Assembly: GCA_965112735.1 (NCBI GenBank)
Contig: OZ218950.1
Coordinates: 1,736,001 to 1,800,000 of the forward strand
Source: Phaeosaccion multiseriatum
Taxonomy: Eukaryota; Protista; Ochrophyta, other classes
Direction of reading: 5' to 3'
DNA length: 64,000 nt
In this document: piece after piece, positions 1 to 64,000 of the stretch
Numbering within the stretch: position 1 is the first letter of the stretch
Layout: each line of letters opens with the position of its first letter
The notes under the pieces: generated by a model
Databases searched by the model: none
What the model saw: the letters and a program-made list of their open reading frames with translations, nothing else
What the model was told of the DNA's origin: nothing
Program-made: the position numbers and the translations under genes

Positions 1-614
1 CGTGCGTGCACCCCCGTTGTACCCTTCCATGTTGAACACCGTGTGCTTATGTTATCTGCTAGATGCACAGCGGGTCTGACGGTGTGTGGCTGTTCGGGGG
101 TGAAGGTGAAGGCAGTGGAGCTATACTCGGGAGTACAATAGCGACCGCAGATCCAGGCCAGCAGGAGGAGGAGGAGGCAAAGGGAGAGCCAGAGACGAGG
201 AGGAGGAGGAGGAGGAGGAGGAGGAGGAGGAGGAGGAGGAGGAGGAGGGACGTTTTTTTACCCACTGCTCCTCCCCTAATAAGTGCTTTCATTGTACAAA
301 ATGAAACAATTTTATTGACAAAAAAAAAGAGTTTTATTTTCTCCAAACCGATTATGGACTCGCCGCCACTCCCATGTCGGAGCTACATACAGCACTGAAT
401 ATCTCCCCCCTCGAATGTACATGTGTCCTACAAAAGCTCCCTTTCTCCCTCCCCCTCTCGTGAGTAGACGGGGGCCCTACTGCTCCCACCTCCGACTACC
501 ACACCACCACTCTCTGCCCGTCTTGCTTACTCACAACAACCCAGCCAACTCAATTCCTTCCGCAGTCAGCTTCAGCCCCCTCTGCCTGGGGGGCTTCATT
601 TTCGAACCAACCGA

Positions 615-3600
615 TTACGGAGTCAGTTTCAGTCGACTCTTGAGCACAGAGTACACAAGAAAGGCCTCCGCCCGGGGAAACCGCTCCGATTGTTGCTGCG
701 ACTCCGACCCACCACGCCCCCCATCCATATCAACATCCTCATCACCACCACCACCACCACCACCACCGCCACCACCACCTTTGCCCCTGCCTCCCCCTCC
801 TCCTCCCCCTCCGTCAATGTCTCCGTCTGGCGTCAGCATATGTTGAGCAATAACCCGAACAGCCGCTCCCATGCCCAACCGAGGCCCTACTAGCGCCGCC
901 ACCACACGAAGCTCCAACAGATCAAGGTCGAGGCTCGGAGCGCACTCCCCCAGGACGTCTTCGACCTCGCCGATCACAGCGCGCTTACACGTCAGCGGCC
1001 GCCCGAAGCGAGTGTACAGGACAGTCTCCTCCTCCCCCCCCTCCTCCTCCTCCTCCCCCTCCTCCTCCTCCTCCTCCTCCTCCTCCTCCTCCTCCTCCTC
1101 CTCCTCCTCCTCCTGCTCCTGCTCCTCCTCGTCCTCCTCCTCTTCCTTCTCCTCCTCCACCTCCTCCTCCTCTTTCTTCCTCTTCTTCTTCTCCTTCTTC
1201 TCCTTCTCCTCCTTCTCCTCCTCCCCCCCAAGCACAATCTTCATCTCCCCCAGCACCATGCTCTCCTCCTCCTCCTTTGCCTCCTCCTCCTCCTCCTCCT
1301 CCTCCTCCTCCTCCTCCTCCTCCTCCTCCTCCTCCTCCTCCTCCTCCTCCTCCTCTTCTTCTTCTTCTTCTTGTTCCTCTTCCTCTTCTTCTCCCTCCTC
1401 CTCCTTCTTCTCCCTCTCCTTCTCCTCCCTCTTCTCCTTGTCCTTCTTCCCGCCCAGCAACATATCCTCTTCCCCCTCGCTCTCATCCTCCTCTTCCTCC
1501 TCCTCCCCCGACGACGACGACGACGACGACGATGACGACGACGACGATGATGACGACTCGTCCTCGTCCTCCTTTCTCGGCGCCGCTTTGCGGTGCTCCT
1601 CTCGAGGGCGTTTCTTCGCCCGCCCCCCTCCCCCTCCTCCTTTTCCCCCTGCCCTTGCTGCTTCCGCCCGGTTTTTTCCCCGATTCTCTTCCAAGTCTCG
1701 CTCCAGCTCCTCCAGCATACATCGTCCCTTGACATCACCGACGCGGATCAACTCTGCCAACAGACCCTTAAAGGTTTTGATCAGACGACCCTCATTCTTC
1801 TTTACCATCTTCTTGCAACGGATCGTATTGCGCGCTCGAAGGAGTCCTCCTCCTCGGGGTCCTTCCATCGCCGACTCTCCCCTCCTCATCTCTTCCTTCG
1901 CCTCAGCCACATGCCACTTTAGCTCTTCTTTCAAATACCTCATGCACTCGGCGATGAGATTCCTTCGATACTCGTTCCCCGGGATGGCCGGTGGCAAGTG
2001 AGAGCAGGCAATGGCCAACTCGGCGGGGGATGGCACCTGATACGCCTCTCTTCCTCCTCCTCCTCCTCCTCCTCCTCCTCCTCCTCCTCCTCCTCCTCCT
2101 CCTCCTCCTCCTCCTCCTCCTCCTCCTCCTCCTCCTCCTCCTCCTCCTTCTCCTGCTGCTGCTGCTGCTGCTGCTGCGCCTGCTTCATCTCTGGCGTCTG
2201 CATGGGCATCGACCAATTGTGGGTATTCCTCGCGCTGCTGCCGCTGCTTCTCCTCCTCCTCCTCCTCCTCCTCCTCCTCCTCCTCCTCCTCCTCCTCCTC
2301 CTCCTCCTCCTCCTCCTCCTCCTCCTCCTCTTCCTCCTCCTCCTCCTCCTCCTCCTCCTCCTCCTCCTCCTCCTCCTCCTCCTCCTCCTCCTCCTCCTGC
2401 TGCTGCTGCTGCTGCTGCTTGGGCATCTTATTCAGCATATGTCCAGCCCGTGGAATGGCAATGTCCAAATGATTGAACAGCAGCCGCAGCCGCATAGCCT
2501 CTCCGCCATCGTAATTCAACTCCTGGAGGGTCTGGTAAAGGACGAGAGGGGCAGAGATGAGAGGGCTGTCCTCTGTTTGCCTCATGTTGAGCTTCAGCCT
2601 CTCACTGCCGGGGGAGGACCCCTCCTGGTTGCAAGGCAGCAGCGATGCCTCAACCTTGTGCCACCCTCTCTCATCCTTCAGCTTGGTGCAGATGGTGCCC
2701 AGGATTCTGGTGCCCCATGCTGGATCCTTCTTACGGCTTTGGGTTGCGGTGGTGTTGCTGTTGCTGCTGCTCTCCTTCTTGCTAATGTGGTCGTTACTGC
2801 TGCTGGTGCTGCTGCTGCTGCTGCTGTTATTGTTGGTGACGCTCGCCTCGGCCCCTCCATCCTCGCTTCCGTCGCTGTCGTCGTCGGCACGCCTCTCTTG
2901 CTTGCTCGTGGTGCTAAGCGCAGTGGTTTGCTTAGTGGACTGCGTGATGGCTTTGTGTTCCACCTTTGCCCGCTTCCTCTTCTTCTGCTTAGCCAGACCA
3001 CCAGTCTTGCTGCTGGCAAGTTTGCGTTTGCCCTCCTTGCTCCCCTCCTCGCTCGCTGCCCCTTGCCCTTCTCCTTCTCCTTCTCCTTCCGAGTCGTCGC
3101 TCGTCTCAACAGACGAGTCCGACTCGACGACATAAATCACCCTGCTCGTTGCCCTCTGGACATTCAGCACCTCCACCTCCTCTTTCGTTGATGTCCCCTT
3201 CTCCTTCTTCGTCTTCTTCTTCTTGCTCCGAAAGACCGAGGACGGCTGAGCAGCACCCGCCTCATCAGGCGCCTTCTTGCCCCGAGGCGCAGAAGCCCCT
3301 ACCGAAGCCCCTATAGAAGAACCTCCTTCTCCTCCTGCTCCCCCTCCTCCTCCTTCTGCGCCTCCTCCTCCTCCTCCTCCTCCTCCTCCTCCTCCTCCTC
3401 CTCCTCCTCCTCCTCCTCCTCCTGCCGATCCTCCTGCTCCTCCACCTTTCTTGCTGCCACCGCCGCCACCGCCTCCGACCTTTCTCCAGGGGCCCCTACC
3501 CCTGACACTGACACTCTCCTCCTCCTCCTCCTCCTCCTCCTCCTCCTCCTCCTCCTCCTCCTCCTCCTCCTCCTCCTCCTCCTCCTCCTCCTCCTCCTCC

Positions 3601-4772
3601 TCCTCCTCCTCCTCCTCCTCCTCCTCACTGCTGCCGCTGCTGTCGCTCTCATCACGGCTGCTGTTACTTCTGTCATCACTGCTGCTGGTACTGCTGCTCA
3701 CTGACATAGGAGCATCCCCCTCCCCACTCACAGGACTGCGCTTGCTGCTGCCCCCCCCCCCCGTCTCCTTCCCCTTTGCCTTGGGCTTCTGTCCAGAGGC
3801 CTTTGGCTTTGCTTTGGGCTTATTAGGCTTAGGCTTACCTACTGAGGCAGCAGCGGAGGAGGAAGCAGGTGCCTTCTTCTTGCTTGTTTTGGCGGCCGCG
3901 GCTGGAAGGGAGCGAGCGCCGCTCGTAGACCCCGTAGAGGAGGCAGGTGTCTTGGCACCAGAAGTCGATGCTTCCTTGCTCCTGGACGATGCGCTGGCCT
4001 TGCCCGTGCCCCCCTGTCTCTGTTGCACATGCTCCTTCGTCGAGACCTTTGATCCCCTAGAATGGCTGCTGCTTCCCTTTGGACCGCTACTACTTCCCTT
4101 TGAACCACTGCTGCTTCCCTTTGAATCACTGCTGTTTCCCTTTGAGCTGCTGCTACTTCCTTTTGAGCTGCTGCTGCTTCCTTTCGAAGGGCTGCTTCCC
4201 TCTTTACTACTCTTCTTCGGGATCTTGGCACTAGCACTACTCTTGGATGTCGATGATGTGGGCGTGGATGTGGCAGGCTTGCCTGTGCTTCCTTGTCTCT
4301 GGGGTCGCTGGGCGCGGTAGACTTTCAGCATAAAACTTACTTCATTGCTGGAGAGCCCTCGGAGCAGCTTCTCGAGGCTCTTGGGACTCGTGTCGAAGTA
4401 GTTTGTATTCAACTGACCCGTGGCGCTGCATCAAGAGCGTTTGGGGGGGGGGGGGGAGAGGAGGGGAAGGAGGGGGGGGGAGGAGGGAAGAAAGAAGAGG
4501 TCAATGTAGAGTTTTGTTACAAAGAGGACAATGCAGTAGCATCTGTGGTCTTGTCCATAGACGTACCGAAGGGCGTTGGGCTTGAGGTAATACTTCGCCT
4601 CCTTGTACCCGCCTGCCTTTGTGCTGCTGCCGGCCTTCTCCTTCTGGATGTCGATCTTGTAGCCCACCTTCAGCAGTTGTTTCCACAGACCGTCAGGGCC
4701 ATGGAAGGCTGTGCGAGGGTGCTTCACGATCCAGCTCACGGCGGCATTAAATTCAGCCTTCTTGTCCATCAT
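615..4772 (-). CDS. Large low-complexity (S/K/E/G-rich) hypothetical protein, probably nuclear; 2 exons (4772-4567, 4425-615)
   Basis: Intron CG|GTACGT...TGCAG|C joins the 4431..4796 and 615..4412 ORFs in frame (KYYLKPNALR-ATGQLNTNYFDT). Basic NLS-like tracts (KQKKRKRAK) and several poly-E/poly-G runs encoded by (GGA)n. Confidence 0.65.
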
Positions 4773-4908
4773 GCCTCCTCCTCCCCTTTCCCGCAATTGC
4801 GAAGTACTACGTTACTTTTAGACGATCTTCGAAATTGAAACTCACGGAACCCCCCCTGCTGCCTTTTGGATCCCCTTTTTTCACGTGCTTTTTTGTTTTC
4901 CTTTTTTT

Positions 4909-4940
<32 letters not shown>

Positions 4941-5266
4941 CTTTTTCTCTCCCTCCCTTTGACTCCCTTGCTCAGTCTTCAGACGGGGAATCAGACCAGA
5001 CCTTCCGGAAGGAAGCGCTCGAGTTGACGCGCCGCAGCGAGAAGCAATCGATATCGATTCTCTTGTTATGAAATGAAATGATTAATTAATACAAAAAGGG
5101 TTCCTCTATCTTCTCTCTCTGTGCACTCGCGGCTATTATACTGCCAGTCGGGCTACGGAGTGCGCCTGTCTGCCTGACTGCTAACTACCAGTAGCATTTA
5201 CGATGACATCATGCCTACGACACGTCGTTGCATCCTCGCCATCGACTGCCATCCGTGGGCACCGGT

Positions 5267-8200
5267 TCATGCTCCATCTTGTTGTTGTGTGTTGCTGTGT
5301 TGCTGCTGCGTCGAAGGAACGAGGCTCGTGAGGCCATCATCACCAGCAGCATCATGGAGAAGGTCGGAAGGAAGTGATTTTTCGCCCCCTCCTCCTCCTC
5401 CTCCTCCTCCTCCTCCTCCTCCTCCTCCTCCTCCTCCTCCTCCTCCTCCTCCTCCTCCGCCTCCTCCTCCTCCTCCTCCTCCTCCTCCTCCTCCTCCTCC
5501 TCCTCCATCTTCTTCCCCACCACCTCCTCTGTACAGGCTTCTCTTAACTTCCTCTGCCCCCCCCGTCTCATTGCTGCTGCTGCTGTTGTTGACAAGCGAC
5601 GCTGCCGCCGAAATCTCGTCCTCTTTGCCACTACTAGCTAGAGCCTGCTCGGCTTTACTCTCCGCATCTTGTGTATTCTCCCCCTTCGTATCACTGTTGC
5701 TGCTGCGGACAAGTGGTGCTGCCACCGAAGCTTCCTCGTCCTCCTTGCTACGCGTGGTAGCCTGCTCGGCTTCGCGCTCCGCGCCTTGCGTCTCTTCCTT
5801 ATCACCATCATTGCAGCTGGACACACGGGCAGTGCAATCAGCGTCTAGCTCCTCCTCCTTCGCATCACTACAGCTGGACACAAGTTCAAGCGGTGCTGCC
5901 ACCACAGCTTCGTCCTCCTTGCCACTAGGGGCAACCTGTTCAGAGTTGCCCTCAGCGTGTTGCTCCTCCCCGTTCGCATCACTGTTGCTGCTGCTGGACT
6001 CAATTGGTGCTGCCGCCGAAGCTTCGCACTCCTTGCTATTCGTGGTAGCCTGCTCGGCATTACAATCCGCGTCTTGCTCCTGCACCTTTGCGTCACTACT
6101 GCTGGACTCAAGCACCGCTGCCATCGAAGCTTCGTCCCCCATTTCACTGGGGGTAACCTGTTCGGCAACACTCTCCGCGCCTTGTGTCTCCCCGTTACTG
6201 CTCTCCCGAAGACCAGCGGGAGAAGCACCAGTACCAGGACCAGCCGCACCAGCACCGGCGTTAGCCCCAGCAGTACCAGCATCAGTACCAGCGCCAGCAT
6301 CAGCATCTGCACCGGCAGCACCAGTAGCACCGGTAGCGCCAGTAGCACCAGCATCAGCGTCAGCATCAGCATCAGCGTCAGCATCAGCATCAGCATCAGA
6401 ACCAGCACCAGCACCAAGTGAACCCATGCTCTTGCGGTGGATCATTTGGCTGTAGCGTCGCATCTGGTGCACCCTCCCCATATCCCTCCCCATGATGAGG
6501 ATACGGATGGCCGCGCGGACCTTTCGCTTGGCATTAGACAGCTTCGCTCTATCCCCGATTTCTCGCTGCGGTGAGGGCTGTCGCGCCTTGACCCCCACAA
6601 TCCAGGGGTGCTGCAGAGCCTCTGCCGCGGATATTCGCTTCGACGGATCGACGCAAATCATCTTGCGAATAAGGTCTTTGGCTAGAGAACTGACGTCAGC
6701 CCATTCCTCCACGTTGAACTCCAAGACCCCCTTCTTGATTTTGCGGTATAGTCTGGTTTGGTTCTCGTCGGAGAAAGGCTGATAGCCGCCCAAGAGGATG
6801 AAGAGGACAACGCCTGCACAGGGGGAGAGAGGGAGAGGGTGAAGGAGACGGGGAGAGGGTTAAGGTGTGTAGGAGAGAACCCCAAGCAGAGATATAGGGG
6901 GAGGAAGAGTGAAGGAGGGAGAAAGAGCGAGGAAGCACGAGCGAGACAGACAGACAGACAGAGGGAGATCGAAGGAGAGACACAGAGACCGACAAAGAGA
7001 GAGAGAGAGAGAGAGAGAGACATACGGAAAGGGAGAGAAAGAGCGGCGAAGACAGGAAAGAAGGGAGCGCGAAGGACAAAGACCGTAGGCTGACAGGACA
7101 GATTCAAGCCCCTTCTCTCTGTATGTACACACCTGCGCTCCAAATGTCGACTTTGCATCCGTACGGTTGGCATCTCAAGACCTCGGGGCTGCAGTAGCTT
7201 GGGGTTCCGCACTGGTACGTCTCAAGGTCTGCCCCCACCATGCACGCGAAGCCAAAGTCGCACACCTTTTGGGGTTGTAGTTTGCCGTGTGTGTGCGTGT
7301 GTGCGTGTGTGTGTGTGTGCGTGTGTGTGTGCGTGTGCGTATGTGTCAGGCAGTTTGGGGAAGGGGGGATTGGATGAGAGGGTAGGAGCGGGGAGAGTGT
7401 TACATTCCAGTTAGTTGGGCGCGCAGGAGGGGGGGGGGCTGGGATCATAGGGAAGTTTGGTGTGGTAGTGGTAGTGCTAGTGGGAGCAGTGGGGGGCTGG
7501 GATCATAGGGAAGTTTAGTGTGGTAGTGGTAGTGCTAGTGGGATCATAGGGAAGTTTAGTGTGGTAGTGGTAGTGCGACTTTTGTCCATCCTGAGTCAGT
7601 GAAGCTCCATTGCCTCGCTCGTTCGCTCGCTGGCTCGGCCTCTCAAGAGACCTGGTTGAGCCACTGCCAATTTAGCACTCCCTGTCCCTTCATCACTCGC
7701 AACCTCCACTTACACACTCACTCACTCACTCACTCACTCACTCAATCACTCACCACAAAGTCTGCGGCGTCGTGTCCCCTCAGCAGCAGGTTCTCTGGCT
7801 TAATGTCACGGTGACAAATTCGCCTCTGATGGCAATAATCGAGTGCCTCCAGTAAGTTTTGCATTATCTCCACGGCCTTCTCCTCCGTGAAGATGACCTG
7901 CTCCATGATGCTGTCCAGCAGCTCCCCCCCCCTCATCAAGTCTTGGACCATGTAGGCTTTGGACTGTTTCGTGTGTTGTGTTTTATGTGTGTATCATGTA
8001 TGAATGCGGAAAGAGGAAGGAGGGGAGGGGATAATGGATAAGAGAGGTTTCGGGGAGGAAAGTACTGTGCGTAAAAAGAAAAGAATAGAATCGTCCTCAC
8101 TTACGTTCCGGAAGAAGGCGGCCTCTAGCCGAGTTATTCTTTTATGCTTGATCATGTTCAGCACGCCCACCTCATTCCGCGCCAGTATTTCCTGATTAGA

Positions 8201-8539
8201 GCCTGAGGTATCCATGATCTTCATGGCAAACGCCTTCTTGCTGGGCGTATGCACCACCCGCCGTACGGTGGCAAAGGCCCCATAACCCAGCTGCTGCCCA
8301 ATTTCGTACTCTTCTAACTTCGAGGACTGCCCGTCCACGCTCTCAAACTCCTTAATCAAAATGCCTCCTTTCTCTGTGCCAGGGAATGCGCCCGGCGCGT
8401 AATTATCATGCTTTTTGCTGTGCTTCTTCTTACTTGATGCAGGCTCCGCCACCGGACCGCCATGCTTCTCTTCTCCCCCCTTCCCTGGTTTCTGCGACGG
8501 CGGCTGTTCAGGCGATACAGCTGAAGCCCCACAGCCCAT
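5267..8539 (-). CDS. CaMK-family Ser/Thr protein kinase with N-myristoylation motif; exons 8539-8105, 7963-7754, 7265-7133, 6813-5267
   Basis: Starts MGCGAS. Kinase motifs LGYGAFATV, AMKIM, HRDIKPENLL, DFG, CGTPSYCSPE, DIWSAG and KRISAAEALQHPW, then a basic CaM-binding-like helix (AKRKVRAAIRIL). GT-AG junctions keep the frame. Confidence 0.93.
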
Positions 8540-9510
8540 GACTTTTATCGAAGCACTCAAGATGCGCCGTCCATTAAAGCAAAGGCAGGACTCTTCCGTA
8601 CAAAGGAGGTGGGGGAAAACGCAGCAAGTCAGGGAATTTGAAACGACAGGCGTATGGGTTTGAATACGCCCCCTTTTTTTTCATTTTTTTTCCTTTCTTT
8701 TTTCCATCCTTCTTATCAACCAACAAAGCAAGCCCTTGCCCTTTCTCTCTGTCCTTGTACGTCCCCTGTACCTACAGATTCTTTTTTTCCTCCTATCGCA
8801 GCTGCTGGATAAGCAAGCCGCTACCTACTTCTCCCTTTTTTCTTGTTCTTTTTTCCTCCTGTCGTACACACTTGCGTGAGCTGTGCATGGCGAAAAAGCT
8901 CCTCGGTTGTACCCTCATGACATTAGAGGACCACATCTAGCGTCGGAAGGAGCAGCATCATGGGATGAGGAAGAGGAAGGTTTCGAGTTGGCTGGGGAGT
9001 CGAGCCAGCAGCCATAATTGGCGGGAACGTGCGCGCGGCCGTAGGGTACATTGCAGCGGGGCAAGTACGTTGATGACCGACAAGTCATTGAGTTAAATTC
9101 AATCTCAAGCGGAGGGGAGGAGCAAGCAAGCCCTGAGCTGCGGTGACAAAGGACCTGAGAAAAAGATGTTAGAGTCCTTACACAATGGAGTTCATGGCAC
9201 CACCGGCTGCGCGTGGCCTGCTGTCTCCTTCGTCGGTAGAGAGCACTACGGCCATTAGCGGCAAGTGAAGGGAAGAGAGTGGCTGCGAGAGAAAGGCAAG
9301 CGTGTTACTCCCCCACTTAAAATTAAGTCACTAAAGGTGCTTAGGCTCCGAAGAAATGTGTCAAGCGCCATTATAGAGGTCGAGGTCGTAAGCGCTGGTC
9401 CTCGCTGAGTGGTGTGCCGGAGACCGAATCATCAAAGAAGACACTACTTCCCCGCTCCTACGCATACGAACACACGATTTCACAAGCGCGAGAATAGGAA
9501 GGTGGGAAAG

Positions 9511-10499
9511 ATGCGCTCCTTTTCCGTCCTCTTTAGTATCTTCGGCTGGGCTGCCGTCACCTTTTCCGAGCGGGAAGTTCCAGCAGCCGTCGGTTCTTTT
9601 CTACGTGGGGCTGACGGGGTCGGCAAGCGAGCCCTGCAGGCGACAGGTGCGACCACGCGCTCGTGCTCCTCTCGCGCTCAGTGTCAAATCTCGTCTGGTG
9701 CCTTGCTCGTCGACACGCACTAACTTCCGACGACCATCTCTTTGCTCCAACGTATCTCGCCCCCCGTATCATGGCACTCGCTTCACTCCTATTCCTGTTT
9801 TGCTTCGGGTCGATGCTGTATACCCTCGCCTCTTGCGCCTCTTGTCATCCGATACAAACGACCCGCCGCCTTCCTTCGGCTCCATCCGGTGCTCATCGGG
9901 TCCCTTTGCCTCTCTTGTCAGCTGCCGTTGGACCTGGTGGAGCTTCGGCAGCAGCGGGTGGAAGCACTGCCGCAGCTGGAGGTGGAAGCGCCGCAGCCGC
10001 TGCTGGTGGAAGTGCTGCTGCAGCGGGGGGAGGTGAGGTCTTCGTGGCTTGCTTAAAATTTGCTCTCACTCACTCACTCACATCACTCACACGGACCAAC
10101 TCGCACCCAAAGGCTCGGCTGCTGCGGCGGCAGGAGGGGGCTCATCATCATCTGGAGGCGGTAAGCACGCAAAACAACACACACTCACTCACTCACTCAC
10201 TCACTCACTCACTCACTCACTCACTCACTCACTCACTCACTCACTCACTCACTCACTCACTCACTCACTCACTCACTCACTCACTCACTCACTCACTCAC
10301 TCACTCACTCACTCACTCACTCACTCACTCACTCACTCACTCACGAACGAACGAACGGCCCATCACACTCGCAGGCTCTGCTGCTGCGGCAGCAGGAGGC
10401 GGAACAGGTCCTGGTTTCGGACCTGGCGGCTCTACGGTGAGAGAGAGAGAGAGAGAGGTAGAGAGATGGCGAGAGAGGTAGATTCGAGAGATAGAGAGA

Positions 10500-10534
<35 letters not shown>

Positions 10535-10841
10535 TAGACAACGCTTTGCTCTACATGCTTTGGCTTTGCTTGTTGAGTCGCCCTCCCACCCACCCCCCTT
10601 GCCTCTCTTTCCGCTTCTTTCTCTGTCTCTCTCTCTTACTCTCTCTCTCTCTCTCTCTCTCTGTCTGTCTCTGTCTGTCTCTGTCTGCCCCCCCCCCCCC
10701 CTCTCTCTCTGTCTGTCTGTCTCTGTCTACCCCTCTCTCTCTCTCTCTCGCTCGCTCGGCGCTTCACAAGGCTGCTGGTGGTGGAGGGCCAGGAGGGCCC
10801 ATAGGTCCTGGTGGAGGAGGAGGCGGGACCGCTGCGGTAAG

Positions 10842-10884
<43 letters not shown>

Positions 10885-11306
10885 CTATTCTTACCTTCAT
10901 AACACCCCCCCCGCTTCCTCATCTCTCTTTTTGCTCTCCTCTTGCTCGGCGGCGCGCACAAAAGGCTGCCGGTGGAGGAGCCGCTGCGGCGGCGGCGGCC
11001 GGCAAAAAGCCCTACAAAGCGCCTATCGTGGCGCCAATCGCCGTGAAGCCCGAGCCCATCGTCATCAAAGAGCACAAGACGAACAACTACTATGTCAAGG
11101 AGAAGGAGATCCTGATCCTGCCGGACAAGAGCTCGTCCGTTGGAGGGTATGGGCGGGGAGGTGGAGGGGGAGGGGGGTATGATGGGTATGGCGGAGGAGG
11201 AGGAGGAGGGGGAGGAGGAAGATACGGTCGACGAGGAGGAGGAGGAGGAAACTACGGAAGAGGGTACGGCCGAGGAGGAGGAGGGGGTGTCACGTCCTAC
11301 CCATGA
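9511..11306 (+). CDS. Secreted Gly/Ala-rich structural-type protein (254 aa); exons 9511-9646, 9922-10032, 10113-10160, 10375-10436, 10771-10836, 10965-11306
   Basis: Signal peptide MRSFSVLFSIFGWAAVTFS and FLRG...KRALQ propeptide. Six exons with canonical GT-AG ends sum to 765 nt in frame. AAAGGG repeats and a GGYG/GRGG C-terminal tail. Confidence 0.75.
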
Positions 11307-11656
11307 TTGAGGAAGGAGACAACAATGATGATCATGTGTAAAACGTGTGACACGTTTGGAGCGAGCGATGCGGCGACAGGACTGCGGGGTGAGGGAAAGG
11401 AGTGGCCTCACTCGCGAGCACAGCCGTAGCTAAGACGCAAGCGGTGGTTCATGCGCTTGGCAACAACTGGGCGCCGCCATATTTTTCTGGCACTGCCTCC
11501 CCCTTTAGTAGTATTGTTGTTTCTAAGCTAGCTATCCTACTACTTACTTACCTCTCTCCCCTTTTTCTGACTCTACTCATCTAATGTCGTAGCTACCGAA
11601 GCCATTGAATGAAGTATCAAGCACAAACGATGGAACAAAGCAAGTCAAGACTTCGT

Positions 11657-13863
11657 TCATCTTGAGACGCATCGCACCGTCGCTGCAGCAATGGGCACTC
11701 CTGTGGGCACCGGGCCCACCCAAGTCCGCTTCGGCCGCCTGAGGCTCCTCAGCAGCTGGGCCTCGAAGAGACTCACCACAGCCGGGCACTTGTCCAAAGC
11801 GAGCAGGAATGCCTCCTTCTGGATCTCTCGCCTGCTGCTGCCGCTGCTGCTGCTGCTGCTGTTGCCACTGCTACCGCCTGGCCCTGCCGGGGAAGTTAGT
11901 ACTCCGGCCTTCGCTGCTGGCGACGAAGCCGGATCTCCGTTCTCGAGAGGTCTCACGCCCCCCCCCCCTCCTCCTCCTCCTCCTCCTCCTCCTCCTCCTC
12001 CTCCTCCTCCTCCTCCTCCTCCTCCTCCTCCTCCTCCTCCTCCTCCTCCTCCTCCTCCTCCTCCTCCTCCTCCTCCTCCTCCTCCTCCTCCTCCTCCTCC
12101 TCCTCCTCCTCCTCCTCCTCCTCCTCCTCCTCCTCCTCCTCCTCCTCCTCCTCCTCCTCCTCCTCCTCCTCCTCCTCCTCCTCCTCCTCCTCCTCCTCCT
12201 CCTCCTCCTCCTCCTCCTCCTCCTCCTCCTCCTCCTCCTCCTCCTCCTCCTCCTCCTCCTCCTCCTCCTCCTCCTCCTCCTCCTCCCCATGCGACCCCTC
12301 CACTCGCCCCTCCTCCTCCCTTGCTCTTGCCCTTCCTGCTACTGCCAGTAGAAGAGTGCTCTGCCTTGAAGCTTCCCCCTCCAGCGGTGGGCAACTCCAG
12401 CAGGAAGCAGTGCCGCACCATGGTGGCAATCTCATGGATCTCTCTCTCGTTGCTTGCACATAAGGTCATCATTCGGATCACCGCCGTTGCATCTACTTGT
12501 CCCCCGCCGTCTTCCTCACCACCACCACCACCACCACCACCACCACCACCACCACCACCATTGTCTCCGTCTGCTGCCATCTCCCTCTCCTGCCGAGTCA
12601 TTCCTGCTGCTCGTTTGTACGCAGCTCTTTCTGCCACCATATCGACGTAAAATGTCGCATACAAGTCAAACACCCCACACAGCTTGTCGATCACATGCTC
12701 ATTGGGAAGCGCGAGTAACCTCAGGCACGCCAACACGTCCACCCAGTTGATGAACTCCTGAGACCGCCGCCGCCGCTGCTGCTGCTGCCGCTCCTTATCC
12801 ACTGATAATGACGATGATGACTGACCAACAATGCTGCCGCTACCACCACCACCACGACCACTACCACGGGTACTACCCCCGCCACTACTTGTCCTGCCCC
12901 GCATCATCGACGCCGACTTGGCCCTGTTGCTCCTGCTGGTGATGTTGACTGAGCTGCTATCTACAAAGTAGCAAAAGAGCCCGTCGAGGTCGCTAGATGG
13001 GAAGGTGCCCGCCTGCGTCATGAGCACCACTCTTCGGAAGACCTCCTTATCCACCATATGCCCGCAAATGTGACCCCGACCCACTCCCTCCGGCCCTGAA
13101 GCGGCCTCCGCTGCGGCGGCTTTGAAGGTCCTGCCCAGCTCCCATATGCCTCTCAATGCCTCACAGTTGGCATTGGTGGAAGAGGTCGCGAAGGAGCCCG
13201 AGGCCGTCGCAGTAGACGCGGCGCACGATGATACATCTCTACCACCGCCGCCACCACCACCACCACAAGCACCACCGCCACCGCTCGCAGCAACGGAGGA
13301 AGCCGTGGCGGCGCACCCGCTGTACACCATCCGCAGCACCTCCCACTTGCCAACATCGGCCTCGCTCTGGCGCTGCAGTGCCGTGTTGAGGCGTTTGGCG
13401 GCCGAGAACTTCTCAATGGGAGTTACTCCACTCGGGCTGGACATGTACATGAGATCACCCCTCATCTGTCCGTGGCTCTCGTCCAAGGGCCGCGAGGTGC
13501 GCTTGTGGTGCCGCCCGCTCCCTCCCGTGGTGTTGGGACGCGTGGTCATGAACGTGTCCCAATCCAAGTCGACTTCAAAGTCGTCGCCATTGCTGCTGTT
13601 GTTGTTGTTGTGGTGGTGGTGGTGGTTGCTGTTGTTGTTGCTGCTGGTCTTACTCATTCCCTTGCGGGCCCTACTCCTCGTCCTGCTCCTCCCCCCCGCG
13701 GTCTCTGCCCGGCCCTCCAGGACAGTGTTCCTCTCGAGGTATGCGAAGATATGCCTCTCTCGATCCGCCGTTCTCTGCATTCGCTCGGGGATGAGAGTGT
13801 GCGGTGCAGAGGCCACAGGCAGGTCTGTGTTTACGGTTGTCTCCAAGTCATACTGTGCACACA

Positions 13864-13924
<61 letters not shown>

Positions 13925-14867
13925 ACACGCACACACACACACACACACACACATACACACACGCACGCACGCAGGCACGCACACACACATGCATCAACGC
14001 GACGGTGAGGAGGGGGGGGGGGGGGAGATAAGGCGTACATAGAGAGAGGGGCCAACGTCATGACCAGAGAGCAAAGGGGAGGGGTCGACATGCAGCATTG
14101 GGTGCCATGCCTTCCTCTTGTGGCGAGAGGGGCGTCACGCTGGTAATAACCGAAAAGAGCAGCGGTGAGGCAAAGGAAGCTCCTTGCCACTGGAGATGCA
14201 ATAAAGGGGGGATGGAAGAGCTGCGAGTGCTACAGAAGTAAGCAAGAAGAACGAGAAGCAGGGTGTCTCTTACCCAGGGAGCTGGCTGAAGCTTTTTCTG
14301 GGCCGATCCGTGTGGATGGGAGGCGTTCTCTGGCCAGCTCTTGGGCGTGGTAAAGGAGGAAGGATTTGACACCGTGCGTGACTGCAGTGGCAGCGCCCAC
14401 TCGTTGATAAGCAGCTCCTCAGCGTAGCAGTCCTGCGGTCTAGTCTTGCCGGTGCGACTTCCCACCGCCCGTCGAATCATTTGCATGGTGCCTCGGCTGC
14501 CGTACCTACTCGTTGCCGCGAGCGGGGTGCACGCCGAGTACTCTGTCTTGTTCTCATAACCAAAGTACCAGGGCCGCCTCTCGCCGTAATCAATGCTGTG
14601 CTGCACTTCCACAGTGGCCTGTCTCGGCACTACGACTGATCCGTTCCCTCTCACAACAATGCAATCATCCCAGCTTATGTGCGGTCCTTTGTGCTGCTCC
14701 TGCTCGTTCCCGGTCATGCTCTTCCGGCCGCGCCGCTTGGTACCTTTCTTGGCGAGGCTGTGGGAGTAGCCCACGCCGTACAGCTGCGCGACTTGTTGCC
14801 TTCGCTGCATCGTGGCCGAGAGCCCCGGCCCTCCACCTGCTGTCTCAGGTTGCATTGTTGCCGACAT
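11657..14867 (-). CDS. Hypothetical protein with a very long poly-Gly tract and a possible degenerate EF-hand/recoverin-like region; exons 14867-14274, 13852-11657
   Basis: TGG|GTAAGA...CACAG|TAT joins PAPW-YDLETTVN in frame. EFINWVDVLACLRLL...DKLCGVFDLY weakly resembles neuronal calcium sensor/calcineurin B EF regions. Confidence 0.6.
11969..12282. repeat. (CCT)n/(GGA)n microsatellite, about 105 units, in coding frame (poly-Gly)
   Basis: Uninterrupted trinucleotide run read directly from the sequence. Confidence 0.95.
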
Positions 14868-15208
14868 CGTTCCCGCTGCTACAGCTTCTCTTATTGCTGC
14901 CTACAGAGACCACTGCCCTCCTTCAATGGCCCTCATTTGTCCTTGGTTTGGGTTCGGGGCAAACAAATCCACGATTATAAAACGCCAAAAATCAACTGAA
15001 AGTCAAACTCAATTTAGGGACCAGGAGTACAGGAGCACCGAAGTGGGCCGTCCTCTAGACACGCTCATCGAAAGGTGTGGTACTTGTGCCCCTCTCGACG
15101 CAGCACAGTGGCAATAGCCAGCCATGAGTGAGTTAGGCAGCAGCACCAGCAGCAGCAGAGCATAGCACCCTATAGCTCGAGCTGTTTGCTTTTGGCTCAC
15201 ACTCTGAT

Positions 15209-16782
15209 CTATTTCCAAACATTGTCCACGAAGAACACGAACGCCTCCTTGTAGTTCGGTTTTCTGTAGTAGCGGTATCCCGATTTACCTGCGGGAGGGG
15301 GAGTGAGTGAGTGAGTGAGTGAGTGAGTAAGTGAGGGGGAGAGGGAGGGGGGGTCAGTCTGGGAGTCAGTGAGTGAGTGAGTGAATGGGAAGGCCTCAGC
15401 AGCAACAGCAGTGCATATAGCAGAGTCAAAGAGACCATTTCAACCCCAGAGATTCGTGAGAAGAGGAGAGTTGGGTCTCCGAGGTTGGTGAGAAGAGAAG
15501 AGAAGAGATGGGCCGGCCCAACCGCCAGCAACAACAACAACATCACACAATCCTTCCTCAAAGGGTCGAGAGGCAAACAGATCGACTGGATCGGACTCGT
15601 CTCGTTGCCCTCGCCTGTGGACAAACCCTCCCCGCCTTTTCTCTCCTCACTCCCTCCAGTCCCCCCTCCCCCACCCTTCTCGCTGCCCACCTCTGAAGCG
15701 CTTCCTCTGCCCGGCAACGTTTTTGGTCCTGACCTCCCTAACGTTCAGGTTGTATATCTGCGACGAACGAACGAACACACGAAGGCACACGCAACGACAA
15801 GGTGATGATATATGCATGTGTAAGGCGAAGGCGCTCTGTTGCTCAGAGCTACGAAGGCAGGCAGGCAGGCTGGTGTCCAAGCCTTGAAGCGAAAAGAAGA
15901 AACAGTAAGTATCTTCTTCGTCCGAAGAGTCTGTGTATCTATCTTTGTCGCGTATTGCGGAGGTGTGTGGAAGCGAAGTTTGCCGACTTCGGGCACGTCG
16001 CTCGCTCAGTTCGATCATCGGACAACATCGGCAACACCCACACCGCCAGTGCTTCGCTACTCTTCGAGAGAGAAAGGAAAGAACCCTGATCAGCGAGAGA
16101 GGACGACGACGACAAACTGGCCGGTGGATCGAGACCCGATTCATGCCAACTGCGATTGTCCTCGCCTCCAGCGCCGCCCTCCACACGTCTGGCTTCGTCA
16201 CCGCTACCCCATTACCCCAACTCAACTACCCACCTTGGTCAGGTACTCCTTGACGTCCCACTTGGTCATCTTGGGAGGCACTCTGAATTTCGCCACCGGC
16301 CGGCCCTTAGTGGGGGGGCTCACCAGTCTCATGAACATGTTCGGGAACCACACCTTCGCCCCTCTCGAGCTAAGGCCTTGGAGGCCCGTGTGGCCTCCTG
16401 TCATTCCTGCTGAGTTGCTCTCCTCTCCTGTTGTGGACGCTGGTGCTGCTATTGGTGGTGTGGACGAAACTGATGATGGTGATGATGATGATGATGTGGA
16501 TAGCATTCTCTTCTTCAAAACTCCATTGAGACCAGCCATAAAGCCCGTCCTCAGTGAAGGAGGCAAAGAAGGAGACGAGGACTGCGCACCATGCTGGTGC
16601 TCGCTTGCTCTCCCTCCTCCTCCTCCACTGCTACTGCTTTTCGTGCCGTTGATACAAATACGGCAGTATGTCCCTGATTGAAACCGTCTTCCCCCTGTCG
16701 CTGCGCCTATTGCGGCACTCGATGCTTGCCTTCGCAGTCCAGAAGATAGCCTCTGGCGCAGGGCAATCGCCATCCCAATCAT
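15209..16782 (-). CDS. MRPL23: Mitochondrial ribosomal protein uL23m; exons 16782-16234, 15757-15691, 15288-15209
   Basis: R/S-rich presequence. VWFPNMFMRL..FRVPPKMTKWDVKEYLTK|IYNLNVREVRTKNVAG..RYYRKPNYKEAFV matches the uL23 pattern. In-frame TAG at 15209. Confidence 0.88.
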
Positions 16783-17018
16783 CTTTGCCCCTGTTCGTTA
16801 CTCAAGCTCCTTTTTCCCCAGCTCCAAGTGCACGCGTAAATAGATAGACAGACTCCTTCTCCGCTTCGCGCAAGGCGCGACAACAGATAGCTGAGGGGAG
16901 GCAGCTCTTAAGACAGAGGGAGATGGAGGAAAAAGGAGAAAAAATCCGAGTTGGAGTTTCAGCTCCTGCGGCCCTCCCCTTCTTCCCTTTTCCAGACTCT
17001 ACTTGTAGTAGCTTCGTG
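16783..17018. promoter_or_regulatory. Putative bidirectional promoter (uL23m / RRP40)
   Basis: Head-to-head start codons about 236 bp apart. Confidence 0.5.
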
Positions 17019-18023
17019 ATGGAAGACGACGGCAGCGCGGATGGGGGCCAGGCAGAGGCGCTTAGCTTCCTGGATCAGGTCACAAAGGTGAGGAACCATC
17101 CTGCAGAGAGAGAGAGGCCTTGCCGCTCTCACCAGAGAGTGTCTTTTTTAACTTTTTCCCTCTTCGCCCTCTCGCCCTCTCGCCCGCAGATGGTGCAGTT
17201 CGAGCCTTCGGTAGTAATCCCGGGCGACGACGTGACGGCCCGGGTAACGCTCACGGGAGGAAAGCAGCTGCGCCTGGGGCCCGGGCTTCTCATGAAGGGA
17301 GAGAGGGTCGTGGCCACCCGTGCGGGGATGCTGCGCTTCAAATCTAAGAGGACCTTCTGGGTGGAGTCCAATCAGAAGCGATACGTGCCCCGCGCGGAAG
17401 ATCAGGCATGTCAGCTGTCAACTCTGCTCTCTCTCTCTCTCGGGACGTACTGCCTGCCTTCTGCAGCTGCCTCTGGCTATGTGCATTATTATTTACGCCT
17501 ATCGTGTGTTTGTGTCAACACACTCAGGCTGCGATGTTATTCGTACTTACCCTAGTCTTCCCTTCCCGTCCCGTCTATCCATATCCAAGCACAGGTGATT
17601 GGCGTGGTGGAGGACCGCGTCGGAGACTACTATCGCGTGGGTGTGTGGGGTACCTCCCCCACGCTCCTGCCCCTCATGGCTTTTGATGGGGCCACCAAAC
17701 GCAACAAGCCCAACTTGCGCGCGGGTTCCCTGGTGTTCTGCAGGGTAGTCAACGCCAGCAAGGTGGGTTGGGGGTGTGGAGAGGAGGGGCGGGAGGGACT
17801 ACACTCACCTCGCTGGCGCTCTTTGTACGGACATAGGCCCTTTTCCCTTTTGAGTGAAGCCTACGAGGCATGTGTGAGGTGTTGTGCAATCTCCCTCGGT
17901 GGTGTCAGGTCTACGTGGGAAAGCTCCTCTCTCTCTAGCTCGCCCACTCTTGTCTCTTTCTCTCCCTCAAATACACACAACCCACGCTCCCTCCTCCTCC
18001 TCCTCCTCCTCCTCCTCCTCCTC

Positions 18024-18064
<41 letters not shown>

Positions 18065-18907
18065 GGTGCTACTGCGGCTCTGCTCGTGCTTCCGCAGGAC
18101 ATGGAGCCCGAGCTGACATGTTGTGCGGGGGCATCGTCAGCCAACAAGAAGGACTGGATGACAGGCGAGGCCATCTATGGAGAGCTTAGAGGAGGGCTGA
18201 TGATGAGATGCAGGTAAGTCAACAAGGGGAGGGAGGAATTGGAGGGAGGGAGGGAGGGAGGGAGGGAGGGGGTGACTGTCTCACTGACTGAGTCAGTGGG
18301 CGCGTGTGGGAGGGAGGGAGCGGGCGAGGCGAGAGAAGGGGCGAGGCTTGCATCGATCGACTCGGCTGTGATTTACGCCACTTGTGATTCACGCCAGAGC
18401 AAGACGGCGCAGCACGATGATAGAGAGACAAGAAGCGGGAACATGAGGGAAGGGAGAGAGAGAGCGGCGAGAGTGAAACGGACTTAGCAGGCGCCTCATC
18501 CTCCCCTCTTTCTCTGTCGAATCAGCCTGTGTCCTCAGTTTTTACATCTCCTCCTCCTCCTCTTCATCTTCTTCCCCCTCCCCCTCCTCCTCCTCCTCCT
18601 CCTCCTCCTCCTCCTCCTCCTCCTCCTCCTCCTCCTCATCCCCCCCCCCTCCAGCGCAATGCACGCCCGGAGCATGCTCAGGCCTGACTGTGTGGTGCTC
18701 AATGCCCTCGGCCGGCGCATCCCCTTCGAAGTGGTGATTGGTCTGAATGGCGCCTTTTGGGTCAACGCAAAGGAAACACGGCACGTGGTGGCCCTGGCCA
18801 ATGCCATTCTCAACGCGGATGTGATGGATGACGCGGAGACTGAGGCGATGGTGGAGAGACTGTGGAGAGAGCTACTGAAGAAGGATAAGGAGGAGAGCAG
18901 CGGCTAG
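17019..18907 (+). CDS. RRP40: Exosome complex component RRP40; exons 17019-17087, 17190-17405, 17595-17762, 18098-18213, 18655-18907
   Basis: Motifs VIPGD, RLGPGL, KRYVPRAEDQ|VIGVV, AFDGATKRNKPNL, DMEPELTC, GEAIYGELRGG and PFEVVIGLNGAFWV. Intron 2 needs a GC donor (CAG|GCATGT). Confidence 0.95.
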
Positions 18908-20384
18908 GGCTGACGGGGGATGGCAGCTGACGGACAGACGGATGGCAGCCAATGGGATGGAGGGAGAAGATGGCAGCTGACGGACAGACGGGCGGATGGA
19001 GGAATGGCAGCCAACTGGAATGCACAAGCAAACCATGCAGCTGATGAGGCACATGGAAAACGGGGGGGGTCAGCGGTTTGGCTCCAATCGTTCGCTTCAG
19101 CCAGCCCCATGCCACACAAGGCCGCCAGGAGGTGGAGCTGCAAGTGGGACACTGAGGCTACGGTATACAGGGTATGTGCCAACGCACAGCAACACCCAGA
19201 CAGAGGCCTCTTTCTTCACGGCGCTTAGACGAGGATGGAGGGGAGGGGGGCTCTGCTCTGCCTGGTGCTCTCATACACGCATGCCCTTGGCCACACTCGC
19301 CCCGCCCCGCCCCTTCTTCTGGTATCGTATATGTGTAGTGTGTGTATGCCTGCGAAGTGCCCCAGTTGGTGTTACAGCACGCACGCACGCAGGCACACAC
19401 ACACACGAGTGGGAGTGGGTTGGTCGACGAGGCGTGGCGTCAGAGTGTCGCGCTGATTGATGGCCAAGGCTGAACTTGGAAATGTGTTCCCGTGTGGGGT
19501 GTGCCCAACGGTGGGTGGATGGATACACACGCGTGCACGCAGGCACGTCGACCTGCCATAAGGCGGAGGCGGAGACGGAGAGGAGAAGCGCGTCGGACCC
19601 AATGGAATGAGTGAGTGAGTGAGTGAGTGAGAACCTCTACACTGTCACTGGGGGCAGTTCCACCCCTCCCCTCGGAGTGAGAGAGAGAGACAGAGGGTAG
19701 GCATGATGTTTCGTTTGTCCTGACGCCAGGCACTAAGTACATGGCCATCGCCTAGAAGGAAGGCCAGAGGGTGGCGCTTGCGTCTGGCGGAGGAGGGTCT
19801 GTATGTAACGTCCACTCGCGGAATCGTGCATGTGGACCCACCTATGCTTCTGTGGGTCTTGCTTGCTTAGAGGAAGAACTTCTTCCAGTACTTGTGTACT
19901 TCCTCCAATCTTGCAAGAAGTACAGAGGCTGACGAAGGTCGCCACGCACAACGACGCGAGTGGAGGATGCCAACGGCAAGCACAGGAGATTGTGGTACTT
20001 AGAAGCCCACCCCCGATTCAAGGGTCACACCAAACACGTCAAGCCCCCTTCCTCCCGACAAAAGGGGCACAACGAACGATGTTTTTTTTCCATGACATTT
20101 TTACGTTAAGAATAGCAATTCTTGTTGTATGATATCCCCACCCACGCACTTAAGTATGGGTAAGTACCTATTTGTTGAAGGAAAAGGAGAGGGAGTACGT
20201 CAAAACGCCAAACGCGTCCGACGTGAAACAGTCGGCTACCTACTTTCAACACCCCGCACATACCACAGCTACCCATATGCCTACACCCTGCCCTCCCCTC
20301 CCCTTGGGCCTTCACCCTGCCCTGCTCTACCCATACCATCCTCTACCCTGTCCTTGTGCCGCTCACCCATACCCACTACTATAT

Positions 20385-21148
20385 CTACCAACGGTGCTCC
20401 GAAAGCGGGAAAGCGGCGCGCATTTCAAGGGCACCTCTTCTTCTCGCCGCCGCCCCTGCACCCCCCGTCCCATCCCTTCCTCCTCCCCCTCCCATCATTC
20501 CCATCTGCTCGGCCACTTGCAGCTCCCGCACCAGGCCACTCCAGGTGATGCCCAGCTCATGGAGACGCAACTCCAGCTCCAACACCGCAGCCTTCGCAGC
20601 AGAGGCGACAGAGCCAGCAGAGGCAGCACATGTCTCCCTTGGTAGAGTTTCCCACCTCGCTTCAACACCACGACCGTCGTGATCATCTTCATCGTCAAGG
20701 TCAGTAAAGTCTTCATCCAGGTCGCCAAACTCGGTGCCACACAGGACGTAATCCACCGCCATGCTGCCCACCCGCGCCAGCCCTTCGGCTGTAAACTCCA
20801 TGCCGAGCTCCCTCCACTCCTCTTTCTCCTTCTGCTGCTGCCCCTCCTCCTTCTGCTGCTGTCCCTGCTCCTGCTGCTGTTCCTGCTGCCACAGCTGCTC
20901 TGCGCCAGAGCAAAGGTGCTCCTCAAGAGAGACAGCCTCGGCCAGCAGGTGGTGGCACTGCTGCCTCAGGGCGACCAAGAGCGACTCCTCCTCCCTCGAC
21001 TCGGTCGGCACCGCTAACCCAGTCCCTTCCACATCGCCGGCCGGCAGAGGTAAGTCGTCCTCTGTGTGGACTGCGTCCCCTCCATTCTGATGAGTATCGC
21101 CATCGGCCGCCCCTCCGGCTGCTCCGTTCGATGTTGCCGTACCACCAA

Positions 21149-21193
<45 letters not shown>

Positions 21194-24100
21194 ATGAGGA
21201 TGGTGGTGGTGGCGCTGGTGGTGGTGGTGCTGCTACTACTTCCAACGCTCCTCCTCCTCCTCCTCCTCCTCCTGCTGCTGCTCCTGCTGGCGGGGGCTGA
21301 TGGAGCAGTAATAGCTGGATGAGGTTTTGCTCTACGACGGGCAGGAACAAGGCCACGCCCTCTCTCACACGGGCCAGGCGCTCACCGAGGGAAAGCTCCC
21401 CTTGTCCTGACTCCTTCAAAGACAGGAGAGAAGGGAGGGCCACTGATCCAACTTCACCACCGCCTGTCTCACCGCATCTTCCTCTTCCTCCCCCTCCTCC
21501 TCCTCCTCCTCCTCCTCCTCCTCCTGCTGCTGCTGCTCCTACTCCTGCTGCTGCTGCTGCTGCTTCTGCTACTCTATTGCCGCTACTGGTGAACGTCCGC
21601 CGACCCTTCATCAGTGCCTCTACACCGCCGCCTCTTTCATTCAAACTGGTGCCATTCCTCCCTCGCAGCATCTCCGATGGGACCTTGCCAACCGAAGAGG
21701 AAGACACCGATGAGGAGGATGATATCGTCCCTGCACCTGAGCCTTGAGGGAGAGAGCTCTTCTTCCCGGCTGCAAATAGCGGTACTGACACCTGCCCCTT
21801 CTTCTTCATGGCTACCGACCACGCATCTCTCCTCCCCCCCTTCACCTTGGTCTCCAAGTGTAACGCTTGGCCTCTCTCCCTCTCCCTCTCCCTCTCCCTC
21901 TCGCTATCCCTATCCCTTCCCCTCTCCCTTTCCCTCTGCTCCCTGTCTCCACCCTGCTGCTGCCCCTTCTCTCCCACCCCTCTTGTTCTATCGTAGTCTC
22001 CGCCTCCTCCGGACGTGAGCACCGTCATTTCAGACGGAACGACGCTTCCCTCTCCATCTGATGTCCCGCGCCTTTCCTTCCCCTGTCTACCCTCCCTCTC
22101 CTCTTCCTCAACTTCTCTTTCTGAATTGTTCTCCCCAACCGCTTCCTCCTCCCTCTCCCCCTCCTCCTCCTCCTCCTCCTCCTCCTCCTCCTTCTGCCCC
22201 TCAGCGTCTTCTTTTCTCGCGTCTTCGATGGGCACATACCTTCGTCCTTCCCTCCTGAAACGTATTGGAAACATGGCAACCTTACTCACTTTCGAATTCA
22301 GCAGCTCCTCTAACGTGGGGAAAAGCCCCAACCTTCCCCGCTCGTCGGTAAAATAGCCATTCTCGTACACAAGAATGACGTGCCGAATGCCGCTGTCCCC
22401 TCCTCCCCCGTCCGCCGTAGCAGCCATCTGACCGAAGGAGCCTTGCCTATTGAGTCGACTTCCGCCATTCCTTCCATCAGCCCCTCCACCCCCGCCCCCG
22501 CTCCCACCCACACCCACACCCGCACCGCCCCCCCTACCCCTCCTCCCTTTCCCTCCTTGTGCCTCCTTCTGCGAAGCTGCAGCGGCAGAGGAGGAGGTAG
22601 CGGTTGGAGGTGGCTTCTTGGCAATGAAGCTCAGCACAAACTCAGTAGGGCTCTTCCTTCTCAGCAGGAAGGTGCCCTCCGGTCTCCCGCCGCCCTCGAG
22701 CAACAGTCCCTCGGCCTCTTCTCTGCTCAGCCAGCCTCCAAAGTACTGCCAGCCCGCGTCTGACCCCGCTCCTGCTGCTGCTGCCCCTCCTGCTGCTGCG
22801 CCCTCTCTCCTCCCTCGTGCCTCCTCCCCGCCCTCCTCGCTCGAGGGCCCCGTGGAGAGAGGCTGGACGCCCTGCTCCAGTGCCCGCCAAAACAAGACCT
22901 CTAAGCCTCGCTCGTTGACTGCCACTGCGGAAGGACTACCCACGGGAGCGGTCGATGTGGTGGTGGTGGTGGTGGTGGTGGTGGTGGTGGTGGTGGTGGT
23001 GGTGGAGGAGGAGGAGGGGGAGGAGAAGAGCGTACGCTTCAAGCCGACGGGCAGCGGATCAGGCCTTGGTGGTGATATAGTAGCAGCAGCTGCTGCAGGA
23101 TTTGGTGATACGCCTTGAAGGCTGTCCAGCTCCTCCTGCTGCTGTCTGAGACGCTCGTTGCGCTGCTTCATCATGAGCGAGTAAAGCACGCGCATGACTT
23201 CAGATACCGACAACTGGCGACTGAGCACACCACTGATCCTCTCTGCTTGACTTTCTTCATCATCCCAATCGCCCCCCCCCTGGCCCGTCCCACTCGGCTT
23301 GGATCCACCGCTGCCGCGGCGAGAGCCACCAGCGCCACCAGCGCCAGGGGCACTAGAGCCACCGGCGTAGCTTCCCCAACCTCCTCTCCTCCTCCGGCCG
23401 ATGTCGTAATCACCGAGAGACTCATTCCCCACCGTACTGTGCCACTTGCCTGAGAAGGCCGCGGCGGTGGTATAGGCGTTGAGCGCCTTCTTGCCCGCCA
23501 CGTACATGTCGGCCAAGTCCGCCTTGTGCGCTAGGAGCATCTTGACAGCTGTGGGGGGTAGGTGGGGGAGAAGGGCAGAGTGCCACTCGTCGACGGCACG
23601 GAGGCTGTGGCTGCTGGAGAGGTCGAAGACAAAGCAGACGGCGGCAGCTGCCGACCCCAGCAGGCCGTGCTGACACGCCGGGCTGTTAAGTTCGCTGGCC
23701 GACACGTCCCAGAGGTGCATCAGCACCTTCCTACTACTGCTGCCTTTGCCATTGCCAGTGTCGTTGCTGTTGCGATTGTCCCCCCTTCGGCCGCTATTCT
23801 TGTCGCTGCTGTGATCCAGGAGCGGGAAGTGCTCCTGGGGAATAATAGTCACGACATCAAAGCCTGTCAAAGAGAAGGAATGGGATAGTAAGAGATAGTG
23901 CGGGACACTGAGACATGGGGGGACGGAGAACGCAACACGGCACCGCCCTTTTTCCTTCTTCCTCCTTCCTTCCTCGCTTCCCCCGTCAACCTCTCTTCTC
24001 TCCCTTACCCTGAGTTGGTACGTAGTCATATTGGAACGACTGATTGGTCAACCTGCGCACTAGACTGGTCTTTCCCACTCCCGGGCCTCCCACGAGCAAA

Positions 24101-24216
24101 ATTTTGAACTCGATGTCATGGTCAATGCCAGAGGAGGTGCGCCGTACGCTACCGCTGGGTCGTTCCTCTCTCAGCCTCTGCTCCTTCTGCGGCTTGGGCT
24201 GCTTCTTAGGCCACAT
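20385..24216 (-). CDS. Rab/Ras-like small-GTPase domain fused to an SH2 domain, with a long low-complexity/helical C-terminus; exons 24216-24009, 23863-20385
   Basis: GTPase: FKILLVGGPGVGKTS (P-loop), YVPTQG|FD (switch I), HLWDVSA (G3 variant), VCFVFDLS, LLAHKADL (G4 variant). SH2: WQYFGGWLSREEAEGLL..PEGTFLLR..FVLSF..IRHVIL..FPTLEELL. Confidence 0.85.
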
Positions 24217-24368
24217 GGCCTCATCACTTCTCGGGGTCAAGCGTTAATTAAAACATGTGAGTCGAACACGGCTGATTTAAGCTTGCGTGTTGGTCATACG
24301 GAGCATGTCTTTCCTGGCCAGGTGTTTATGGTTGCCTCTGCTGCGTGTGCAGCGCGCGAGGAGAAGGG
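24217..24368. promoter_or_regulatory. Putative bidirectional promoter (Rab-SH2 / EamA transporter)
   Basis: Divergent ATGs only about 150 bp apart. Confidence 0.45.
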
Positions 24369-26754
24369 ATGCGTCTTCCTCTCATCCTTCTCTTGGCCGC
24401 TGAAAGCAGCGGCGTTCAGAGGAGCGAAGCGAGAGCCACTGCAGCCGCCTTCCAGGGCGGCCCTTCTCCATTTCGAGAGGGGAGGAGAGGAGGAAGAGGA
24501 GTAAAAGGAGGGGGGTTATCACGTGCTCAGGGTCTCTGCGATCGTCAGTATCGAACAAACTCTCACCATGGTGATGTGCACACTCGCAAACGCCCCCGGT
24601 GGATGACTCCTCCCACTACTTTCGGATACGGAAGCTGGAGGACAACGACATCTCCTCTTACGCTGCGGATGGCCCAACCGAATACGGCAAATGAGGGGGA
24701 TGGGGAGAAGGAGGCATCGCTCGTGCAGCACAGGCAACCCACCCAACCCACCTCGAAAGACCTAGCACCTGCCACAATTGCGCCACCGCCCGTGCCCACA
24801 GAAGAAACTTCGAGGCCGTGGAAGAGTCTGGGGGTGCTTGGTCTCGTTCCGTTGGTTTGGGGTGAGTCATTGTGTTAGTTTGGGGGAGCCACTGCCCTCA
24901 TCCCGCTGGTTTGGGTTAGTTTCGTGTTGTGTTTTGCTTCGTCAGAGGAAGAGGGCCTATCATCCCCTTGTCTCTGCAAGGTTTGTGTTTCGTCCAAGGA
25001 AGGTGACTATTATCCACTTGGCTCTGCAAGTTGGATGCATGGAAGAGTCTCTGGGGGAGTTTGATCTCGTCCCATTGGTTTGGAGTGAGGGATTGTATTG
25101 TGTTTCGTCCCGGAGAGGTGCCTATTCAGCAACTTGTCTCCAGCTGGACTTGGCGCTGCTCTTGCTCGCAATCGCTCTAGTTTTAACCTTTGGGCCCGTG
25201 TGCCCTGCGCCCCCCCCTCCCCCCCCTACGCTTCTGGGCCCTTGTCTTACAGGGACATATACGCCTTCGGTGAAGTTCATGTACAACTTGTCCGAGGTGA
25301 GTGCGTGAATGAGTGAGTGAGGGAGTGAGAAGTGAGTGAGTGAGTGAGTGAGTGGATGGCCTTGCGCATGCCCTAATCTCGGTCCTTCCTCCCCTCCCTG
25401 TCTCTATCCAGGCATACCACCCGCCGCCCCTGCTCTTCAATCTGGCATCATACATCGTCTCAGCCGGTACTTTGCTCCTTCTGTCTACTCTGAGGACATC
25501 TGAGAAGGAGAAGCCTCTACCTAAACAAAGTGTCCCAAGTAGTGGTAGTAGTAGTAGTAGTAGTTATACTAGCAGTAGCGGTGATAGTAGCAGTAGTAGT
25601 AACAGTAGCAGCAGAAGAGGAAGGGGCGCAATGAACGCGTCCACCAACGCCGCACAAGGAAGCTCTCAGTGCGGGATGGAGGTGACATCAGGGTCAGGGT
25701 CAGGGTCAGGGTCAGGATCAGGAGGATCGGGGTCAGAGGCAGTCACCCACGATACAGCAGCAGCAGTTGGTGATGCAGCAGCTGACCGCCGAGCACTGAT
25801 ACTGGCCGGCGCAGAGCTCGGCGGCTGGCTCTTCCTCGGCAGTACCGTCCAGATCTACGGCTTGCAACTCACCACGGCCAGTAGAGCGGCCTTCCTGGTC
25901 CAATTGACCACAGCCATGGTGCCTTTGTTGGAGGGGCTCTTGCTCAAGAGAAGGGGTATGTCGGTGCAGCTGCTGCTTGGGTGTGGCTTAGCCACGGCAG
26001 GAGTTGGGCTCATGAGTGGGGGTGGTCAAGCGGTGGTGGAGGCGGTTACGAGCCTCTTGACTTCTGCGTACTCCGGAAGTAGTTGGGTAGGAGCAGGAGG
26101 AGCAACAGCAGCAGCAGCAGCAGGGGGAGGAGGAGGAGGAGGAGCTGGGGTTGTGGCAGGGTCCACTTTGGTGGGAGATTTGGCTGTGGGCTTGAGTGCG
26201 GTGTTCTACTCGATGCACGTCATTCGATTGGGTGAGTCAGACAAGATGGAGAGGGGGGGCAAGAACAAGAGGAGGGAGAGGAAGCGAAAGCAGGGAGAGG
26301 AAGAGCAAGAGGAAAGAGGAAGAGGCCTGCTCCTGACCCTGCCCTCTCTCCCTCTCCCTCTCCCTCTCTCCGTCTTTCTATCTTCTCTCTCTCTTTCCCT
26401 CTCTCTCTCTCTGTTCTCTCTCCCTCTCTTTCTCTCTCCCTCAGGGTACCATGCAACAAAGCTCCGACAGGCCTTGAATCTATCGGCATGCAAAGCAGCT
26501 GCTGAAGTCTTTTACTCCATCCTCGCAGTCTCACTCGCGGCCTTTATCGGCGGTCAATGGGGAAGCTTTGTGGGGTGGGCGCAGCGGGTGGCTCACAGCG
26601 GCCACGCTTTGGGGGTGATTGGGGGGGTAGTGCTGTGGAATGGAGCCCTCACTACAGCCTTTACCATTCTGGCGCAGTCCTATGGGCAAGAGGTCAGTGA
26701 GAGACGAGAAAGAGAGATACGCACACCCACACACGCACCCACACACACACACGT

Positions 26755-26788
<34 letters not shown>

Positions 26789-27071
26789 ACCCCAAGGCCT
26801 TGTTCTATTGCTCCATCGTTGCGTCGGTCGTATTGTGGTGACCAATGCCACAGCGTGTCAAGCCGTCTGAGGCAAACCTGATCTACACTCTGCAGCCGCT
26901 GTGGTCCACGCTGTTCGCCGCCCTGCTCCTGCACGAGAACGCCTTCTCCAGCCCCTCGGAGGTGTGTCTGGGATTCTCAAGGCAGTGATTGATTGATATG
27001 TCAGTATTCTCCTTTTTTCCCTTATTACTGCTTTGCCAGTCTGTTATTTGTTACCGAACTCTCTGCTGGTC

Positions 27072-27111
<40 letters not shown>

Positions 27112-27325
27112 TCAATGGACGGGGACTTATCTTACCTTACGTACTTCTTGTGACTCACAGGTGGCAGGGGCGGCGCTCCTCCTTGCTGCTCTGGCCCTCT
27201 CCGCAAATGCGCCAACGGCGGCCCCCTCGGGGCTTGACATGAACCCCTCGGGGCTTGACATGAACCCCTCGGGGTTTGACATTGGGACCGACGAAGCAGA
27301 GGCAGCAGCAACAACAACGATGTGA
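24369..27325 (+). CDS. EamA/DMT superfamily transporter, possibly plastid-targeted; exons 24369-24861, 25253-25296, 25412-26231, 26445-26692, 26854-26961, 27161-27325
   Basis: Motifs VPLVWGTY, GAELGGWLFLGSTVQIYGLQLTTASRAAFLVQLTT, GDLAVGLSAVFYSMHV and AQSYGQE|RVKPSEANLIYTLQPLWSTLFA. Hydrophobic leader followed by AAAF. Confidence 0.88.
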
Positions 27326-27817
27326 AACACATAAGAGGGGCAGTCTTGGCTGTGCCACTCCTCTTTACATACTTTCGAAAGAGGGGTAGGGGATCTTCTT
27401 TTGAAGGGAGTCATCTCAACTTTGTGTTGGTTTGTGTTTGTTTGTAGAAGTAAGTCATGTGTAGGACATTTAGCGTGGACAAAAGAATAACAAGTGCTTC
27501 ATCCAAACCGTAAACTCTCTGTAGCTTACGGGATGGATGCATGGGGGAAAACGAAACGAAATGTAGAGCACTGCTATATAAAATCGCGTAAGGCTCAAAA
27601 CATTTGGGTCTTACGGTAGGATAAGGGAAAGTGGGAGTCACGTTTGATACCTTCCCCACCCCCATTCCATTCTGAAGTGGGATATTTGCTGCTGCTGTAT
27701 CACCAACTGCTGCTGCTCTAGCTCTTTTTTGACGTCATGACATGAGGCCCCCTTCCACTCTCCCTGGTCCCATCTGGCGCACGCCCTGTCCAACCTTCAA
27801 CCTTCAACCTTCAACCT

Positions 27818-30800
27818 TCATCCTCCGGGCGGTTTGTACCCTCCACTGCTGTGGTCACTGCTATGGTAGGTGTAAGCTGCTGCAGCGGCTTCTGCACTGC
27901 CTGCTCCTGTGCTCACAACAACGGCAGCAGCAGCACCACCACCACCACCACCAAGGCCCCGCCCACCATCCACAACAAGGTAAGACACAGGAAGGCAGTC
28001 CGTGACCAGCTTGAAGCCCAAAGATGTGATTAGCAGGATGCTTACTAGACTCATGGGCACCCCTGCTTTGAGGAAGTCTTTGACGGTCAGGTAGCTGCGA
28101 TTGAAGTCGTCCCTCGCCAGCAGCTTTGGTCGGGTGTGGTGGGGCGGGTGGGTGGGTGGTTTGGGAGACAGAGAGAAAGAGAGAGGTGGGGGAAGAAAGA
28201 GAACACAGAGAGAGAAAGACATGAGAGAGAGGAGAGGAAAGAGAAGCGTAGCCCCAATGTGAATGGCATTATGAGACAGAGACTAACCAGCCAAAACAAG
28301 ACCTAGAAACGAGACTAAGACTGAGCCACATTCTCCTCCTCGTCCATTTCACTCACTGACTCACTCACTCACTCACTCACTCACTCACTCACTCACTCAC
28401 TCACTCACTCACTCACGCACCCACTCACTCCCTCACTCACTCACCCACCCACTCACTCACTCACTCACTCAACCACCCACTCACTCACTCACTCACTCAC
28501 TCACCCACTCACCCACCCACCCACTCACTCACCCACTCCCTCACCCACCCACCCACTCACTCACTCACTCACTCACTCACTCACTCACTCACTCACTCAC
28601 TCACTCACTTCACTCACTCACTCACCGATGTAACGTTGGGAAAGGACGAGAAGGGAAGAGCACACCCTGCACTCACTGCCAGCGCTGCTGTAACTGTCAC
28701 AGTCACAGGGTGCCCGAGCTGCATGCCAACCTTCATTGGAAAGGAATGGACGAGGAAGGAAGGAAGGAATGGACGAGGAAGGAAGGAAGGGAGGGAGGGA
28801 GGGAGGGAGGGAGGGAGGGAGGGAGAGAGGGAGAGAGAGGAGGGAGGGAGAGAGAGGAGGGAGGGAGGGAGGGAGGGAGGGAGGGAGGGAGGGAGGGAGG
28901 GAGGGAGGGAGGGAGGGAGGGAGGGAGGGAGGGAGGGAGGGAGGGAGGGAGGAAGGATGGAAGGATGGAAGGATGGAAGGGAGGGAGGGAGGGAGGGAGG
29001 GAGGGAGGGAGGGAGGGAGGGAGGGAGGGAGGGAGGGAGGGAGGGAGGGAGGGAGGGAGGGAGGGAGGGAGGGAGGGCGGGCGGGCGGGAGGGAGGGAGG
29101 GAGGGAGGGCACGATCGTACAAGCAGTGAGTGTGATTTTCAGGCAGTGAGACGACTGTCGGTCCTTGGGGTATTTTTCCTCCTACCCCTCCCTCCCTCCC
29201 TTCCCTCGCCCTCTCTCACCTTGACAATGACGGGCATGAGAATGAGGGACGAAACTGTGTGAGAAACGAAGGTGGAAATGAAGAGTGTCACACTCACGAG
29301 CTCCAGCACAGACAGCCACAGCGCGTCCTCCGGCAACCCCTGTGGAAAGTTTCAGTGTCAGTTTTACGCCGTTTCAGTTTAAGTTTAAAGGTGAGCGCAT
29401 CGATATCCATGTCGATACGCTTCACAGTCCATAGGTAGAGAGCTCTACCTGCCTCACCCTCACACGAACCAACCTTGGTGAGCGCGTTGGCGATATGCGT
29501 GAGTAAATCACTCTTGGCGATGGCCATGCCCAGCACGTTACCCCCCCCGAGCAGGATCAGGGTGTGCCAGCTGAAGGAGTTGAGGTCCACTTCAGTGAGC
29601 AGGCCCTTGAGAAGTTAGAGGCGTATGGGGCATAGGGTAGAGGCATATGGGGGCGTAGGTTAGAGGCGTAATGGGTATAGCTTAGAGACATGTGGGGGCA
29701 TAGGGTGGAGGCATATGGGGGCGTAGGTTAGAGGCGTTAGGGGTATAGCTTAGAGACATGTGGGGGCATAGGGTAGGGACACATGGAGCAAGGTCGGAGA
29801 GGGTGGAGTGGGTGGCGATGAGGTAGGACTGGGGGAGGGGGTGGGAGTGAATCCATTCTGTGGGGAGAGTACACACACTCACTCACTGACTCACTCTCTC
29901 ACTCACTCACTGACTCACTCTCTCACTCACTCACCGAGCCGAACATGGCCACCATAAAGAGCAATGCGATGATGCCCAAGTCCCCGAACACATCCTTTGT
30001 AACGCTTATCGTCGCCCACCCCACCACAGTCAGAGCGGTCAGGGCCAGGATGAGCACACTCCTTGGTGTCAGGACGGAGTGCTTTGTATACACGATAAGT
30101 GGGATGGCTTGGGCGTCGTTGGGCTTTACAATGACAAGGATTACGAAGTAGGCAACCAAGACCCCGACGAGAGTGAAGGGGACGGCCATACCAAGCCAGC
30201 CTCCAAATGAGATGATGAAGCCTTGCAGCTCGAGCTGCTGTACGGCGACCACGTTCTGCATGGAGGCGATGGGGGTGACCCTGTTTTTGTTTGTAGGTAC
30301 GCACACACACATATGCACACACACGTTTAGACACACACGCACACACGTAGAGACACACATGGAGATACGTAGACACACACACATACACATACAGCATAGC
30401 CCAGCACAGGACAGCAGTTGGTGATACAGCACAGCAAAGCACAGCACAGGACAGCAGTTGGTGATACAGCACAGCCCAGGACACGCACACACACATAAGC
30501 CAAGTCGAAGCCAAGACACGGAAGCCCTCATGGATCGACGGATGCCTGTCGTCCATCCACTGCCATCCCCTCGATAAGGGCCTTGCCTTACTCCTCCTGC
30601 CTCCTTAGTCTGCTCAGCCGCCTGCCAATTGCAACCCAACTCAAACTCACATTCCGCCCATGTTGCAGGAGAAGGCCACACCCAGCAATAGGCCTTTCGC
30701 GAACCTAATGAGTAGATCAGTGGGAGGATGAGGAGGAGGAGGAGGAGGAGGGGGGGGGGGAGGAAGAGGAAGATGAAGATGAGGAGGAGGAGGAAGAGGA

Positions 30801-33800
30801 GGAGGAGGAGGAGGAGGAGGAGGAGGAGGAGGAGGAGGAGCAGGAGGAGGAGGAGGAGGAGGAGGAGCAGGAGGAGGAGCAGGAGGAGGAGCAGGAGGAG
30901 GATAGAGACACAGGGGAGGGGGAGGAGAGGGGGGCCTTGAGAGCTGGCTCATAGTCACAATCAATGACAGCAGAAGCTAAGACTAGAGGCGCAGTAAGTA
31001 CTTCCACTTCCACTTACCGGCTTTCCGTCCCCAAGTCTTTGATGATCTTTGACGAGCAGAGGGGAGCGAGCAGAGACGAGGGAGGAGAGGGGAGACAGAG
31101 AAGAGCAGAGAAAAGAGCAGAGAGGAGGAGAAGAGGAGAGAGGAGCGAGGAGAGAGTAGAGAGGAGACAGGAGAGAGGAGAGGGGAGAGAGGACCAGAGG
31201 AGAGAGAAGCGAGTAGAGAGGAGAGAGGAGAGGGAGAGACGAGAGACGAGAGAAAAGAGCAGAGAGGAGAGAGATACGTAAGGGTACGTAAGAAGGGCAC
31301 ACATACATACACGTACGGGCATGACGATGGCTCCAAATATCACGGGGGAGGTGTGATTCAAGAGGGGAGGAAGATAAGGCATACGTAGGGGCAGATAAGG
31401 CATACGTAGGGGCTATGCGAAGATACCTAACATTGGGGTATGTGACCTTACATACACTTACGGGCATGACGATTGCTCCGAGTAGGACGGGGGAGGTGTG
31501 ATTCCCAATGAGCATCGATAGGAAGAGCCCCAGATACATGATGCCCAACAGGAACAGGCGGGGGGTGCTGCCCCAGAGGCGCTGCATGGCAGACGCGAGA
31601 CGAAGCTCCAGTTCGCAGCGGCTGAAGGCGGCGCTGATGCTGTAGGACTTTTTAAAGGGGTGGGGATGGTGGAGGAGGGTGGGGAATAAGTCAAGGGGAG
31701 GGATGGTGGGGAGAAGTAAAAAAGAGGGTTGGAACGGGGCGATACATACATTGACTTCACGGAAATCAACTCCAGGAAATACGTTATTGCATTGTTTGTG
31801 TATGTGGGTAGGGGGTTGATAATGGATAACGGGCTGAATAGTGACTGACTGAGTGGGGGTTGTAGTTGGGGGGGGGTTAATTGGGGTTGTTCAGTGACTT
31901 ACTTACCCCCATGATGAGGATGCTTGTGTGGTTAATCATGCTGTCCATACACTCTTTCTGGTGTTGGGGTGTGGGTGGGTGGGTGGGTGGGTGTGGGTGC
32001 GTGGAACGACAGAGAGCCCGAGACAGGGATTACAAAGCGAGGGGCAGGGCAGGGGTAGAAGTTGGTGATTACAGGGGCAGGGGAAGGGGCAGGGAGGTCA
32101 GCGACCAGAAGGAGAGGGGGAAAGGAGGGGAGGGGAGCGGAGGGGAGGGGAGGGGAGGGGAGGGGAGCGGAGGGGAGGGGAGGGGAGGGGAGGGGAGGGG
32201 AGGGGAGGGGAGGGGAGGGGAGGGGAGGGGAGGGGAGGGGAGGGGAGGGGAGGGGAGGGGAGGGGAGGGGAGGGGAGGGGAGGGGAGGGGAGGGGAGGGG
32301 AGGGGAGGGGAGGGGAGGGGAGGGGAGGGGAGGGGAGGGGGGGGGGAAGGGGAGGGGGGGGGAGGGGGAGGGAGGGAAAGGGAGGGGAGCGGAGGGGAGG
32401 GAAAGGGAGGGAGGGCATATCGTAGTGGATTAAGCTCTCACAAATCAAACTCAAACTCAGACTACCCTGACCAACCAAGTTCCACTCACCGCCGCTTTGG
32501 GAGCTTCCATGTCCCCTCCGTTTTCGTGCTGCAATACGCCGAGGAACACGGTCAGGATGGGGATGAGGAGCGCTGTGGCGAAGTACGGCAAGCTCTCGGT
32601 GACCCACAGGCACGTCACTAGCACCAGCATACTCAGGCAGCGCTCGGCGTGAGGGTTCTCGCCGTTTGTCATGCTAAGGAGTAGGTGGGTAGGGAGGGGA
32701 AGGGGGCGGGTGGGTGGGTAGGTGGGAGAGTGGGTGGGTAGGGAGGGGGAGGAGGGACATGAGGGCAGTGAGCGGTGAGCGGTGGGCCAAGAGAATCACG
32801 GAGATGGGGAGGGGAGGGGAGGGGAGGGGGAGCGCACCCACCCACTAGCGAAGTAGAGTAACTGTATTGTAAAGTGAATTAAGTGAAACCCCTCACTTGT
32901 TGCGCCAGCTCAGAGCGAAGGCGACGAGACTGAAGAGCACATGCCAGGGCTTGACCCGAGGAAAGAGGCTCTCTTCCTCCCTGCCCACCTCTCCCTCCTG
33001 ACGCTTGCGAATCTCGCGCTTCATTTCCAATAGCTTGTCACGGGATATTAGAGCTGATTTGGGGAGGAAGGCAAGTGAATGGATGGCAAGAAATGGGGGA
33101 GGGGGGGGGTGGAGGGGATGGATGGGGAAGGGGGAGAGCAAGGGGGAGGGGGGGGAACAAGGGTGGTGAGTGTGTGCGTGAGTGAGAGGGTGAGTTGGTG
33201 AGTGGGTGATGGGTGAGTGAGTGGGTGAGTGAGTTAGTGTGAGTGTGTGAGTGCTCCTCACACTCTTTTCTCTCTGTGCGTGTGCATGTGTATGTACGTG
33301 TGTGTGCGTGCGTGTGTGTGTACGTGCGTGTGCGTGTGTGTGCACATGTGTGTGCACATGTGTGCGTGTATGCGCGTGTGTCGTCCCTCACCCCACCTTC
33401 TGCTCGCTCGAGGAGATGCTCCGGTGCCTTGCTGTGGTAGAAGGAGTAGTCCCCATCCGCTGCCATCTTTCCCACCCACAGCGGCTGGAGATCGGCGTCC
33501 ATCACCTTATCGTACTTCTTTATGATCTTGCGGAACCCCTGTTGGTCGTACAGCAGTTGGTGATACACCACAGCGCAGCAAAGGGACAACAAAGGCCCAA
33601 CAAAGGGAAATCGTTGCGGGACACCAACAGGGGAGTGCAAGAGTGGGGAAGAGAGTGAGGGAGGGAGGGAGACAGGAGTGACTCAGGAACAATGAGTGAG
33701 TCAGTAAGTGAGGAAGTGACTAAGGGAGGGAGGGGAGGGACGGAGCGGATGAGGGAGGAAGTGAGGCAATGAGCAAACCGAGGGGACCTCTGACCTCGCT

Positions 33801-36057
33801 GTTGAGCTCCACGTATGTTTTCAGGGCCTCCAGCTCCAGGAAGAGTGTCTTTTGAGTCGAAAGAGTGACAAAGGTGGAGGAGATGGAGGATGAGAGGGAC
33901 AGAAGGACAGAGGGAGAGAGAGAGGTGGCGAGGGTAAGTGAGAGAGTGGGAGACAGAGAGAGGCAAGCGAGGGAGACAGGGGGAGAGAGGGAGAGAGAAG
34001 AATTCTTGCTCCTCGACCTGGACAAGCTCCAAGCCAGGGATGCGAAAGTCGCAGCACGGCGGGTTTAGCTCCACAAGATCGTGACATGACGTCAGCAGCA
34101 CCCACACACACACGCACACTCACACACACATATACACTCACAAACACACACATGAGCTCTCGCATTCTCCTCACTGCTGCGCGTACGTAAGTACCCCCCC
34201 CCCCCTCCTCCCTACCCCAGCCCAACTGCACTCACCCGGACTTGACGAACAGTGTTCCCTGCCGCGTTTCCCCACGCCGGGTTGAGTGAGCGATTCTTTT
34301 CGAACACAGCCAGGCCCTTCCGTGATACCAAAGAGAGAGAACGAGAGGGACACAGAGGGGGAGACGAGGAGCGACGACGACACACACATTGCGAAGGTTT
34401 GAGAGTCGCGTTCTTGACTACTGCATCTCTCTCTTCCTCTCTGCCTCTCTTCCTCTCTTCCTCTCTCTCCCCCCCCCCTCAACCACCCCTGTACTAACTG
34501 CCCTCCTGCAGCATATAGCCAAGCTGTCGGTTACATCCAAAGCGATTGGCTACATTGGGTCTGGTCATGTGATGCGAAAAAAGATGGCCACGCCAACAGG
34601 GCTCTACAGTGCCGTCCCCTGAGGACATACATCCTCATGGCGCTCGCCCAACACCTCCCTCCCTCCCTCCCTCCCTCCCTCCCTCCCTCCCTCCCTCCCT
34701 CTCTCCCTCTCTCCCTCCATCCCTCCCTCCCTCCCTCCCTCCCTCCCTGCCTCCCTCCCTCTCTCCCTCTGTGCCTCCCTCCCTCCCTCCCTGCCTCCCT
34801 CCCTCCCTCCCTCCCTCCCTCCCTGCCTGCCTCCCTCCCTCTCTCCCTCTGTGCCTCCCTCCCTCCCTCCCTGCCCACTCACCTCCTCGAGCCCGGCCTT
34901 CTTCCCCTTGAAGAAGCCTTCAACCTTCCGCAGCTCCTCCTTCACAAGCGGGAAGAACTCCATCTCTGACTCTCTTCGCTCAGCGTCTATACGCTCGTGA
35001 GCTAAGCGGATCACCTGTGCAGAAGGAGGAGGACTTATGTAAGCTTACGGAATGTTATGTACGTATGTGAGTGATCCATCTTTTCGTAAGTGCATGGATG
35101 TTCTTGGGGTATATTTGACTCCTCGTGTCGGCGTCGGCGTGGGTTATGCGGGGAGGGGCCAGTTTGAGTTTCAGTTCGAGACTATTCACGCCACAACCAC
35201 AAAAGACGCGCCACAGGCTTGCCCTAGAGCCGCGTGTGTAAACTCACCCTGTCGGGGCTGTCCAACCTAGCCGGAGGCAGGAGCGGTGCTGCTGCTGCTG
35301 CCGCCGCCGCCTCTTCATCAGCACCTGCCCCTTCTCTGCCCTCTTTGTCATCAGCTGCCTCGTTCCTGCTCCTGGGTTGCTGTTGCCTCCCTCCTCTTTC
35401 GTCGTTGTGAGACCCGTACTGAGGAGGAGCAGGAGGAGCAGTTCCGTAGTGCTTCCCTCCACTCGCCCCACCCCCCTTCGCGAGTCCGAGGCGTGCCCAG
35501 TCGCTGTCCTTCCCCTGTATTCCATATGCAGCAAGTAGACCCTCTTCCTCCTGGTTCCTGCCCTGCCGCTGCTGCTGGTGTATCACCACCTGCTCATGCT
35601 TCAAAGGCCGTTGCAGCGCTTCCTCTCCCTCCTTCTCAAGCCTCTGCTGCTGCTTCCTCGCCTTGCTCACTTCTGCATTCTCAATCAGCGAGAGGCGCTG
35701 AGGGGTGGAGGAGGCGAACCACAGCAGTAGTGAGTTCGCAGGAGGTACAAGGGGTGGGGGGTGGGGGAATGAAGTTGGAAAGCCACATCTCTCCCGTAAG
35801 TGTGAGTATAGTTTCCCCTCTTCTTTCCTCAATGTACCTGGGTCCGCAGGAACCGATACCGCTTGAGCATCCGCTTCAGTTTGTGGTATGCCTGAGGAAG
35901 AGTTGGTTTAGGAGGAGGGAGGAAGGAGGGGGCTGAATCGGCAGGAGGAAGTGGGAAGGGAAGAGAGGAGGAGGAAAGGGTGATGCGACTCTCTTACCAG
36001 GTACTTCTCTTGCCATGCGGGATAGACTCCAACGTCCAGCTGCTTGCCGAACTTCAT
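27818..36057 (-). CDS. SPX-domain SLC13/CitMHS phosphate transporter (Pho87/90/91-like), about 17 exons
   Basis: SPX: MKFGKQL..WQEKYL|AYHKLKRMLK, FFPLVKEELRKVEGFF, LKTYVELN, GFRKIIKKYDK. TM part: LWVTESLPYFATALLIP, GVAFSCNMGGM, TPIASMQN, FSWHTLILLGGG, STFVSHTVSSLILMP, ALPFSSFPN, YLTVKDFLKAGVP. Confidence 0.93.
28760..29110. repeat. (GGGA)n intronic microsatellite; a (CACT)n tract lies nearby at ~28350-28622
   Basis: Read directly. The two tracts flank the 105-bp exon 28626-28730. Confidence 0.9.
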
Positions 36058-36152
36058 CGCCGGCCCCTCTCTGCCACTCTCTCCTTCTCTCTCCCTCTCT
36101 CTCTCTCCCTCTTTTCTCTCGCTCTCTCTCTCTATCTTTCTCACTCTCTCTC

Positions 36153-36170
36153 TCAGCAGCCGAACTTCAT
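36153..36170 (-). promoter_or_regulatory. Putative uORF MKFGC* upstream of the SPX transporter
   Basis: ATGAAGTTCGGCTGCTGA; its first 12 nt are identical to the main start ATGAAGTTCGGC at 36057. Confidence 0.55.
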
Positions 36171-36816
36171 CACAGCAAGGTGGCTACTGCTACATGCACT
36201 ACCTAAGAAGGAGAATATGAAGTAATGAACAAATGGCGGAGGCGCCCGAAGCTCACTCGTTGGTGCTCCGTGTCACAAATGGTAGTCCGCCTATCGAACC
36301 CTTTCCCCCCCCCAACCCTTCCCCCCCCACACAACCCTGATGCTGTCGACCATGCTATCGGCCGCCCGATCCGCAGATAGCGCGCCGGCGATAGCAGATA
36401 GCACACCCCCCCCAAAGCCGGGTGACGCTGCGATAGCAGATAGCACCCAGACAGATAGCGGATAGCACGTCAGGGGTCGACCCACTCCACTGATGGACAA
36501 CGATGTACGAAGCTACCGTGCCAGCATCCGAGGGGGCTTGTCATCGTCGTGGTGGTCTGCCTGCTTTACTTCCAGGTGAGGCTGCTGGTCCCCCTGTTGG
36601 TCTGTGTGGTGGTTTTGTTTCCCGCCGGACCTAAGCGCGCTAATAATGGCGCTAATGATGGCTTAGGTCCCTGGGGCCACCTAATCACCACAACAGTATG
36701 CATGCGGTTCGACCTTCATTGATTGCAATGCTCCGCAGCAGGGGAACGTGTATATGTTCCGATAGTGCCACTCGCGCATTTTTGGTCGAAGGTGCCCAAG
36801 GCTGAAGTCCGCACAA

Positions 36817-37307
36817 CTTTTCCCTTCTTTCCCTCCCTTTTCTTTCTTTTCCTTTTTTCTTGCTCGCTTCTTCAGTGTCTGAGACTCAAGCCGGAAGTTG
36901 AGCTCGCATCCGAGCAGCCTCGCCAACGATGGAGCGAAAACCCACGATGGGGCGCAGAGAGGGACGAGGAAGGGAAGAGAGCGGAGCCTGAGCACGCGGC
37001 CGGGGCCGACAGGGCACACGCCTGCACAGGTCCACGACAGCATTCTTCCACTCGTCCTGCTAAGATCCAGAACGAGTGGAAGAATGCTGTCGTCGACCTG
37101 TCCAGGCGTGTGCCCTGTCGGCCCCGGCCGCGTGCTCAGGCTCCGCTCTCTTCCCTTCCTCGTCCCTCTCTGCGCCCCATCGTGGGTTTTCGCTCCATCG
37201 TTGGCGAGGCTGCTCGGATGCGAGCTCAACTTCCGGCTTGAGTCTCAGGCACTGAAGAAGCAAGCAAGAAAGACAAGAAAGAAAAGGGAGGGAAAGCAGA
37301 GAAAAGC
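36817..37307. repeat. Near-perfect inverted repeat, arms ~240 bp, centre ~37063
   Basis: Centre CATTCTTCCACTCGT-cctgctaagatccaga-ACGAGTGGAAGAATG. Mirror ORFs 36681..37229(-) and 36898..37629(+) share their N-termini. Confidence 0.95.
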
Positions 37308-37639
37308 TTCCCCGGACACGACGGAGTCGGATGAGCCATCTCCTTCATCCGCCCCTTCGGGTTTGTCCATGGACACATCCGCTGGCGTTGAGGAGAGCTC
37401 AGCCTACCCAGCAGCCTGCAATCCCTTTCGCAAACCCCCGAAGAGAGCCCACGAGGGAGTTTACCGAAAGGTGAGTAGTGCGGCACTATCCCTCACTCAC
37501 ACTTACTTACTCACTCACTCACTCACTCACTCACCCCCCTCCTCCCTTTTCATCTCTCTCCGTCTTTTTCTGCCTCAATCCCCTCCCTCTCATATCCATA
37601 CGCGTGCCACCAGAACGCTGGGAGCCTAGCTGTGGGGGG

Positions 37640-38113
37640 GAGGGGCTCCTCCCGCCAACGCCCGTCTGCGTGGGTGAGAGTACGCGTCCAGCGAAACGGA
37701 CGAAGGTTGTGGAGGAAGCGGGACCGGGGTCTGCCAGCAGCCCACCCCCCGGGGGACAGGGACGGGGAGGCTCCTCCCGCCAACGCCCGCCTGGTTCCCT
37801 GGATGAGAATAGGCCTCGCGCTGGAGGCCTATTCACATCCAGAGCACCAGGGAGGAGTTGACGGGAGGAGCCCCCCCGGTCCCTGTCCCCCGGGGGGTGG
37901 GCTGCTGACAGACCCGAGTTCCTCTTCCTCCACAACCCTCCTTTGCTTCGCTGGACGGGTACTCTCACCCAGGGAACAGACGGGCGTTGACGGGAGGAGC
38001 CTCCCCGTCCCTGTCCCCCGGGGGGTGGGCTGCTGACAGACCCCGGTCCCGCTTCATCCACAGCCCTCCTTTAAAGGAGGGTGGTAGAGGAAGAGGAACT
38101 CGGGTCTGTCAGC
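37640..38113. repeat. Nested inverted repeats of a ~125-bp unit (centres ~37820 and 38072/38073)
   Basis: Centres AGGCCTC-gcgctg-GAGGCCT and CCCTCCTTT|AAAGGAGGG. The unit GGCTCCTCCCG(C/T)CAACGCCCG...CAGCCCACCCCCCGGGGGACAGGGAC occurs in both orientations. Confidence 0.9.
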
Positions 38114-38348
38114 CGCAGCATCGCAGAAACGCAGCGGGACGCTGACCCGGCCCTGCTGCGAGGCAAGAATCATTCCGTGGTCCCCTTCCCAGGAGATGGG
38201 ACTCTCATCGTCATGGGCTTATGCCCTTCTGCCCAGTGTAACAAGGAGTCTGCGACGGAGGTGGATATGATGAAGAACCTCAAAGGAACGTTTAAGGGTG
38301 TTTCCTGGATAGATCTCCGTGTTTGGAGCGCCTCCGACAACAACAGCA

Positions 38349-39660
38349 GCATCGACCAGCGGGTCATTGCAACCTTTTCCCCGGGACGATGAGATGGTGG
38401 GCGATTGGCATCGTCGCTTGCAGGAGCAGCTTCGCACTCCCCGCAACCTCGCTGGACTGCCTGTCGTCTACTTTGCAGGGGCAACATGTCAGGCGGCTTT
38501 CGGAAAGATGAACGACAGGGGCCTTGTCTCGCTCGACACAGAGATCAACTCAGCGTTCGGCGTTGCTTGGGGTGTGGAAACTTGCCACAGGGGAGGCCTT
38601 CGTCGCCGTTCAGCGCCCCCACCCGAATTGGCATCTCGTCTCGGGTAGGAAGAAGCTCGCCGTCGACCTGTTCAAGGAGACCATGGCTATCTTGTGCGCC
38701 GCAAGCAGCATCTCCACGGCGCAAACGGCCAATACGGAGTTTGAAGCGGCGTCAAAGGAGTGCCGTCCTGCGAGCGAAGAGGCCTTGCGTCGGAGGAAGG
38801 TGGCACAGAACTGGCTGAAGATCCATTCCCTCAGCTCATGACGAGGAGGAGGAGGCCGGTATCCATGCTCGTGTCCATTGAATCCTCCCCCTCCTCCACC
38901 CCCTCAACATATAGAGGCCGTCCACCCCCCCCCCCTCTTTCTCGCGAGCTGCTCTGCCACTTCCTTCCTCTTCGCACTGACATCAGCGAAGAGGAAGGAA
39001 TCTGCTACATATACAGCAGATTCCTTCCTCTTCGCTGATGTCAGTGCGAAGAGGAAGGAAGTGGCAGAGCAGCTCGCGAGAAAGGGGTGGGGGGGGTGGA
39101 CGGCCTCTATATGTTGAGGGGGTGGAGGAGGGGGAGGATTCAATGGACACGAGCATGGATACCGGCCTCCTCCTCCTCGTCATGAGCTGAGATCTTCAGC
39201 CAGTTCTGTGCCACTTTCCTCCGACGCAAGGCCACTTCGCTCGCAGGACGGCACTCCTTTGACGCCGCTTCAAACTCCGTATTGGCCGTTTGCGCCGTGG
39301 AGATGCTGCTTACGGCGCACAAGATAGCCATGGTCTCCTTGAACAGGTCGACGGCGAGCTTCTTCCTACCCGAGACGAGATGCCAACTCGCGTGTGGGCG
39401 CTGAACGGCGACGAAGGCCTCCCCTGTGCAAAGTGTCCACACCCCAACGCCGAACGCTGAGTTGATCTCTGTGTCGAGCGAGACAAGGCCCATTTCCTTC
39501 ATCTTTCCGGAAGCCGCCTGGCATGTTGCCCCTGCAAAGTAGACGACAGGCAGTCCAGCGAGGTTGCGGGGAGTGCGAAGCTGCTCCTGCAAGCGACGAT
39601 GCCAATCGCCCACCATCTCATCGTCCCGGGCAAAGGTTGCAATGACCCGCTGGTCGATGC
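38349..39660. repeat. Large diverged palindrome, arms ~650 bp, 8-nt loop at 39007-39014
   Basis: GCATCGACCAGCGGGTC...GGAATCTGCT-acatatac-AGCAGATTCC...GACCCGCTGGTCGATGC. The arms differ by substitutions and 1-, 4- and 7-nt indels. Confidence 0.95.
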
Positions 39661-40425
39661 CTTGCTCGTTCTTGAAAAGCATCGCAGGACTTTCGGGGAC
39701 AAGAGGCTCCAAAAGATTCTCGTCAGTTCTCTCAGGACGAGTCTGACGCTATGCATCGTCCATGTGCTCACTCGAGTAATGGCGAAGTGCGCTGGGAGGG
39801 GCTGGCTTTGCCAAGTGGTTGTCGGGCAGCATCGCTTGTCGACAAGCAATGCTAGCACAGCTGAGGAGCCTGACAAAGCCATCGTCCCCCAGCGTACTTC
39901 GCCATGAATCGAGCTGCTGCGTGAACCCTGTGTCTCCCAGAGTCACACATGTCACACCTGTCTGGGAGACCCAGGGTTCACGCAGCAGCTCGACTCATGG
40001 CGAAGTGCGCTGGGAGACGATGACGTCCTCGATCATCAACCACGGAACTCAAGTCGGACAGTGCCTCCTAGAGAGGTAGTGGAGGAGGTTGGACTCGGAG
40101 ATGCTGGGGGGTAAGAAAAATGGTTCCATCGGGCTTTCGATGGTCGTCGCGGTCGCGTTTTTCGCCGCCCAATCTTGTGGGGGAAGCAAGAGGAATGTGG
40201 GCAACGGCACTCCTGCGTCGAACCCTTGTCGTGTTTGAGAATATGTGTACGAGGAGCTCCGCCACTGCTGCCTTCCTTCCTTCCTTCCTTCCTTCCTTCC
40301 TTCCTTCCTTCCTTCCTTCCTTCCTTCCTTGCTTGCTTCCGCCCTCCCCTTACGGGGCGCAAATAAGGAACAAAAAGTAGCCGGTACATCACTTACTATT
40401 TCATTTGCTGCCGTACCAACAACTG

Positions 40426-43358
40426 CTATTGCTGCTGCCCCTGGCCCTGCTGCATGGAGAGATAGGCTCCTCGCAACTCTGCCTGTACGCGCTTCAGCTC
40501 CATGTCCCTCTCCCACAACGCCTCAGAGCAGCAGCCGCACCCCCCAACCCCGTCCATTCTTCTCCTACTTCCACTCCCAGAACAGACATCGTCCTCTTCG
40601 GTTTCCGAATCCTCATGGCCACCGTGGTGCTCGTGGTGCTTGCTCTGGCGCTTGCCGGAACCCTGCTCGCGGTGGTAGGACCGCCTATTGTGGCGGCCCG
40701 GGGATGCACCACCACCACCACCACCACCACCAGGAGGAGGAGTCCTTGCCCTCTTCTTCGGCCAGTTCCGACGGCGGCGCTGTCCTGCACTCTCACCACC
40801 ACCACCACCACCACCACCCGGCGTCGAGTTGATCTTTCCCCGACCTCCTTCTCCTCCAGCTGTATCACCAACTGCTACTGCTGCTGCTGCTGCTGCCGAT
40901 CCTCCAGCCCTCTTGACACGTCTCGTTCCTCCTCGTGGCCGCAGAGGAGGAGGGGGAGTCTCGCAACAAGATGCCGGGAGGAGCGACTCCGATTCTGATT
41001 CCGATTCCAACTCCGGCTTCGGCTTCGGGTCCGGTGCTGATACTAACCCCCTCCGACCGACACGTTCGCGTCCTCGCCCAATCATAAGGCCACCATCGCT
41101 GCTTCTCGTAGTCGTGCCCGCCCCCCCCCCCGGAGGCAGTAGCCGTCGATGATGATGATGGTGATGATGATGGTTGAGCTGCTGTTGATTCCCATGAAGA
41201 GTCCTCCCCTGCTGCTTTATCACCAACTGCTGCTGCTTGTGCTGTAGCTGCAGGCGGTCCATCGCCTTCATCACGTTGGCCAGCTCCGCCTCCGCCTCCG
41301 CCCTCGCACCCCTCTCCTCGCCCACCAGACGCATGAGTCCCGCCTCCTTCCTGGCATACTTCAAAGCCATTTCCTGTAACCGCTGGTGGCTCCTCTCTGC
41401 CGCCCTGCGGATTTCCGAGTCGAAGTCTGCCTGCAGGGCCGCCTTGATATCCCTCAGTCGTGTGTTCCATTCCTCTTTGCGGCGGGCGTGGTCGCTGCGC
41501 TCAGAGGCCAAGGTTAGTGTCAGCGCCCTCGTTCGCTTGGCAATCTCCTTGTTGGTTTGCGCCCTCTCTGCCTCGAGCCTGCTCACACAAGCAGACTATA
41601 TGGTGTAGTGTGGTGTGGTGTGGTGTGGTGTGGTGTGGTGTGGTGTGGTGTGGTGTGGTGTGGTGTGGTGTGGTGTGGTGTGGTGTGGTGTGGTGTGGTG
41701 TGGTGTGGTGTGGTGTAGTGTGGTGTGGTGTGGTGTGGTGTGGTGTGGTGTGGTGTGGTGTGGTGTAGTTTGGTGTGGTGTGGTGTGGTGTGGTGTAGTT
41801 TGGTGTGGTGTAGTGTGGTGTAGTGTGGTGTGGTGTGGTGTGGTGTGGTGTGGTGTGGTGTGGTGTAGTGTGGTGTGGTGTGGTGTGATGTGGTGTGATG
41901 TAATGTGATGTGGTGTGGTGTGGTGTGGTGCGGTGTGGTATGGTGGGGAAGGGGAAGTGGGGATGGTGGGTAGGGTAGTAGGGGAACCGAACGAAAAATG
42001 ATGTGTAAGAGAGACGAGTTGACGAAGAAGAGGGGAAGGGAGGGGGGGAGGAAAAGGAGATGGCACTAGAAGAAAAGGGGTGAAATAGGGACATGTATGC
42101 ATGCACGGATGAAGGAGCTTACCCATCCACATACCCCATGACCTCGATTAAGTCAACAAGTCGAGAAAGTTCACAAGAGAGCAGCCTTGGACCCTTTGAC
42201 CTTGACCTCACTCACCTTGTCCGCGAGGGCTGCCCTGAGCTTCGCGCACGTGACCTGCTCCTTCCACTGACTGAGCTCCAGCTCCATCCGCACCTGCTTA
42301 GACAATACCACCGTTCCATAAACACAAGAAGCACAACGCCGTTCCACGATTGAAACTCAGTTGGACCCTCGCTCTCCCTCACAAAATGAAGACTCAAACT
42401 GTCCAGCTCCAAAGCCAGCAACCACCTCCCTCAATCCCTCCGCCGCACCTGCTTCATCTCGCGTCGGAGTCCTTCCATCTTGCCCTCCTGCCAGGCGCGG
42501 GCCGTCCTCTGGAGGAGCTCTGCGGCAGCCGTCTCCTCGGCACTGTACAGCGGACTTGAGGCTGAAGACGACGACGACGTGCCGGCAGGGGAAGGAGAAG
42601 GGGAAGCAGAATGGGCCGCTCTGTTGTCATGGTTGCTGCTGCTTCTTCCCCGCTCTCTCCTCTCCCTTCTCGCTCTGACTTTGTGCGCAGCCACGTCCGC
42701 AGCAAGGGCCAGCGACGTTCGTGCGATGGATGATCCTTCCTCCCGCTGTGCCTCTCTCCCTCCTTCTCCTGATGCTGCTGCTACTATTACTACTGATGCT
42801 TCTTCTGCTGCTGCCGATTCTGCCTCTGCTGCGTTGGCGACGACTAGCATCTCCCGTAGACTAGGGGGCCTCCCCACCTGCCCTTCAGCATCCCCATCTC
42901 CTTCGCCCTCCTCCGTCTCCCGCCGTTGAGGACTCTGAGGACCATCCATGGTTCCGCTGCTTCTCTCCTCCTGCCCACCCTCTCTCCGTTCTGCTCCTTC
43001 CCGGGTGGAGAAGCGACTGCTTCCATTGAGGCTGTCCTGCTCCATAATCGACTCGTGCCTAGCGTCCTCCTCGCTTTCCTCCCCCTCCTCCTTGCCCTCA
43101 TCCTTGCCCTCCTCCTCCCCCCCCCCCTTCTCCTTCGCCTCCTCTCCTCTACTGCTTTCCTTTGTCGTCTCGCCTACTGCCCCCCTGGATCCTTCCTCTT
43201 CGTCCTCCTCGTGCTCCTCCGAAGACGACTGCGCATCACCAACTCCCCGCCCCTTACGGCTTGGACTCTTAAGCCGCTGCCGCCGTCGAGAAGAAGCGGC
43301 ATGAGGCGATGATGATGATGATGGTACCACCGACACTTCTTGCCTCTCCTCTCTGTTG

Positions 43359-43410
<52 letters not shown>

Positions 43411-44171
43411 GTGTGGCAAAGCCTCCAATAAGACCGGAGGGTGACTTCGACTTTACCGAAGGAGTCACTGACACTGACACTGACGGTCGCTCCAGCTCCT
43501 CCAATAGCCCCGTGGTGCTGAGGGTGTCCAGCCCGAGCTGCTTTCTCTTGGCCATCTTCTCGCGAATCCGCCTCGTGAAGGTCGTCCCAAACTCGCCATC
43601 GTCAAAGGGGCTTCCCGGCGGGCTCCTCCTCCTGTCTCCAACTCCACTCCCACCCTTGTTGGGCTGCCGCGACTCCTCCCTGCCTACGAAGGCCAGCAGT
43701 TGAGCCAAGTTGACGCTACTTCCCGCCTGAAGCCCTCCCCAAAGCACATCTGCCTCTCGACTCGATAGGTCGAAGGCGAACCCGTCCAGGCCTGTCCAAG
43801 GGGGGTCGAGGAGGAGAAGGAGGAGGAGGAGAGGAGGAGGAGGAGGAGGAGGAGGAGGAGGAGGAGGAGGAGGAGAAGGAGGAGGAGGGGAGGAGGAGAA
43901 GGAGGAGGAGTAAGGGGAGGTGAAGGGAGACGTTCAGAGGAACTGTACCTACCCTCTGCGCACCAAAAAAAAGTTGGGAAGAGACAGATAGAGAGAGAGA
44001 GAGAGAACAGTCTTGTGACTTACCTCTGTGCAACTGCTGCTTGCTAACTTCTTGTTTGTTGTCTGCGTCAATTTGGCCCCACAAGTCCTTCTCTGTGACT
44101 CCCAGCTCCGCCCCTTCCGTGAAGAGATCCATCAGCCCCTCCCGGAGGGTGTCCAAGCCTCTTTCTTCCAT
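40426..44171 (-). CDS. Hypothetical protein with an N-terminal EF-hand-like pair and a C-terminal coiled coil; exons 44171-44024, 43791-42449, 42293-42216, 41595-40426
   Basis: LWGQIDADNKQEVSKQQLHR|GLDGFAFDLSSREADVLW is EF-like. Heptad-rich E/R/A segments. All junctions are GT-AG and in frame. Start codon uncertain. Confidence 0.7.
41600..41945. repeat. (GTGTG)n intronic pentanucleotide microsatellite
   Basis: Read directly. Confidence 0.95.
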
Positions 44172-44391
44172 CAGAGACACGCCCCCCTCCACCCCACCTT
44201 CGGCTCCCTGCGCTTCCGATGGATTTTCCTGGTCGTGTAGGAAGTCGCCCCTTGCAAAGAAGGAGAGGGAAGAAGCAAAAACACGGTGCAAAGCGTACTG
44301 GACGGAGATACGGATTGTTCATGGCGTTACTATTAGGCGCCGATGACACGTTGAATCACATGTTCGAGAGAGAGAGAGACATAACAGCGAG

Positions 44392-45401
44392 ATGTCGCAA
44401 TACACGAGTACAGAGAAGGAAAGAAGGCCTCCCATTGAAATAGGGGAGGATGACGGCTACGATACAGCCCACTTCTCCATCCCCCAGCAGTACGAAGGCA
44501 CACTGATGAGCGTCATGCTGCCACACGGCCTGGTGCTTGACAGGGTCGACAAGTTGGCGCGTGACATCAGACATGGTACGAGGGATGTCGTTCAGACAGA
44601 AGGGGGGTGGGGTAGAAGCGCTCTTTCTCTCGAGCTCTCCAACCACGCCTTATTATTCCCGCCTCCTCCCCTCCCCTACGAGAGAAGACTACGGAGAGAA
44701 GACTATACACCTGCTGTGCGTGCTCAAGGGGGGTAGCGCCTTCTTCGAAGACCTCAAGAACGCTCTGCGAAGGTCAGTGTAGTACAGGAGGAGTAGAAGG
44801 AGGTTAAGCAATCCTCCTCAGAAGAGGAGAAGGAAGCCACAGTGAGCCACAGCCGGTCATTGCAGGAGGAGTTGAAGGAGGCTTAAAATCATCCCCTTAG
44901 GAGTAGCTGAGGAGTGGAAGGAAGCTAAGCAATCCCATTCAAAGGAGTAGTCTCTGGCTACTGTCGGCGGTGTTTGGGTGGGGGTTAATGTGGGCCATCT
45001 CCCCCCTCCCGCTCACCAAGGGGGCTTACGAAACGCCATCTCCACCCCTCGCTCACCCTCTACTCACATTGTTTTTTAACGTCCCCACACATGTGTGCCG
45101 TGTCTGTCTGTTGTTTGTTACCTCCTCCTTCTCCCCTCTCCCCACCCCGTCTCCCCCTCCCTCCCTACCCACCAACCCCTCCTCACAACCCGTGCACAGG
45201 ATCCACGAGTGCTCCGACGGCAATTTCATCCCCATCACCTTCGACTTTGTCCGTGTCAAAAGCTATGAGGTGAGTCCCTTTTTGAGCTCAGTCTCGACCT
45301 AAAGGGGGGAGCCTTTTTCCGCCTTGACGTTTGTCGTAAAGGGGTGTGGGGCTGTCGGTGGGTCTGCGTTCCTGCGTGTGCGTGCGTGCGTGCGTGCGTG
45401 C

Positions 45402-45438
<37 letters not shown>

Positions 45439-46534
45439 CGTGTGTGTGTGCGCACTTCACTTTCGCCCTCATATTGTAGCCTGTTACAAACGCCTGAAAC
45501 GCCACCGTCGAAATAACGTACTCTCATTCCTCACACCTCAACACACCCCAACCTTCCAACACAACACACACGCGCACATCTCCCTTCCTCCTTCCCTCCC
45601 TCACTCACTGCTCAATCATCCACTCAATCCCTCCTCCCCTCCGCAGGGCACGGAGTCCACTGGCAAAGTGACCATCAAGGGCATCGACGTCGCCTCCCTC
45701 GCCGGCAGGTTAGGTGTATTTCGATGGTTCACTTACCTCTGAGAGCAGCTGTGAGGCACCGAGGTAACCCCCCCCCTCACTACATCATTCACTGACTTGC
45801 TACACACACACACACACATACATATACACACAAAGGCATGTACTCGTCGTTGAGGACATCGTGGACACAGGGAAGACCATGCAGGCCCTGCTGCCGGTGT
45901 TAGAGAAGGACGGACATGTCAAGAGCGTCAAGGTCACCAGTCTGCTCGAGAAGCGTACAGAGAGGAGGTGAGTGGGGGGGCAGGGAGGGGAGGGAGGGGG
46001 GGTTGCTCTTGTTGTTATGGTTAGTGTAGGGGGTGTATCTTACTTAGTTGCCTTGGGTTCATTCAATCGTCAGTCCACGTCTCTCTCTGTCTTCTTTGAG
46101 GAGGGAAGGTGGGTTCAAGTAGGAAGCTGAACAATGCTAGTTTCTGATCCCTGTCTCCAACTTGAGTCGTGAAAGTCACACCCCCTCCCCTCTCGTCTTC
46201 TCCCCCATCCACTGCCTTCCCTTTCCCTCAGCTGCGGCTACAAGGCGGACTATGTGGGCTTTACCATCCCTGATCACTTCGTGGTGGGCTATTGCCTCGA
46301 CTATGACGAGGCATACAGGTACAGTTGCAGTTGCAGTTGCACTTTCGGTGCCTGTACGTGTATATTTCAATCTCAACGAACGTTTATGTGCACACACGCA
46401 CACACACACATCACAGGGACTTGAGGCACATTTGTGTCATCAACGAGCAGGGCATTGAAAAGTTTCGCCACTATGAACACGAGGCTGCAAAAGGGGCAGC
46501 AGCCGCAGCAGAAGGAGGCTGCGGCTCCTGCTAA
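44392..46534 (+). CDS. HPRT: Hypoxanthine-guanine phosphoribosyltransferase; exons 44392-44575, 44688-44772, 45200-45269, 45647-45708, 45836-45967, 46232-46318, 46417-46534
   Basis: Motifs [27 protein letters not shown], the PRPP-binding [30 protein letters not shown] and RDLRHICVI. Confidence 0.97.
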
Positions 46535-48015
46535 GCTAAGCTAAGCTAAGCTAATCCACGCACGGCTGGGCAGACCTTGTGCTTCCGCGTGCGAGGAGGG
46601 AGACTCGGCCTCTTGACCAGACAGACGACAAGCGAGCGTTCCTTTCGGAGAGTCGTTGTGGGGAGTTGGAGGGACGGACCGATGTCCACGGCCGACCTTT
46701 CGATGGAGAGTTCACACGGAGATGAGGGAGGGGCGTTGTGTTTCCGCTTCTGTATGGACCAGGACCATGCATAGAGACCATGAGGGAGGGGCTTGCCTTG
46801 AAGGGCGACGGAGAGAGCGGGACTGGCAACGGAGCAGCAAGGAGAGAGGGAGGGACGCTGATGTTGGTTGTGGTCCTGTGAGCATGCAGCACTGGGCAGG
46901 AGCAGAGAGAGAAGAGAAGGGAAGAGACGAGCCCCCAGAAGACGGATCGTCCTTATGTTGCCATCCCAACCAGGAGAAGGTGGTTCTGTGCGTGGTTGAC
47001 CTGGTACCTACCTGTGGGTGTCAGGACTGAGACAGGCGATGGCAGTGGATGGCGGAGGGACATACATGCGGCCCCGTATAGTTTCATTCCTAGACAGGGC
47101 TGTGGAGGCTCGGACGGATACCCCAAGTCAAGGAAGGAGGGGGGATACCCAAGTCAAGGAAGGAGCTCCTTTTCGGGGCCGCTGGACACTAAGTACAGGA
47201 AGGCAGGCCTTGGCTTGGGTGAGGTGTGGACTGTAGGCGCTACAAGAGAGAGAGGAGGGGGTGCGTGTGAGGAGAAGGGGGGTGGGTGGGTGCCCGCGAG
47301 GGACCTACCTGCTACCTGCTGGAGGCCATGGAAAGTGCCGAGGGTTGCCTCAGAGAGAGCTGGAGGGAGTCTAAGACGCGGCCTTCCACTCATTCCGAGG
47401 CATATCGTGTATAGAGAAAGAGAGAAAGAGAGAGAGTATTTGGACAGAAGACGCGGTGAAAGACGTAGCAAAGAAATGATTGGACTATTTCTGCTCACAG
47501 TAAGGAATCCATTGGTGAATGATATGTAGATATTGAAGTGTTTACCAGTTGCCCTCTGTTGTGTGTCATGTGTGTCAAGTGTTTACCAGTTGCCCTCTGT
47601 TGTGTGTCAAGTGAGTGCTGGCGTTGAGTTTGCTCGGTTGTGCTCGCTGAGCCGAGTCCAAGGGCGGGTGTAGCCCCACACAAGTCGGCCCAGGGAACGC
47701 CGACTTGGTCACCAGCCCAGGCCCCCAGAAGCCTGCCTGCCTGCACCTGAAAAGCAGCGGAGGAGCAACTGGGTACAGTAGGCGTGGGTCAGAGCTCACT
47801 CACTCACTGCGCAAAGCACCTCCACCTCCTCCCCATCCACTGCCATCCTCTCCCTCCCCCCCCCTCCCCCCTCCCATCCACTGCCACCCATCCTCCCACT
47901 CCTCACCATCGTCATGAAGTCCGTCCCTACTAAGGAGGCGCGGGCAAAGGCGGGAGGGACGGACGGAGACGCTCCAGCCAGCTCCAGCTCCTTCTCTCCC
48001 TTTCTCTTCCCCTCT

Positions 48016-51000
48016 TCACGCGAAGGCCACGCACGAATCCGTGAAGGGGGATGGCAGACTCGCGATGGCACTCCACCGATTGGTCCGAGGGCAGTAGCTC
48101 TCCACCGATTGAAGGGGCACAATGAGCTGCAGCATCCCTCCTCCACCCCCTTCCTCGTCCTCATCCTCCTCGTCTTCCTCTTCGTCAAACAAACCCGCGT
48201 GGGCCGGGACAGTAACGGTGGTGGTGCCTCCCACAGTCACTGCCACGTACAACGTATATTAACATAACATAACATAATATATAGCCGAGTGAGTGCATGG
48301 AATGGAACAGTGACATTCGTCTTTCAGCCGCCGGATTTTCTTACTGATACTTACTGATACTGACTATTTCTTTCTCTTTCTTTCTCTTACTGATACTTAC
48401 TCATACTTAATGCTTACCAAGAGAGGTTGGCGATACAAAGCAGCAGTCGCAGTAAGGGCGCTCGAGGAGAGTGGGTGCGAGGAAGTTCCACTTTCCTTCT
48501 CGTGGATCGAGAGCCTCCACAGCTGATAGACCCTGCCTGCCGTCGGGGCTACAGAGGGGAGGGGGGGGGGGGGCGGAGAGAGGGTGGTGGAGGTAAGAGG
48601 GAGGACAACGGGAAATAGGAGAGGGGGGGGGGGGGCGGAGAGAGGGTGGTGGAGGTAAGAGGGAGGACAACGGGAAATAGGAGAGGGGAGGCAGGGGGGG
48701 ACAGAGCCACACAGAGCAACACAAGTACGAGGCGAGGTGGGTAGCGATGGCTCAGGCCAGGACGGAGGGAAGAGAATCAACACACACATGATATATACAC
48801 ACACGCACTCACTCGTTCTTCTCGCATCGAGAGAGTGTGGGGACGGCAACGAAACATGTCTACGAAGCTTTTCGCCGGCAGAGCAAAACACAAAGCACGC
48901 ACCCCCAGGACAAACAAACAAACAAAGTACTTCTCTGCCTGCCTAGACCTCTCCCAAACTCACGAACTGACGGACGGACGGACGGACTGACTGACTGACT
49001 GACTGACTGACTAACTGACTGACTGACTGCCTGACTGACTGACTGACTGACTGACTGACTGACTGACTGACTGACTGACTGACTGACTGACTCACGAACT
49101 GGCGGACGGACTGACTGACTGACTGACTGACTCACGAGCTGACTGACTGACTCACGAGCTGACGGACTGACTGACTGACCTGCCCCCGACGGCGTAGACT
49201 CTTCCGTTGGGCCCCACCGCCAAGCCTAAACCCGTCCTCTTATGGCGCATGGGGCTGAGGTGCCTCCACTGCTCGCCTCTCTCGTCGAGGACCTCAACGG
49301 AGCTGTGATACACATCACCCCCTCCGTAGCCGCCTTGCATTGAGAGTCAATGCATGCAGCAGGAAGAGGAGGACACGGGACAACAACACCGAGAAGAAGG
49401 GCAGGGGGGCAGCGACGGTCATGGGGCATGAAATGTAATTCACTAAAAAGAAGAAGGAAAGGGGGGAGGGAAGGAGTCAGACGAAAGGAGACGGAGGAGG
49501 AAGGGGTCGGGCGTCTTTGCCGGTAGGAAGGGCCTCTGTGTGTCTCTGTCTGCCATGATGTCGATAAGGTGGGGTATGTGCCATCACATGCACCCGTCCC
49601 TGATGAGCATCTGACATGTGTTGACCCCACTGAGAAGTCTGACAAGGGGGTGGCGCGCTCCTCCTCACACACACACACAAACACACTCACTCAGCCATTC
49701 ACTCACTCACTCGCTCACTCACTCACTTAACTCACTCACTCACTCACTCACTCACTCACTCACTCACTCACTCACTCACTCACTCACTCACTCACTGACT
49801 CCCTCACTCCCTCCCTCACTCACTCACTCGCTCACTCACTCACTCACTCATTCACTCACTCATTCACTTCCTCTCTCTCACTCACTTACTCACTCCCTCA
49901 CTCACTCACTCGCCCGCTCACTCACTCGCCTACTCACTCACTCGCCTACTCACTCACTCCCTCTCTCCCACTGCCTCACCACCTCACTTACTCTCTCGCC
50001 TCACTCCCCCACTCAACTCACTCCCCTACGCACTCACTCCCTCCCTCTCACTCCCTCACTCACCGGCAGCAAATATTTTGCCGTCCGGACTTGCCGCGCA
50101 GCTGAGTCCACACCTTGCCTGTAGCAAAGAAGGGCCTGACAGCCAAGCCTGGAGGGGTGGCCGGACCAAAGTTTTACGACACAGGACAACAGTTTGATGG
50201 GTGGCAGACAAGGGGGGGAGGGGGGGGGGAAGGAGAGAGGGATGGAGAGGGAGTAAGGATGGACGGGGGCAAGGGAGGAAAGGATTAGGAAGGAAAGGAA
50301 TAAAGGCGGGGCAGGAGAAAAGAGGCGAGAACGTAGCAGCAGCAGCATCAGCAGCAGTAGCAGCAGAAGCAGCAGAAGCGCAGCAGCAGTTAATGATACA
50401 GCAGCAGTTGGTTCGTCCTGCTTGCTCCGCCTACTGACCTCAGCGTTGGGCCCGAGTACTTCACAACTCCTTTCTACATTTGCGCCCTGATAAGGGTTAG
50501 AGCCGCCTCCGATGGCCAGCACGGCCCCGCATCGAGTGAAACTGCTTCCGAGGAAGCAGCGCGGCGTGGTCAAGGAGGGAAGTGGCGTCCACGCTCCTTC
50601 CTCACCGTCGCTTCCTTCGTCGTCCTCGTCTTCGGCAGAATCCCCCTGTGTTGCTCCTCCTCCTCCGCTCCCCCCCCCCCTCCTCCTCGTCCGCTCTCCC
50701 CCTCTCCCCCTCCTCCTTCGCCTCCTCCTCCTCCTCTTCCTCCTCCTCCTCCTCCTCCTCCTCCTCCTCCTCCTCCTCCTCCTCCTCCTCCTCCTCCTGC
50801 TGCTGCTGCTGCTGTTACTGCTGCTGCTGCTTCTACCGCCGCCCACTGCGTGGCCCGCGCAACGGTTAGTCTCGACGACCTGTTACGGTTTCGTGGTGCT
50901 TCCCACTTCTCGGCCTGCGCCATGGCCACGTCACCGTCGTGCCCCCCTATCACATACACGTCTCCGTACCGGTCCACAGCCGCCGAGGATGCGGATCGAG

Positions 51001-51041
51001 CCTCGAGAAGAGGGCTCCCTGAGAACCACTGCCACGCCGCC

Positions 51042-51095
<54 letters not shown>

Positions 51096-51727
51096 GGTTG
51101 TTGGTGGTTTATGCTACTGCTTCTTGCGCCGCTTCCGCCCACGGTTGCTGCTGACGCAGGAGATATTTGTTTGGCGCAGCCGTAGGTGCTTATTCTTGTC
51201 GGACTGCCATCGGCGCAGTGACCGCCGAAGAGTCGCAGGCACGGCCCTTCGAGCTGCTCACCACCCTGGGGCGGCGAATGCGGCGAGGAGAGTGGGGATG
51301 ACGAGGTAGCAGCCGAGACGGATGGTGCAGTTCCAGGGGAGGAAGAAGATGAAGATGCCGAGGATACTCCCGCAGCAGCAGCGCCCATCGCATTGGATGC
51401 GGTAGCGGTGCCCGAGGTCGAAGTGGTGCTTCCGCTGCTGCCGGCGCTCTTTCCCAACGACATGGCATCGATCCTCTGCAAGACTTGAAGCCAGAAGCGC
51501 CTCTCCTCCTTCTCGCCTCCGCTGAATGACGCCCGGCTGGGTACAGGCTGCAAGAGCAGCCAAGCCTGGCGAGTAGCTAAGGCGCACAGCCTTAGGCACT
51601 GCGCATCGCACTTGGAGAGGAGCCCCGAGCACACCAAAGAAAGCGAGCACAGACTTTGGCCATCGAAGCAGCTCTCGAAATTAGGCCAAAGTGAAAGCAC
51701 GCAGTTCAGAACTGCATCACGCTCCAT
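48016..51727 (-). CDS. F-box-like/kelch-repeat protein; exons 51727-50439, 50148-50064, ~49333-49180, ~48550-48417, 48239-48016; apparent 1-nt frameshift in the C11 run at 50670-50680
   Basis: Kelch blades: DVYVIGGHDG..AEKW, WTPLPSLTTPR..VLAIGG, WLSGPSLLQAR..KIFAAGG, WRHLSPMRHKR..VYAVGG, VESYCPRTNRWSAIASL. N-terminal LNCVLS..LCSLSLVCS is F-box-like. Confidence 0.85.
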
Positions 51728-52309
51728 ATCTCCCCCCTAAAAGGTGTTGTGGAGACAAAGGGGGGGGGGGGGGGGGGAGTCCTCCCACCTTTCGATCAGT
51801 CCCTCCGCCTCCCTCCACCCTTGAGACGGTACTCACTCCTCCGAAGCATAATTGTTCTAGGCATTCGAGAGAAGATAAAGACAAGGAGGGAGGGAGGGAG
51901 GGAGGGAGGGAGGAAGGGAAGGAAGGAAGAAATGGATCCCCCCCCCCCCCCAGGATCCCAGTTTGAATAGCCCGAAATCGAGGTCGATTTTTTCCCCGTT
52001 ACTCCTCCAAATCGATCCGTCCTTCCCCTTTGGCCTCCTCTTTTATATTCCTGGCTTCTTCAAAGAACTTGGCCTCCCCTTCGCAGCTTCGGCCTTCGAC
52101 GCTCTCGTTCCCTCTTACTCCCTTCCATCCATCCCTTGTAGATTTCCGAGTAGCTCTTTTCCCCTGCCCTCTTGTTCCTCCCTCCCTACTGTCGTCCGCC
52201 AATAAAAGAGAGAGGAAAGGCAGGAGGGAGGAGGAGGCGGTTGTCGGGGGGGGAAGAAAGCCGGCAAAACAATTTCTTAGCTCCCACTACGGGGGAAGAA
52301 GGAGGAGGG

Positions 52310-55300
52310 ATGGAGGCAGCTGTAGTCAGAGAGGAGAGAGGAGGTCCTGGAAAGAGGAGACCGAGGTGTGAAGGCCACAACACCAGGCCAGTGGAAAATT
52401 TTCCCGCGGCCTGCCTCGAAGGAATCCTCGAGGAGAGAGGGGCCCGGGCGCTGGAGAAGCTTCACAGGGCGATGGATAAACATGAGATGGTGGGAGAGGC
52501 AGAAGCTCGGCTGGTGTTTGAAGGGGGTGGAGTCTTGCCCGCAGACGTGGGCAGAGAGTGGGGCCTGTCGAGGAGACAGGCCCAGATACTGGCCCTCACA
52601 AAGAGGAGGGGCAATAGGGTACTCGGCATACAGGACGAGGAACTGTTGCCTGCACGAAGGAAGTCCAACCGTGCAACCAACAACAGGAGGGCTCTGGGGA
52701 AGAGCAGAAGTCTCTCTCTTTCAGACAGAGACACGCTTCCCAAACTCCGCGTACAGAAAGACAAAGAGAGAGGCACCACAGGCAGAGGGAAAGGGAGGAG
52801 GAGAAGCAAAGGAAGGGGACAAGGTTCCGAGGCTAATGTCCATGGATCTCCTAGCGCAGTGGTGGTGCAAGATGTTGATAAAAGGCGGACAAAGGCTGCT
52901 GCGGCAAAGCGAGGTGGGAAGACAATAGTAGTAGCGGCAACATCAGCAGCAGCATCACGAGGAGCCGTCGATGAGGTGATGGCGGAGAAGTGGCGGAAGG
53001 AACGGTTCCTGGCTCTAAGAGCAGGTGGCGTGCGGGACAAGAGGAGCAACCTCGTCTTTGTGCACAAGGGCCTGGTCCTCAGCGACCTCCGGGAGGATTG
53101 TGCCAGCGATGGATTCGAGCTTGGCAAGACTGAAATAGCGCAGATGGACACCGTTCGACGACATGAGAATCTGCATCTGGTGCTCAGCCTCGTCGTCTCG
53201 GACGCCAGCTGCAAGCATCATCATCCGGACGAAGAGAAGCAGCCGGCACAGAGCCAGGGAGCTGAAACTCCTCCTACTGCTACTACTCAGGGAGCGGCAG
53301 TAAGCGGATCTTCTGCTTCCGTCGGAGCTACAGGTGGGGAGGTGGGCAGATGGAGGAGGATGGCATCCCGCTCGGCGAGTAGTTACGTGCTCTTGGAAAT
53401 GTGGAAGGGGACTGGTGGAGGCTCGGGAGAAGAAGGCAGACCGCAGAAAGCGACTCAGGGGCAAATGGAGGGAGGGATGATGCATGCGGTGGAAACCAGC
53501 ACACTGAACACCGCAGGGGCGGAGAAGGTAGGGCAGGAAGAAGGACTAGAAGAAGAACAGAGCACGGAGGTGCACAATAGCGGGGAGGAGGAGGAGGAGG
53601 AGGAGGAGGAGGAGGAGGAGGAGGAGGAGGAGGAGGAGGAGGAGGAGGAGGAGGAGGAGGAGGAGGAGGAGGAGGAGGAGGAGGAGGAGGAGGAGGAGGA
53701 GGAGAAGGAGAAGGAGAAGGAGAAGGAGAAGGAGAAGGAGAGGGAGAAGGAGAAGGAGAAGGAGAAGGAGAAGGAGAAGGAGAAGGAGAAGGAGAAGAAG
53801 AAGAAGAAGGAGAAGGAGAAGGAGAAGGAGAAGGAGAAGAAGGAGGAGGAGGAGGTGAAGGGACAAGGTTTGGTTGGTGGAGCCTCTCCACCACCGCTGC
53901 AGTCATCATCTTGCTCCTCTCCTCCTATAGGACCGCCGGAGTTGAGCGAGCGTTTGAGTCACGACGAACTCGGCGTGTTGCTCCCTTCCCGGCTTCACTG
54001 GACCGACCCCCTCGCAGAGATCCCTGACTTGGCCACATCTGCGGCGAGGCGAATCGTGTGGAGAGACACCCTCGCCGCCTTGGCAAAGCGAGTCATTTGG
54101 CAGTCACGGCGTCCTCCTCTTGCTCTGGCAGGGGAGGGCAAGAGCCGCAGCAGCTGCCGCACAGGGGACGATGTGCATGAGGATGATGACAGTGGCGACG
54201 GTGATGGTGCACCTTCCGACAGCATTGGTTTGGACCACCAGTCCCACCATGGCAAAGGTAAAACACCGCAGATCAACCGCCCCCCTTCCTCCTCCTCCTC
54301 CTCCTCCTCCTCCTCCCCCTGCTGGTACCTCGATCGCGTGCTCTACCGCTTTGGCAAGCGCGTGCCGTGGGGAGTGCGCGTCATCCACCACTTGCCGGCC
54401 GTGGTCGACTTCTCCCTGGGGAAGGATTGCTCCCATCTTCGGGTCGAGGCCCATGCCGGCGGTCGAGCAGTGCCTCTCGACATGCAGGGGCGCTGGTCCG
54501 CGGTCGCCGAGAGCGCTGCTCTTCACCTGTGCTCTACTTCAGCAGCGGGGCTTCGACCCACCACGTCACTCGTCGCGCAGAATCAGCGCAAGGAGTATTT
54601 GAAGAAGTGCGCGAGAGATCACATTTTGAGGTGGGTCTGTGAGGAGCTCATTTTGCCGCGTCTGCGACTGGACAACACGCTGGACGGACCGGCGTTGGTG
54701 ATATACGGTATCTGTAGCGGTCCCCCAGTGGGCAGATGTGTACCCTGGGCTCAAGACGAGGCCCTTCGGACGGAGGAGAACGAGGCGGCAGCGGCCTTGC
54801 AAAGGGGCTTTCGACACCACCTGACGCGGCAGAGAGAGGCGAGGAGGATGTTCGACCTCGTGCAGCTTGTGCAGAGTCAGGAAATCCAGCGAAGGGAGGA
54901 GGAGGAGCAGGCTCGATTGGCAAAGATTGAGGCCGACAAGAGGCATATGGTAGAGGCGGCGATGCGAGAGGAGAGGGCGAGGCGAGCGGAGGAGGAAGCG
55001 AAACGACAGAGGGAGAGAGACGCGACGGCCAAGAAGAGGGCGGCGGCACTGGCAGAGAAGGAGAGGATGCGCGTGTGGACCCTCGAGCTCATGCAGATTG
55101 GTCGGGAGAAGGTGGCCATGGAGAGAGAGGACGTCAACGTGGGGGTGCGAGTAATGGCAAGAAGGGGTCGGCATGAGGATGAGGATGAGCTCACATGGAC
55201 AAAGGGGGAGTGCGAGGTTGTGAGGGAGGCGGGTGCGGAGGGAGAGGAGGAAGGGGTAGCAGAGATTGGGCACGAGGAGGAGGAGGAGGAGGAGGAGGAA

Positions 55301-55564
55301 GGCATGGATCACGATGGCCCACCCTACGCACGCATGCAAGCGCGTTGTTGCATCGACGGAACGAATCTGTTGCTGTTGGCCCAAGTGTTTTTGCTTCCGT
55401 TGGGGAATGACCGGCGGAAAAATGATTCAGGGCCGCCCTCCCCGGGGTGGGCGAGAGGCGAAGTGCACGTGCTGCTCACTGCCGTGGAGCAAAAGGGGGG
55501 ACGGAGCGCCAAGCTGCTGCTCCACCCTTCCGACCTCCTGTGCATCGCCAGCACCGCCAGCGCC

Positions 55565-55595
<31 letters not shown>

Positions 55596-55843
55596 TCAGC
55601 AGCAACGACGACGCCAGAGCAGGGGACAGCAAAGGGGAGGTGCGGCAGTTGGTGGTACAGCAGGGAAGGTACGGCAAGCAGAGCATCCAGCAGCCACTTC
55701 ACCCTCTGATGAGCCTCGTGGACGGCGGGCGATCCCAGTCCCAGCAGGCACAACAAGGCGACACGGTGGAGAGAGTACTGGCGGCCGATGCAGAGACAGA
55801 GATAGAAGAAAAAGAGACAGAGAGAGCAGCAGCAGTTGGTGAT

Positions 55844-55878
<35 letters not shown>

Positions 55879-56101
55879 GGACGAGACAGAGACGGAGGCG
55901 GGGGCAGGGGCGGAGGCACGGGCGGAGGTATATGGGCAGGAGAGGGACCTGCAGAGCGAGGGAGCTGCTGTGTGCCGTCTCCTGACGCGTGAAGTGTTTG
56001 CGGCCTTGAGGAGCGAGTTGACGCTCTTTATGTCCAGGAGGGCCGGGAAGGAGGTCATGATCCTGTCCTACAGAGCCAAGCCGCTCTCATCGGCGGTTTA
56101 A
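52310..56101 (+). CDS. Large intronless hypothetical protein with poly-E/(KE)n tracts, an IQ-like motif and a coiled coil
   Basis: About 1260 aa uninterrupted ORF with several complex segments. AAAALQRGFRHHLTR is IQ-like, followed by an E/R-rich helix. Confidence 0.7.
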
Positions 56102-56623
56102 TTTATTTTTGAAGTTTCAGTGTAGTGGGGATTCACAACGCCAATCAAGAGCTACTGTATCGACATCGAGTTATAGGTTCCTTCTTCGGTGGCTCTAACT
56201 CGAACGAGTCCAAGCTGCTTACCACGTGATTAACATTTATTCAAACTACATTTCCCCTTTGGTGGTGGTACTGGTATAGATAGTGTTGTCTTTCTCTTTT
56301 AGTGCCACGATGGCTCCTTTTGAGCACATGCGACCTTGGCCTCTCCGTGTGCTCTCTCCTTCTTCCTCTCCTCCTTGAGCAGAGGAGAGGTCAGGCATCC
56401 GCCCCCCACTCTTCCTGTGCGGCCTGCGCTGGCCTGGCCTTGGCCCAGGCAATGTGCACACACACCCTCGAAACCCTTCCCCTCGCGTCCAGCACTCCCT
56501 CTCAGCAGACCTTCAGGGGGGTGGAGAGGTGCTTTGAGGAAGCCCTGCGACACCCAATTCTCATGTGGGTGTCCTTCGGTCTTCCCCTCCTCCAGCGTGG
56601 CTGCCCTCTCTCGCCCTCTCTTT

Positions 56624-58996
56624 CTAATCGAGCAGGTGCTCCGTCATCGTCTCCGCCCTCTCGTCCCCGCCTACCGCCCTGCGTATAGCACGCTTCACCA
56701 TCTCGAGGGAGAGCTTGTTGCGTGCCTCGCCATGGCACCTCTTCAGCATCTCCAGCGCCACCTCCTCGACCGTTTCGTACTGCCTCGCCTCAACAGACGC
56801 ACGCAGTACCTTGGAGAAAGAGGACAGAGCCGACGGGATGCCCTCTTCCTTCATCTCCCTCAAAACACCCAATGCCTCCATGTGTTGGCCGGCCTTGGCG
56901 CATGCAGCAAAAGCCCTGCTATAGCTTCCTGCATTCGGAGCGGGTCCTTCTGTCTTCATCTCCCGCAACAGCCCCAACGCCTCCACGTATCGGTCGGCCT
57001 TGCTGCACACGTTCATGGCGGCGTTGTAGCTTCCTGCAGTCGGAGCGGGTCCTTCTGCCTTCATCTCCCGCAACAGCCGCAACGCCTCCACGTATTGACC
57101 GGCCTTGTTGCACACGTTCATGGCGACGTTGTAGCTTCCCGCATCCGGAGCGGGTCCTTCTGCCTTCATCTCCCGTAACAGCCCCAACGCCTCCACGTAT
57201 TGACCGGCCTTGCTGCACACGTTCATGGCGGCGTTGTAGCTTCCCGCATCCGGAGCGGGTCCTTCTGCCTTCATCTCCCGTAACAGCCCCAACGCCTCCA
57301 CGTATTGACCGGCCTTGCTGCACACGTTTATGGCGGCGTTGTAGCTTCCCGCATTCGGAGCGAGTCCTTCTGCCTTCATTTCCCGCCACAGCCTTAACGC
57401 CTCCACGTATTGACCGGCCTTGCTGCACACGTTCATGGCGACGTTGTAGCTTCCTGCATTCGGAGCGGGTCCTTCTGCCTTCATCTCCCGCAACAGCCGC
57501 AACGCCTCCACGTATTCACCGGCCTTGGCGCATGCATCAATGGCGGCGTTGTAGTTCGATACATTCGGAGCGAGTCCTTCTGCCTTCATCTCCCGTAACA
57601 GCCCAAACACCTCCACGTATCGACCGGCCTTGGTGCATACTTTAATGGCGTTGTTGTAGCTTCCTGCATTCGGAGCAGGTCCTTCTGCCTTCATCTCCCG
57701 CAACAGCCGCAACGCCTCCACGTGTGCTCCGGCCTTGGCGCATGCCTCAATAAGGCCGTTGTAGCTATTTACGTGTGGAGTAGATCCTCGAGCCTTCATG
57801 TTCCTCAAAAGCAACGGAATTCTGTCGTGCTCCCCGCTTCTGATGCAGGCCATCATCGCAAGCCTACAGTGATGCCCATTGGGTATCACGCCTTTCCCTT
57901 CCATACCCCTCAGCAGCCCAACAGCTCTGTCCGAACTACTCGACTCGAGACAGACAAGTAAGGCCTCAGTGTACACGGAATCATCAAGGGCGATGCCTAC
58001 TGCCAGCACGTAGTCCCACAGGTCCCATGCTCCATCCAACCATCCCTCCCGACGACACACACCCATGGCGATAGCAAAGTTGCCGGCATTGGCGTCCAAG
58101 CCGTACTCGGGCGCTCTTCCCAGCAGTAGCAGTGCTTCTCCAGGCTGGCCAGCTCTATCCACAGCGGCGATAGCGTCGCTGAAATTGTGATGGCTGGGTG
58201 GAACCCCATGTGTTTGCATCTCCTTCAGAAGCTGCAGTGCCTGGTCTGCCTTCCCTCCTTTGCGACACCCCCTAATCGCCGCCGAGTACGTCCGCGAGTC
58301 CGGCTGCAATCCTACTACAGGCATCTCCCGAAGAAGACCCATGGCTTCATCGTATCTTTCAGCCAGACAACAGGCGTCAATGGCGGCGTTGTAGTGGAGA
58401 ACGTTTGGCATTAGCGCTCCGTGCTTCTGCGTCTCTATCTCCCTCAGCAGACCAAGTGTCTCCTCCCATTGGCCGCAGTGGCCGAAGGCCTCCACCACTG
58501 CGTCGAGAAGCGGCGCATCAATGGGCAGTGGCGATCGCACCGCCGCCTCCCACTCACCTCTCACTCTCTTCCAGTCCTTGGCCTCACGCGCGGCTTCCAA
58601 GCGCTCCAGTGTCTCGAGCCACAACGAGGGGGCTGCTGGGGAGGCATTGTGAGTAGGCACCGCAGAGGGAGAGGGGCCACAAGTTGAGAAAAAAGCCCCC
58701 TCCCTGGTACTGCGCGCCACGAGAGATCCACCCCACCGGTGCGACAAGAACCTCGCCAGATACGCAGGGGTGACAGCAAAGGCAGGGGCTGGCGCGGCAC
58801 CAGATGCGGAATACGGAGCACCAGGAGCTCTCCGCCGCCTGTTACTTCTGCTACTGGTGCTGCTGGTGCTGCTCCTGCTGCTGCTGGTGCTGCCACTGCT
58901 GCACGCTCTCCTCATCATCATCTTCATGCACCCAGCACCCACATCATCTGCGCTGCCTAAAAGTAACGACTTCAACCGCCCCATCTGGAACCCCAT
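56624..58996 (-). CDS. Pentatricopeptide repeat (P-class PPR) protein, intronless, probably organelle-targeted
   Basis: At least 15 35-aa motifs, e.g. SYNAAMNVCSKAGQYVEALGLLREMKAEGPAPD. R/S-rich N-terminus. Start uncertain (several Met). Confidence 0.95.
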   Translation of the reverse strand: MGFQMGRLKSLLLGSADDVGAGCMKMMMRRACSSGSTSSSRSSTSSTSSRSNRRRRAPGAPYSASGAAPAPAFAVTPAYLARFLSHRWGGSLVARSTREGAFFSTCGPSPSAVPTHNASPAAPSLWLETLERLEAAREAKDWKRVRGEWEAAVRSPLPIDAPLLDAVVEAFGHCGQWEETLGLLREIETQKHGALMPNVLHYNAAIDACCLAERYDEAMGLLREMPVVGLQPDSRTYSAAIRGCRKGGKADQALQLLKEMQTHGVPPSHHNFSDAIAAVDRAGQPGEALLLLGRAPEYGLDANAGNFAIAMGVCRREGWLDGAWDLWDYVLAVGIALDDSVYTEALLVCLESSSSDRAVGLLRGMEGKGVIPNGHHCRLAMMACIRSGEHDRIPLLLRNMKARGSTPHVNSYNGLIEACAKAGAHVEALRLLREMKAEGPAPNAGSYNNAIKVCTKAGRYVEVFGLLREMKAEGLAPNVSNYNAAIDACAKAGEYVEALRLLREMKAEGPAPNAGSYNVAMNVCSKAGQYVEALRLWREMKAEGLAPNAGSYNAAINVCSKAGQYVEALGLLREMKAEGPAPDAGSYNAAMNVCSKAGQYVEALGLLREMKAEGPAPDAGSYNVAMNVCNKAGQYVEALRLLREMKAEGPAPTAGSYNAAMNVCSKADRYVEALGLLREMKTEGPAPNAGSYSRAFAACAKAGQHMEALGVLREMKEEGIPSALSSFSKVLRASVEARQYETVEEVALEMLKRCHGEARNKLSLEMVKRAIRRAVGGDERAETMTEHLLD
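56845..57775. repeat. Tandem array of about 9 highly similar 105-bp units (PPR-coding)
   Basis: Unit ...CCTTCTGCCTTCATCTCCCG.AACAGCC.CAACGCCTCCACGTATT.ACCGGCCTTG... recurs every 105 bp. Confidence 0.95.
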
Positions 58997-59229
58997 CTGT
59001 GAAGATCCTGTGAAGCGGGTCGGAGCACCCTTCACCCTTCTTTCCGCTGGCCGTGTGAGGACTGCTTCAGTATGGCAGAGAGAAAGAGATTTTTAGGCTG
59101 CTGTCTCTCCGCCCTCCAGAAGCTCTAGCACTGTATTGTATCTCGGGAGCTGAGGCCCCTCCTTCCCCTTCTGCTCTTCTCGGCACCGCGAGTACTCCTG
59201 CTCTCCAGGCAAAGCGACTGCTTCATGCT

Positions 59230-59760
59230 GAAGCGACTGTTTCATGCTGTAAAGCACAGAGTGACGCAGCAAAGGTCGAGGTCATGGTGGAGAATCTCGT
59301 CTCCAAGAAAGGCAAGGCAAGCCTGGACCAGCCCATACATGACAAGAAGGGGACTACGGCGGTGAGGCTCAGTTTGGTTAAGCAGACTGTCATGAACATT
59401 TTCATATCAGCTGGTGCATGCGTCGGCCGAGCGAGTGGTGCCAAATTTTCCTCTTGTGAGGGACACACTCCAGTTGTGGAGACATCACAGCTTTCGGCCG
59501 GTGCCTGTGTCGATGGACTGGTAGAGGCCAGGGACTCACTCCGCTCTTTTGTTGCCTCTGAGAAGGGGCATGCAGCGGTAGTGCGCAAACTGTTCTCGGC
59601 TGGTGCCGCAGTGGACGCGACAGGTGACGATGGTTGGACCGCTCTCCACCTCAAGGTCACGATGAAGTGGTGAGGCGGCTTCTCCGTGCTGGTGCGAAGG
59701 TGGATTGTGGGGACGCCAGCGGATTCACTCCGCTGCAACTCAGACTGTGATGCCCTGAGT
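59230..59760 (+). pseudogene. Degenerate ankyrin-repeat gene remnant
   Basis: VASEKGHAAVVRKLFSAGAAVDATGDDGWTALHL, then in a shifted frame GHDEVVRRLLRAGAKVDCGDASGFTPL. The frame is broken at ~59655. Confidence 0.65.
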
Positions 59761-60648
59761 AGGGTTGACAAGACTCTTGAGGGACCGACCGCTCTGCAGC
59801 TCCTCTCAGCCAGAGCCTCGGTGGACATTTGCCCTGGCCTGTGTACAGCCCCACGGCGCAGACCTGGCTGGTACTGAACATGTCAAGCAGCGCTTTCTCG
59901 CAGCAGCAGCGGAGTTCTTCGCATCGCAAACCCCCCTGCACCTAATGCACGCAATGGACCCCACCTTTGGCAAGCAGAGGGGGGTACCGCCGTAGGAGAG
60001 AGAAGTCCACACCGAGACTAATGCTCTAGGTGGCTTCGGAACTGGCCTGAACCACCAAAAACCGTCCATCATCAGTCTTTTACTAAGCAGCAAGGAACGT
60101 CTGTGCAGTTAGACCAGAGGGGTGGGCATAAGGGGAGAAAAAGGGACTGCCGCCATGTGCCTTCACCCCGCCATCTCGTCTCATCGTTGATTCACCAGCT
60201 GCGTGCACCACCATCGAAGCTCACTCCTCTCTTGGGAAAGAAGGAGGACTGTTGATTGACGCACATATTCGACTGTTGTTGATTAACTGACGCACATTGG
60301 CGAAGGAGGGCATCTGCGATGGGCCTCCTCTTCCCCCGCCTCATCTTTTCATTCATTTAACACCTGCTGCTTGCACAAGCTCCTTCCTTGGTCGGTCCAA
60401 AGTTTCCTGTGCAAGCTCCGATCTGCCTGTCGTGAAAAATGTTGCAGTCTGATTGGCGATCTGTGTCTGAGCTGAAATGAGTAGCGGGCGGGCGGGCAGG
60501 CGGGCGGGGTGGCGAATAATGCACTCGCACCCCTCATCCCTCATGAAATGTGTCCGTCACATTGTAGTATATACATAAAAGAAGGAAGCAATGTACCGGG
60601 CTGCCATTTGTGAGCCCCCGTCCCACTTCGACTCGCGCGTCGCACCCG

Positions 60649-62392
60649 TCATGGTCCGTTCTTGACCAGAGGCAGCCGCTCTCCCCCTCCTGTACCTCTC
60701 CCTCCCCCTCGACATCGTCCGATTGCCACCCCCGCGAGTAGTCCGACACCCAAGGACATCAAGATGGCAACCAACGGTGGAGAGGCCGCGGTAGCCTCCG
60801 CCTCCTTCTCGGGAAGCATCCATTCATCGCTGCATCCCTCATACTTCTCTCCCTCCCTCTCCCTCCCCCTCTTCCCCTCCCCCTCTCCCTCTCCCTCTCC
60901 CTCTCCCTCTCCCTCTCCCTCTCCCTCTCCCTCTCCCTCTCCCTCTCCCTCTCCCTCCCCCTCCCCACTGAGCCGCAGTCCTAGGTCTTGTCCAAGTCTC
61001 CATGGTGTCCCTTGCCTTAGCACGGCAGGCAGAGGCAGTTTGTGCCAGTCGTTCTGATTGAGGCCGCGGTTGAAGGACAGTTGCTCAGCGGCAGAGCTCA
61101 CAGGCGTGTCCATCACACCATACATGCCTCCCGTTTTCTCGCCTGTGTGTTAGATTTTGGTCTGTTAGATTACGTGTGTGCTCGTCTTTCTTCAATCCAT
61201 TGCCAAACACACGAGGGGACCAAAAGACAGACTCGCACGCACACACGCGCACTCACGCGCACACGCGCACTCACGCACACACGCCCTCACGCACACACGC
61301 CCTCACGCACACACGCCCTCACGCACACACACACACACAAGACAAAAACCAGAAAAGAGTCAGCACACTTACACAAAGAGAAAACACACGCAGAGATCCA
61401 ACCCCCGCCGCACGCACGCACGCACACACACCCCCATCACTTACCTTGCCTCACTTGACGCTCCTCTTCCCACGTGGGAATGGCGAACACACAAGACGAC
61501 TCAATGAGGTTCATGTTGTCGCCCCTGATGACCTTGAAGAAGCCCAAGTCTCCCCAGTAGGTGCCCCAGCTGTTGCGACACTGCCAAAACTTGACACCGT
61601 CGTCCGTCACGCCCCAGCCTGTGATCTCCACGTCATGGTCGATGTCGGCCAGACTGGAGAGGGGGGGGAGGGAGAATGGCAGTGGATGGCACAGGGTGGC
61701 AGGGAGGGAGGAGGCATCATCAGAGCAGAGTGTTGCTACCTCACTCACTTCACTGACTGAATGACGTGCAAGCGTACATACGTAGGTACGTATGTACGAC
61801 GTATGGAAGATCTTACGTGAGGTTTCTTGTGGGGTCGGGTCCATTTGGAACGGCAGGCGTTGTCCACACACCCCCTGTGTAATTGTATGCAAAGTTCATG
61901 TCCTATCATCGGTACCGGAAGGAGATGGAGGGAGTGGAGGGAACAAGGGAGGGAGGGAGGGAGGGAGGGAGGGAGAGAGAAAGGGCACGGTGGGATTCAC
62001 AGAATAGGTACAGAATGAACAAAAAGAGACATGCAGAGAGACAAGGAAGGAAGGAAGAAAAGAAGGGAGGAAGGAAGGAAGGAAGGAAGGAAGGAAGGAA
62101 GGAAGGAAGGAAGTAATGAAGGAAGAAAAGAAGGGAGGAAGGAAGGAAGGAAGGAAGGAAGGAAGGAAGGAAGGAAGGAAGGAAGGAAGGAAGGAAGGAA
62201 GGAAGGAAGGAAGGAAGGAAGGAAGGAAGGAAGGAAGGAAGGAAGGAAGGAAGGAAGGAAGGAAGGAAGGCAGGAAGGAAGGCAGGCAAGGAGGAAGGAA
62301 GGGAGGCAGGAAGGAAGGAAGGAAGGAAGGAAGGAAGGAAGGAAGGAAGGAAGGAAGGAAGGAAGGGAGGAAGGAAGGAAGGAAGGAAGGAA

Positions 62393-62473
<81 letters not shown>

Positions 62474-63181
62474 GAAGGAAGGAAGGAAGGAAGGAAGGAA
62501 GGAAGGAAGGAAGGAAGGAAGGAAGGAAGGAAGGAAGGAAGGAAGGAAGGAAGGGAGACAAAGACGAAGGAGTAGGAGAACAGAAGAAGGGAAAAAGAGA
62601 GAATAGAGTGGAACAGGTCCCCTCCCGGACTCGTATTACTCCACCACCACCCGCTAGCAGCGATTCATTACCGTCACAGTTCCGCAGGTGATCGGTCCGC
62701 GAGTGAACACTGCAGAGGCAGATGGGATGGCAGTGGACACGAAGGAAAAGAATCAACAGCCAGTAAGTCAGAGAGTCAGGGAATGGTTGAGTCCTCACAC
62801 AAAGCAGAGCAGAAACCCCTCTATGGTCGGGCAATGATTGTCAGCTATCGCTGTACTCGCTCTCTCCCTCTCTCCCTTCTTCCCTTGCTCGTTCTCTTCT
62901 TCCCTCCATCCCTCCCGCCCTCCCGCCCTCCCTCCCTCCATCCATCCATCCATCCATCCATCCATCCATCCATCCATTCCTTCCTCCCTCCATCCCTCCC
63001 TGCCGCCCTCTCCCTGCCCACTCCCTCCTCTCCGCCTCTCCCCCTCCACCCTCCCTTCCGCCCGCCCACTTCCCTCCCTCTCACCCACCCACCCACCTTC
63101 ACTCATTATCTGCTGCTCTCCGGAGAGGGCACCATACGTCTCCACGAAGTACTTGGTGTAATGTTTCACCGGAAAGCACAC
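60649..63181 (-). CDS. Cathepsin X/Z-like papain (C1A) protease, 3' portion, with C-terminal TM helix; exons ~63181-63097, 62709-62672, 61902-61816, ~61653-61445, 61142-60649 (5' exons not found in window)
   Basis: YGALSGEQQIMSE|VFTRGPITCG, NYTGGVW, catalytic His in IDHDVEITGWG and catalytic Asn in CRNSWGTYWGDLGFFKVIRG, IESSCVFAIP. Confidence 0.88.
62045..62555. repeat. (GGAA)n/(GAAA)n intronic microsatellite
   Basis: Read directly. Confidence 0.95.
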
Positions 63182-63261
63182 CTTCGTGGGAGAGAGAGAG
63201 GGAGGGAGGGAGGGAGGGAGGGAGGGAGGGAGGGAGGGAGGGAGGGAGGGAGGGAGGGAGG

Positions 63262-63642
63262 GAGTGTGGAAAGTCAGTCGTATGTCAGTGGCCCAGGCCT
63301 AGGCAACGCAGTGAGAAACGGTGCCCGTTTCTCACTATCCTCCTGTAGGTGGTCGTTTAGGACAGTGCATAGATAAGCTAATAGATACAAGGCCGGCTGT
63401 CAGGCTAGCTTTGGGGTGCTGCTACCTTATCTGTGTGTCTAGTCCGTTTCGTGGAGGTCTAAGCACGACTTTCCACAACCCCAAAGCCAGCCTGGCAGCC
63501 AGCCTTGTCTCTATTAGCTTTATCCGTGAGCCATCCTAAACGACCAACCTGCTGGGAGGTGAGTGAGAAACGGGCCACGCACCGTTTCTCACCGTATTTG
63601 CCTGGGCCTGGGCCATTGACATAATACTGACTTTCAACATCC
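63262..63642. mobile_element. Putative fold-back/MITE-like element (imperfect ~150-bp arms, ~60-bp spacer) in the cathepsin intron
   Basis: GAAAGTCAGTCGTATGTCAGTGGCCCAGGCCTAGGCAA...GCTTTGGGGT (63269-63417) mirrors ACCCCAAAGC...TTGCCTGGGCCTGGGCCATTGACATAATACTGACTTTC (63477-63635). No clear TSD. Confidence 0.55.
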
Positions 63643-64000
63643 CCGTCAGCCATCCCTGCACTTCTAACATCCCCCTGAACTAAACTATTGCGTGTCCCCA
63701 CGCAACTCAAAGCGGGTTCGCCTACTAAAGCTCGACTTGTAGCAAAAGCCTCCATGTTGCTTCCAATAAAAACGGATGAGAAATATGCAAAACTCACCCA
63801 GGTGTGTGCGACCGCTCCTCCAACACACACCCTCCTGTATTGGTGAGAAAACCCCACGACTCAAACTCACCCACACAGGCTCACGGATGAGAACATCCCA
63901 TGACTCAAACTCACCCGCGCAATTCTCTATCTCCACTCCTACTCGCCACCAGCGTTGCCAAAGCCTCGTTGCGCACCACTAATGCTGACTGCTCAAGTGT

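Follow-up and report, generated by a model that had tools for sequence, protein, structure and literature searches.

A single gene of Phaeosaccion multiseriatum encodes an atypical Rab-like GTPase and an SH2 domain and belongs to a conserved stramenopile family

SH2 domains are the prototypical phosphotyrosine readers, and classical members hold the phosphotyrosine with three residues, an Arg in helix alphaA, an Arg at position betaB5 and a His in strand betaD. Signalling networks based on SH2 domains are regarded as having arisen largely in animals, unicellular relatives of animals and amoebozoans. Animal and amoebozoan proteins such as RIN1-3 (SH2-Vps9), p120 RasGAP, Vav and the chimaerins couple SH2 domains to regulators of small GTPases. 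Ras-like GTPases also occur within multidomain proteins, namely the ROCO proteins and the large Rabs (Rab44/45/CRACR2A, Rab40). Neither the ROCO proteins nor the large Rabs are known to carry an SH2 domain, and in the large Rabs the Rab part is C-terminal and bears a prenyl tail.

The window analysed here, a 64-kb stretch of the Phaeosaccion multiseriatum genome, encodes a 1,228-aa protein containing a GTPase domain followed by an SH2 domain (Table 1). It has in common with RIN1-3, p120 RasGAP, Vav and the chimaerins that a phosphotyrosine reader is tied to small-GTPase signalling, but in those proteins the SH2 domain is fused with a GEF or GAP and here with the GTPase itself. No Pfam match to Vps9, RasGAP, DH or RA domains was found in the window protein, and no Vps9, RasGAP or DH-PH in its orthologues. 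The Pfam Roc model, typical of ROCO proteins, also matches the GTPase; however, assignment to the ROCO proteins was ruled out by the absence of a COR domain, since Pfam analysis of the 1,214-aa ORF returned only Ras/Roc-type and SH2 families.

As read from the sequence of the window, the gene lies on the minus strand between positions 24216 and 20385 and consists of two exons. The first codes for a basic N terminus, strand beta1, the P-loop and the switch-I sequence YVPTQ; an in-frame stop is present just upstream of its ORF, and the orthologues start at a similar distance ahead of beta1. Splicing yields the clean junction YVPTQ-G-FDVV, corresponding to an unbroken YV.T.GFD. in brown-algal and other orthologues. 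The sequencing runs containing the locus (contigs of one sample) cover the intron without a joint and were hence read as DNA. Over the span of the second exon, the remaining two minus-strand frames contain 31 and 40 stops, one per 30–37 codons on average. An earlier sequence-only reading had described one spliced ORF with a P-loop GTPase and a downstream SH2 domain, and all the motifs that it listed were recovered on the minus strand. The span that it gave, 22280–24216, was too short: the frame stays open to 20385, roughly doubling the length of the gene.

Because G3, G4 and the SH2 domain lie inside one stop-free exon of 1,158 codons, the two domains are, on this reading of the frame, encoded by a single gene and not by two. 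The notion that adjacent genes, one for a small GTPase and the other for an SH2 protein, were accidentally read together could draw on Phaeothamnion, where the two parts were deposited as separate proteins, each on a 5,448-bp contig. These entries are, however, partial models, and over 20 independently sourced relatives carry both domains in a single product, which makes an accidental fusion scarcely credible.

Table 1. Features of the GTPase-SH2 gene and its product in the window.
Feature	Position	Strand	Residues	Basis and remarks
Exon 1	24009..24216	-		ATG at 24216; 69 codons + 1 base; N-terminal part of GTPase
Intron	23864..24008	-		145 nt, GT..AG, phase 1
Exon 2	20385..23863	-		1,158 codons + stop, no internal stop; rest of GTPase, linker, SH2, tail
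Atypical Rab-like GTPase domain	23157..24111	-	36-305	Pfam Ras, PDB phmmer, family alignment; intron inside
P-loop GGPGVGKTS	24090-24064	-	43-51	
beta2-beta3 insert, 37 aa	23837-23727	-		Family alignment; lineage-specific
G3 DVSA	23708-23697	-	122-125	
G4 HKAD	23528-23517	-	182-185	
QLSVSE stretch	23219-23157	-		After Gly-rich insert; putative last GTPase helix
16 Thr codons	22956..23003	-		Trinucleotide microsatellite; GTPase-SH2 linker
SH2 domain	22254..22751	-	441-606	Pfam PF00017, profile, predicted structure
SH2 N-half, alphaA-betaB-betaC	22751-22614	-		alphaA Arg in LSREEAE, betaB5 Arg in FLLR
WQYFGGWLSREEAE + GTFLLR	from 22751	-	441-471	
CD-loop insert (betaC/betaD), 73 aa	22395..22613	-	487-559	Gly/Ala/Ser/Arg-rich, low complexity
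SH2 C-half, betaD-betaE-alphaB-betaG	22394-22254	-		betaD His in IRHVIL; includes FPTLEELL
FPTLEELL	from 22322	-	584	
Tyr motif GRRYVPIE	22224..22247	-	Tyr612	Directly after SH2
C-terminal motif ARWETL...LELELRLHELGITWSGLVRELQVAEQMG	20499..20660	-	1138-1191	Multiple alignment of C-termini

Pfam PF00017 recognized the SH2 domain at a cut-off of 21, scoring 23.9 bits over the whole ORF and, for the N-terminal half in isolation, 30.1 bits (E 5e-7); the C-terminal half by itself gave no Pfam match. A single-sequence search of the PDB with this domain retrieved SH2 proteins, except for one PTEN chain aligned to the insert. The family profile, built with the window protein included, matched 268 PDB chains at E<0.01, and the 60 matches listed were all SH2 proteins; the match to ZAP-70 had an E value of 1.7e-14, while that to SHP2 (E 1e-11) extended over profile positions 10–105, so both halves are covered. 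Structure prediction with AF2 from a 25-sequence alignment gave a core with pLDDT values of 85–96, whereas an earlier alignment of 5 sequences had produced a model too poor for use (pLDDT 41). The top 50 Foldseek matches of the model were all SH2 domains, with TM scores by target up to 0.72, and in VIA it superimposed on the C-terminal SH2 domain of PLC-gamma1 (5tqs_D) with a Z of 11.9 and an rmsd of 2.1 A over 91/99 residues, 538 chains having Z of at least 8. In these AF2, Foldseek and VIA results the alphaA-betaB-betaC-betaD-(betaE/F)-alphaB-betaG fold is present. W12, R21, G37, R42 and H135 are each conserved in at least 90% of the 25 family members. A chance occurrence of the FLLR motif was ruled out by the profile and structure matches. 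The identification, which rests on sequence profiles and a predicted fold, is thus considered solid, and the suggestion that a eukaryote outside the animals, here a stramenopile alga, has a real SH2 domain holds.

The two halves of the domain are separated by an insert that the earlier reading had recognized correctly as low-complexity, its length being 73 aa instead of the estimated 65 or so. It is predicted to be disordered, with AF2 pLDDT of about 47–55. A long insert is present at the same place in brown algae and absent from Tribonema, oomycetes, Chrysoparadoxa and most short forms described below.

All three residues of the phosphate pocket are found in the window protein, in LSREEAE, GTFLLR and IRHVIL. 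The model contains strands after betaD and after alphaB, and the top 50 structural matches are of the Src type, with no STAT among them. A domain of this kind might nevertheless recognize phosphoserine or phosphothreonine, or else an unphosphorylated or lipid ligand. Spt6 SH2 domains provide a precedent, since they bind phosphorylated Thr and Ser in the linker of RNA polymerase II (PMC5599234), and in Phytophthora infestans no more than two tyrosine kinases and four plausible SH2 proteins have been reported (PMC3019232). Such a specificity is unlikely here: both sequence and fold match classical phosphotyrosine-binding SH2 domains and not Spt6 or STAT, the three pocket residues are all kept, and dual-specificity and tyrosine-kinase-like kinases are known to phosphorylate tyrosine in this lineage. 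Reports for Phytophthora include tyrosine kinases, dual-specificity kinases and SH2 proteins (PMC3019232).

The GTPase domain is atypical. Pfam scores of the product of exon 1 were 28.9 bits with Roc and 28.0 bits with Ras, and exon 2 alone scored 19.3 bits with Ras. The best phmmer matches of the window domain in the PDB were Rab22A, Rab25, Rab31 and Rab7; for the Ectocarpus orthologue, which matched Rab1A with 72.8 bits, all matches listed were Rabs. Among small GTPases the closest similarity is therefore to Rabs, with Rab1/Ypt1, Rab5/22 and Rab7 as the nearest solved relatives, sharing the P-loop, the switch-I T.G.D and the WD..... context of G3. Unlike these Rabs, the window protein lacks the prenylation Cys and the catalytic Gln, has a replaced G5 and continues for more than 900 residues after the GTPase. 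A C-terminal Cys prenylation motif (CC, CXC or CaaX) was not found in the right register in any member of the family, and the window protein ends with ...FPLSEHRW. The RabF1–F5 motifs of Pereira-Leal and Seabra reportedly read IGVDF, KLQIW, RFrsiT, YYRGA and LVYDIT; comparison by eye with this consensus revealed partial matches (QGFDV, LMHLW and FVFDLS) and nothing similar to RabF3. The proposed link to membrane traffic is consequently weak, in spite of the similarity to Rabs.

Among the motifs of the Ras superfamily, the G1 P-loop GxxxxGK[ST] and the switch-I Thr are present (GGPGVGKT and YVPTQG). In place of the G3 consensus DxxG followed by the catalytic Gln the window protein has DVSAS, in which Asp is kept, Gly is replaced by Ala and Gln by Ser. 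According to the family alignment no member has the catalytic Gln, while the G3 Gly is retained in brown algae and Tribonema (DVAG) and is lost, among ochrophyte members, in the window protein alone. G4 is HKAD instead of NKxD, with Lys and Asp kept and Asn replaced by His; most short forms have NKAD. The SAK sequence of G5 is missing, and a family signature W..TVG...GDYD stands instead. The non-canonical G3 and G4 were thus correctly recognized from the sequence at the outset. The Gly to Ala and Asn to His replacements could impair normal switching or the affinity for nucleotide, or abolish either.

It is conceivable, though improbable, that the domain is a true pseudo-GTPase, which neither binds nor cycles nucleotide and serves as a fixed interaction surface in a plain SH2 adaptor or scaffold. 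The altered G3 and G4, the replacement of G5 by W..TVG, the family-wide lack of the catalytic Gln, the 37-aa insert between beta2 and beta3, the Gly-rich insert ahead of QLSVSE and the low Pfam score of exon 2 are all consistent with this. On the other hand, the window protein and most members, including ochrophytes, oomycetes and environmental forms, keep GxxxxGKT in the P-loop, Thr in switch I, Asp in G3 and both Lys and Asp in G4, and conservation of these nucleotide- and Mg2+-contacting residues is unexpected in a domain that has abandoned nucleotide binding. The DVAG of brown algae and Tribonema and the NKAD of short forms also argue against it. For the same reason, the description of the domain as possibly hydrolysis-dead was overstated, although the Gln is missing throughout the family. 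Rap-type GTPases likewise lack the catalytic Gln and yet are switched off by GAP.

Low-complexity sequence makes up more than half of the window protein. The Thr-codon microsatellite in the linker accounts for the plus-strand ORFs of poly-Val and poly-Trp, which arise mechanically. The Tyr motif after the SH2 domain, Y-V-(P/L)-x, is kept only in one sub-clade, comprising the window protein, brown algae and Chrysoparadoxa, and Tyr612 could speculatively be a phosphorylation or self-binding site. The tail that follows comprises about 620 aa of low-complexity sequence with a conserved Trp motif at its end. This motif, ..LE..L...W..(I/V)...L(E), is probably helical and aligns with the C termini of brown-algal, Tribonema, oomycete and metagenome members, supporting the stop at 20385 as the true end of the gene. 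BLASTP comparison of the 608-aa window tail with the Ectocarpus tail revealed nothing significant, and the shared motif is visible only in the multiple alignment.

Relatives were gathered by exhaustive profile search. This was necessary because low-complexity words swamped the initial word-index search, which scored the 8,000 candidates sharing most words and gave one relative. The search of stramenopiles for this architecture, proposed in the sequence-only reading, was productive: GTPase-SH2 relatives were found in brown algae, Tribonema, Pinguiococcus and oomycetes, Phaeothamnion and Chrysoparadoxa yielded partial models, and many contigs of marine metagenomes also encode relatives. Both domains are present in one annotated protein in Pylaiella littoralis (P0001), Ectocarpus spp. 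(P0002–P0004), Nemacystus decipiens (P0005), Tribonema minus (KAG5179670.1) and the oomycetes Albugo laibachii (CCA24630.1), Peronosclerospora sorghi (KAI9912815.1) and Aphanomyces stellatus (KAF0695825.1). All relatives are annotated as hypothetical. Short forms of 326–404 aa (P0100, P0142, P0043, P0111, P0018 and P0068) come from Pinguiococcus pyrenoidosus, the sole named organism among them, and from metagenomes of marine and other origin.

The stramenopile orthologues share with the window protein the order of a Rab-like GTPase with W..TVG..GDYD, a linker, the SH2 domain and the C-terminal Trp motif, together with the lack of the catalytic Gln and the G4 sequence HKAD. The brown-algal orthologues, 35–44% identical to the window protein over the aligned regions, resemble it further in having an insert in the CD loop, a long tail and YV(P/L) after the SH2 domain, while those of Tribonema and oomycetes comprise about 570–690 aa and lack the SH2 insert. 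The window protein differs from its orthologues in the G3 Ala, the additional beta2-beta3 insert and larger low-complexity runs. The short forms have the same domain order, the signature W..TVG..GD(Y/F)D and the SH2 pocket residues, but no tail, mostly no SH2 insert and a mostly canonical G4. In the phylogenetic tree the window protein groups with brown algae (89/87) within a 99/98 clade containing Tribonema, sister to oomycetes; short forms are found on separate, deeper branches. The tree broadly follows the named lineages, consistent with vertical descent.

The GTPase-SH2 fusion is thus, judging from sequence comparison, a conserved stramenopile family unnamed in public databases. The doubt that it is a standard architecture was justified insofar as no paper describing it was found, while it could be listed in the catalogues of SH2 proteins by Liu et al. 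(2011) and by Liu and Nash (2012); it is, however, not peculiar to one genome. The gene has the eukaryotic Rrp40 gene as a neighbour. An origin as a bacterial SH2 effector of the Legionella type was ruled out by the intron, the eukaryotic neighbourhood and the stramenopile phylogeny, and an animal contaminant by the fact that the nearest relatives are stramenopile.

The loss of the G3 Gly in this ochrophyte member alone and its having the largest low-complexity expansions could indicate that the window copy is decaying or drifting neutrally and that only its relatives are functional. This is very unlikely, given that the 3.5-kb frame is uninterrupted at stop frequencies such as those of the other frames, the splice junction is clean, and the near-invariant residues of the SH2 and GTPase domains and the far C-terminal motif are retained.

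Overall, the protein is probably, with moderate confidence, a signalling component of a conserved stramenopile family, consisting of a Rab-derived non-prenylated GTPase, a disordered linker, a Src-type SH2 domain and a tail, and acting as an SH2-placed scaffold or as a switch that is slow, GAP-dependent or largely GTP-locked. The SH2 domain, instead of a prenyl tail, would place the protein by docking on partners phosphorylated on tyrosine, whether by the few tyrosine kinases of stramenopiles or by their many tyrosine-kinase-like or dual-specificity kinases. The GTPase domain would still bind guanine nucleotide and present effectors at the docked site. The Tyr of YVPI could permit self-binding or pairing, comparable to Src tails and STAT dimers. 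The small number of dedicated tyrosine kinases in stramenopiles counts against docking on phosphotyrosine.

The family places a classical, pocket-intact SH2 domain, wired straight to a GTPase and not to a GEF or GAP, in ochrophytes, oomycetes and many marine metagenome contigs. It offers a concrete, testable means of asking whether stramenopiles read phosphotyrosine and what such reading controls, with members in laboratory-studied organisms such as Ectocarpus and oomycetes. It is also a clear addition to the growing set of atypical and pseudo-GTPases, and its signature, W..TVG..GDYD with no Gln, could serve annotation. A more tentative and rather doubtful possibility is that stramenopiles owe to their common ancestor a dedicated phosphotyrosine-gated GTPase, in which a classical SH2 domain in place of a lipid anchor brought a Rab-derived, Gln-less switch to tyrosine-phosphorylated sites. 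If true, this would represent an independent and undescribed direct wiring of phosphotyrosine reading to a G-protein, and would be evidence for reader-based phosphotyrosine signalling in a major lineage remote from both animals and amoebae.

A single gene on the minus strand of the Phaeosaccion multiseriatum contig encodes a Rab-derived, atypical GTPase domain and a classical SH2 domain, without a lipid anchor. Its two exons lie in overlapping ORFs: an 84-codon ORF (24240-23986), with the motif GGPGVGKTS and terminating in YVPTQG, and a 1,214-codon ORF (24029-20385) bearing the remaining parts of the gene. Splice signals are present in the DNA (GT at 24008, AG at 23865-23864), and splicing yields a frame of 3,687 nt (1,228 codons) that carries both domains, as the sequence-only reading had proposed. 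The splice model is best supported by the junction itself, YVPTQ-G-FDVV, which matches sequence that is contiguous in relatives (YVKTLGFDI in Pylaiella). The ATG at 24216 is the earliest in-frame one downstream of an in-frame stop, and the orthologues start at a comparable distance ahead of strand beta1. Exon 2 is free of stops over 1,158 codons, versus 31 and 40 stops in the strand's two alternative frames, and the gene therefore extends to 20385, far beyond the end at 22280 assumed earlier. An out-of-frame ATG at 24222-24224 (minus strand), 8 nt ahead of the main ATG, opens a 17-codon uORF overlapping the main start codon; additional ATGs occur further upstream, and any of these upstream ATGs may fall within the 5' UTR.

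Features of the GTPase-SH2 gene and its neighbours (coordinates within the window)
Feature	Position	Strand	Basis
Exon 1	24216-24009	-	ORF and splice signals
Exon 2	23863-20385	-	ORF and splice signals
C-terminal motif (residues 1138-1191)	20660-20499	-	Multiple alignment
Rrp40 exosome subunit	16923-18116	+	Two ORFs: N-terminal and S1 domains, Pfam 42.9 and 61.3 bits
EamA-like ORF, 509 codons	25352-26881	+	Sub-threshold Pfam EamA, 22.4 bits vs cut-off 28.2

The neighbours are ordinary nuclear genes. The Rrp40 gene, whose two ORFs evidently form a single spliced gene, is located downstream on the opposite strand. No Rfam families were found within the 64-kb window. Four sequencing runs, all from one sample of one study, contain the locus; their contigs span the intron without a joint, and the runs are therefore read as genomic DNA. 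The short-read contigs break, or their depth climbs several-fold, at 20735-20921, 21140-21297, 21471-21577, 21865-21940 and 22605-22978, where the source-sample contigs also show many loose ends and pseudo-joints. These stretches are GC-rich low-complexity coding runs (poly-Gly, poly-Ala, poly-Glu and RE repeats), and the assembly graph is probably tangled there by look-alikes elsewhere in the genome.

The GTPase domain is divided between the exons, with Pfam matches to Ras (28.0 bits) and Roc (28.9 bits) in exon 1 and to Ras (19.3 bits) in exon 2. Among solved structures, the closest to the exon-2 part are Rab22A, Rab25, Rab31 and Rab7; for the whole domain of the Ectocarpus orthologue Rab1A is the closest (72.8 bits), with only Rabs among the matches listed. 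The P-loop GGPGVGKT, the switch-I Thr (YVPTQG), the G3 Asp and the G4 Lys and Asp are kept. The non-canonical G3 and G4 motifs pointed out earlier are both present: G3 reads DVSAS versus DTAGQ, with Gly replaced by Ala and the catalytic Gln by Ser, and G4 reads HKAD versus NKxD. The G5 position bears the family signature W..TVG...GDYD. In the family alignment the catalytic Gln is absent from all members; the G3 Gly is retained in brown algae, Tribonema and the relative P0006 (DVAG) and lost in oomycetes (DVSS) and the window protein. The G4 Asn persists in Pinguiococcus and in the majority of the short environmental forms (NKAD). A lineage-specific 37-aa insert separates beta2 and beta3; its examined stretch contains no GT dinucleotide, so that no intron could begin there. 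Ahead of the stretch QLSVSE, putatively the final helix of the domain, lies a Gly-rich insert. No family member has a C-terminal Cys prenylation motif. The domain is Rab-derived, yet falls outside Rab proper.

The second domain is a genuine SH2 of the classical type, and its pocket is intact. Pfam PF00017 matched it with 23.9 bits when the ORF was scanned and with 30.1 bits when the N-half was scanned alone; the C-half by itself had no Pfam match. A single-sequence search of solved structures returned SH2 proteins (among them Syk, SH2B, ZAP-70, SHP2 and Fyn) and a single other match, a PTEN chain aligned to the low-complexity insert. In a 25-member family alignment, with the window protein as the first row, W12, R21, G37, R42 and H135 are conserved at 90% or more. 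The profile made from it matched 268 distinct solved chains at E < 0.01, the 60 listed being all SH2 proteins, including ZAP-70 (E 1.7e-14) and SHP2 (E 1e-11), the latter over profile positions 10-105 and thus covering both halves. The AlphaFold2 model from the same alignment has a mean pLDDT of 73.8 (85-96 in two core blocks, about 47-55 in the insert) and the predicted order alphaA, betaB, betaC, insert, betaD, betaE, alphaB, betaG. The best 50 Foldseek matches of this model are all SH2 domains; VIA-align gave Z 11.9 and rmsd 2.1 A over 91 aligned residues of the PLC-gamma1 C-SH2, and 538 of 789 chains had Z >= 8, the 50 listed being all classical SH2s. Pfam match, family profile and structure model thus uphold the original SH2 call. 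The 73-aa insert lies in the CD loop, at a position common to the window protein and brown algae, and is missing from most other members. Three oomycete relatives (P0013, P0015, P0036) have sub-threshold DUF7145 matches over the SH2 domain (19-21 bits vs cut-off 28.2), and DUF7145 may be SH2-related.

Immediately after the SH2 domain comes RE..YV(P/L), which the window protein has in common with Chrysoparadoxa and the brown algae and which is, speculatively, a candidate phosphorylation or self-binding site. BLAST of the window tail against the Ectocarpus tail gave nothing significant. Multiple alignment of the C-termini revealed the motif ..LE..L...W..(I/V)...L(E), probably helical, common to the window protein, brown algae, Tribonema, oomycetes and two further members, which argues that the far end of the ORF is real coding sequence.

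The family is conserved across stramenopiles. A word-index search found one relative, a Pylaiella littoralis protein of 1,338 aa, from which Ectocarpus and Nemacystus orthologues (1,145-1,252 aa) were reached. An exhaustive profile search gave 6,894 matches at E <= 0.001, mainly ordinary small GTPases, with 15 below 1e-30; the matches were scanned with custom sub-profiles and Pfam for both domains in one protein. The architecture, which the sequence-only reading had suggested seeking in stramenopiles, was found as a single protein in brown algae, Tribonema minus (named 'SH2 domain-containing protein' in UniRef) and the oomycetes Peronosclerospora sorghi, Albugo laibachii and Aphanomyces stellatus, and also in many JGI, ENA, Logan and TARA contigs. 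Aphanomyces astaci had a weaker sub-profile match without Pfam confirmation; in Pinguiococcus pyrenoidosus the architecture was recognized by sub-profile only, Pfam giving no SH2. The SH2 part occurs in Chrysoparadoxa and the GTPase part in Nannochloropsis salina. In Phaeothamnion confervicola two partial proteins, CAM9510345.1 (P0010) and CAM9510414.1 (P0099), represent the GTPase part and the N-half of the SH2 domain; each is given on a 5,448-bp contig, and they are probably a single gene divided by annotation. Two further SH2 relatives from the exhaustive search, P0025 (792 aa) and P0076 (1,067 aa), contain SH2 domains in tandem arrays of five or six (Pfam total about 182 bits), and one of the two proteins has an N-terminal PDZ domain.

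In a maximum-likelihood tree of the GTPase-to-SH2 region, the window protein groups with brown algae (support 89/87), nested in a clade with Tribonema and two further sequences (99/98) that is sister to oomycetes plus one further sequence. Pinguiococcus and a marine form branch next, and short environmental forms (326-378 aa) are outermost. The tree broadly tracks the named lineages, a pattern suggestive of vertical inheritance within the stramenopiles. A 16-kb contig bearing one of the short-form genes looks eukaryotic, since its gene calls are sparse and fragmented. Compact GTPase-SH2 genes of 370-383 aa occur on the eukaryote-like metagenome contigs L001 (8001-9113) and L003-L005 (3001-4152), TARA Oceans samples among them, and one group of short forms shows affinity to Pinguiococcus.

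Both domains, and SH2 coupling to GTPase regulators, are well known. Full-text searches outside the two main SH2 catalogues (Liu et al. 2011; Liu and Nash 2012), which might already list the architecture, found no description of a small GTPase-SH2 fusion in stramenopiles or elsewhere. For Phytophthora infestans, four proteins with plausible SH2 domains are mentioned with nothing more on them, along with two tyrosine kinases and dual-specificity kinases (Judelson and Ah-Fong, PMC3019232). The Acanthamoeba and Physarum genome papers catalogue amoebozoan SH2 proteins, the GTPase-SH2 architecture being absent. A direct GTPase-SH2 fusion that a major lineage outside the animals has conserved appears undescribed, and members of the family are already in public databases without a name.

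The proposed link to membrane traffic finds little support. The suggestion that the GTPase is hydrolysis-dead is possible given the missing catalytic Gln, but is not established, the nucleotide-contact residues being kept. The SH2 domain would place the protein at phosphorylated partners, and the GTPase domain, with this combination of kept and missing residues, may act as a slow, GAP-dependent or mainly GTP-bound switch or scaffold.

Follow-up and report, generated by a model that had tools for sequence, protein, structure and literature searches.

Six fold-back junctions in and upstream of a decayed member of a lineage-restricted gene family in Phaeosaccion multiseriatum

In a 64,000-nucleotide stretch of the Phaeosaccion multiseriatum genome (hereafter, the window), a region of about 3.2 kb repeatedly runs forward, folds back and resumes forward. 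The initial annotation interpreted this region as a chain of at least six palindromes, all made from one gene, and proposed two origins, serial template switching or a hairpin-RNA locus that silences intact paralogs. The locus thus raises the question of whether the palindromes are genuine, from what sequence they were made, and whether they are debris of mutation or a maintained source of small RNA.

Six fold-back junctions within 3.2 kb

When positions 36501–40500 were compared with the entire 64-kb window by BLAST, with matches of the sequence to its own reverse complement retained, six palindromes (P1 to P6) were detected over 3.2 kb, with E-values of 7e-14 to 0 and arm identities of 73–95% (Table 1). 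All six of the symmetry centres listed in the initial annotation were present, and the junction between ATCGCTTGTC and GACAAGCAAT, which had been placed at about 39840, was located in the sequence. The arms differ at 3–23% of positions; as had been described, the differences comprise substitutions, which dominate, together with a few indels of 1–10 nt, and transitions and transversions were about equally frequent in the arm alignments. Across 241 aligned positions, the P1 arms show 8 substitutions and 3 gap runs, and the P4 arms show 18 substitutions across 656 positions, identity reaching 99% across the inner 177 bp of P4. Four inverted segments (243, 249, 660 and 109 bp) break the plus strand, and each adjoins its own template, of which it is a reverse-complement copy. 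No sequence was shared among the six palindromes. Under strict criteria, a scan for short-loop palindromes found four in the whole window, all of them within the cluster, and none in five second-order Markov controls, while minus-strand self-BLAST of the whole window detected, beyond the cluster, a single weak palindrome (63260–63643, 74%).

Inverted segments 2 and 4 each take part in two palindromes. Segment 2 consists of units of a repeat of approximately 125 bp, which are backed by direct repeats D4, D6 and D7, by inverted repeats I5–I7 and by alignment; its unit S4 is 92% identical to S2, and the 44-bp x piece of S3 matches 38073–38116 at 93% identity. Around segment 4, the P6 right arm directly repeats 39771–39798 at 93% (D8, I8). 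A direct–inverted–direct order, which pre-existing tandem repeats could mimic, is present at 37702–38116 and at 39771–40022. P1 and P4 are duplications only and lack this order.

Table 1. Palindromes and component segments of the locus (window positions; arm identities, scores and E-values of P1 to P6 from self-BLAST)
Feature	Coordinates	Strand	Centre	Loop (nt)	Arm identity	Score or E-value	Description
P1	36817–37306		37063/4	16	93.8% over 497 columns	752 bits	
P2	37637–38006		37821	6	84.6%	E 3e-113	
P3	38029–38116		38072/3	0	79.5%	E 5e-16	
P4	38338–39674		39010/11	8	94.8% over 1352 columns	2105 bits	
P5	39771–39913		39841	0	72.6%	E 7e-14	centre in GTCGAC
P6	39880–40022		39951	19	86.3%	E 1e-43	
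Inverted segment 1 (P1 left arm)	36817–37059	-					inverted copy of 37068–37306
P1 right arm	37068–37306	+					upstream, looks non-coding; outer end CT/AG-rich
P2 left arm	37634–37823	+					units S1 (partial) and S2 of the ~125-bp repeat (x-y-z)
Inverted segment 2	37824–38072	-					units S3 and S4 of the ~125-bp repeat; left end forms P2, right end spacer-less P3
Decayed plus-strand copy of the N-domain (predicted UDG fold)	38073–38830	+					first 44 bp (x) are the P3 right arm
P4 left arm	38338–39006	+					second half of the N-domain, then ~175 bp of downstream non-coding sequence
Inverted segment 3 (P4 right arm)	39015–39674	-					preceded by the P4 loop, 39007–39014
P5 left arm	39762–39842	+					remnant of one 33-aa family repeat; in-frame stop
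Inverted segment 4	39843–39951	-					family repeat unit (hmmsearch 39946–39839, positions 350–384, iE 1.4e-3); left end forms spacer-less P5, right end P6
P6 right arm	39962–40027	+					further repeat-unit remnant (weak tblastn, P0003 residues 453–474)

Short-read contigs from the same sample bridged P3 (contigs over 38014–38409) and the centres of both P5 and P6 (contigs 39601–40262 and 39601–40161) with 0 mismatches. Both of the diverged P4 arms were likewise represented in short-read contigs at approximately single-copy depth (X6, 69–77 versus 64–87 in the flanks). Together, the bridged junctions and the depth of the P4 arms make it improbable that chimeric reads or collapsed alleles account for the pattern. 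The six fold-back junctions were confirmed as real.

An assembly artefact, in which the pattern would stem from long reads that are fold-back chimeras or from the head-to-head joining of two alleles, is highly improbable. It could draw on the short-read tables, in which bridging of the P1, P2 and P4 centres does not appear and contigs begin exactly at 39015, on the inner, 99%-identical part of P4, which did not reach the double single-copy depth predicted for two copies, and on X5, a second sample under the same species label, which covers the flanks and almost none of 36844–38757 or 39280–40323. However, a coverage gap in X5 is no proof of absence, P3, P5 and P6 are bridged, and the locus is internal to a contig reaching megabases on either side. 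In addition, substitutions distinguish the arms, and short-read contigs reproduce each version with 0 mismatches and with full single-copy depth, indicating that the arm variants are neither read errors nor half-depth alleles; collapsed alleles were rejected because the arms are at full, not half, depth. As regards the missing double depth in the inner part of P4, loss of snap-back fragments from the libraries or the reporting of mean contig depth could explain it.

A pseudogene of a lineage-restricted family

The decay of the gene was mapped by hmmsearch with the family HMM in six frames, by tblastn with 26 family proteins and by translation. Six-frame hmmsearch matched the family HMM at 38108–38820 (plus strand), 39664–39179 (minus), 39946–39839 (minus) and, weakly, 39762–39842 (plus); the last assignment is based on tblastn with P0007 residues 251–274, a weak hmmsearch match to positions 325–351 (iE 0.41) and motif comparison. 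The statement that all of the palindromes were made from one gene consequently holds for the right arm of P3 and for P4, P5 and P6, and fails for P1 and P2, which have no family homology; the P1 left arm matched neither the family HMM nor Pfam.

The gene encodes an N-domain of approximately 250 aa with a predicted UDG-superfamily fold, followed by remnants of 33-aa repeats. In the plus-strand copy, family homology at 38108–38820 is spread across three frames, indicating two frameshifts, and an in-frame stop is located near 38384. The minus-strand copy contains an uninterrupted 190-codon ORF (39143–39712), which matches family HMM positions 110–270; it is 5′-truncated, the first 110 HMM positions being missing. 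The proteins of the P4 arms are 88–92% identical, compared with approximately 97% for the DNA, thereby indicating that almost all of the P4 changes alter the protein. Since nearly every difference between the arms within the coding part is non-synonymous, selection is not acting on the protein, and the locus appears to be selectively neutral. The gene is thus real and decayed, a pseudogene of a lineage-restricted family. Two other gene models were discarded. A first exon at 37369–37470 with a GT donor gave no in-frame join to the N-domain, and an arrangement of two complete convergent paralogs was incompatible with a minus-strand copy from which the first 110 positions of the profile are absent and with repeat remnants that lie on the wrong side.

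HMMER found 26 members of the family among 1.8 billion representatives, the best at 41–48% identity. The members carry conserved motifs, of which LGLYP and RPHPSWHL stand at the usual UDG places, a likeness judged by eye only. An AlphaFold2 (AF2) model of relative P0001 (pLDDT 88) had as its top structural matches UDG, TDG, UdgX or MUG proteins in 37 of 37 cases, with Z scores of 7.2–9.9 over approximately 150 residues, and this model assigns the UDG alpha/beta fold to the family's N-domain. The Z scores came from a second-look aligner, Foldseek alone being weak for this fold (E >= 0.07), and a protein atlas gave a weak UDG lead (score 0.84). Sequence profiles gave no match: Pfam matched none of five ORFs of the region, the UDG profile PF03167 matched none of ten family members at E<=0.1 and none of the window pieces at E<=1, and a PDB sequence search with the 190-aa ORF, as well as PHROGs and viral-contig scans for the family, found nothing. 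The predicted fold and the placement of the motifs are common to this N-domain and the UDG superfamily (family 4 UDG, UdgX, TDG/MUG), whereas here the domain is fused to 33-residue repeats and the copy in the window is broken. The locus also records a eukaryotic family, not named before, in which a putative UDG-fold domain is combined with 33-residue repeats.

Origin of the inverted segments

We consider that local inverted duplications, produced by fold-back or template switching, probably rearranged the pseudogene together with the region upstream of it, and that the palindromes are most likely mutational debris. The FoSTeS/MMBIR-like template switching suggested in the initial annotation fits the anatomy, with four inverted copies adjacent to their templates, short or absent loops and two forward–back–forward segments, 37824–38072 and 39843–39951, each bordered by a direct copy on either side; this anatomy supports a process of fold-back or template switching that occurred repeatedly. 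In such a process, a 3′ end or a stalled nascent strand would fold back on itself at a very short inverted repeat, or switch to a complementary template, and copying would then proceed backward for 0.1–0.7 kb before switching to forward again. Every turning point would leave a palindrome with a loop of 0–19 nt, giving the six centres. The event at P4 would part the N-domain from its repeats and may itself have inactivated the gene, and any hairpin RNA from the locus would be a by-product. Among relatives, the intact multi-repeat L003 has no palindrome, and L001 has four, all beyond the conserved coding part.

Compared with the best template, the copies differ by approximately 3% in P1 and P4 and by approximately 7–10% in segments 2 and 4, from which we infer at least two rounds of duplication. 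In segments 2 and 4 divergence is not a clean clock, since their arms may be repeat units that differed before the duplication, and a simple inversion within a tandem array would yield the same two junctions. It is unlikely that one complex replication-based event, of the chromoanasynthesis type, made all or most of the junctions, with pre-existing tandem repeats explaining the differences in identity. Such an event would be in keeping with the similar arm divergence of P1 (3.3% substitutions) and P4 (2.7%), with the tight clustering of the junctions, outside which the strict scan found no short-loop palindrome in the 64 kb, and with the tandem-repeat contexts of segments 2 and 4 (125-bp units and 99-bp coding repeats, respectively); yet a copy is identical to its template at birth, and the divergence of 7–10% between segments 2 and 4 and their best-matching templates, against 3% for P1 and P4, points to at least two ages.

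Several other mechanisms were considered and rejected. A foldback or MITE transposon is contradicted by the single-copy depth over P1 and P4, by the lack of a target-site duplication, none being found at the borders of P1, and by arms that are gene sequence; single-copy depth in particular indicates that P1 is not a multi-copy foldback transposon. RIP-like mutation of duplicates would leave an excess of transitions, whereas the transition to transversion counts were 6:12 in P4 and 4:4 in P1. A snap-back retro-copy, formed by self-primed cDNA, does not fit a P4 loop that lies at the 3′ side of the gene and not at the 5′ side.

Template switching underlies the inverted triplications and fold-back inversions of human DUP-TRP/INV-DUP and FoSTeS/MMBIR rearrangements. 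In yeast, ODIRA generates inverted triplications by replication template switching (PMC4689423, PMC10766183). The segments at 37824–38072 and 39843–39951 resemble ODIRA and DUP-TRP/INV-DUP products in their forward–inverted–forward order, in junctions placed at very short inverted repeats and in loops that are short or missing; simple fold-back inverted duplications are the nearest counterpart of P1 and P4. In contrast to those systems, which span kilobases to megabases, the segments here measure 0.1–0.7 kb and enclose no known replication origin, and four events lie within 3.2 kb of fixed, partly aged germ-line sequence instead of fresh amplifications. At a smaller scale, short template-switch mutations give rise to hairpins and to de novo miRNA precursors (PMC5453318, PMC8794818, PMC10710096). 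There too, nearby sequence is copied as its reverse complement and a stem arises in one step, by which mutation could lead to structured RNA, but those mutations involve tens of bases, whereas the arms described here reach 668 bp and their template is a coding gene. If local inverted duplication is indeed the origin, the locus would represent a clean, dated case in which errors of replication or repair shred a gene into palindromes at the sub-kilobase scale, with simple inverted duplications and forward–back–forward modules together at one locus. Six junctions within 3.2 kb are a high density if chance mutation alone was at work, and selection or a local hot spot may have contributed.

Potential for a hairpin RNA

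Drosophila hpRNA loci silence young selfish gene families (PMC10292708, PMC10317233), and by analogy the present locus might be a maintained hairpin-RNA gene, in which the dsRNA stem of P4 would be diced into siRNAs that silence intact members of the UDG-fold/repeat family. A putative transcript through P4 was predicted to fold into one long stem of approximately 660 near-perfect bp (MFE -1424 kcal/mol), and the arms derive from the coding sequence of a gene family, so that, as in Drosophila hpRNA loci (PMC10292708, PMC10317233), a long inverted repeat was made from such sequence. We nevertheless regard this function as distinctly unlikely. P1 and P4 alone are long and near-perfect, whereas P3 and P5 are at 73–80%, a pattern of decay rather than maintenance. 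Milder counter-indications are that no family paralog was found elsewhere in the 64-kb window and that the depth of the arms was single-copy with reads accepted from 90% likeness, indicating that no close target copy is visible in that sample. The locus also differs from the Drosophila loci in being known from DNA alone and in including short decayed palindromes that would be useless for silencing. The sequencing runs found were of one sample only and genomic-DNA-like, genic and non-genic sequence being covered to an even depth and contigs reaching 221 kb.

A broader and very doubtful idea is that the genome turns decaying gene-family copies into hairpins unusually often and that some of these, including the present one, are transcribed and diced into siRNAs that police the family. 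Such a system would amount to an equivalent, in a protist or alga, of the Drosophila hpRNA loci, seen at several stages of birth and decay in one place. If fold-backs abound in the genome, they may reflect an unusual tendency to fold-back repair; there would then perhaps be a large pool of potential hairpin-RNA precursors, in which the birth of small-RNA genes could be observed directly.

Rfam and tRNA scans of the window found nothing, word-index protein searches with the neighbouring ORFs did not match the same locus in another assembly, and no un-rearranged ancestral allele was recovered, X5 yielding fragments only. The locus had been described as lying between ordinary genes, which is only roughly the case, since its flanks consist of low-complexity, coding-like ORFs, microsatellites and an approximately 10-fold repeated element at 36322–36495.

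Fold-back palindromes in the cluster

Repeat finding and self-BLAST of positions 36501-40500 against the window detected six self-reverse-complement matches, P1 to P6 (see table). The positions agreed with the fold-back centres and the central sequence quoted in the initial annotation, and the chain of palindromes is confirmed. In a strict scan, four short-loop palindromes were found in the 64-kb window, all within the cluster; five Markov controls contained none. Self-BLAST of the whole window against its minus strand revealed just one further palindrome, a weak one outside the cluster (63260-63643; 384 bp, 74% self-complementary), which adjoins a (GGGA)n microsatellite.

Features of the palindrome cluster; arm substitutions were counted per aligned position in a global alignment of the left versus the right arm
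Feature	Position	Strand	Identity or match	Loop	Arm substitutions
P1	36817-37306		93.8%, 752 bits	16 nt	8/241
P2	37637-38006		84.6%, E 3e-113	6 nt	22/181
P3	38029-38116		79.5%, E 5e-16	0 nt	9/44
P4	38338-39674		94.8%, 2105 bits	8 nt	18/656
P5	39771-39913		72.6%, E 7e-14	0 nt	16/69
P6	39880-40022		86.3%, E 1e-43	19 nt	7/69
Segment 1	36817-37059	-
Plus block	37068-37818	+
Segment 2	37824-38072	-
Plus block	38073-39006	+
Segment 3	39015-39674	-
Plus block	39675-39842	+
Segment 4	39843-39951	-
Plus block	from 39962 on	+
N-domain; three different frames (two frameshifts), in-frame stop	38108-38820	+
Uninterrupted 5'-truncated copy, profile positions 110-270	39664-39179	-	HMM/tblastn
Repeat unit	39946-39839	-	iE 1.4e-3
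Weaker repeat unit, contains stop	39762-39842	+	HMM/tblastn

Since orientation alternates along the plus strand, four inverted segments yield the six junctions. Segments 2 and 4 form forward-back-forward modules; at P1 and P4 there is only an inverted duplication. Alignment showed that segment 2 consists of two minus-orientation copies of a ~125-bp unit, with one and a half plus copies on its 5' side and, on its 3' side, a plus copy of the first 44 bp only, which runs on into the gene. In segment 4, a single repeat of the gene runs in the minus direction, with plus-oriented units on either side. In the global alignments, transitions and transversions were about equally frequent among the arm differences, indels were few and short, and a transition excess of the RIP kind was absent.

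The run searches yielded only five sequencing runs of one sample (X1-X4 and X6) and one run, X5, of a second sample labelled as the same species; all were compared over 35800-41000. With their even depth and contigs as long as 221 kb, the first five resemble genomic DNA sequenced as short reads. Mismatch-free contigs spanned 38014-38409, including the P3 centre, and 39601-40262, including the centres of P5 and P6. Contigs over 39015-39386 (a single 1-nt gap) and 39313-39660 (one mismatch, one gap) represented the P4 right arm, the left arm had depth over most of its length, and X6 depth at the locus was close to that of the flanks (69-77 vs 64-87). The arm contigs and the flank-like depth indicate that both diverged arms are present in every genome copy; raw-read error, identical-copy chimeras and joined alleles were thereby excluded. 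The claim that the arms differ by substitutions and small indels was borne out by the global alignments, and both versions occurred in short-read contigs. None of the short-read contigs listed crossed the P1, P2 or P4 centres. Contigs started exactly at 39015, as is expected when a de Bruijn graph meets a hairpin, and the inner 177 bp of P4 (99% identical) were not at double depth.

X5 covered 35838-36074 and 40350-40698, and almost nothing of 36844-38757 or 39280-40323; such a coverage gap proves nothing by itself, and it hints at a strain difference, which may be presence/absence or a strongly diverged allele. The inner arms of P4 differ only at positions 39085 and 39088, within a G/C homopolymer. 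An X4 contig on the right inner arm carried the left-arm state at both, and X6 and X1 matched the assembly; possible causes are conversion between the arms, heterogeneity, or a switch of path by the assembler.

A decayed member of a UDG-fold family

The minus arm of P4 holds a 190-codon ORF with no Pfam match and no PDB sequence match. HMMER, run exhaustively over 1.8 billion representatives, returned 26 relatives (best, 41-48% identity), among them three from the NCBI assembly GCA_017506865.1 and others from metagenomes. They share an N-domain of ~250 residues with the motifs LGLYP, N..IDQ, VYIAG.TCQ and RPHPSWHL, and many also contain tandem 33-residue repeats. An AlphaFold2 model of one relative, P0001, built from the family alignment (pLDDT 88), had UDG-superfamily enzymes (family 4 UDG, UdgX, TDG and MUG) as its best 37 structural matches, with Z 7.2-9.9 over ~150 residues; the next, unrelated match had Z 6.6. 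The predicted structure thus supports a family combining a UDG fold with repeats; at the sequence level, UDG membership (Pfam PF03167) was not found.

The family was placed at the locus with its HMM on six frames of 35000-42000 and tblastn with the 26 proteins. The order of intact relatives, N-domain then repeats, is kept on the plus strand and not on the minus strand, so the plus copy is the original gene and the minus pieces are secondary. Neither search detected family homology in P1 or P2, whose source is therefore upstream non-coding sequence; the earlier statement that all palindromes were made from one gene was only half right, failing for these two. The P4 arms encode proteins 88-92% identical, versus ~97% for the DNA. 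Nearly all of their substitutions alter the protein, so neither copy appears to be under protein-level selection.

In the relative's assembly, four palindromes were found in 44 kb; all lay in a single 17-kb locus around a family member, outside the conserved coding sequence of the family, and an intact 12-repeat member had none. Palindromy therefore belongs to the decayed window copy and not to the family. The four (3928-4104, 8730-8882, 9761-10192 and 15179-15315 of that locus) are old, at 67-86% identity, and two lie within doubtful 'introns' of the gene model.

Probable inverted copying and the silencer hypothesis

The loops are short or absent, each inverted copy adjoins its template, and two modules run forward-back-forward. 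These features support the structural reading first proposed, template switching, and point to replication or break repair in which a strand was primed by fold-back or switched template. FoSTeS/MMBIR and DUP-TRP/INV-DUP are relevant to this signature. So are ODIRA (PMC4689423, PMC10766183) and short template switches (PMC5453318, PMC8794818, PMC10710096). Explanations by a transposon, a retro-copy or paired paralogs each failed on specific features. This type of rearrangement is already known, and the locus adds a case that stands out chiefly for its density.

A new inverted copy would be identical to its template at birth. Divergence from the best template was ~3% for P1 and P4 and ~7-10% for segments 2 and 4 (92% identity between two opposite copies of the ~125-bp unit, S4 and S2; 93% between the 44-bp piece of S3 and the gene; 86-94% for P6), from which we infer at least two rounds of inverted copying, although divergence is a poor clock in tandem-repeat contexts and a simple inversion would give identical junctions at segments 2 and 4. 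The P4 event would have parted the N-domain from the repeats and may thus be the inactivating lesion; the plus-arm frameshifts would have been acquired later, because the minus copy still reads through.

The initial annotation also proposed a hairpin-RNA silencer. A transcript through P4 is predicted to form a ~660-bp stem, an ideal Dicer substrate, in a layout resembling the design of Drosophila hpRNA loci (PMC10292708, PMC10317233). However, the window contains no paralog, the reads gave no sign of extra copies at at least 90% identity, and decay, not maintenance, is what the shorter palindromes suggest. A silencer role is somewhat disfavoured, and a maintained one seems improbable. Short of proof of small RNAs or of a pattern across the whole genome, the locus is of moderate to low interest.

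Surroundings of the cluster

The cluster lies between two microsatellites, (CT)n at 36077-36154 and (CCTT)n at 40271-40340. Just upstream of it, 36322-36495 and 36649-36696 had about tenfold depth (4037 vs ~450 in X4), and many contigs stopped there with unrelated continuations, likewise in the second sample; these intervals probably represent a piece of a multi-copy element. At 36605-36692 there is a small inverted repeat with 32-nt arms. Microsatellites are extremely abundant in the window (88 TRF rows); tetranucleotide arrays of up to 0.5 kb are common among them, for example (CACT)n, (CCTT)n and (GAGG)n. A 1214-aa ORF at 20385-24029 (-) had weak Pfam matches to Ras (E 9e-4) and SH2 (E 5e-5) and no relatives at E<=1e-10 in a word-index search. 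At 56624-59035 (-), an 803-aa PPR protein (PPR_2, E 3e-87) has 35-residue repeats, 8 or 9 of which are encoded by a 105-bp tandem array (56844-57767), whose 85-90% identity suggests recent repeat expansion or homogenisation.

What the first reader, a model, noticed from the sequence alone, without database searches (positions are those of the whole stretch)
38081..40035. UDG-fold domain followed by ~33-aa helical repeats: candidate new repeat-guided nucleic-acid-acting protein family (decayed copy)
Seen: correcting two frameshifts in the left arm, using the intact inverted copy 39140..39712, gives ...GTLIVMGLCPS...KGVSWIDL...EMVGDWHRRLQEQLR...LPVVYFAGATCQAAF...AVQRPH(P/A)(N/S)WHL...AVDLFKETMAIL. 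Established: the uracil-DNA glycosylase superfamily has the same order of elements (hhhhGxxP motif A, a strand, a helix, PxhhhhG, the HPS motif B, a terminal helix). Seen: where the + strand resumes at ~39661 it reads LEKHRRTFGDKRLQKILVSSL and, 100 nt later (33 codons plus 1 nt), LE*WRSALGGAGFAKWLSGSIACR. Two more fragments, LGDTGFTQQLDSWRSTLGDDGFVRLLSCASIACR (-) and LGDPGFTQQLDSWRSALGDDD (+), fit the same ~33-aa unit. Inference: the ancestral gene joined a glycosylase-like domain to tandem ~33-aa helical repeats, a length typical of TALE-, PPR-, TPR- and ankyrin-type solenoids. It could be a modular DNA/RNA-targeting enzyme. I do not recognise this architecture.
Basis: partly seen in the sequence, partly recalled or inferred. 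Interest (0 to 1): 0.85.

Follow-up and report, generated by a model that had tools for sequence, protein, structure and literature searches.

The report
Dead copy of virus-linked glycosylase-repeat gene
The window holds a broken, folded-back remnant of a gene from an undescribed, apparently giant-virus-associated family of algal proteins that join a uracil-DNA-glycosylase-like domain to a row of 33-residue repeats with a few highly variable positions, a layout that suggests, without proving, a repeat-guided enzyme acting on DNA.

Summary

**The window locus.** 38338-39674 is a 95 % palindrome. Its right arm keeps a 190-aa ORF. The left arm carries the same coding sequence broken by indels at 38375, 38563 and 38823, plus the N-terminal part. 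Fragments of about one 33-aa repeat unit lie at 39752-40111, duplicated by two small palindromes.

**Relatives.** An exhaustive HMMER search found about 20 true relatives at 27-48 % identity (26 hits in all), in Tribonema minus, two pavlovophyte haptophytes and metagenomes. None has a Pfam family. The members that are not truncated show the predicted architecture: N-terminal domain, ~120-aa linker, then 2 to about 25 tandem repeats of 32-36 aa.

**Fold.** AlphaFold2 models the N-domain at pLDDT 93.5. Every one of the top 50 solved-structure matches is a UDG-superfamily enzyme (Z up to 12.5).

**Repeats.**
- They match no known fold.
- The model gives helix-strand-helix units, not purely helical ones.
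- Hypervariable positions include a diresidue after a conserved Cys.

**New here: virus context.** Intact members sit among giant-virus core genes in Tribonema, on an IMG/VR viral contig, and beside a viral-type helicase.

**Limits.** The window copy is a pseudogene. DNA or RNA targeting remains an inference. Other first-stage notes on this genome report UDG-like domains fused to other repeat arrays; I did not test them.

The parts
38081..38392 (+). Left arm, first frame: N-terminal part of the UDG-like domain. It holds strand 1 plus the motif-A loop 'GLCPS', strand 2 'WIDL', and 'SAS..N..IDQ'. There is no in-frame ATG upstream of the domain.
   Evidence: ORF list; aligns to family columns.
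38375..38375 (+). Frameshift: one extra T relative to the right arm.
   Evidence: Arm-to-arm alignment.
38393..38566 (+). Left arm, second frame: helix 'DDEMVGDWHRRLQEQL' and strand 3 with 'VVYFAGATCQ'. It ends at a 4-nt insertion (38563-38566).
38567..38841 (+). Left arm, third frame: last strand plus motif B, degenerated here to 'HPN'; then the C-terminal helix 'FKETMAIL', the start of the linker, and a stop. A 7-nt indel lies at 38823.
38338..39674 (.). Large palindrome, arms about 38338-39006 and 39015-39674, 8-nt apex, 95 % identity.
   Evidence: Both arms and both outer boundaries are present without mismatch in Logan contigs of four runs of one sample.
38884..39137 (.). Central 254-bp fold-back element. 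It also occurs elsewhere in the genome with other flanks and probably seeded the larger palindrome.
   Evidence: Symmetric loose ends of contigs at 38883/38884 and 39137/39138 in runs X2 and X4. The seeding role is inference.
39140..39712 (-). Right arm: uninterrupted 190-aa ORF covering the domain from 'IDQ' to the start of the linker. It lacks strand 1 and motif A, and motif B is degenerated to 'HAS'.
   Evidence: phmmer E 2e-17 to P0001; alignment.
39752..39994 (-). One nearly complete 33-aa repeat unit of the family ('LGD.GF...LDSWRS.LGDDGFVRLLS..SIACR').
   Evidence: Repeat HMM built without window sequences: E 6e-5, HMM positions 2-31.
39780..40111 (+). Two partial repeat units on the + strand. 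They are the inverted counterparts of the unit above.
   Evidence: HMM E 0.011 and 0.03; palindromes 39771-39913 (73 %) and 39880-40022 (86 %).
36817..38116 (.). Upstream chain of palindromes (36817-37306, 37637-38006, 37702-38068, 38029-38116). They adjoin the locus but cannot be shown to derive from the gene.
   Evidence: Neither the domain HMM nor the repeat HMM hits this stretch.

Best explanation
SHOWN. Window 38081-40111 is a non-functional remnant of a gene from an unnamed protein family. Family members have four parts:
- an N-terminal domain of about 195 aa with the uracil-DNA-glycosylase (UDG) superfamily fold;
- a helical linker of about 120 aa;
- 2 to about 25 tandem repeats of 32-36 aa, core F-V-T-F-M-C-x-x-V-A-A-R-L;
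- a conserved C-terminal cap.

The window copy lost its start, its linker and most of its repeats. A fold-back doubled it into a 1.3-kb palindrome around a dispersed 254-bp fold-back element. Afterwards it gained frameshifts and substitutions in the most conserved motif (HPS became HPN in one arm and HAS in the other).

SHOWN. Intact members occur inside an integrated giant-virus-like gene block in Tribonema minus, on an IMG/VR viral contig, and beside a viral-type helicase. Others have ordinary host neighbours in a pavlovophyte.

INFERRED. The family is carried by phaeovirus- or xanthovirus-like giant viruses or related mobile elements and is occasionally left in, or captured by, algal genomes. 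The window copy is such a relic.

INFERRED mechanism of the intact protein. The repeat array is the recognition module. Its scaffold positions are under purifying selection, while a few positions change almost only by amino-acid replacement, above all the two residues after the Cys. The array positions the UDG-fold domain, which keeps an enzyme-like set of invariant polar residues, on a defined stretch of nucleic acid, most likely double-stranded DNA. There the domain flips out and binds or excises a base.
For: **Homology.** 26 HMMER hits at E up to 0.001, 8 of them at E up to 1e-10, 27-48 % identity.

**Architecture.** Seen in P0003, P0004, P0005, P0007, P0008/P0028, P0011, P0018, P0025 and P0029, and in the 1157-aa product of L006.

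**Fold.**
- AF2 pLDDT 93.5, pTM 0.90.
- Foldseek top hit is a family-4 UDG at probability 1.0.
- VIA-align gives Z 12.5, with 46 chains at Z of 8 or more among the chains compared. All 50 entries listed are UDG superfamily, and model residues 1-194 are covered.
- AFDB and BFVD searches also return UDG-like proteins.
- 66 of 100 ESM feature neighbours carry PF03167.
- Motif A follows strand 1 (E26-30) and H159-P-S follows strand E149-157.
- W60, D62, Q77, A113, G114, C117, P158 and H159 are nearly invariant in 22 sequences.

**Repeats.**
- In the viral member, 7 positions show 891 replacement against 77 silent pairwise differences. The other 26 positions show 535 against 1536.
- In Tribonema P0004 the DNA repeats are near-identical apart from codons 24-27 and 5-9. 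Its paralogue P0027 has another order of cassettes.

**Virus context.**
- L003 neighbours: Pox_A32 4e-10, AEP_C962R 3.5e-12, PDDEXK_1 2.6e-6, Pox_A22 1e-4.
- L006 lies on an IMG/VR contig with SNF2 and SF1 helicases and a hybrid histidine kinase.
- L012 lies beside a DUF5906 helicase.
- Xanthophyte genomes are reported to carry giant-virus genes (PMC13236599, PMC12993054).

**Decay of the window copy.**
Against: **No activity or binding data exist.**

**Sequence similarity to UDGs is essentially absent.**
- Pfam UDG matches 1 of 22 members at E 0.017.
- hhalign against E. coli Mug finds nothing.
- A PDB profile search finds nothing.

**Motif A (G-L-Y-P) lacks the Asp/Glu/Asn of UDG families 1-4.**

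**The repeat model is weak.**
- It is only moderate (pLDDT 67) and differs in overall shape from the AlphaFold DB model of the paralogue.
- It has no structural match.

**The variable diresidue may not be a recognition code.**
- It uses only D/G/N/S then G/S, residues that are also the usual helix N-caps and turn formers, so part of the variation could be structurally neutral.
- One array (Diacronema P0029) is almost uniform GG.

**The virus link has gaps.**
- Window neighbours are ordinary host genes.
- No relative was found in BFVD, so sequenced reference phaeoviruses seem to lack the family.
Confidence: 0.6

Rival explanations
1. The array is a protein- or glycan-binding solenoid, like the ankyrin, LRR, Kelch or FNIP arrays common in giant viruses. 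The UDG-fold domain is then a non-catalytic scaffold or adaptor, as the poxvirus D4 glycosylase is when it serves as a polymerase processivity factor. On this reading the family acts in virus-host protein conflict, not on nucleic acid.
For: - The AF2 unit is helix-strand-helix with a parallel sheet, closer in style to alpha/beta solenoids than to TALE, PUF or PPR.
- Motif A lacks a canonical catalytic residue.
- Kelch genes neighbour two Tribonema copies.
- Hypervariable positions together with reshuffled paralogues are also the signature of arms-race binding proteins.
Against: - The UDG-fold domain keeps a set of invariant polar residues, including the motif-B His. A mere scaffold would not need this.
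- There is no structural match to LRR or ankyrin (best LRR Z 4.4) and no Pfam repeat family.
Confidence: 0.25
2. The intact family targets RNA rather than DNA, as PPR, PUF and OPR arrays of similar unit length do. The UDG-fold domain would then act on an RNA base.
For: - The unit length of 32-36 aa is typical of RNA-binding helical repeats.
- Unchecked first-stage notes on this genome describe UDG-like domains fused to C3H-type zinc-finger arrays, which usually bind RNA.
Against: - To my knowledge (recalled from memory, not checked here) all characterised UDG-superfamily enzymes act on DNA.
- The virus gene neighbourhood is DNA-metabolic: primase, resolvase, packaging ATPase, helicases.
- No similarity to PPR or PUF was found.
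Confidence: 0.08
3. What matters in this window is not the dead protein but the 1.3-kb inverted repeat. If transcribed, it would give a long hairpin RNA and small RNAs that silence incoming or resident copies of the virus-linked family, making it a domesticated antiviral hairpin locus.
For: - The arms are 95 % matched with an 8-nt loop.
- Other first-stage notes list many gene-derived hairpins in this genome (unchecked).
- The source gene is virus-associated.
Against: - No RNA run holding the stretch was found, so there is no sign of transcription.
- The arms have drifted 5 % apart with indels and neither arm is preserved.
- A dispersed fold-back element at the apex gives a purely mutational explanation.
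Confidence: 0.1
4. The palindrome chain is an assembly artefact of fold-back (chimeric) long reads, so only one arm exists in the genome.
For: A first-stage note reports a 57-kb perfect-looking palindrome elsewhere in the assembly (unchecked).
Against: - The arms differ by 18 substitutions and multi-base indels.
- Arm-specific sequence and both outer junctions are present with zero mismatches in contigs built from four runs. These runs come from the same sample, so this is not independent support.
Confidence: 0.03

Closest known systems
Family 4 and family 5 uracil-DNA glycosylases and UdgX (for example Sulfolobus tokodaii UDG 4ZBY, Thermus thermophilus 1UI0 and 2D3Y, Mycobacterium smegmatis UdgX 6AIL)
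   Same: - Same alpha/beta fold: Z 12.5 to 9.6, about 160 residues aligned at 3.3-3.7 A.
- Same placement of a G-x-x-P loop after strand 1 and of H-P-S after the last strand.
- Like family 5 (motif GLAPA, from my own knowledge), motif A has no acidic or amide catalytic residue.
   Different: - 7-12 % identity, with no significant sequence or profile match.
- It has its own invariant residues (W-x-D on strand 2, IDQ, T-C-Q).
- The Fe-S cluster cysteines were not looked for.
- It is fused to a linker and a repeat array. It is eukaryote- and virus-borne rather than prokaryotic.
TAL effectors of Xanthomonas and TALE-likes (Burkholderia Bat proteins, marine MOrTL proteins)
   Same: - Tandem units of about 33 aa that can be near-identical at the DNA level.
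- Differences are concentrated in a diresidue in a loop between two secondary-structure elements.
- Paralogues differ in the order of unit types.
- ESM features of the array are nearest to TAL effector clusters.
   Different: - No homology: no PF03377 hit and an ESM score of only 0.69.
- The predicted unit contains a beta strand, and no TALE structure was matched.
- Several further variable positions exist.
- The diresidue alphabet is restricted to D/G/N/S then G/S.
- DNA binding is untested.
UDG-like domains fused to DNA polymerase A in phages
   Same: A UDG-fold domain used as the N-terminal module of a larger virus-encoded DNA-handling protein. These are the best BFVD matches.
   Different: The partner is a polymerase, not a repeat array, and they come from bacteriophages.
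Engineered TALE-guided base-editing fusions (TALE arrays joined to deaminases or glycosylase variants)
   Same: They work as the mechanism proposed here would: a programmable repeat array delivers a base-acting domain to a chosen DNA site. This is my own knowledge and a functional analogy only.
   Different: Those are man-made and use true TALE repeats. Here both the natural fusion and its activity are hypothetical.
Leucine-rich-repeat and other alpha/beta solenoids
   Same: The repeat is predicted as a strand plus helices stacked into a parallel sheet.
   Different: - No LxxLxLxxN signature.
- The strand residues are invariant rather than variable.
- The best LRR match has Z 4.4.

Membership tests
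UDG superfamily (fold level) | Alpha/beta fold with a central parallel sheet, matching solved UDGs well above other folds | tested here: met
   Model of homologue P0004:30-330, pLDDT 93.5. VIA-align Z 12.5-6.9, with all 50 listed entries belonging to the UDG superfamily (families 1 to 5 and UdgX by my reading of the entry titles). The window ORF is 33 % identical to the modelled protein.
UDG superfamily (fold level) | Motif A (G-x-x-P-x) in the loop after strand 1 | tested here: met
   G/A-L-Y-P follows strand E26-30 in the model, and Pro is conserved in the alignment. The window left arm has G-L-C-P-S. Equivalence to the UDG motif rests on topology; no residue-level structural alignment was available.
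UDG superfamily (fold level) | Motif B (H-P-S) in the loop after the last core strand | tested here: met
   P158-H159 is nearly invariant and H-P-S follows strand E149-157. In the window it is degenerated to H-P-N (left arm) and H-A-S (right arm).
UDG families 1-4 (catalytic type) | Asp, Glu or Asn in motif A that activates water | tested here: not met
   Motif A is G-L-Y-P, with no acidic or amide residue. It resembles family 5 in this respect (my own knowledge).
Pfam PF03167 (UDG) | Score above the gathering threshold | tested here: not met
   No hit for the window ORFs. Of 22 members, 1 matches at E 0.017.
UDG superfamily (function) | Base excision from DNA | not testable with these tools
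   Needs enzyme assays.
TAL effector repeats | Homology to PF03377 and a two-helix unit forming a right-handed superhelix | tested here: not met
   No Pfam hit. AF2 units contain a strand. No TALE chain appears among the structural matches.
TAL effector repeats | Near-identical units of about 33-34 aa with a hypervariable diresidue | tested here: met
   This is a resemblance of format only.
TAL effector repeats | One repeat reads one base of DNA | not testable with these tools
   Needs binding assays or a complex structure.
Leucine-rich repeats | LxxLxLxxN/C core and a horseshoe matching solved LRRs | tested here: not met
   No Pfam LRR hit. Best LRR Z 4.4.
Genes of giant viruses (Nucleocytoviricota) or their integrated forms | Located among virus hallmark genes or on a virus contig | tested here: met
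   This holds for relatives only.
- L003: A32 ATPase, AEP primase, A22 resolvase, PD-(D/E)XK nuclease.
- L006: an IMG/VR contig.
- L012: DUF5906 helicase neighbour.

It does not hold for the window, whose neighbours are host genes, or for Diacronema L005.

The most novel reading that the evidence does not exclude
Giant viruses of stramenopile and haptophyte algae encode a natural, modular DNA-targeting enzyme. A new kind of 33-aa repeat would read DNA sequence through a few variable residues per unit, as a TALE-like code that evolved independently, and deliver a UDG-fold base-flipping or glycosylase domain to chosen sites in the host or viral genome. That would be both a new programmable DNA-binding scaffold and a natural counterpart of engineered TALE base editors.
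Probability: 0.2. Interest if true: 0.95.

Novelty: new variant of a known kind. Interest (0 to 1): 0.78.

Why it matters
- **A new branch of a well-studied superfamily.** The family would add an eukaryote- and virus-borne branch to the UDG superfamily, with its own active-site signature.
- **A new repeat.** The tandem repeat has no Pfam family and no structural match.
- **The pattern of change is that of a recognition module.** The scaffold is under purifying selection, a handful of positions change almost only by amino-acid replacement, and paralogues carry reshuffled units. TALE, PPR and VLR arrays evolve this way.
- **If the array reads nucleic-acid sequence,** it would be a fresh programmable scaffold fused by nature to a base-acting domain. 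It would also open the question of why algal giant viruses need site-directed base recognition, for example for integration, latency, host-gene control or counter-defence.
- **Even if the ligand is a protein,** the family is a marker of virus-to-alga gene flow across distant algal lineages.
- **The window locus itself is only a relic.** Its value is that it exposed the family. It also shows how a dispersed fold-back element can turn neighbouring DNA into a large palindrome.

Tried and rejected
**Searches that found nothing**
- Pfam and NCBIfam scans of the window ORFs.
- phmmer of the window ORF and profile searches against PDB sequences: no UDG.
- The word-indexed protein search.
- hhalign of the family profile against E. 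coli Mug: probability 0.2. Residue-level equivalence of the motifs therefore rests on topology.

**Fold searches for the repeat array**
- Foldseek PDB, AFDB clusters, VIA-align wide and the ESM atlas gave only noise-level alpha/beta or HEAT-like matches.
- I therefore reject 'LRR', 'TALE', 'HEAT' and 'ankyrin' as assignments.

**Further collection scans**
- A scan of viral contigs with the repeat core pattern found no further locus.
- The first scan with the 22-row alignment failed for lack of a conserved block.

**Rejected or unsupported readings**
- That the window sits in an integrated virus: its large ORFs are host-type, namely kinase, Ras/SH2, EamA and PPR.

**Expression and literature**
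- No RNA run was found, so transcription could not be tested.
- No paper in the library combines 'TALE-like' with 'giant virus'.
- Two recent phaeovirus papers do not mention a glycosylase.
- The literature search was limited and does not prove that the family is undescribed.
Full report
**1. What is in the window**

The region lies in GC-rich (about 59 %), microsatellite-laden eukaryotic DNA. Self-comparison shows a chain of palindromes:
- 36817-37306 (94 %)
- 37637-38006 and 37702-38068
- 38029-38116
- the large one, 38338-39674 (94.8 % over 1352 columns, 8-nt apex at 39007-39014)
- 39771-39913 (73 %)
- 39880-40022 (86 %)

Nothing else in the 64 kb resembles the locus.

The right arm of the large palindrome holds an uninterrupted 190-aa ORF (39140-39712, minus strand). 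The left arm holds the same coding sequence split over three frames (38081-38392, 38319-38648, 38524-38841), and it extends further towards the N-terminus.

A base-by-base comparison of the arms gives 18 substitutions and 5 indels. Relative to the right arm, the left arm has +1 nt at 38375, +4 nt at 38563 and +7 nt at 38823.

Logan contigs of four runs, all from one sample and probably the sample that was assembled, carry both arms, their arm-specific differences and both outer junctions without mismatches. This argues against a read-level fold-back artefact, though it is not independent support.

The same contigs diverge symmetrically at 38883/38884 and 39137/39138. The central 254 bp is therefore a fold-back element that also exists elsewhere in the genome with other flanks. 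I infer that this element seeded the larger palindrome by fold-back repair or template switching.

**2. The domain has real relatives, and they have the predicted architecture**

Pfam, NCBIfam, PDB-sequence and word-indexed searches found nothing.

An exhaustive phmmer search of 1.84 billion cluster representatives found 26 proteins: best E 2e-17, eight at E up to 1e-10, 27-48 % identity.

The named ones are 'hypothetical proteins' of the xanthophyte Tribonema minus and of the pavlovophytes Diacronema lutheri and Pavlovales sp. CCMP2436. Others come from MMETSP transcripts and from metagenome assemblies. None has a significant Pfam family.

Every member that is not truncated shows the same layout:
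- the conserved N-domain: ..LIVLGLYP.., ..WVDLC.LSS...N..IDQ.., ..PCVYIAG.TCQ.., ..RPHPSWHL.., ..FKETM..
- a conserved linker: ..GR.FLT.LLY...SGRFP..H.HLRNVKAH..
- tandem repeats of 32-36 aa: ..LE.W..RLG...FVTFMC-xx-VAARL.DP.F..
- a degenerate last repeat and a conserved C-terminus

The window pieces align along the whole N-domain.

An HMM made only from foreign repeats recognises 39994..39752 (-) at E 6e-5 and two partial units on the plus strand. The window thus contains both modules of the family, in the family's order on the plus strand. The linker is not recognisable. The 'repeats' amount to about one and a half units copied by two small palindromes, not a tandem array.

Both arms have a substitution in the otherwise nearly invariant H-P-S motif (HPN and HAS), there is no in-frame ATG upstream of the domain, and there are frameshifts. 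The locus is a pseudogene.

**3. The fold**

AlphaFold2 was run on Tribonema P0004 residues 30-330 with the 22-row family alignment. It gave pLDDT 93.5 and pTM 0.90.

- Foldseek against the PDB ranks a family-4 UDG first (probability 1.0) and scatters further UDG, TDG and UdgX entries through the list. E-values are weak because the helical linker is part of the query.
- VIA-align gives Z 12.5 for Sulfolobus tokodaii UDG, about 11 for UdgX, Thermus and Thermotoga UDGs and human TDG, 9.0 for E. coli MUG, and 7.6-6.9 for UNG, SMUG and viral UDGs. All 50 listed entries belong to the UDG superfamily, and model residues 1-194 are covered.
- AlphaFold DB clusters and BFVD also return UDG-like proteins.
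- Two thirds of the ESM feature neighbours of the window ORF carry PF03167.

In the model, the conserved G/A-L-Y-P loop follows strand 1, and P-H-P-S follows the last core strand. These are the positions of UDG motifs A and B.

The family keeps its own invariant polar residues (W-x-D, IDQ, T-C-Q, the motif-B His). This looks like an active or binding site rather than a bare scaffold. Motif A lacks the Asp/Glu/Asn of families 1-4, as family 5 does (my own knowledge), so catalysis is open.

Sequence-level tests of membership fail:
- Pfam UDG matches 1 of 22 members at E 0.017.
- hhalign against Mug finds nothing.

**4. The repeats**

AlphaFold2 on P0004 residues 290-709 is only moderate (pLDDT 67, some units 80-90). 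It predicts each unit as a 14-residue helix, a short turn, a 5-residue strand (FVTFM) and a 6-residue helix.

No library gives a meaningful match:
- Foldseek PDB: TM at most 0.27.
- VIA-align wide: best Z 5.5.
- ESM atlas: TM below 0.4 normalised by the model.
- The AlphaFold DB model of the paralogue superposes poorly (TM 0.23), so the overall shape is unsettled.

'Helical repeat' is therefore only partly right, and the fold may be new.

The pattern of variation is informative.

- **Tribonema P0004.** The ten 99-nt units are almost identical. The exceptions are codons 24-27, which form four cassette types (C-DG-I, C-GG-V, C-DS-I, C-NG-I) with linked silent differences, and codons 5-9. The 87 %-identical paralogue P0027 carries the cassettes in another order.
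- **The viral member.** In its 22 in-phase units (a 23rd, the divergent first unit, was left out), seven positions (9, 13, 18, 19, 26, 27, 30) show 891 replacement against 77 silent pairwise differences. The other 26 positions show 535 against 1536, and several scaffold positions have over 120 silent and no replacement differences.
- **Shared across lineages.** The one site that is variable in all lineages is the diresidue after the Cys. In 67 units it reads GG 24, DS 11, DG 9, GS 7, NS 6, NG 6, SG 3, NC 1.

This is the format of a recognition array. Two cautions apply. D/N/S/G are also the preferred helix-capping and turn residues. The ESM similarity to TAL effector clusters is weak (0.69).

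**5.

- **Tribonema.** The intact gene P0027 lies in a run of closely spaced genes without called introns, most on one strand. They include a Pox_A32 packaging ATPase (4e-10), a C962R-type AEP primase (3.5e-12), a PD-(D/E)XK nuclease and a Pox_A22 resolvase. These are giant-virus core genes. Xanthophyte genomes are reported to carry such 'xanthovirus' insertions (PMC13236599, PMC12993054).
- **IMG/VR.** A 51.6-kb viral contig encodes a 1157-aa member with about 25 repeats. Its neighbours are SNF2 and SF1 helicases, a hybrid histidine kinase and a glycosyltransferase. Hybrid histidine kinases are a known peculiarity of phaeoviruses (my own knowledge).
- **Marine metagenome.** One contig encodes a distant member beside a DUF5906 helicase.
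- **Host-type loci.** The Diacronema gene has ordinary host neighbours, and so does the window locus.
- **Reference viruses.** BFVD holds no close relative, so sequenced reference phaeoviruses seem to lack the family.

I infer a virus-borne or mobile-element-borne family that leaves copies in algal genomes. The window copy is one such relic.

**6. Mechanism**

Shown:
- homology
- the architecture
- the UDG fold
- the selection pattern in the array
- the virus context of some members
- the decay of the window copy

Inferred: the array is the targeting module and the UDG-fold domain acts on a base in the bound nucleic acid, most likely DNA.

The main rival is a protein-binding solenoid with a non-catalytic UDG-fold adaptor. 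Lesser rivals are RNA targeting and a present-day role of the palindrome as a hairpin-RNA locus. None of these can be decided with these tools.

**7. Novelty**

Neither module has a Pfam family. All named members are 'hypothetical'. My limited literature searches found no description.

Other first-stage notes on this genome mention UDG-like domains next to zinc-finger or Cys/His arrays. I could not read those loci, and they remain leads.

I rate the finding as a new variant of known kinds: a new UDG-superfamily branch and a new tandem repeat in a natural fusion. There is a minority chance that it is a truly new class of programmable DNA-acting protein.

Noticed in passing
window 38884-39137: The 254-bp core of the large palindrome is a fold-back element on its own. 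Contigs from the same sample leave the window sequence exactly at both of its ends, with at least two other flanks, so it is dispersed in the genome (MITE-like).
   Followed up: partly
window 36817-38116: There are four further overlapping palindromes just upstream, GC-rich, with long artefactual ORFs on both strands. They show no similarity to the glycosylase-repeat family, and their origin is unexplained.
   Followed up: partly
L003 (Tribonema minus JAFCMP010000179.1:267056-289185): A block of closely spaced genes without called introns, with A32 packaging ATPase, AEP primase, A22 resolvase and PD-(D/E)XK nuclease, surrounds the intact family gene. It looks like an integrated giant virus ('xanthovirus').
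   Followed up: partly
L006 (IMGVR_UViG_3300045973_001241:26722-47252): The viral contig carries a PAS-HisKA-HATPase-receiver hybrid histidine kinase next to a family-2 glycosyltransferase and two helicases, one of them with a RING finger. Three neighbouring ORFs of 690-965 aa have no Pfam family.
   Followed up: no
P0004, P0028 and the L006 product, last ~16 residues: The extreme C-terminus (..FL..N.G.K.D.I) is conserved between Tribonema, metagenomic and viral members, after a degenerate capping repeat. It may be an interaction or sorting motif.
   Followed up: no
window 56624-59035 (-): A PPR protein (Pfam PPR_2 at 3e-87) is encoded by 105-nt tandem DNA repeats up to 95 % identical, an unusually homogenised PPR array.
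   Followed up: no
window 20385-24029 (-): A 1214-aa ORF has weak Ras and SH2 Pfam matches, as another first-stage note says. I did not examine it further.
   Followed up: no
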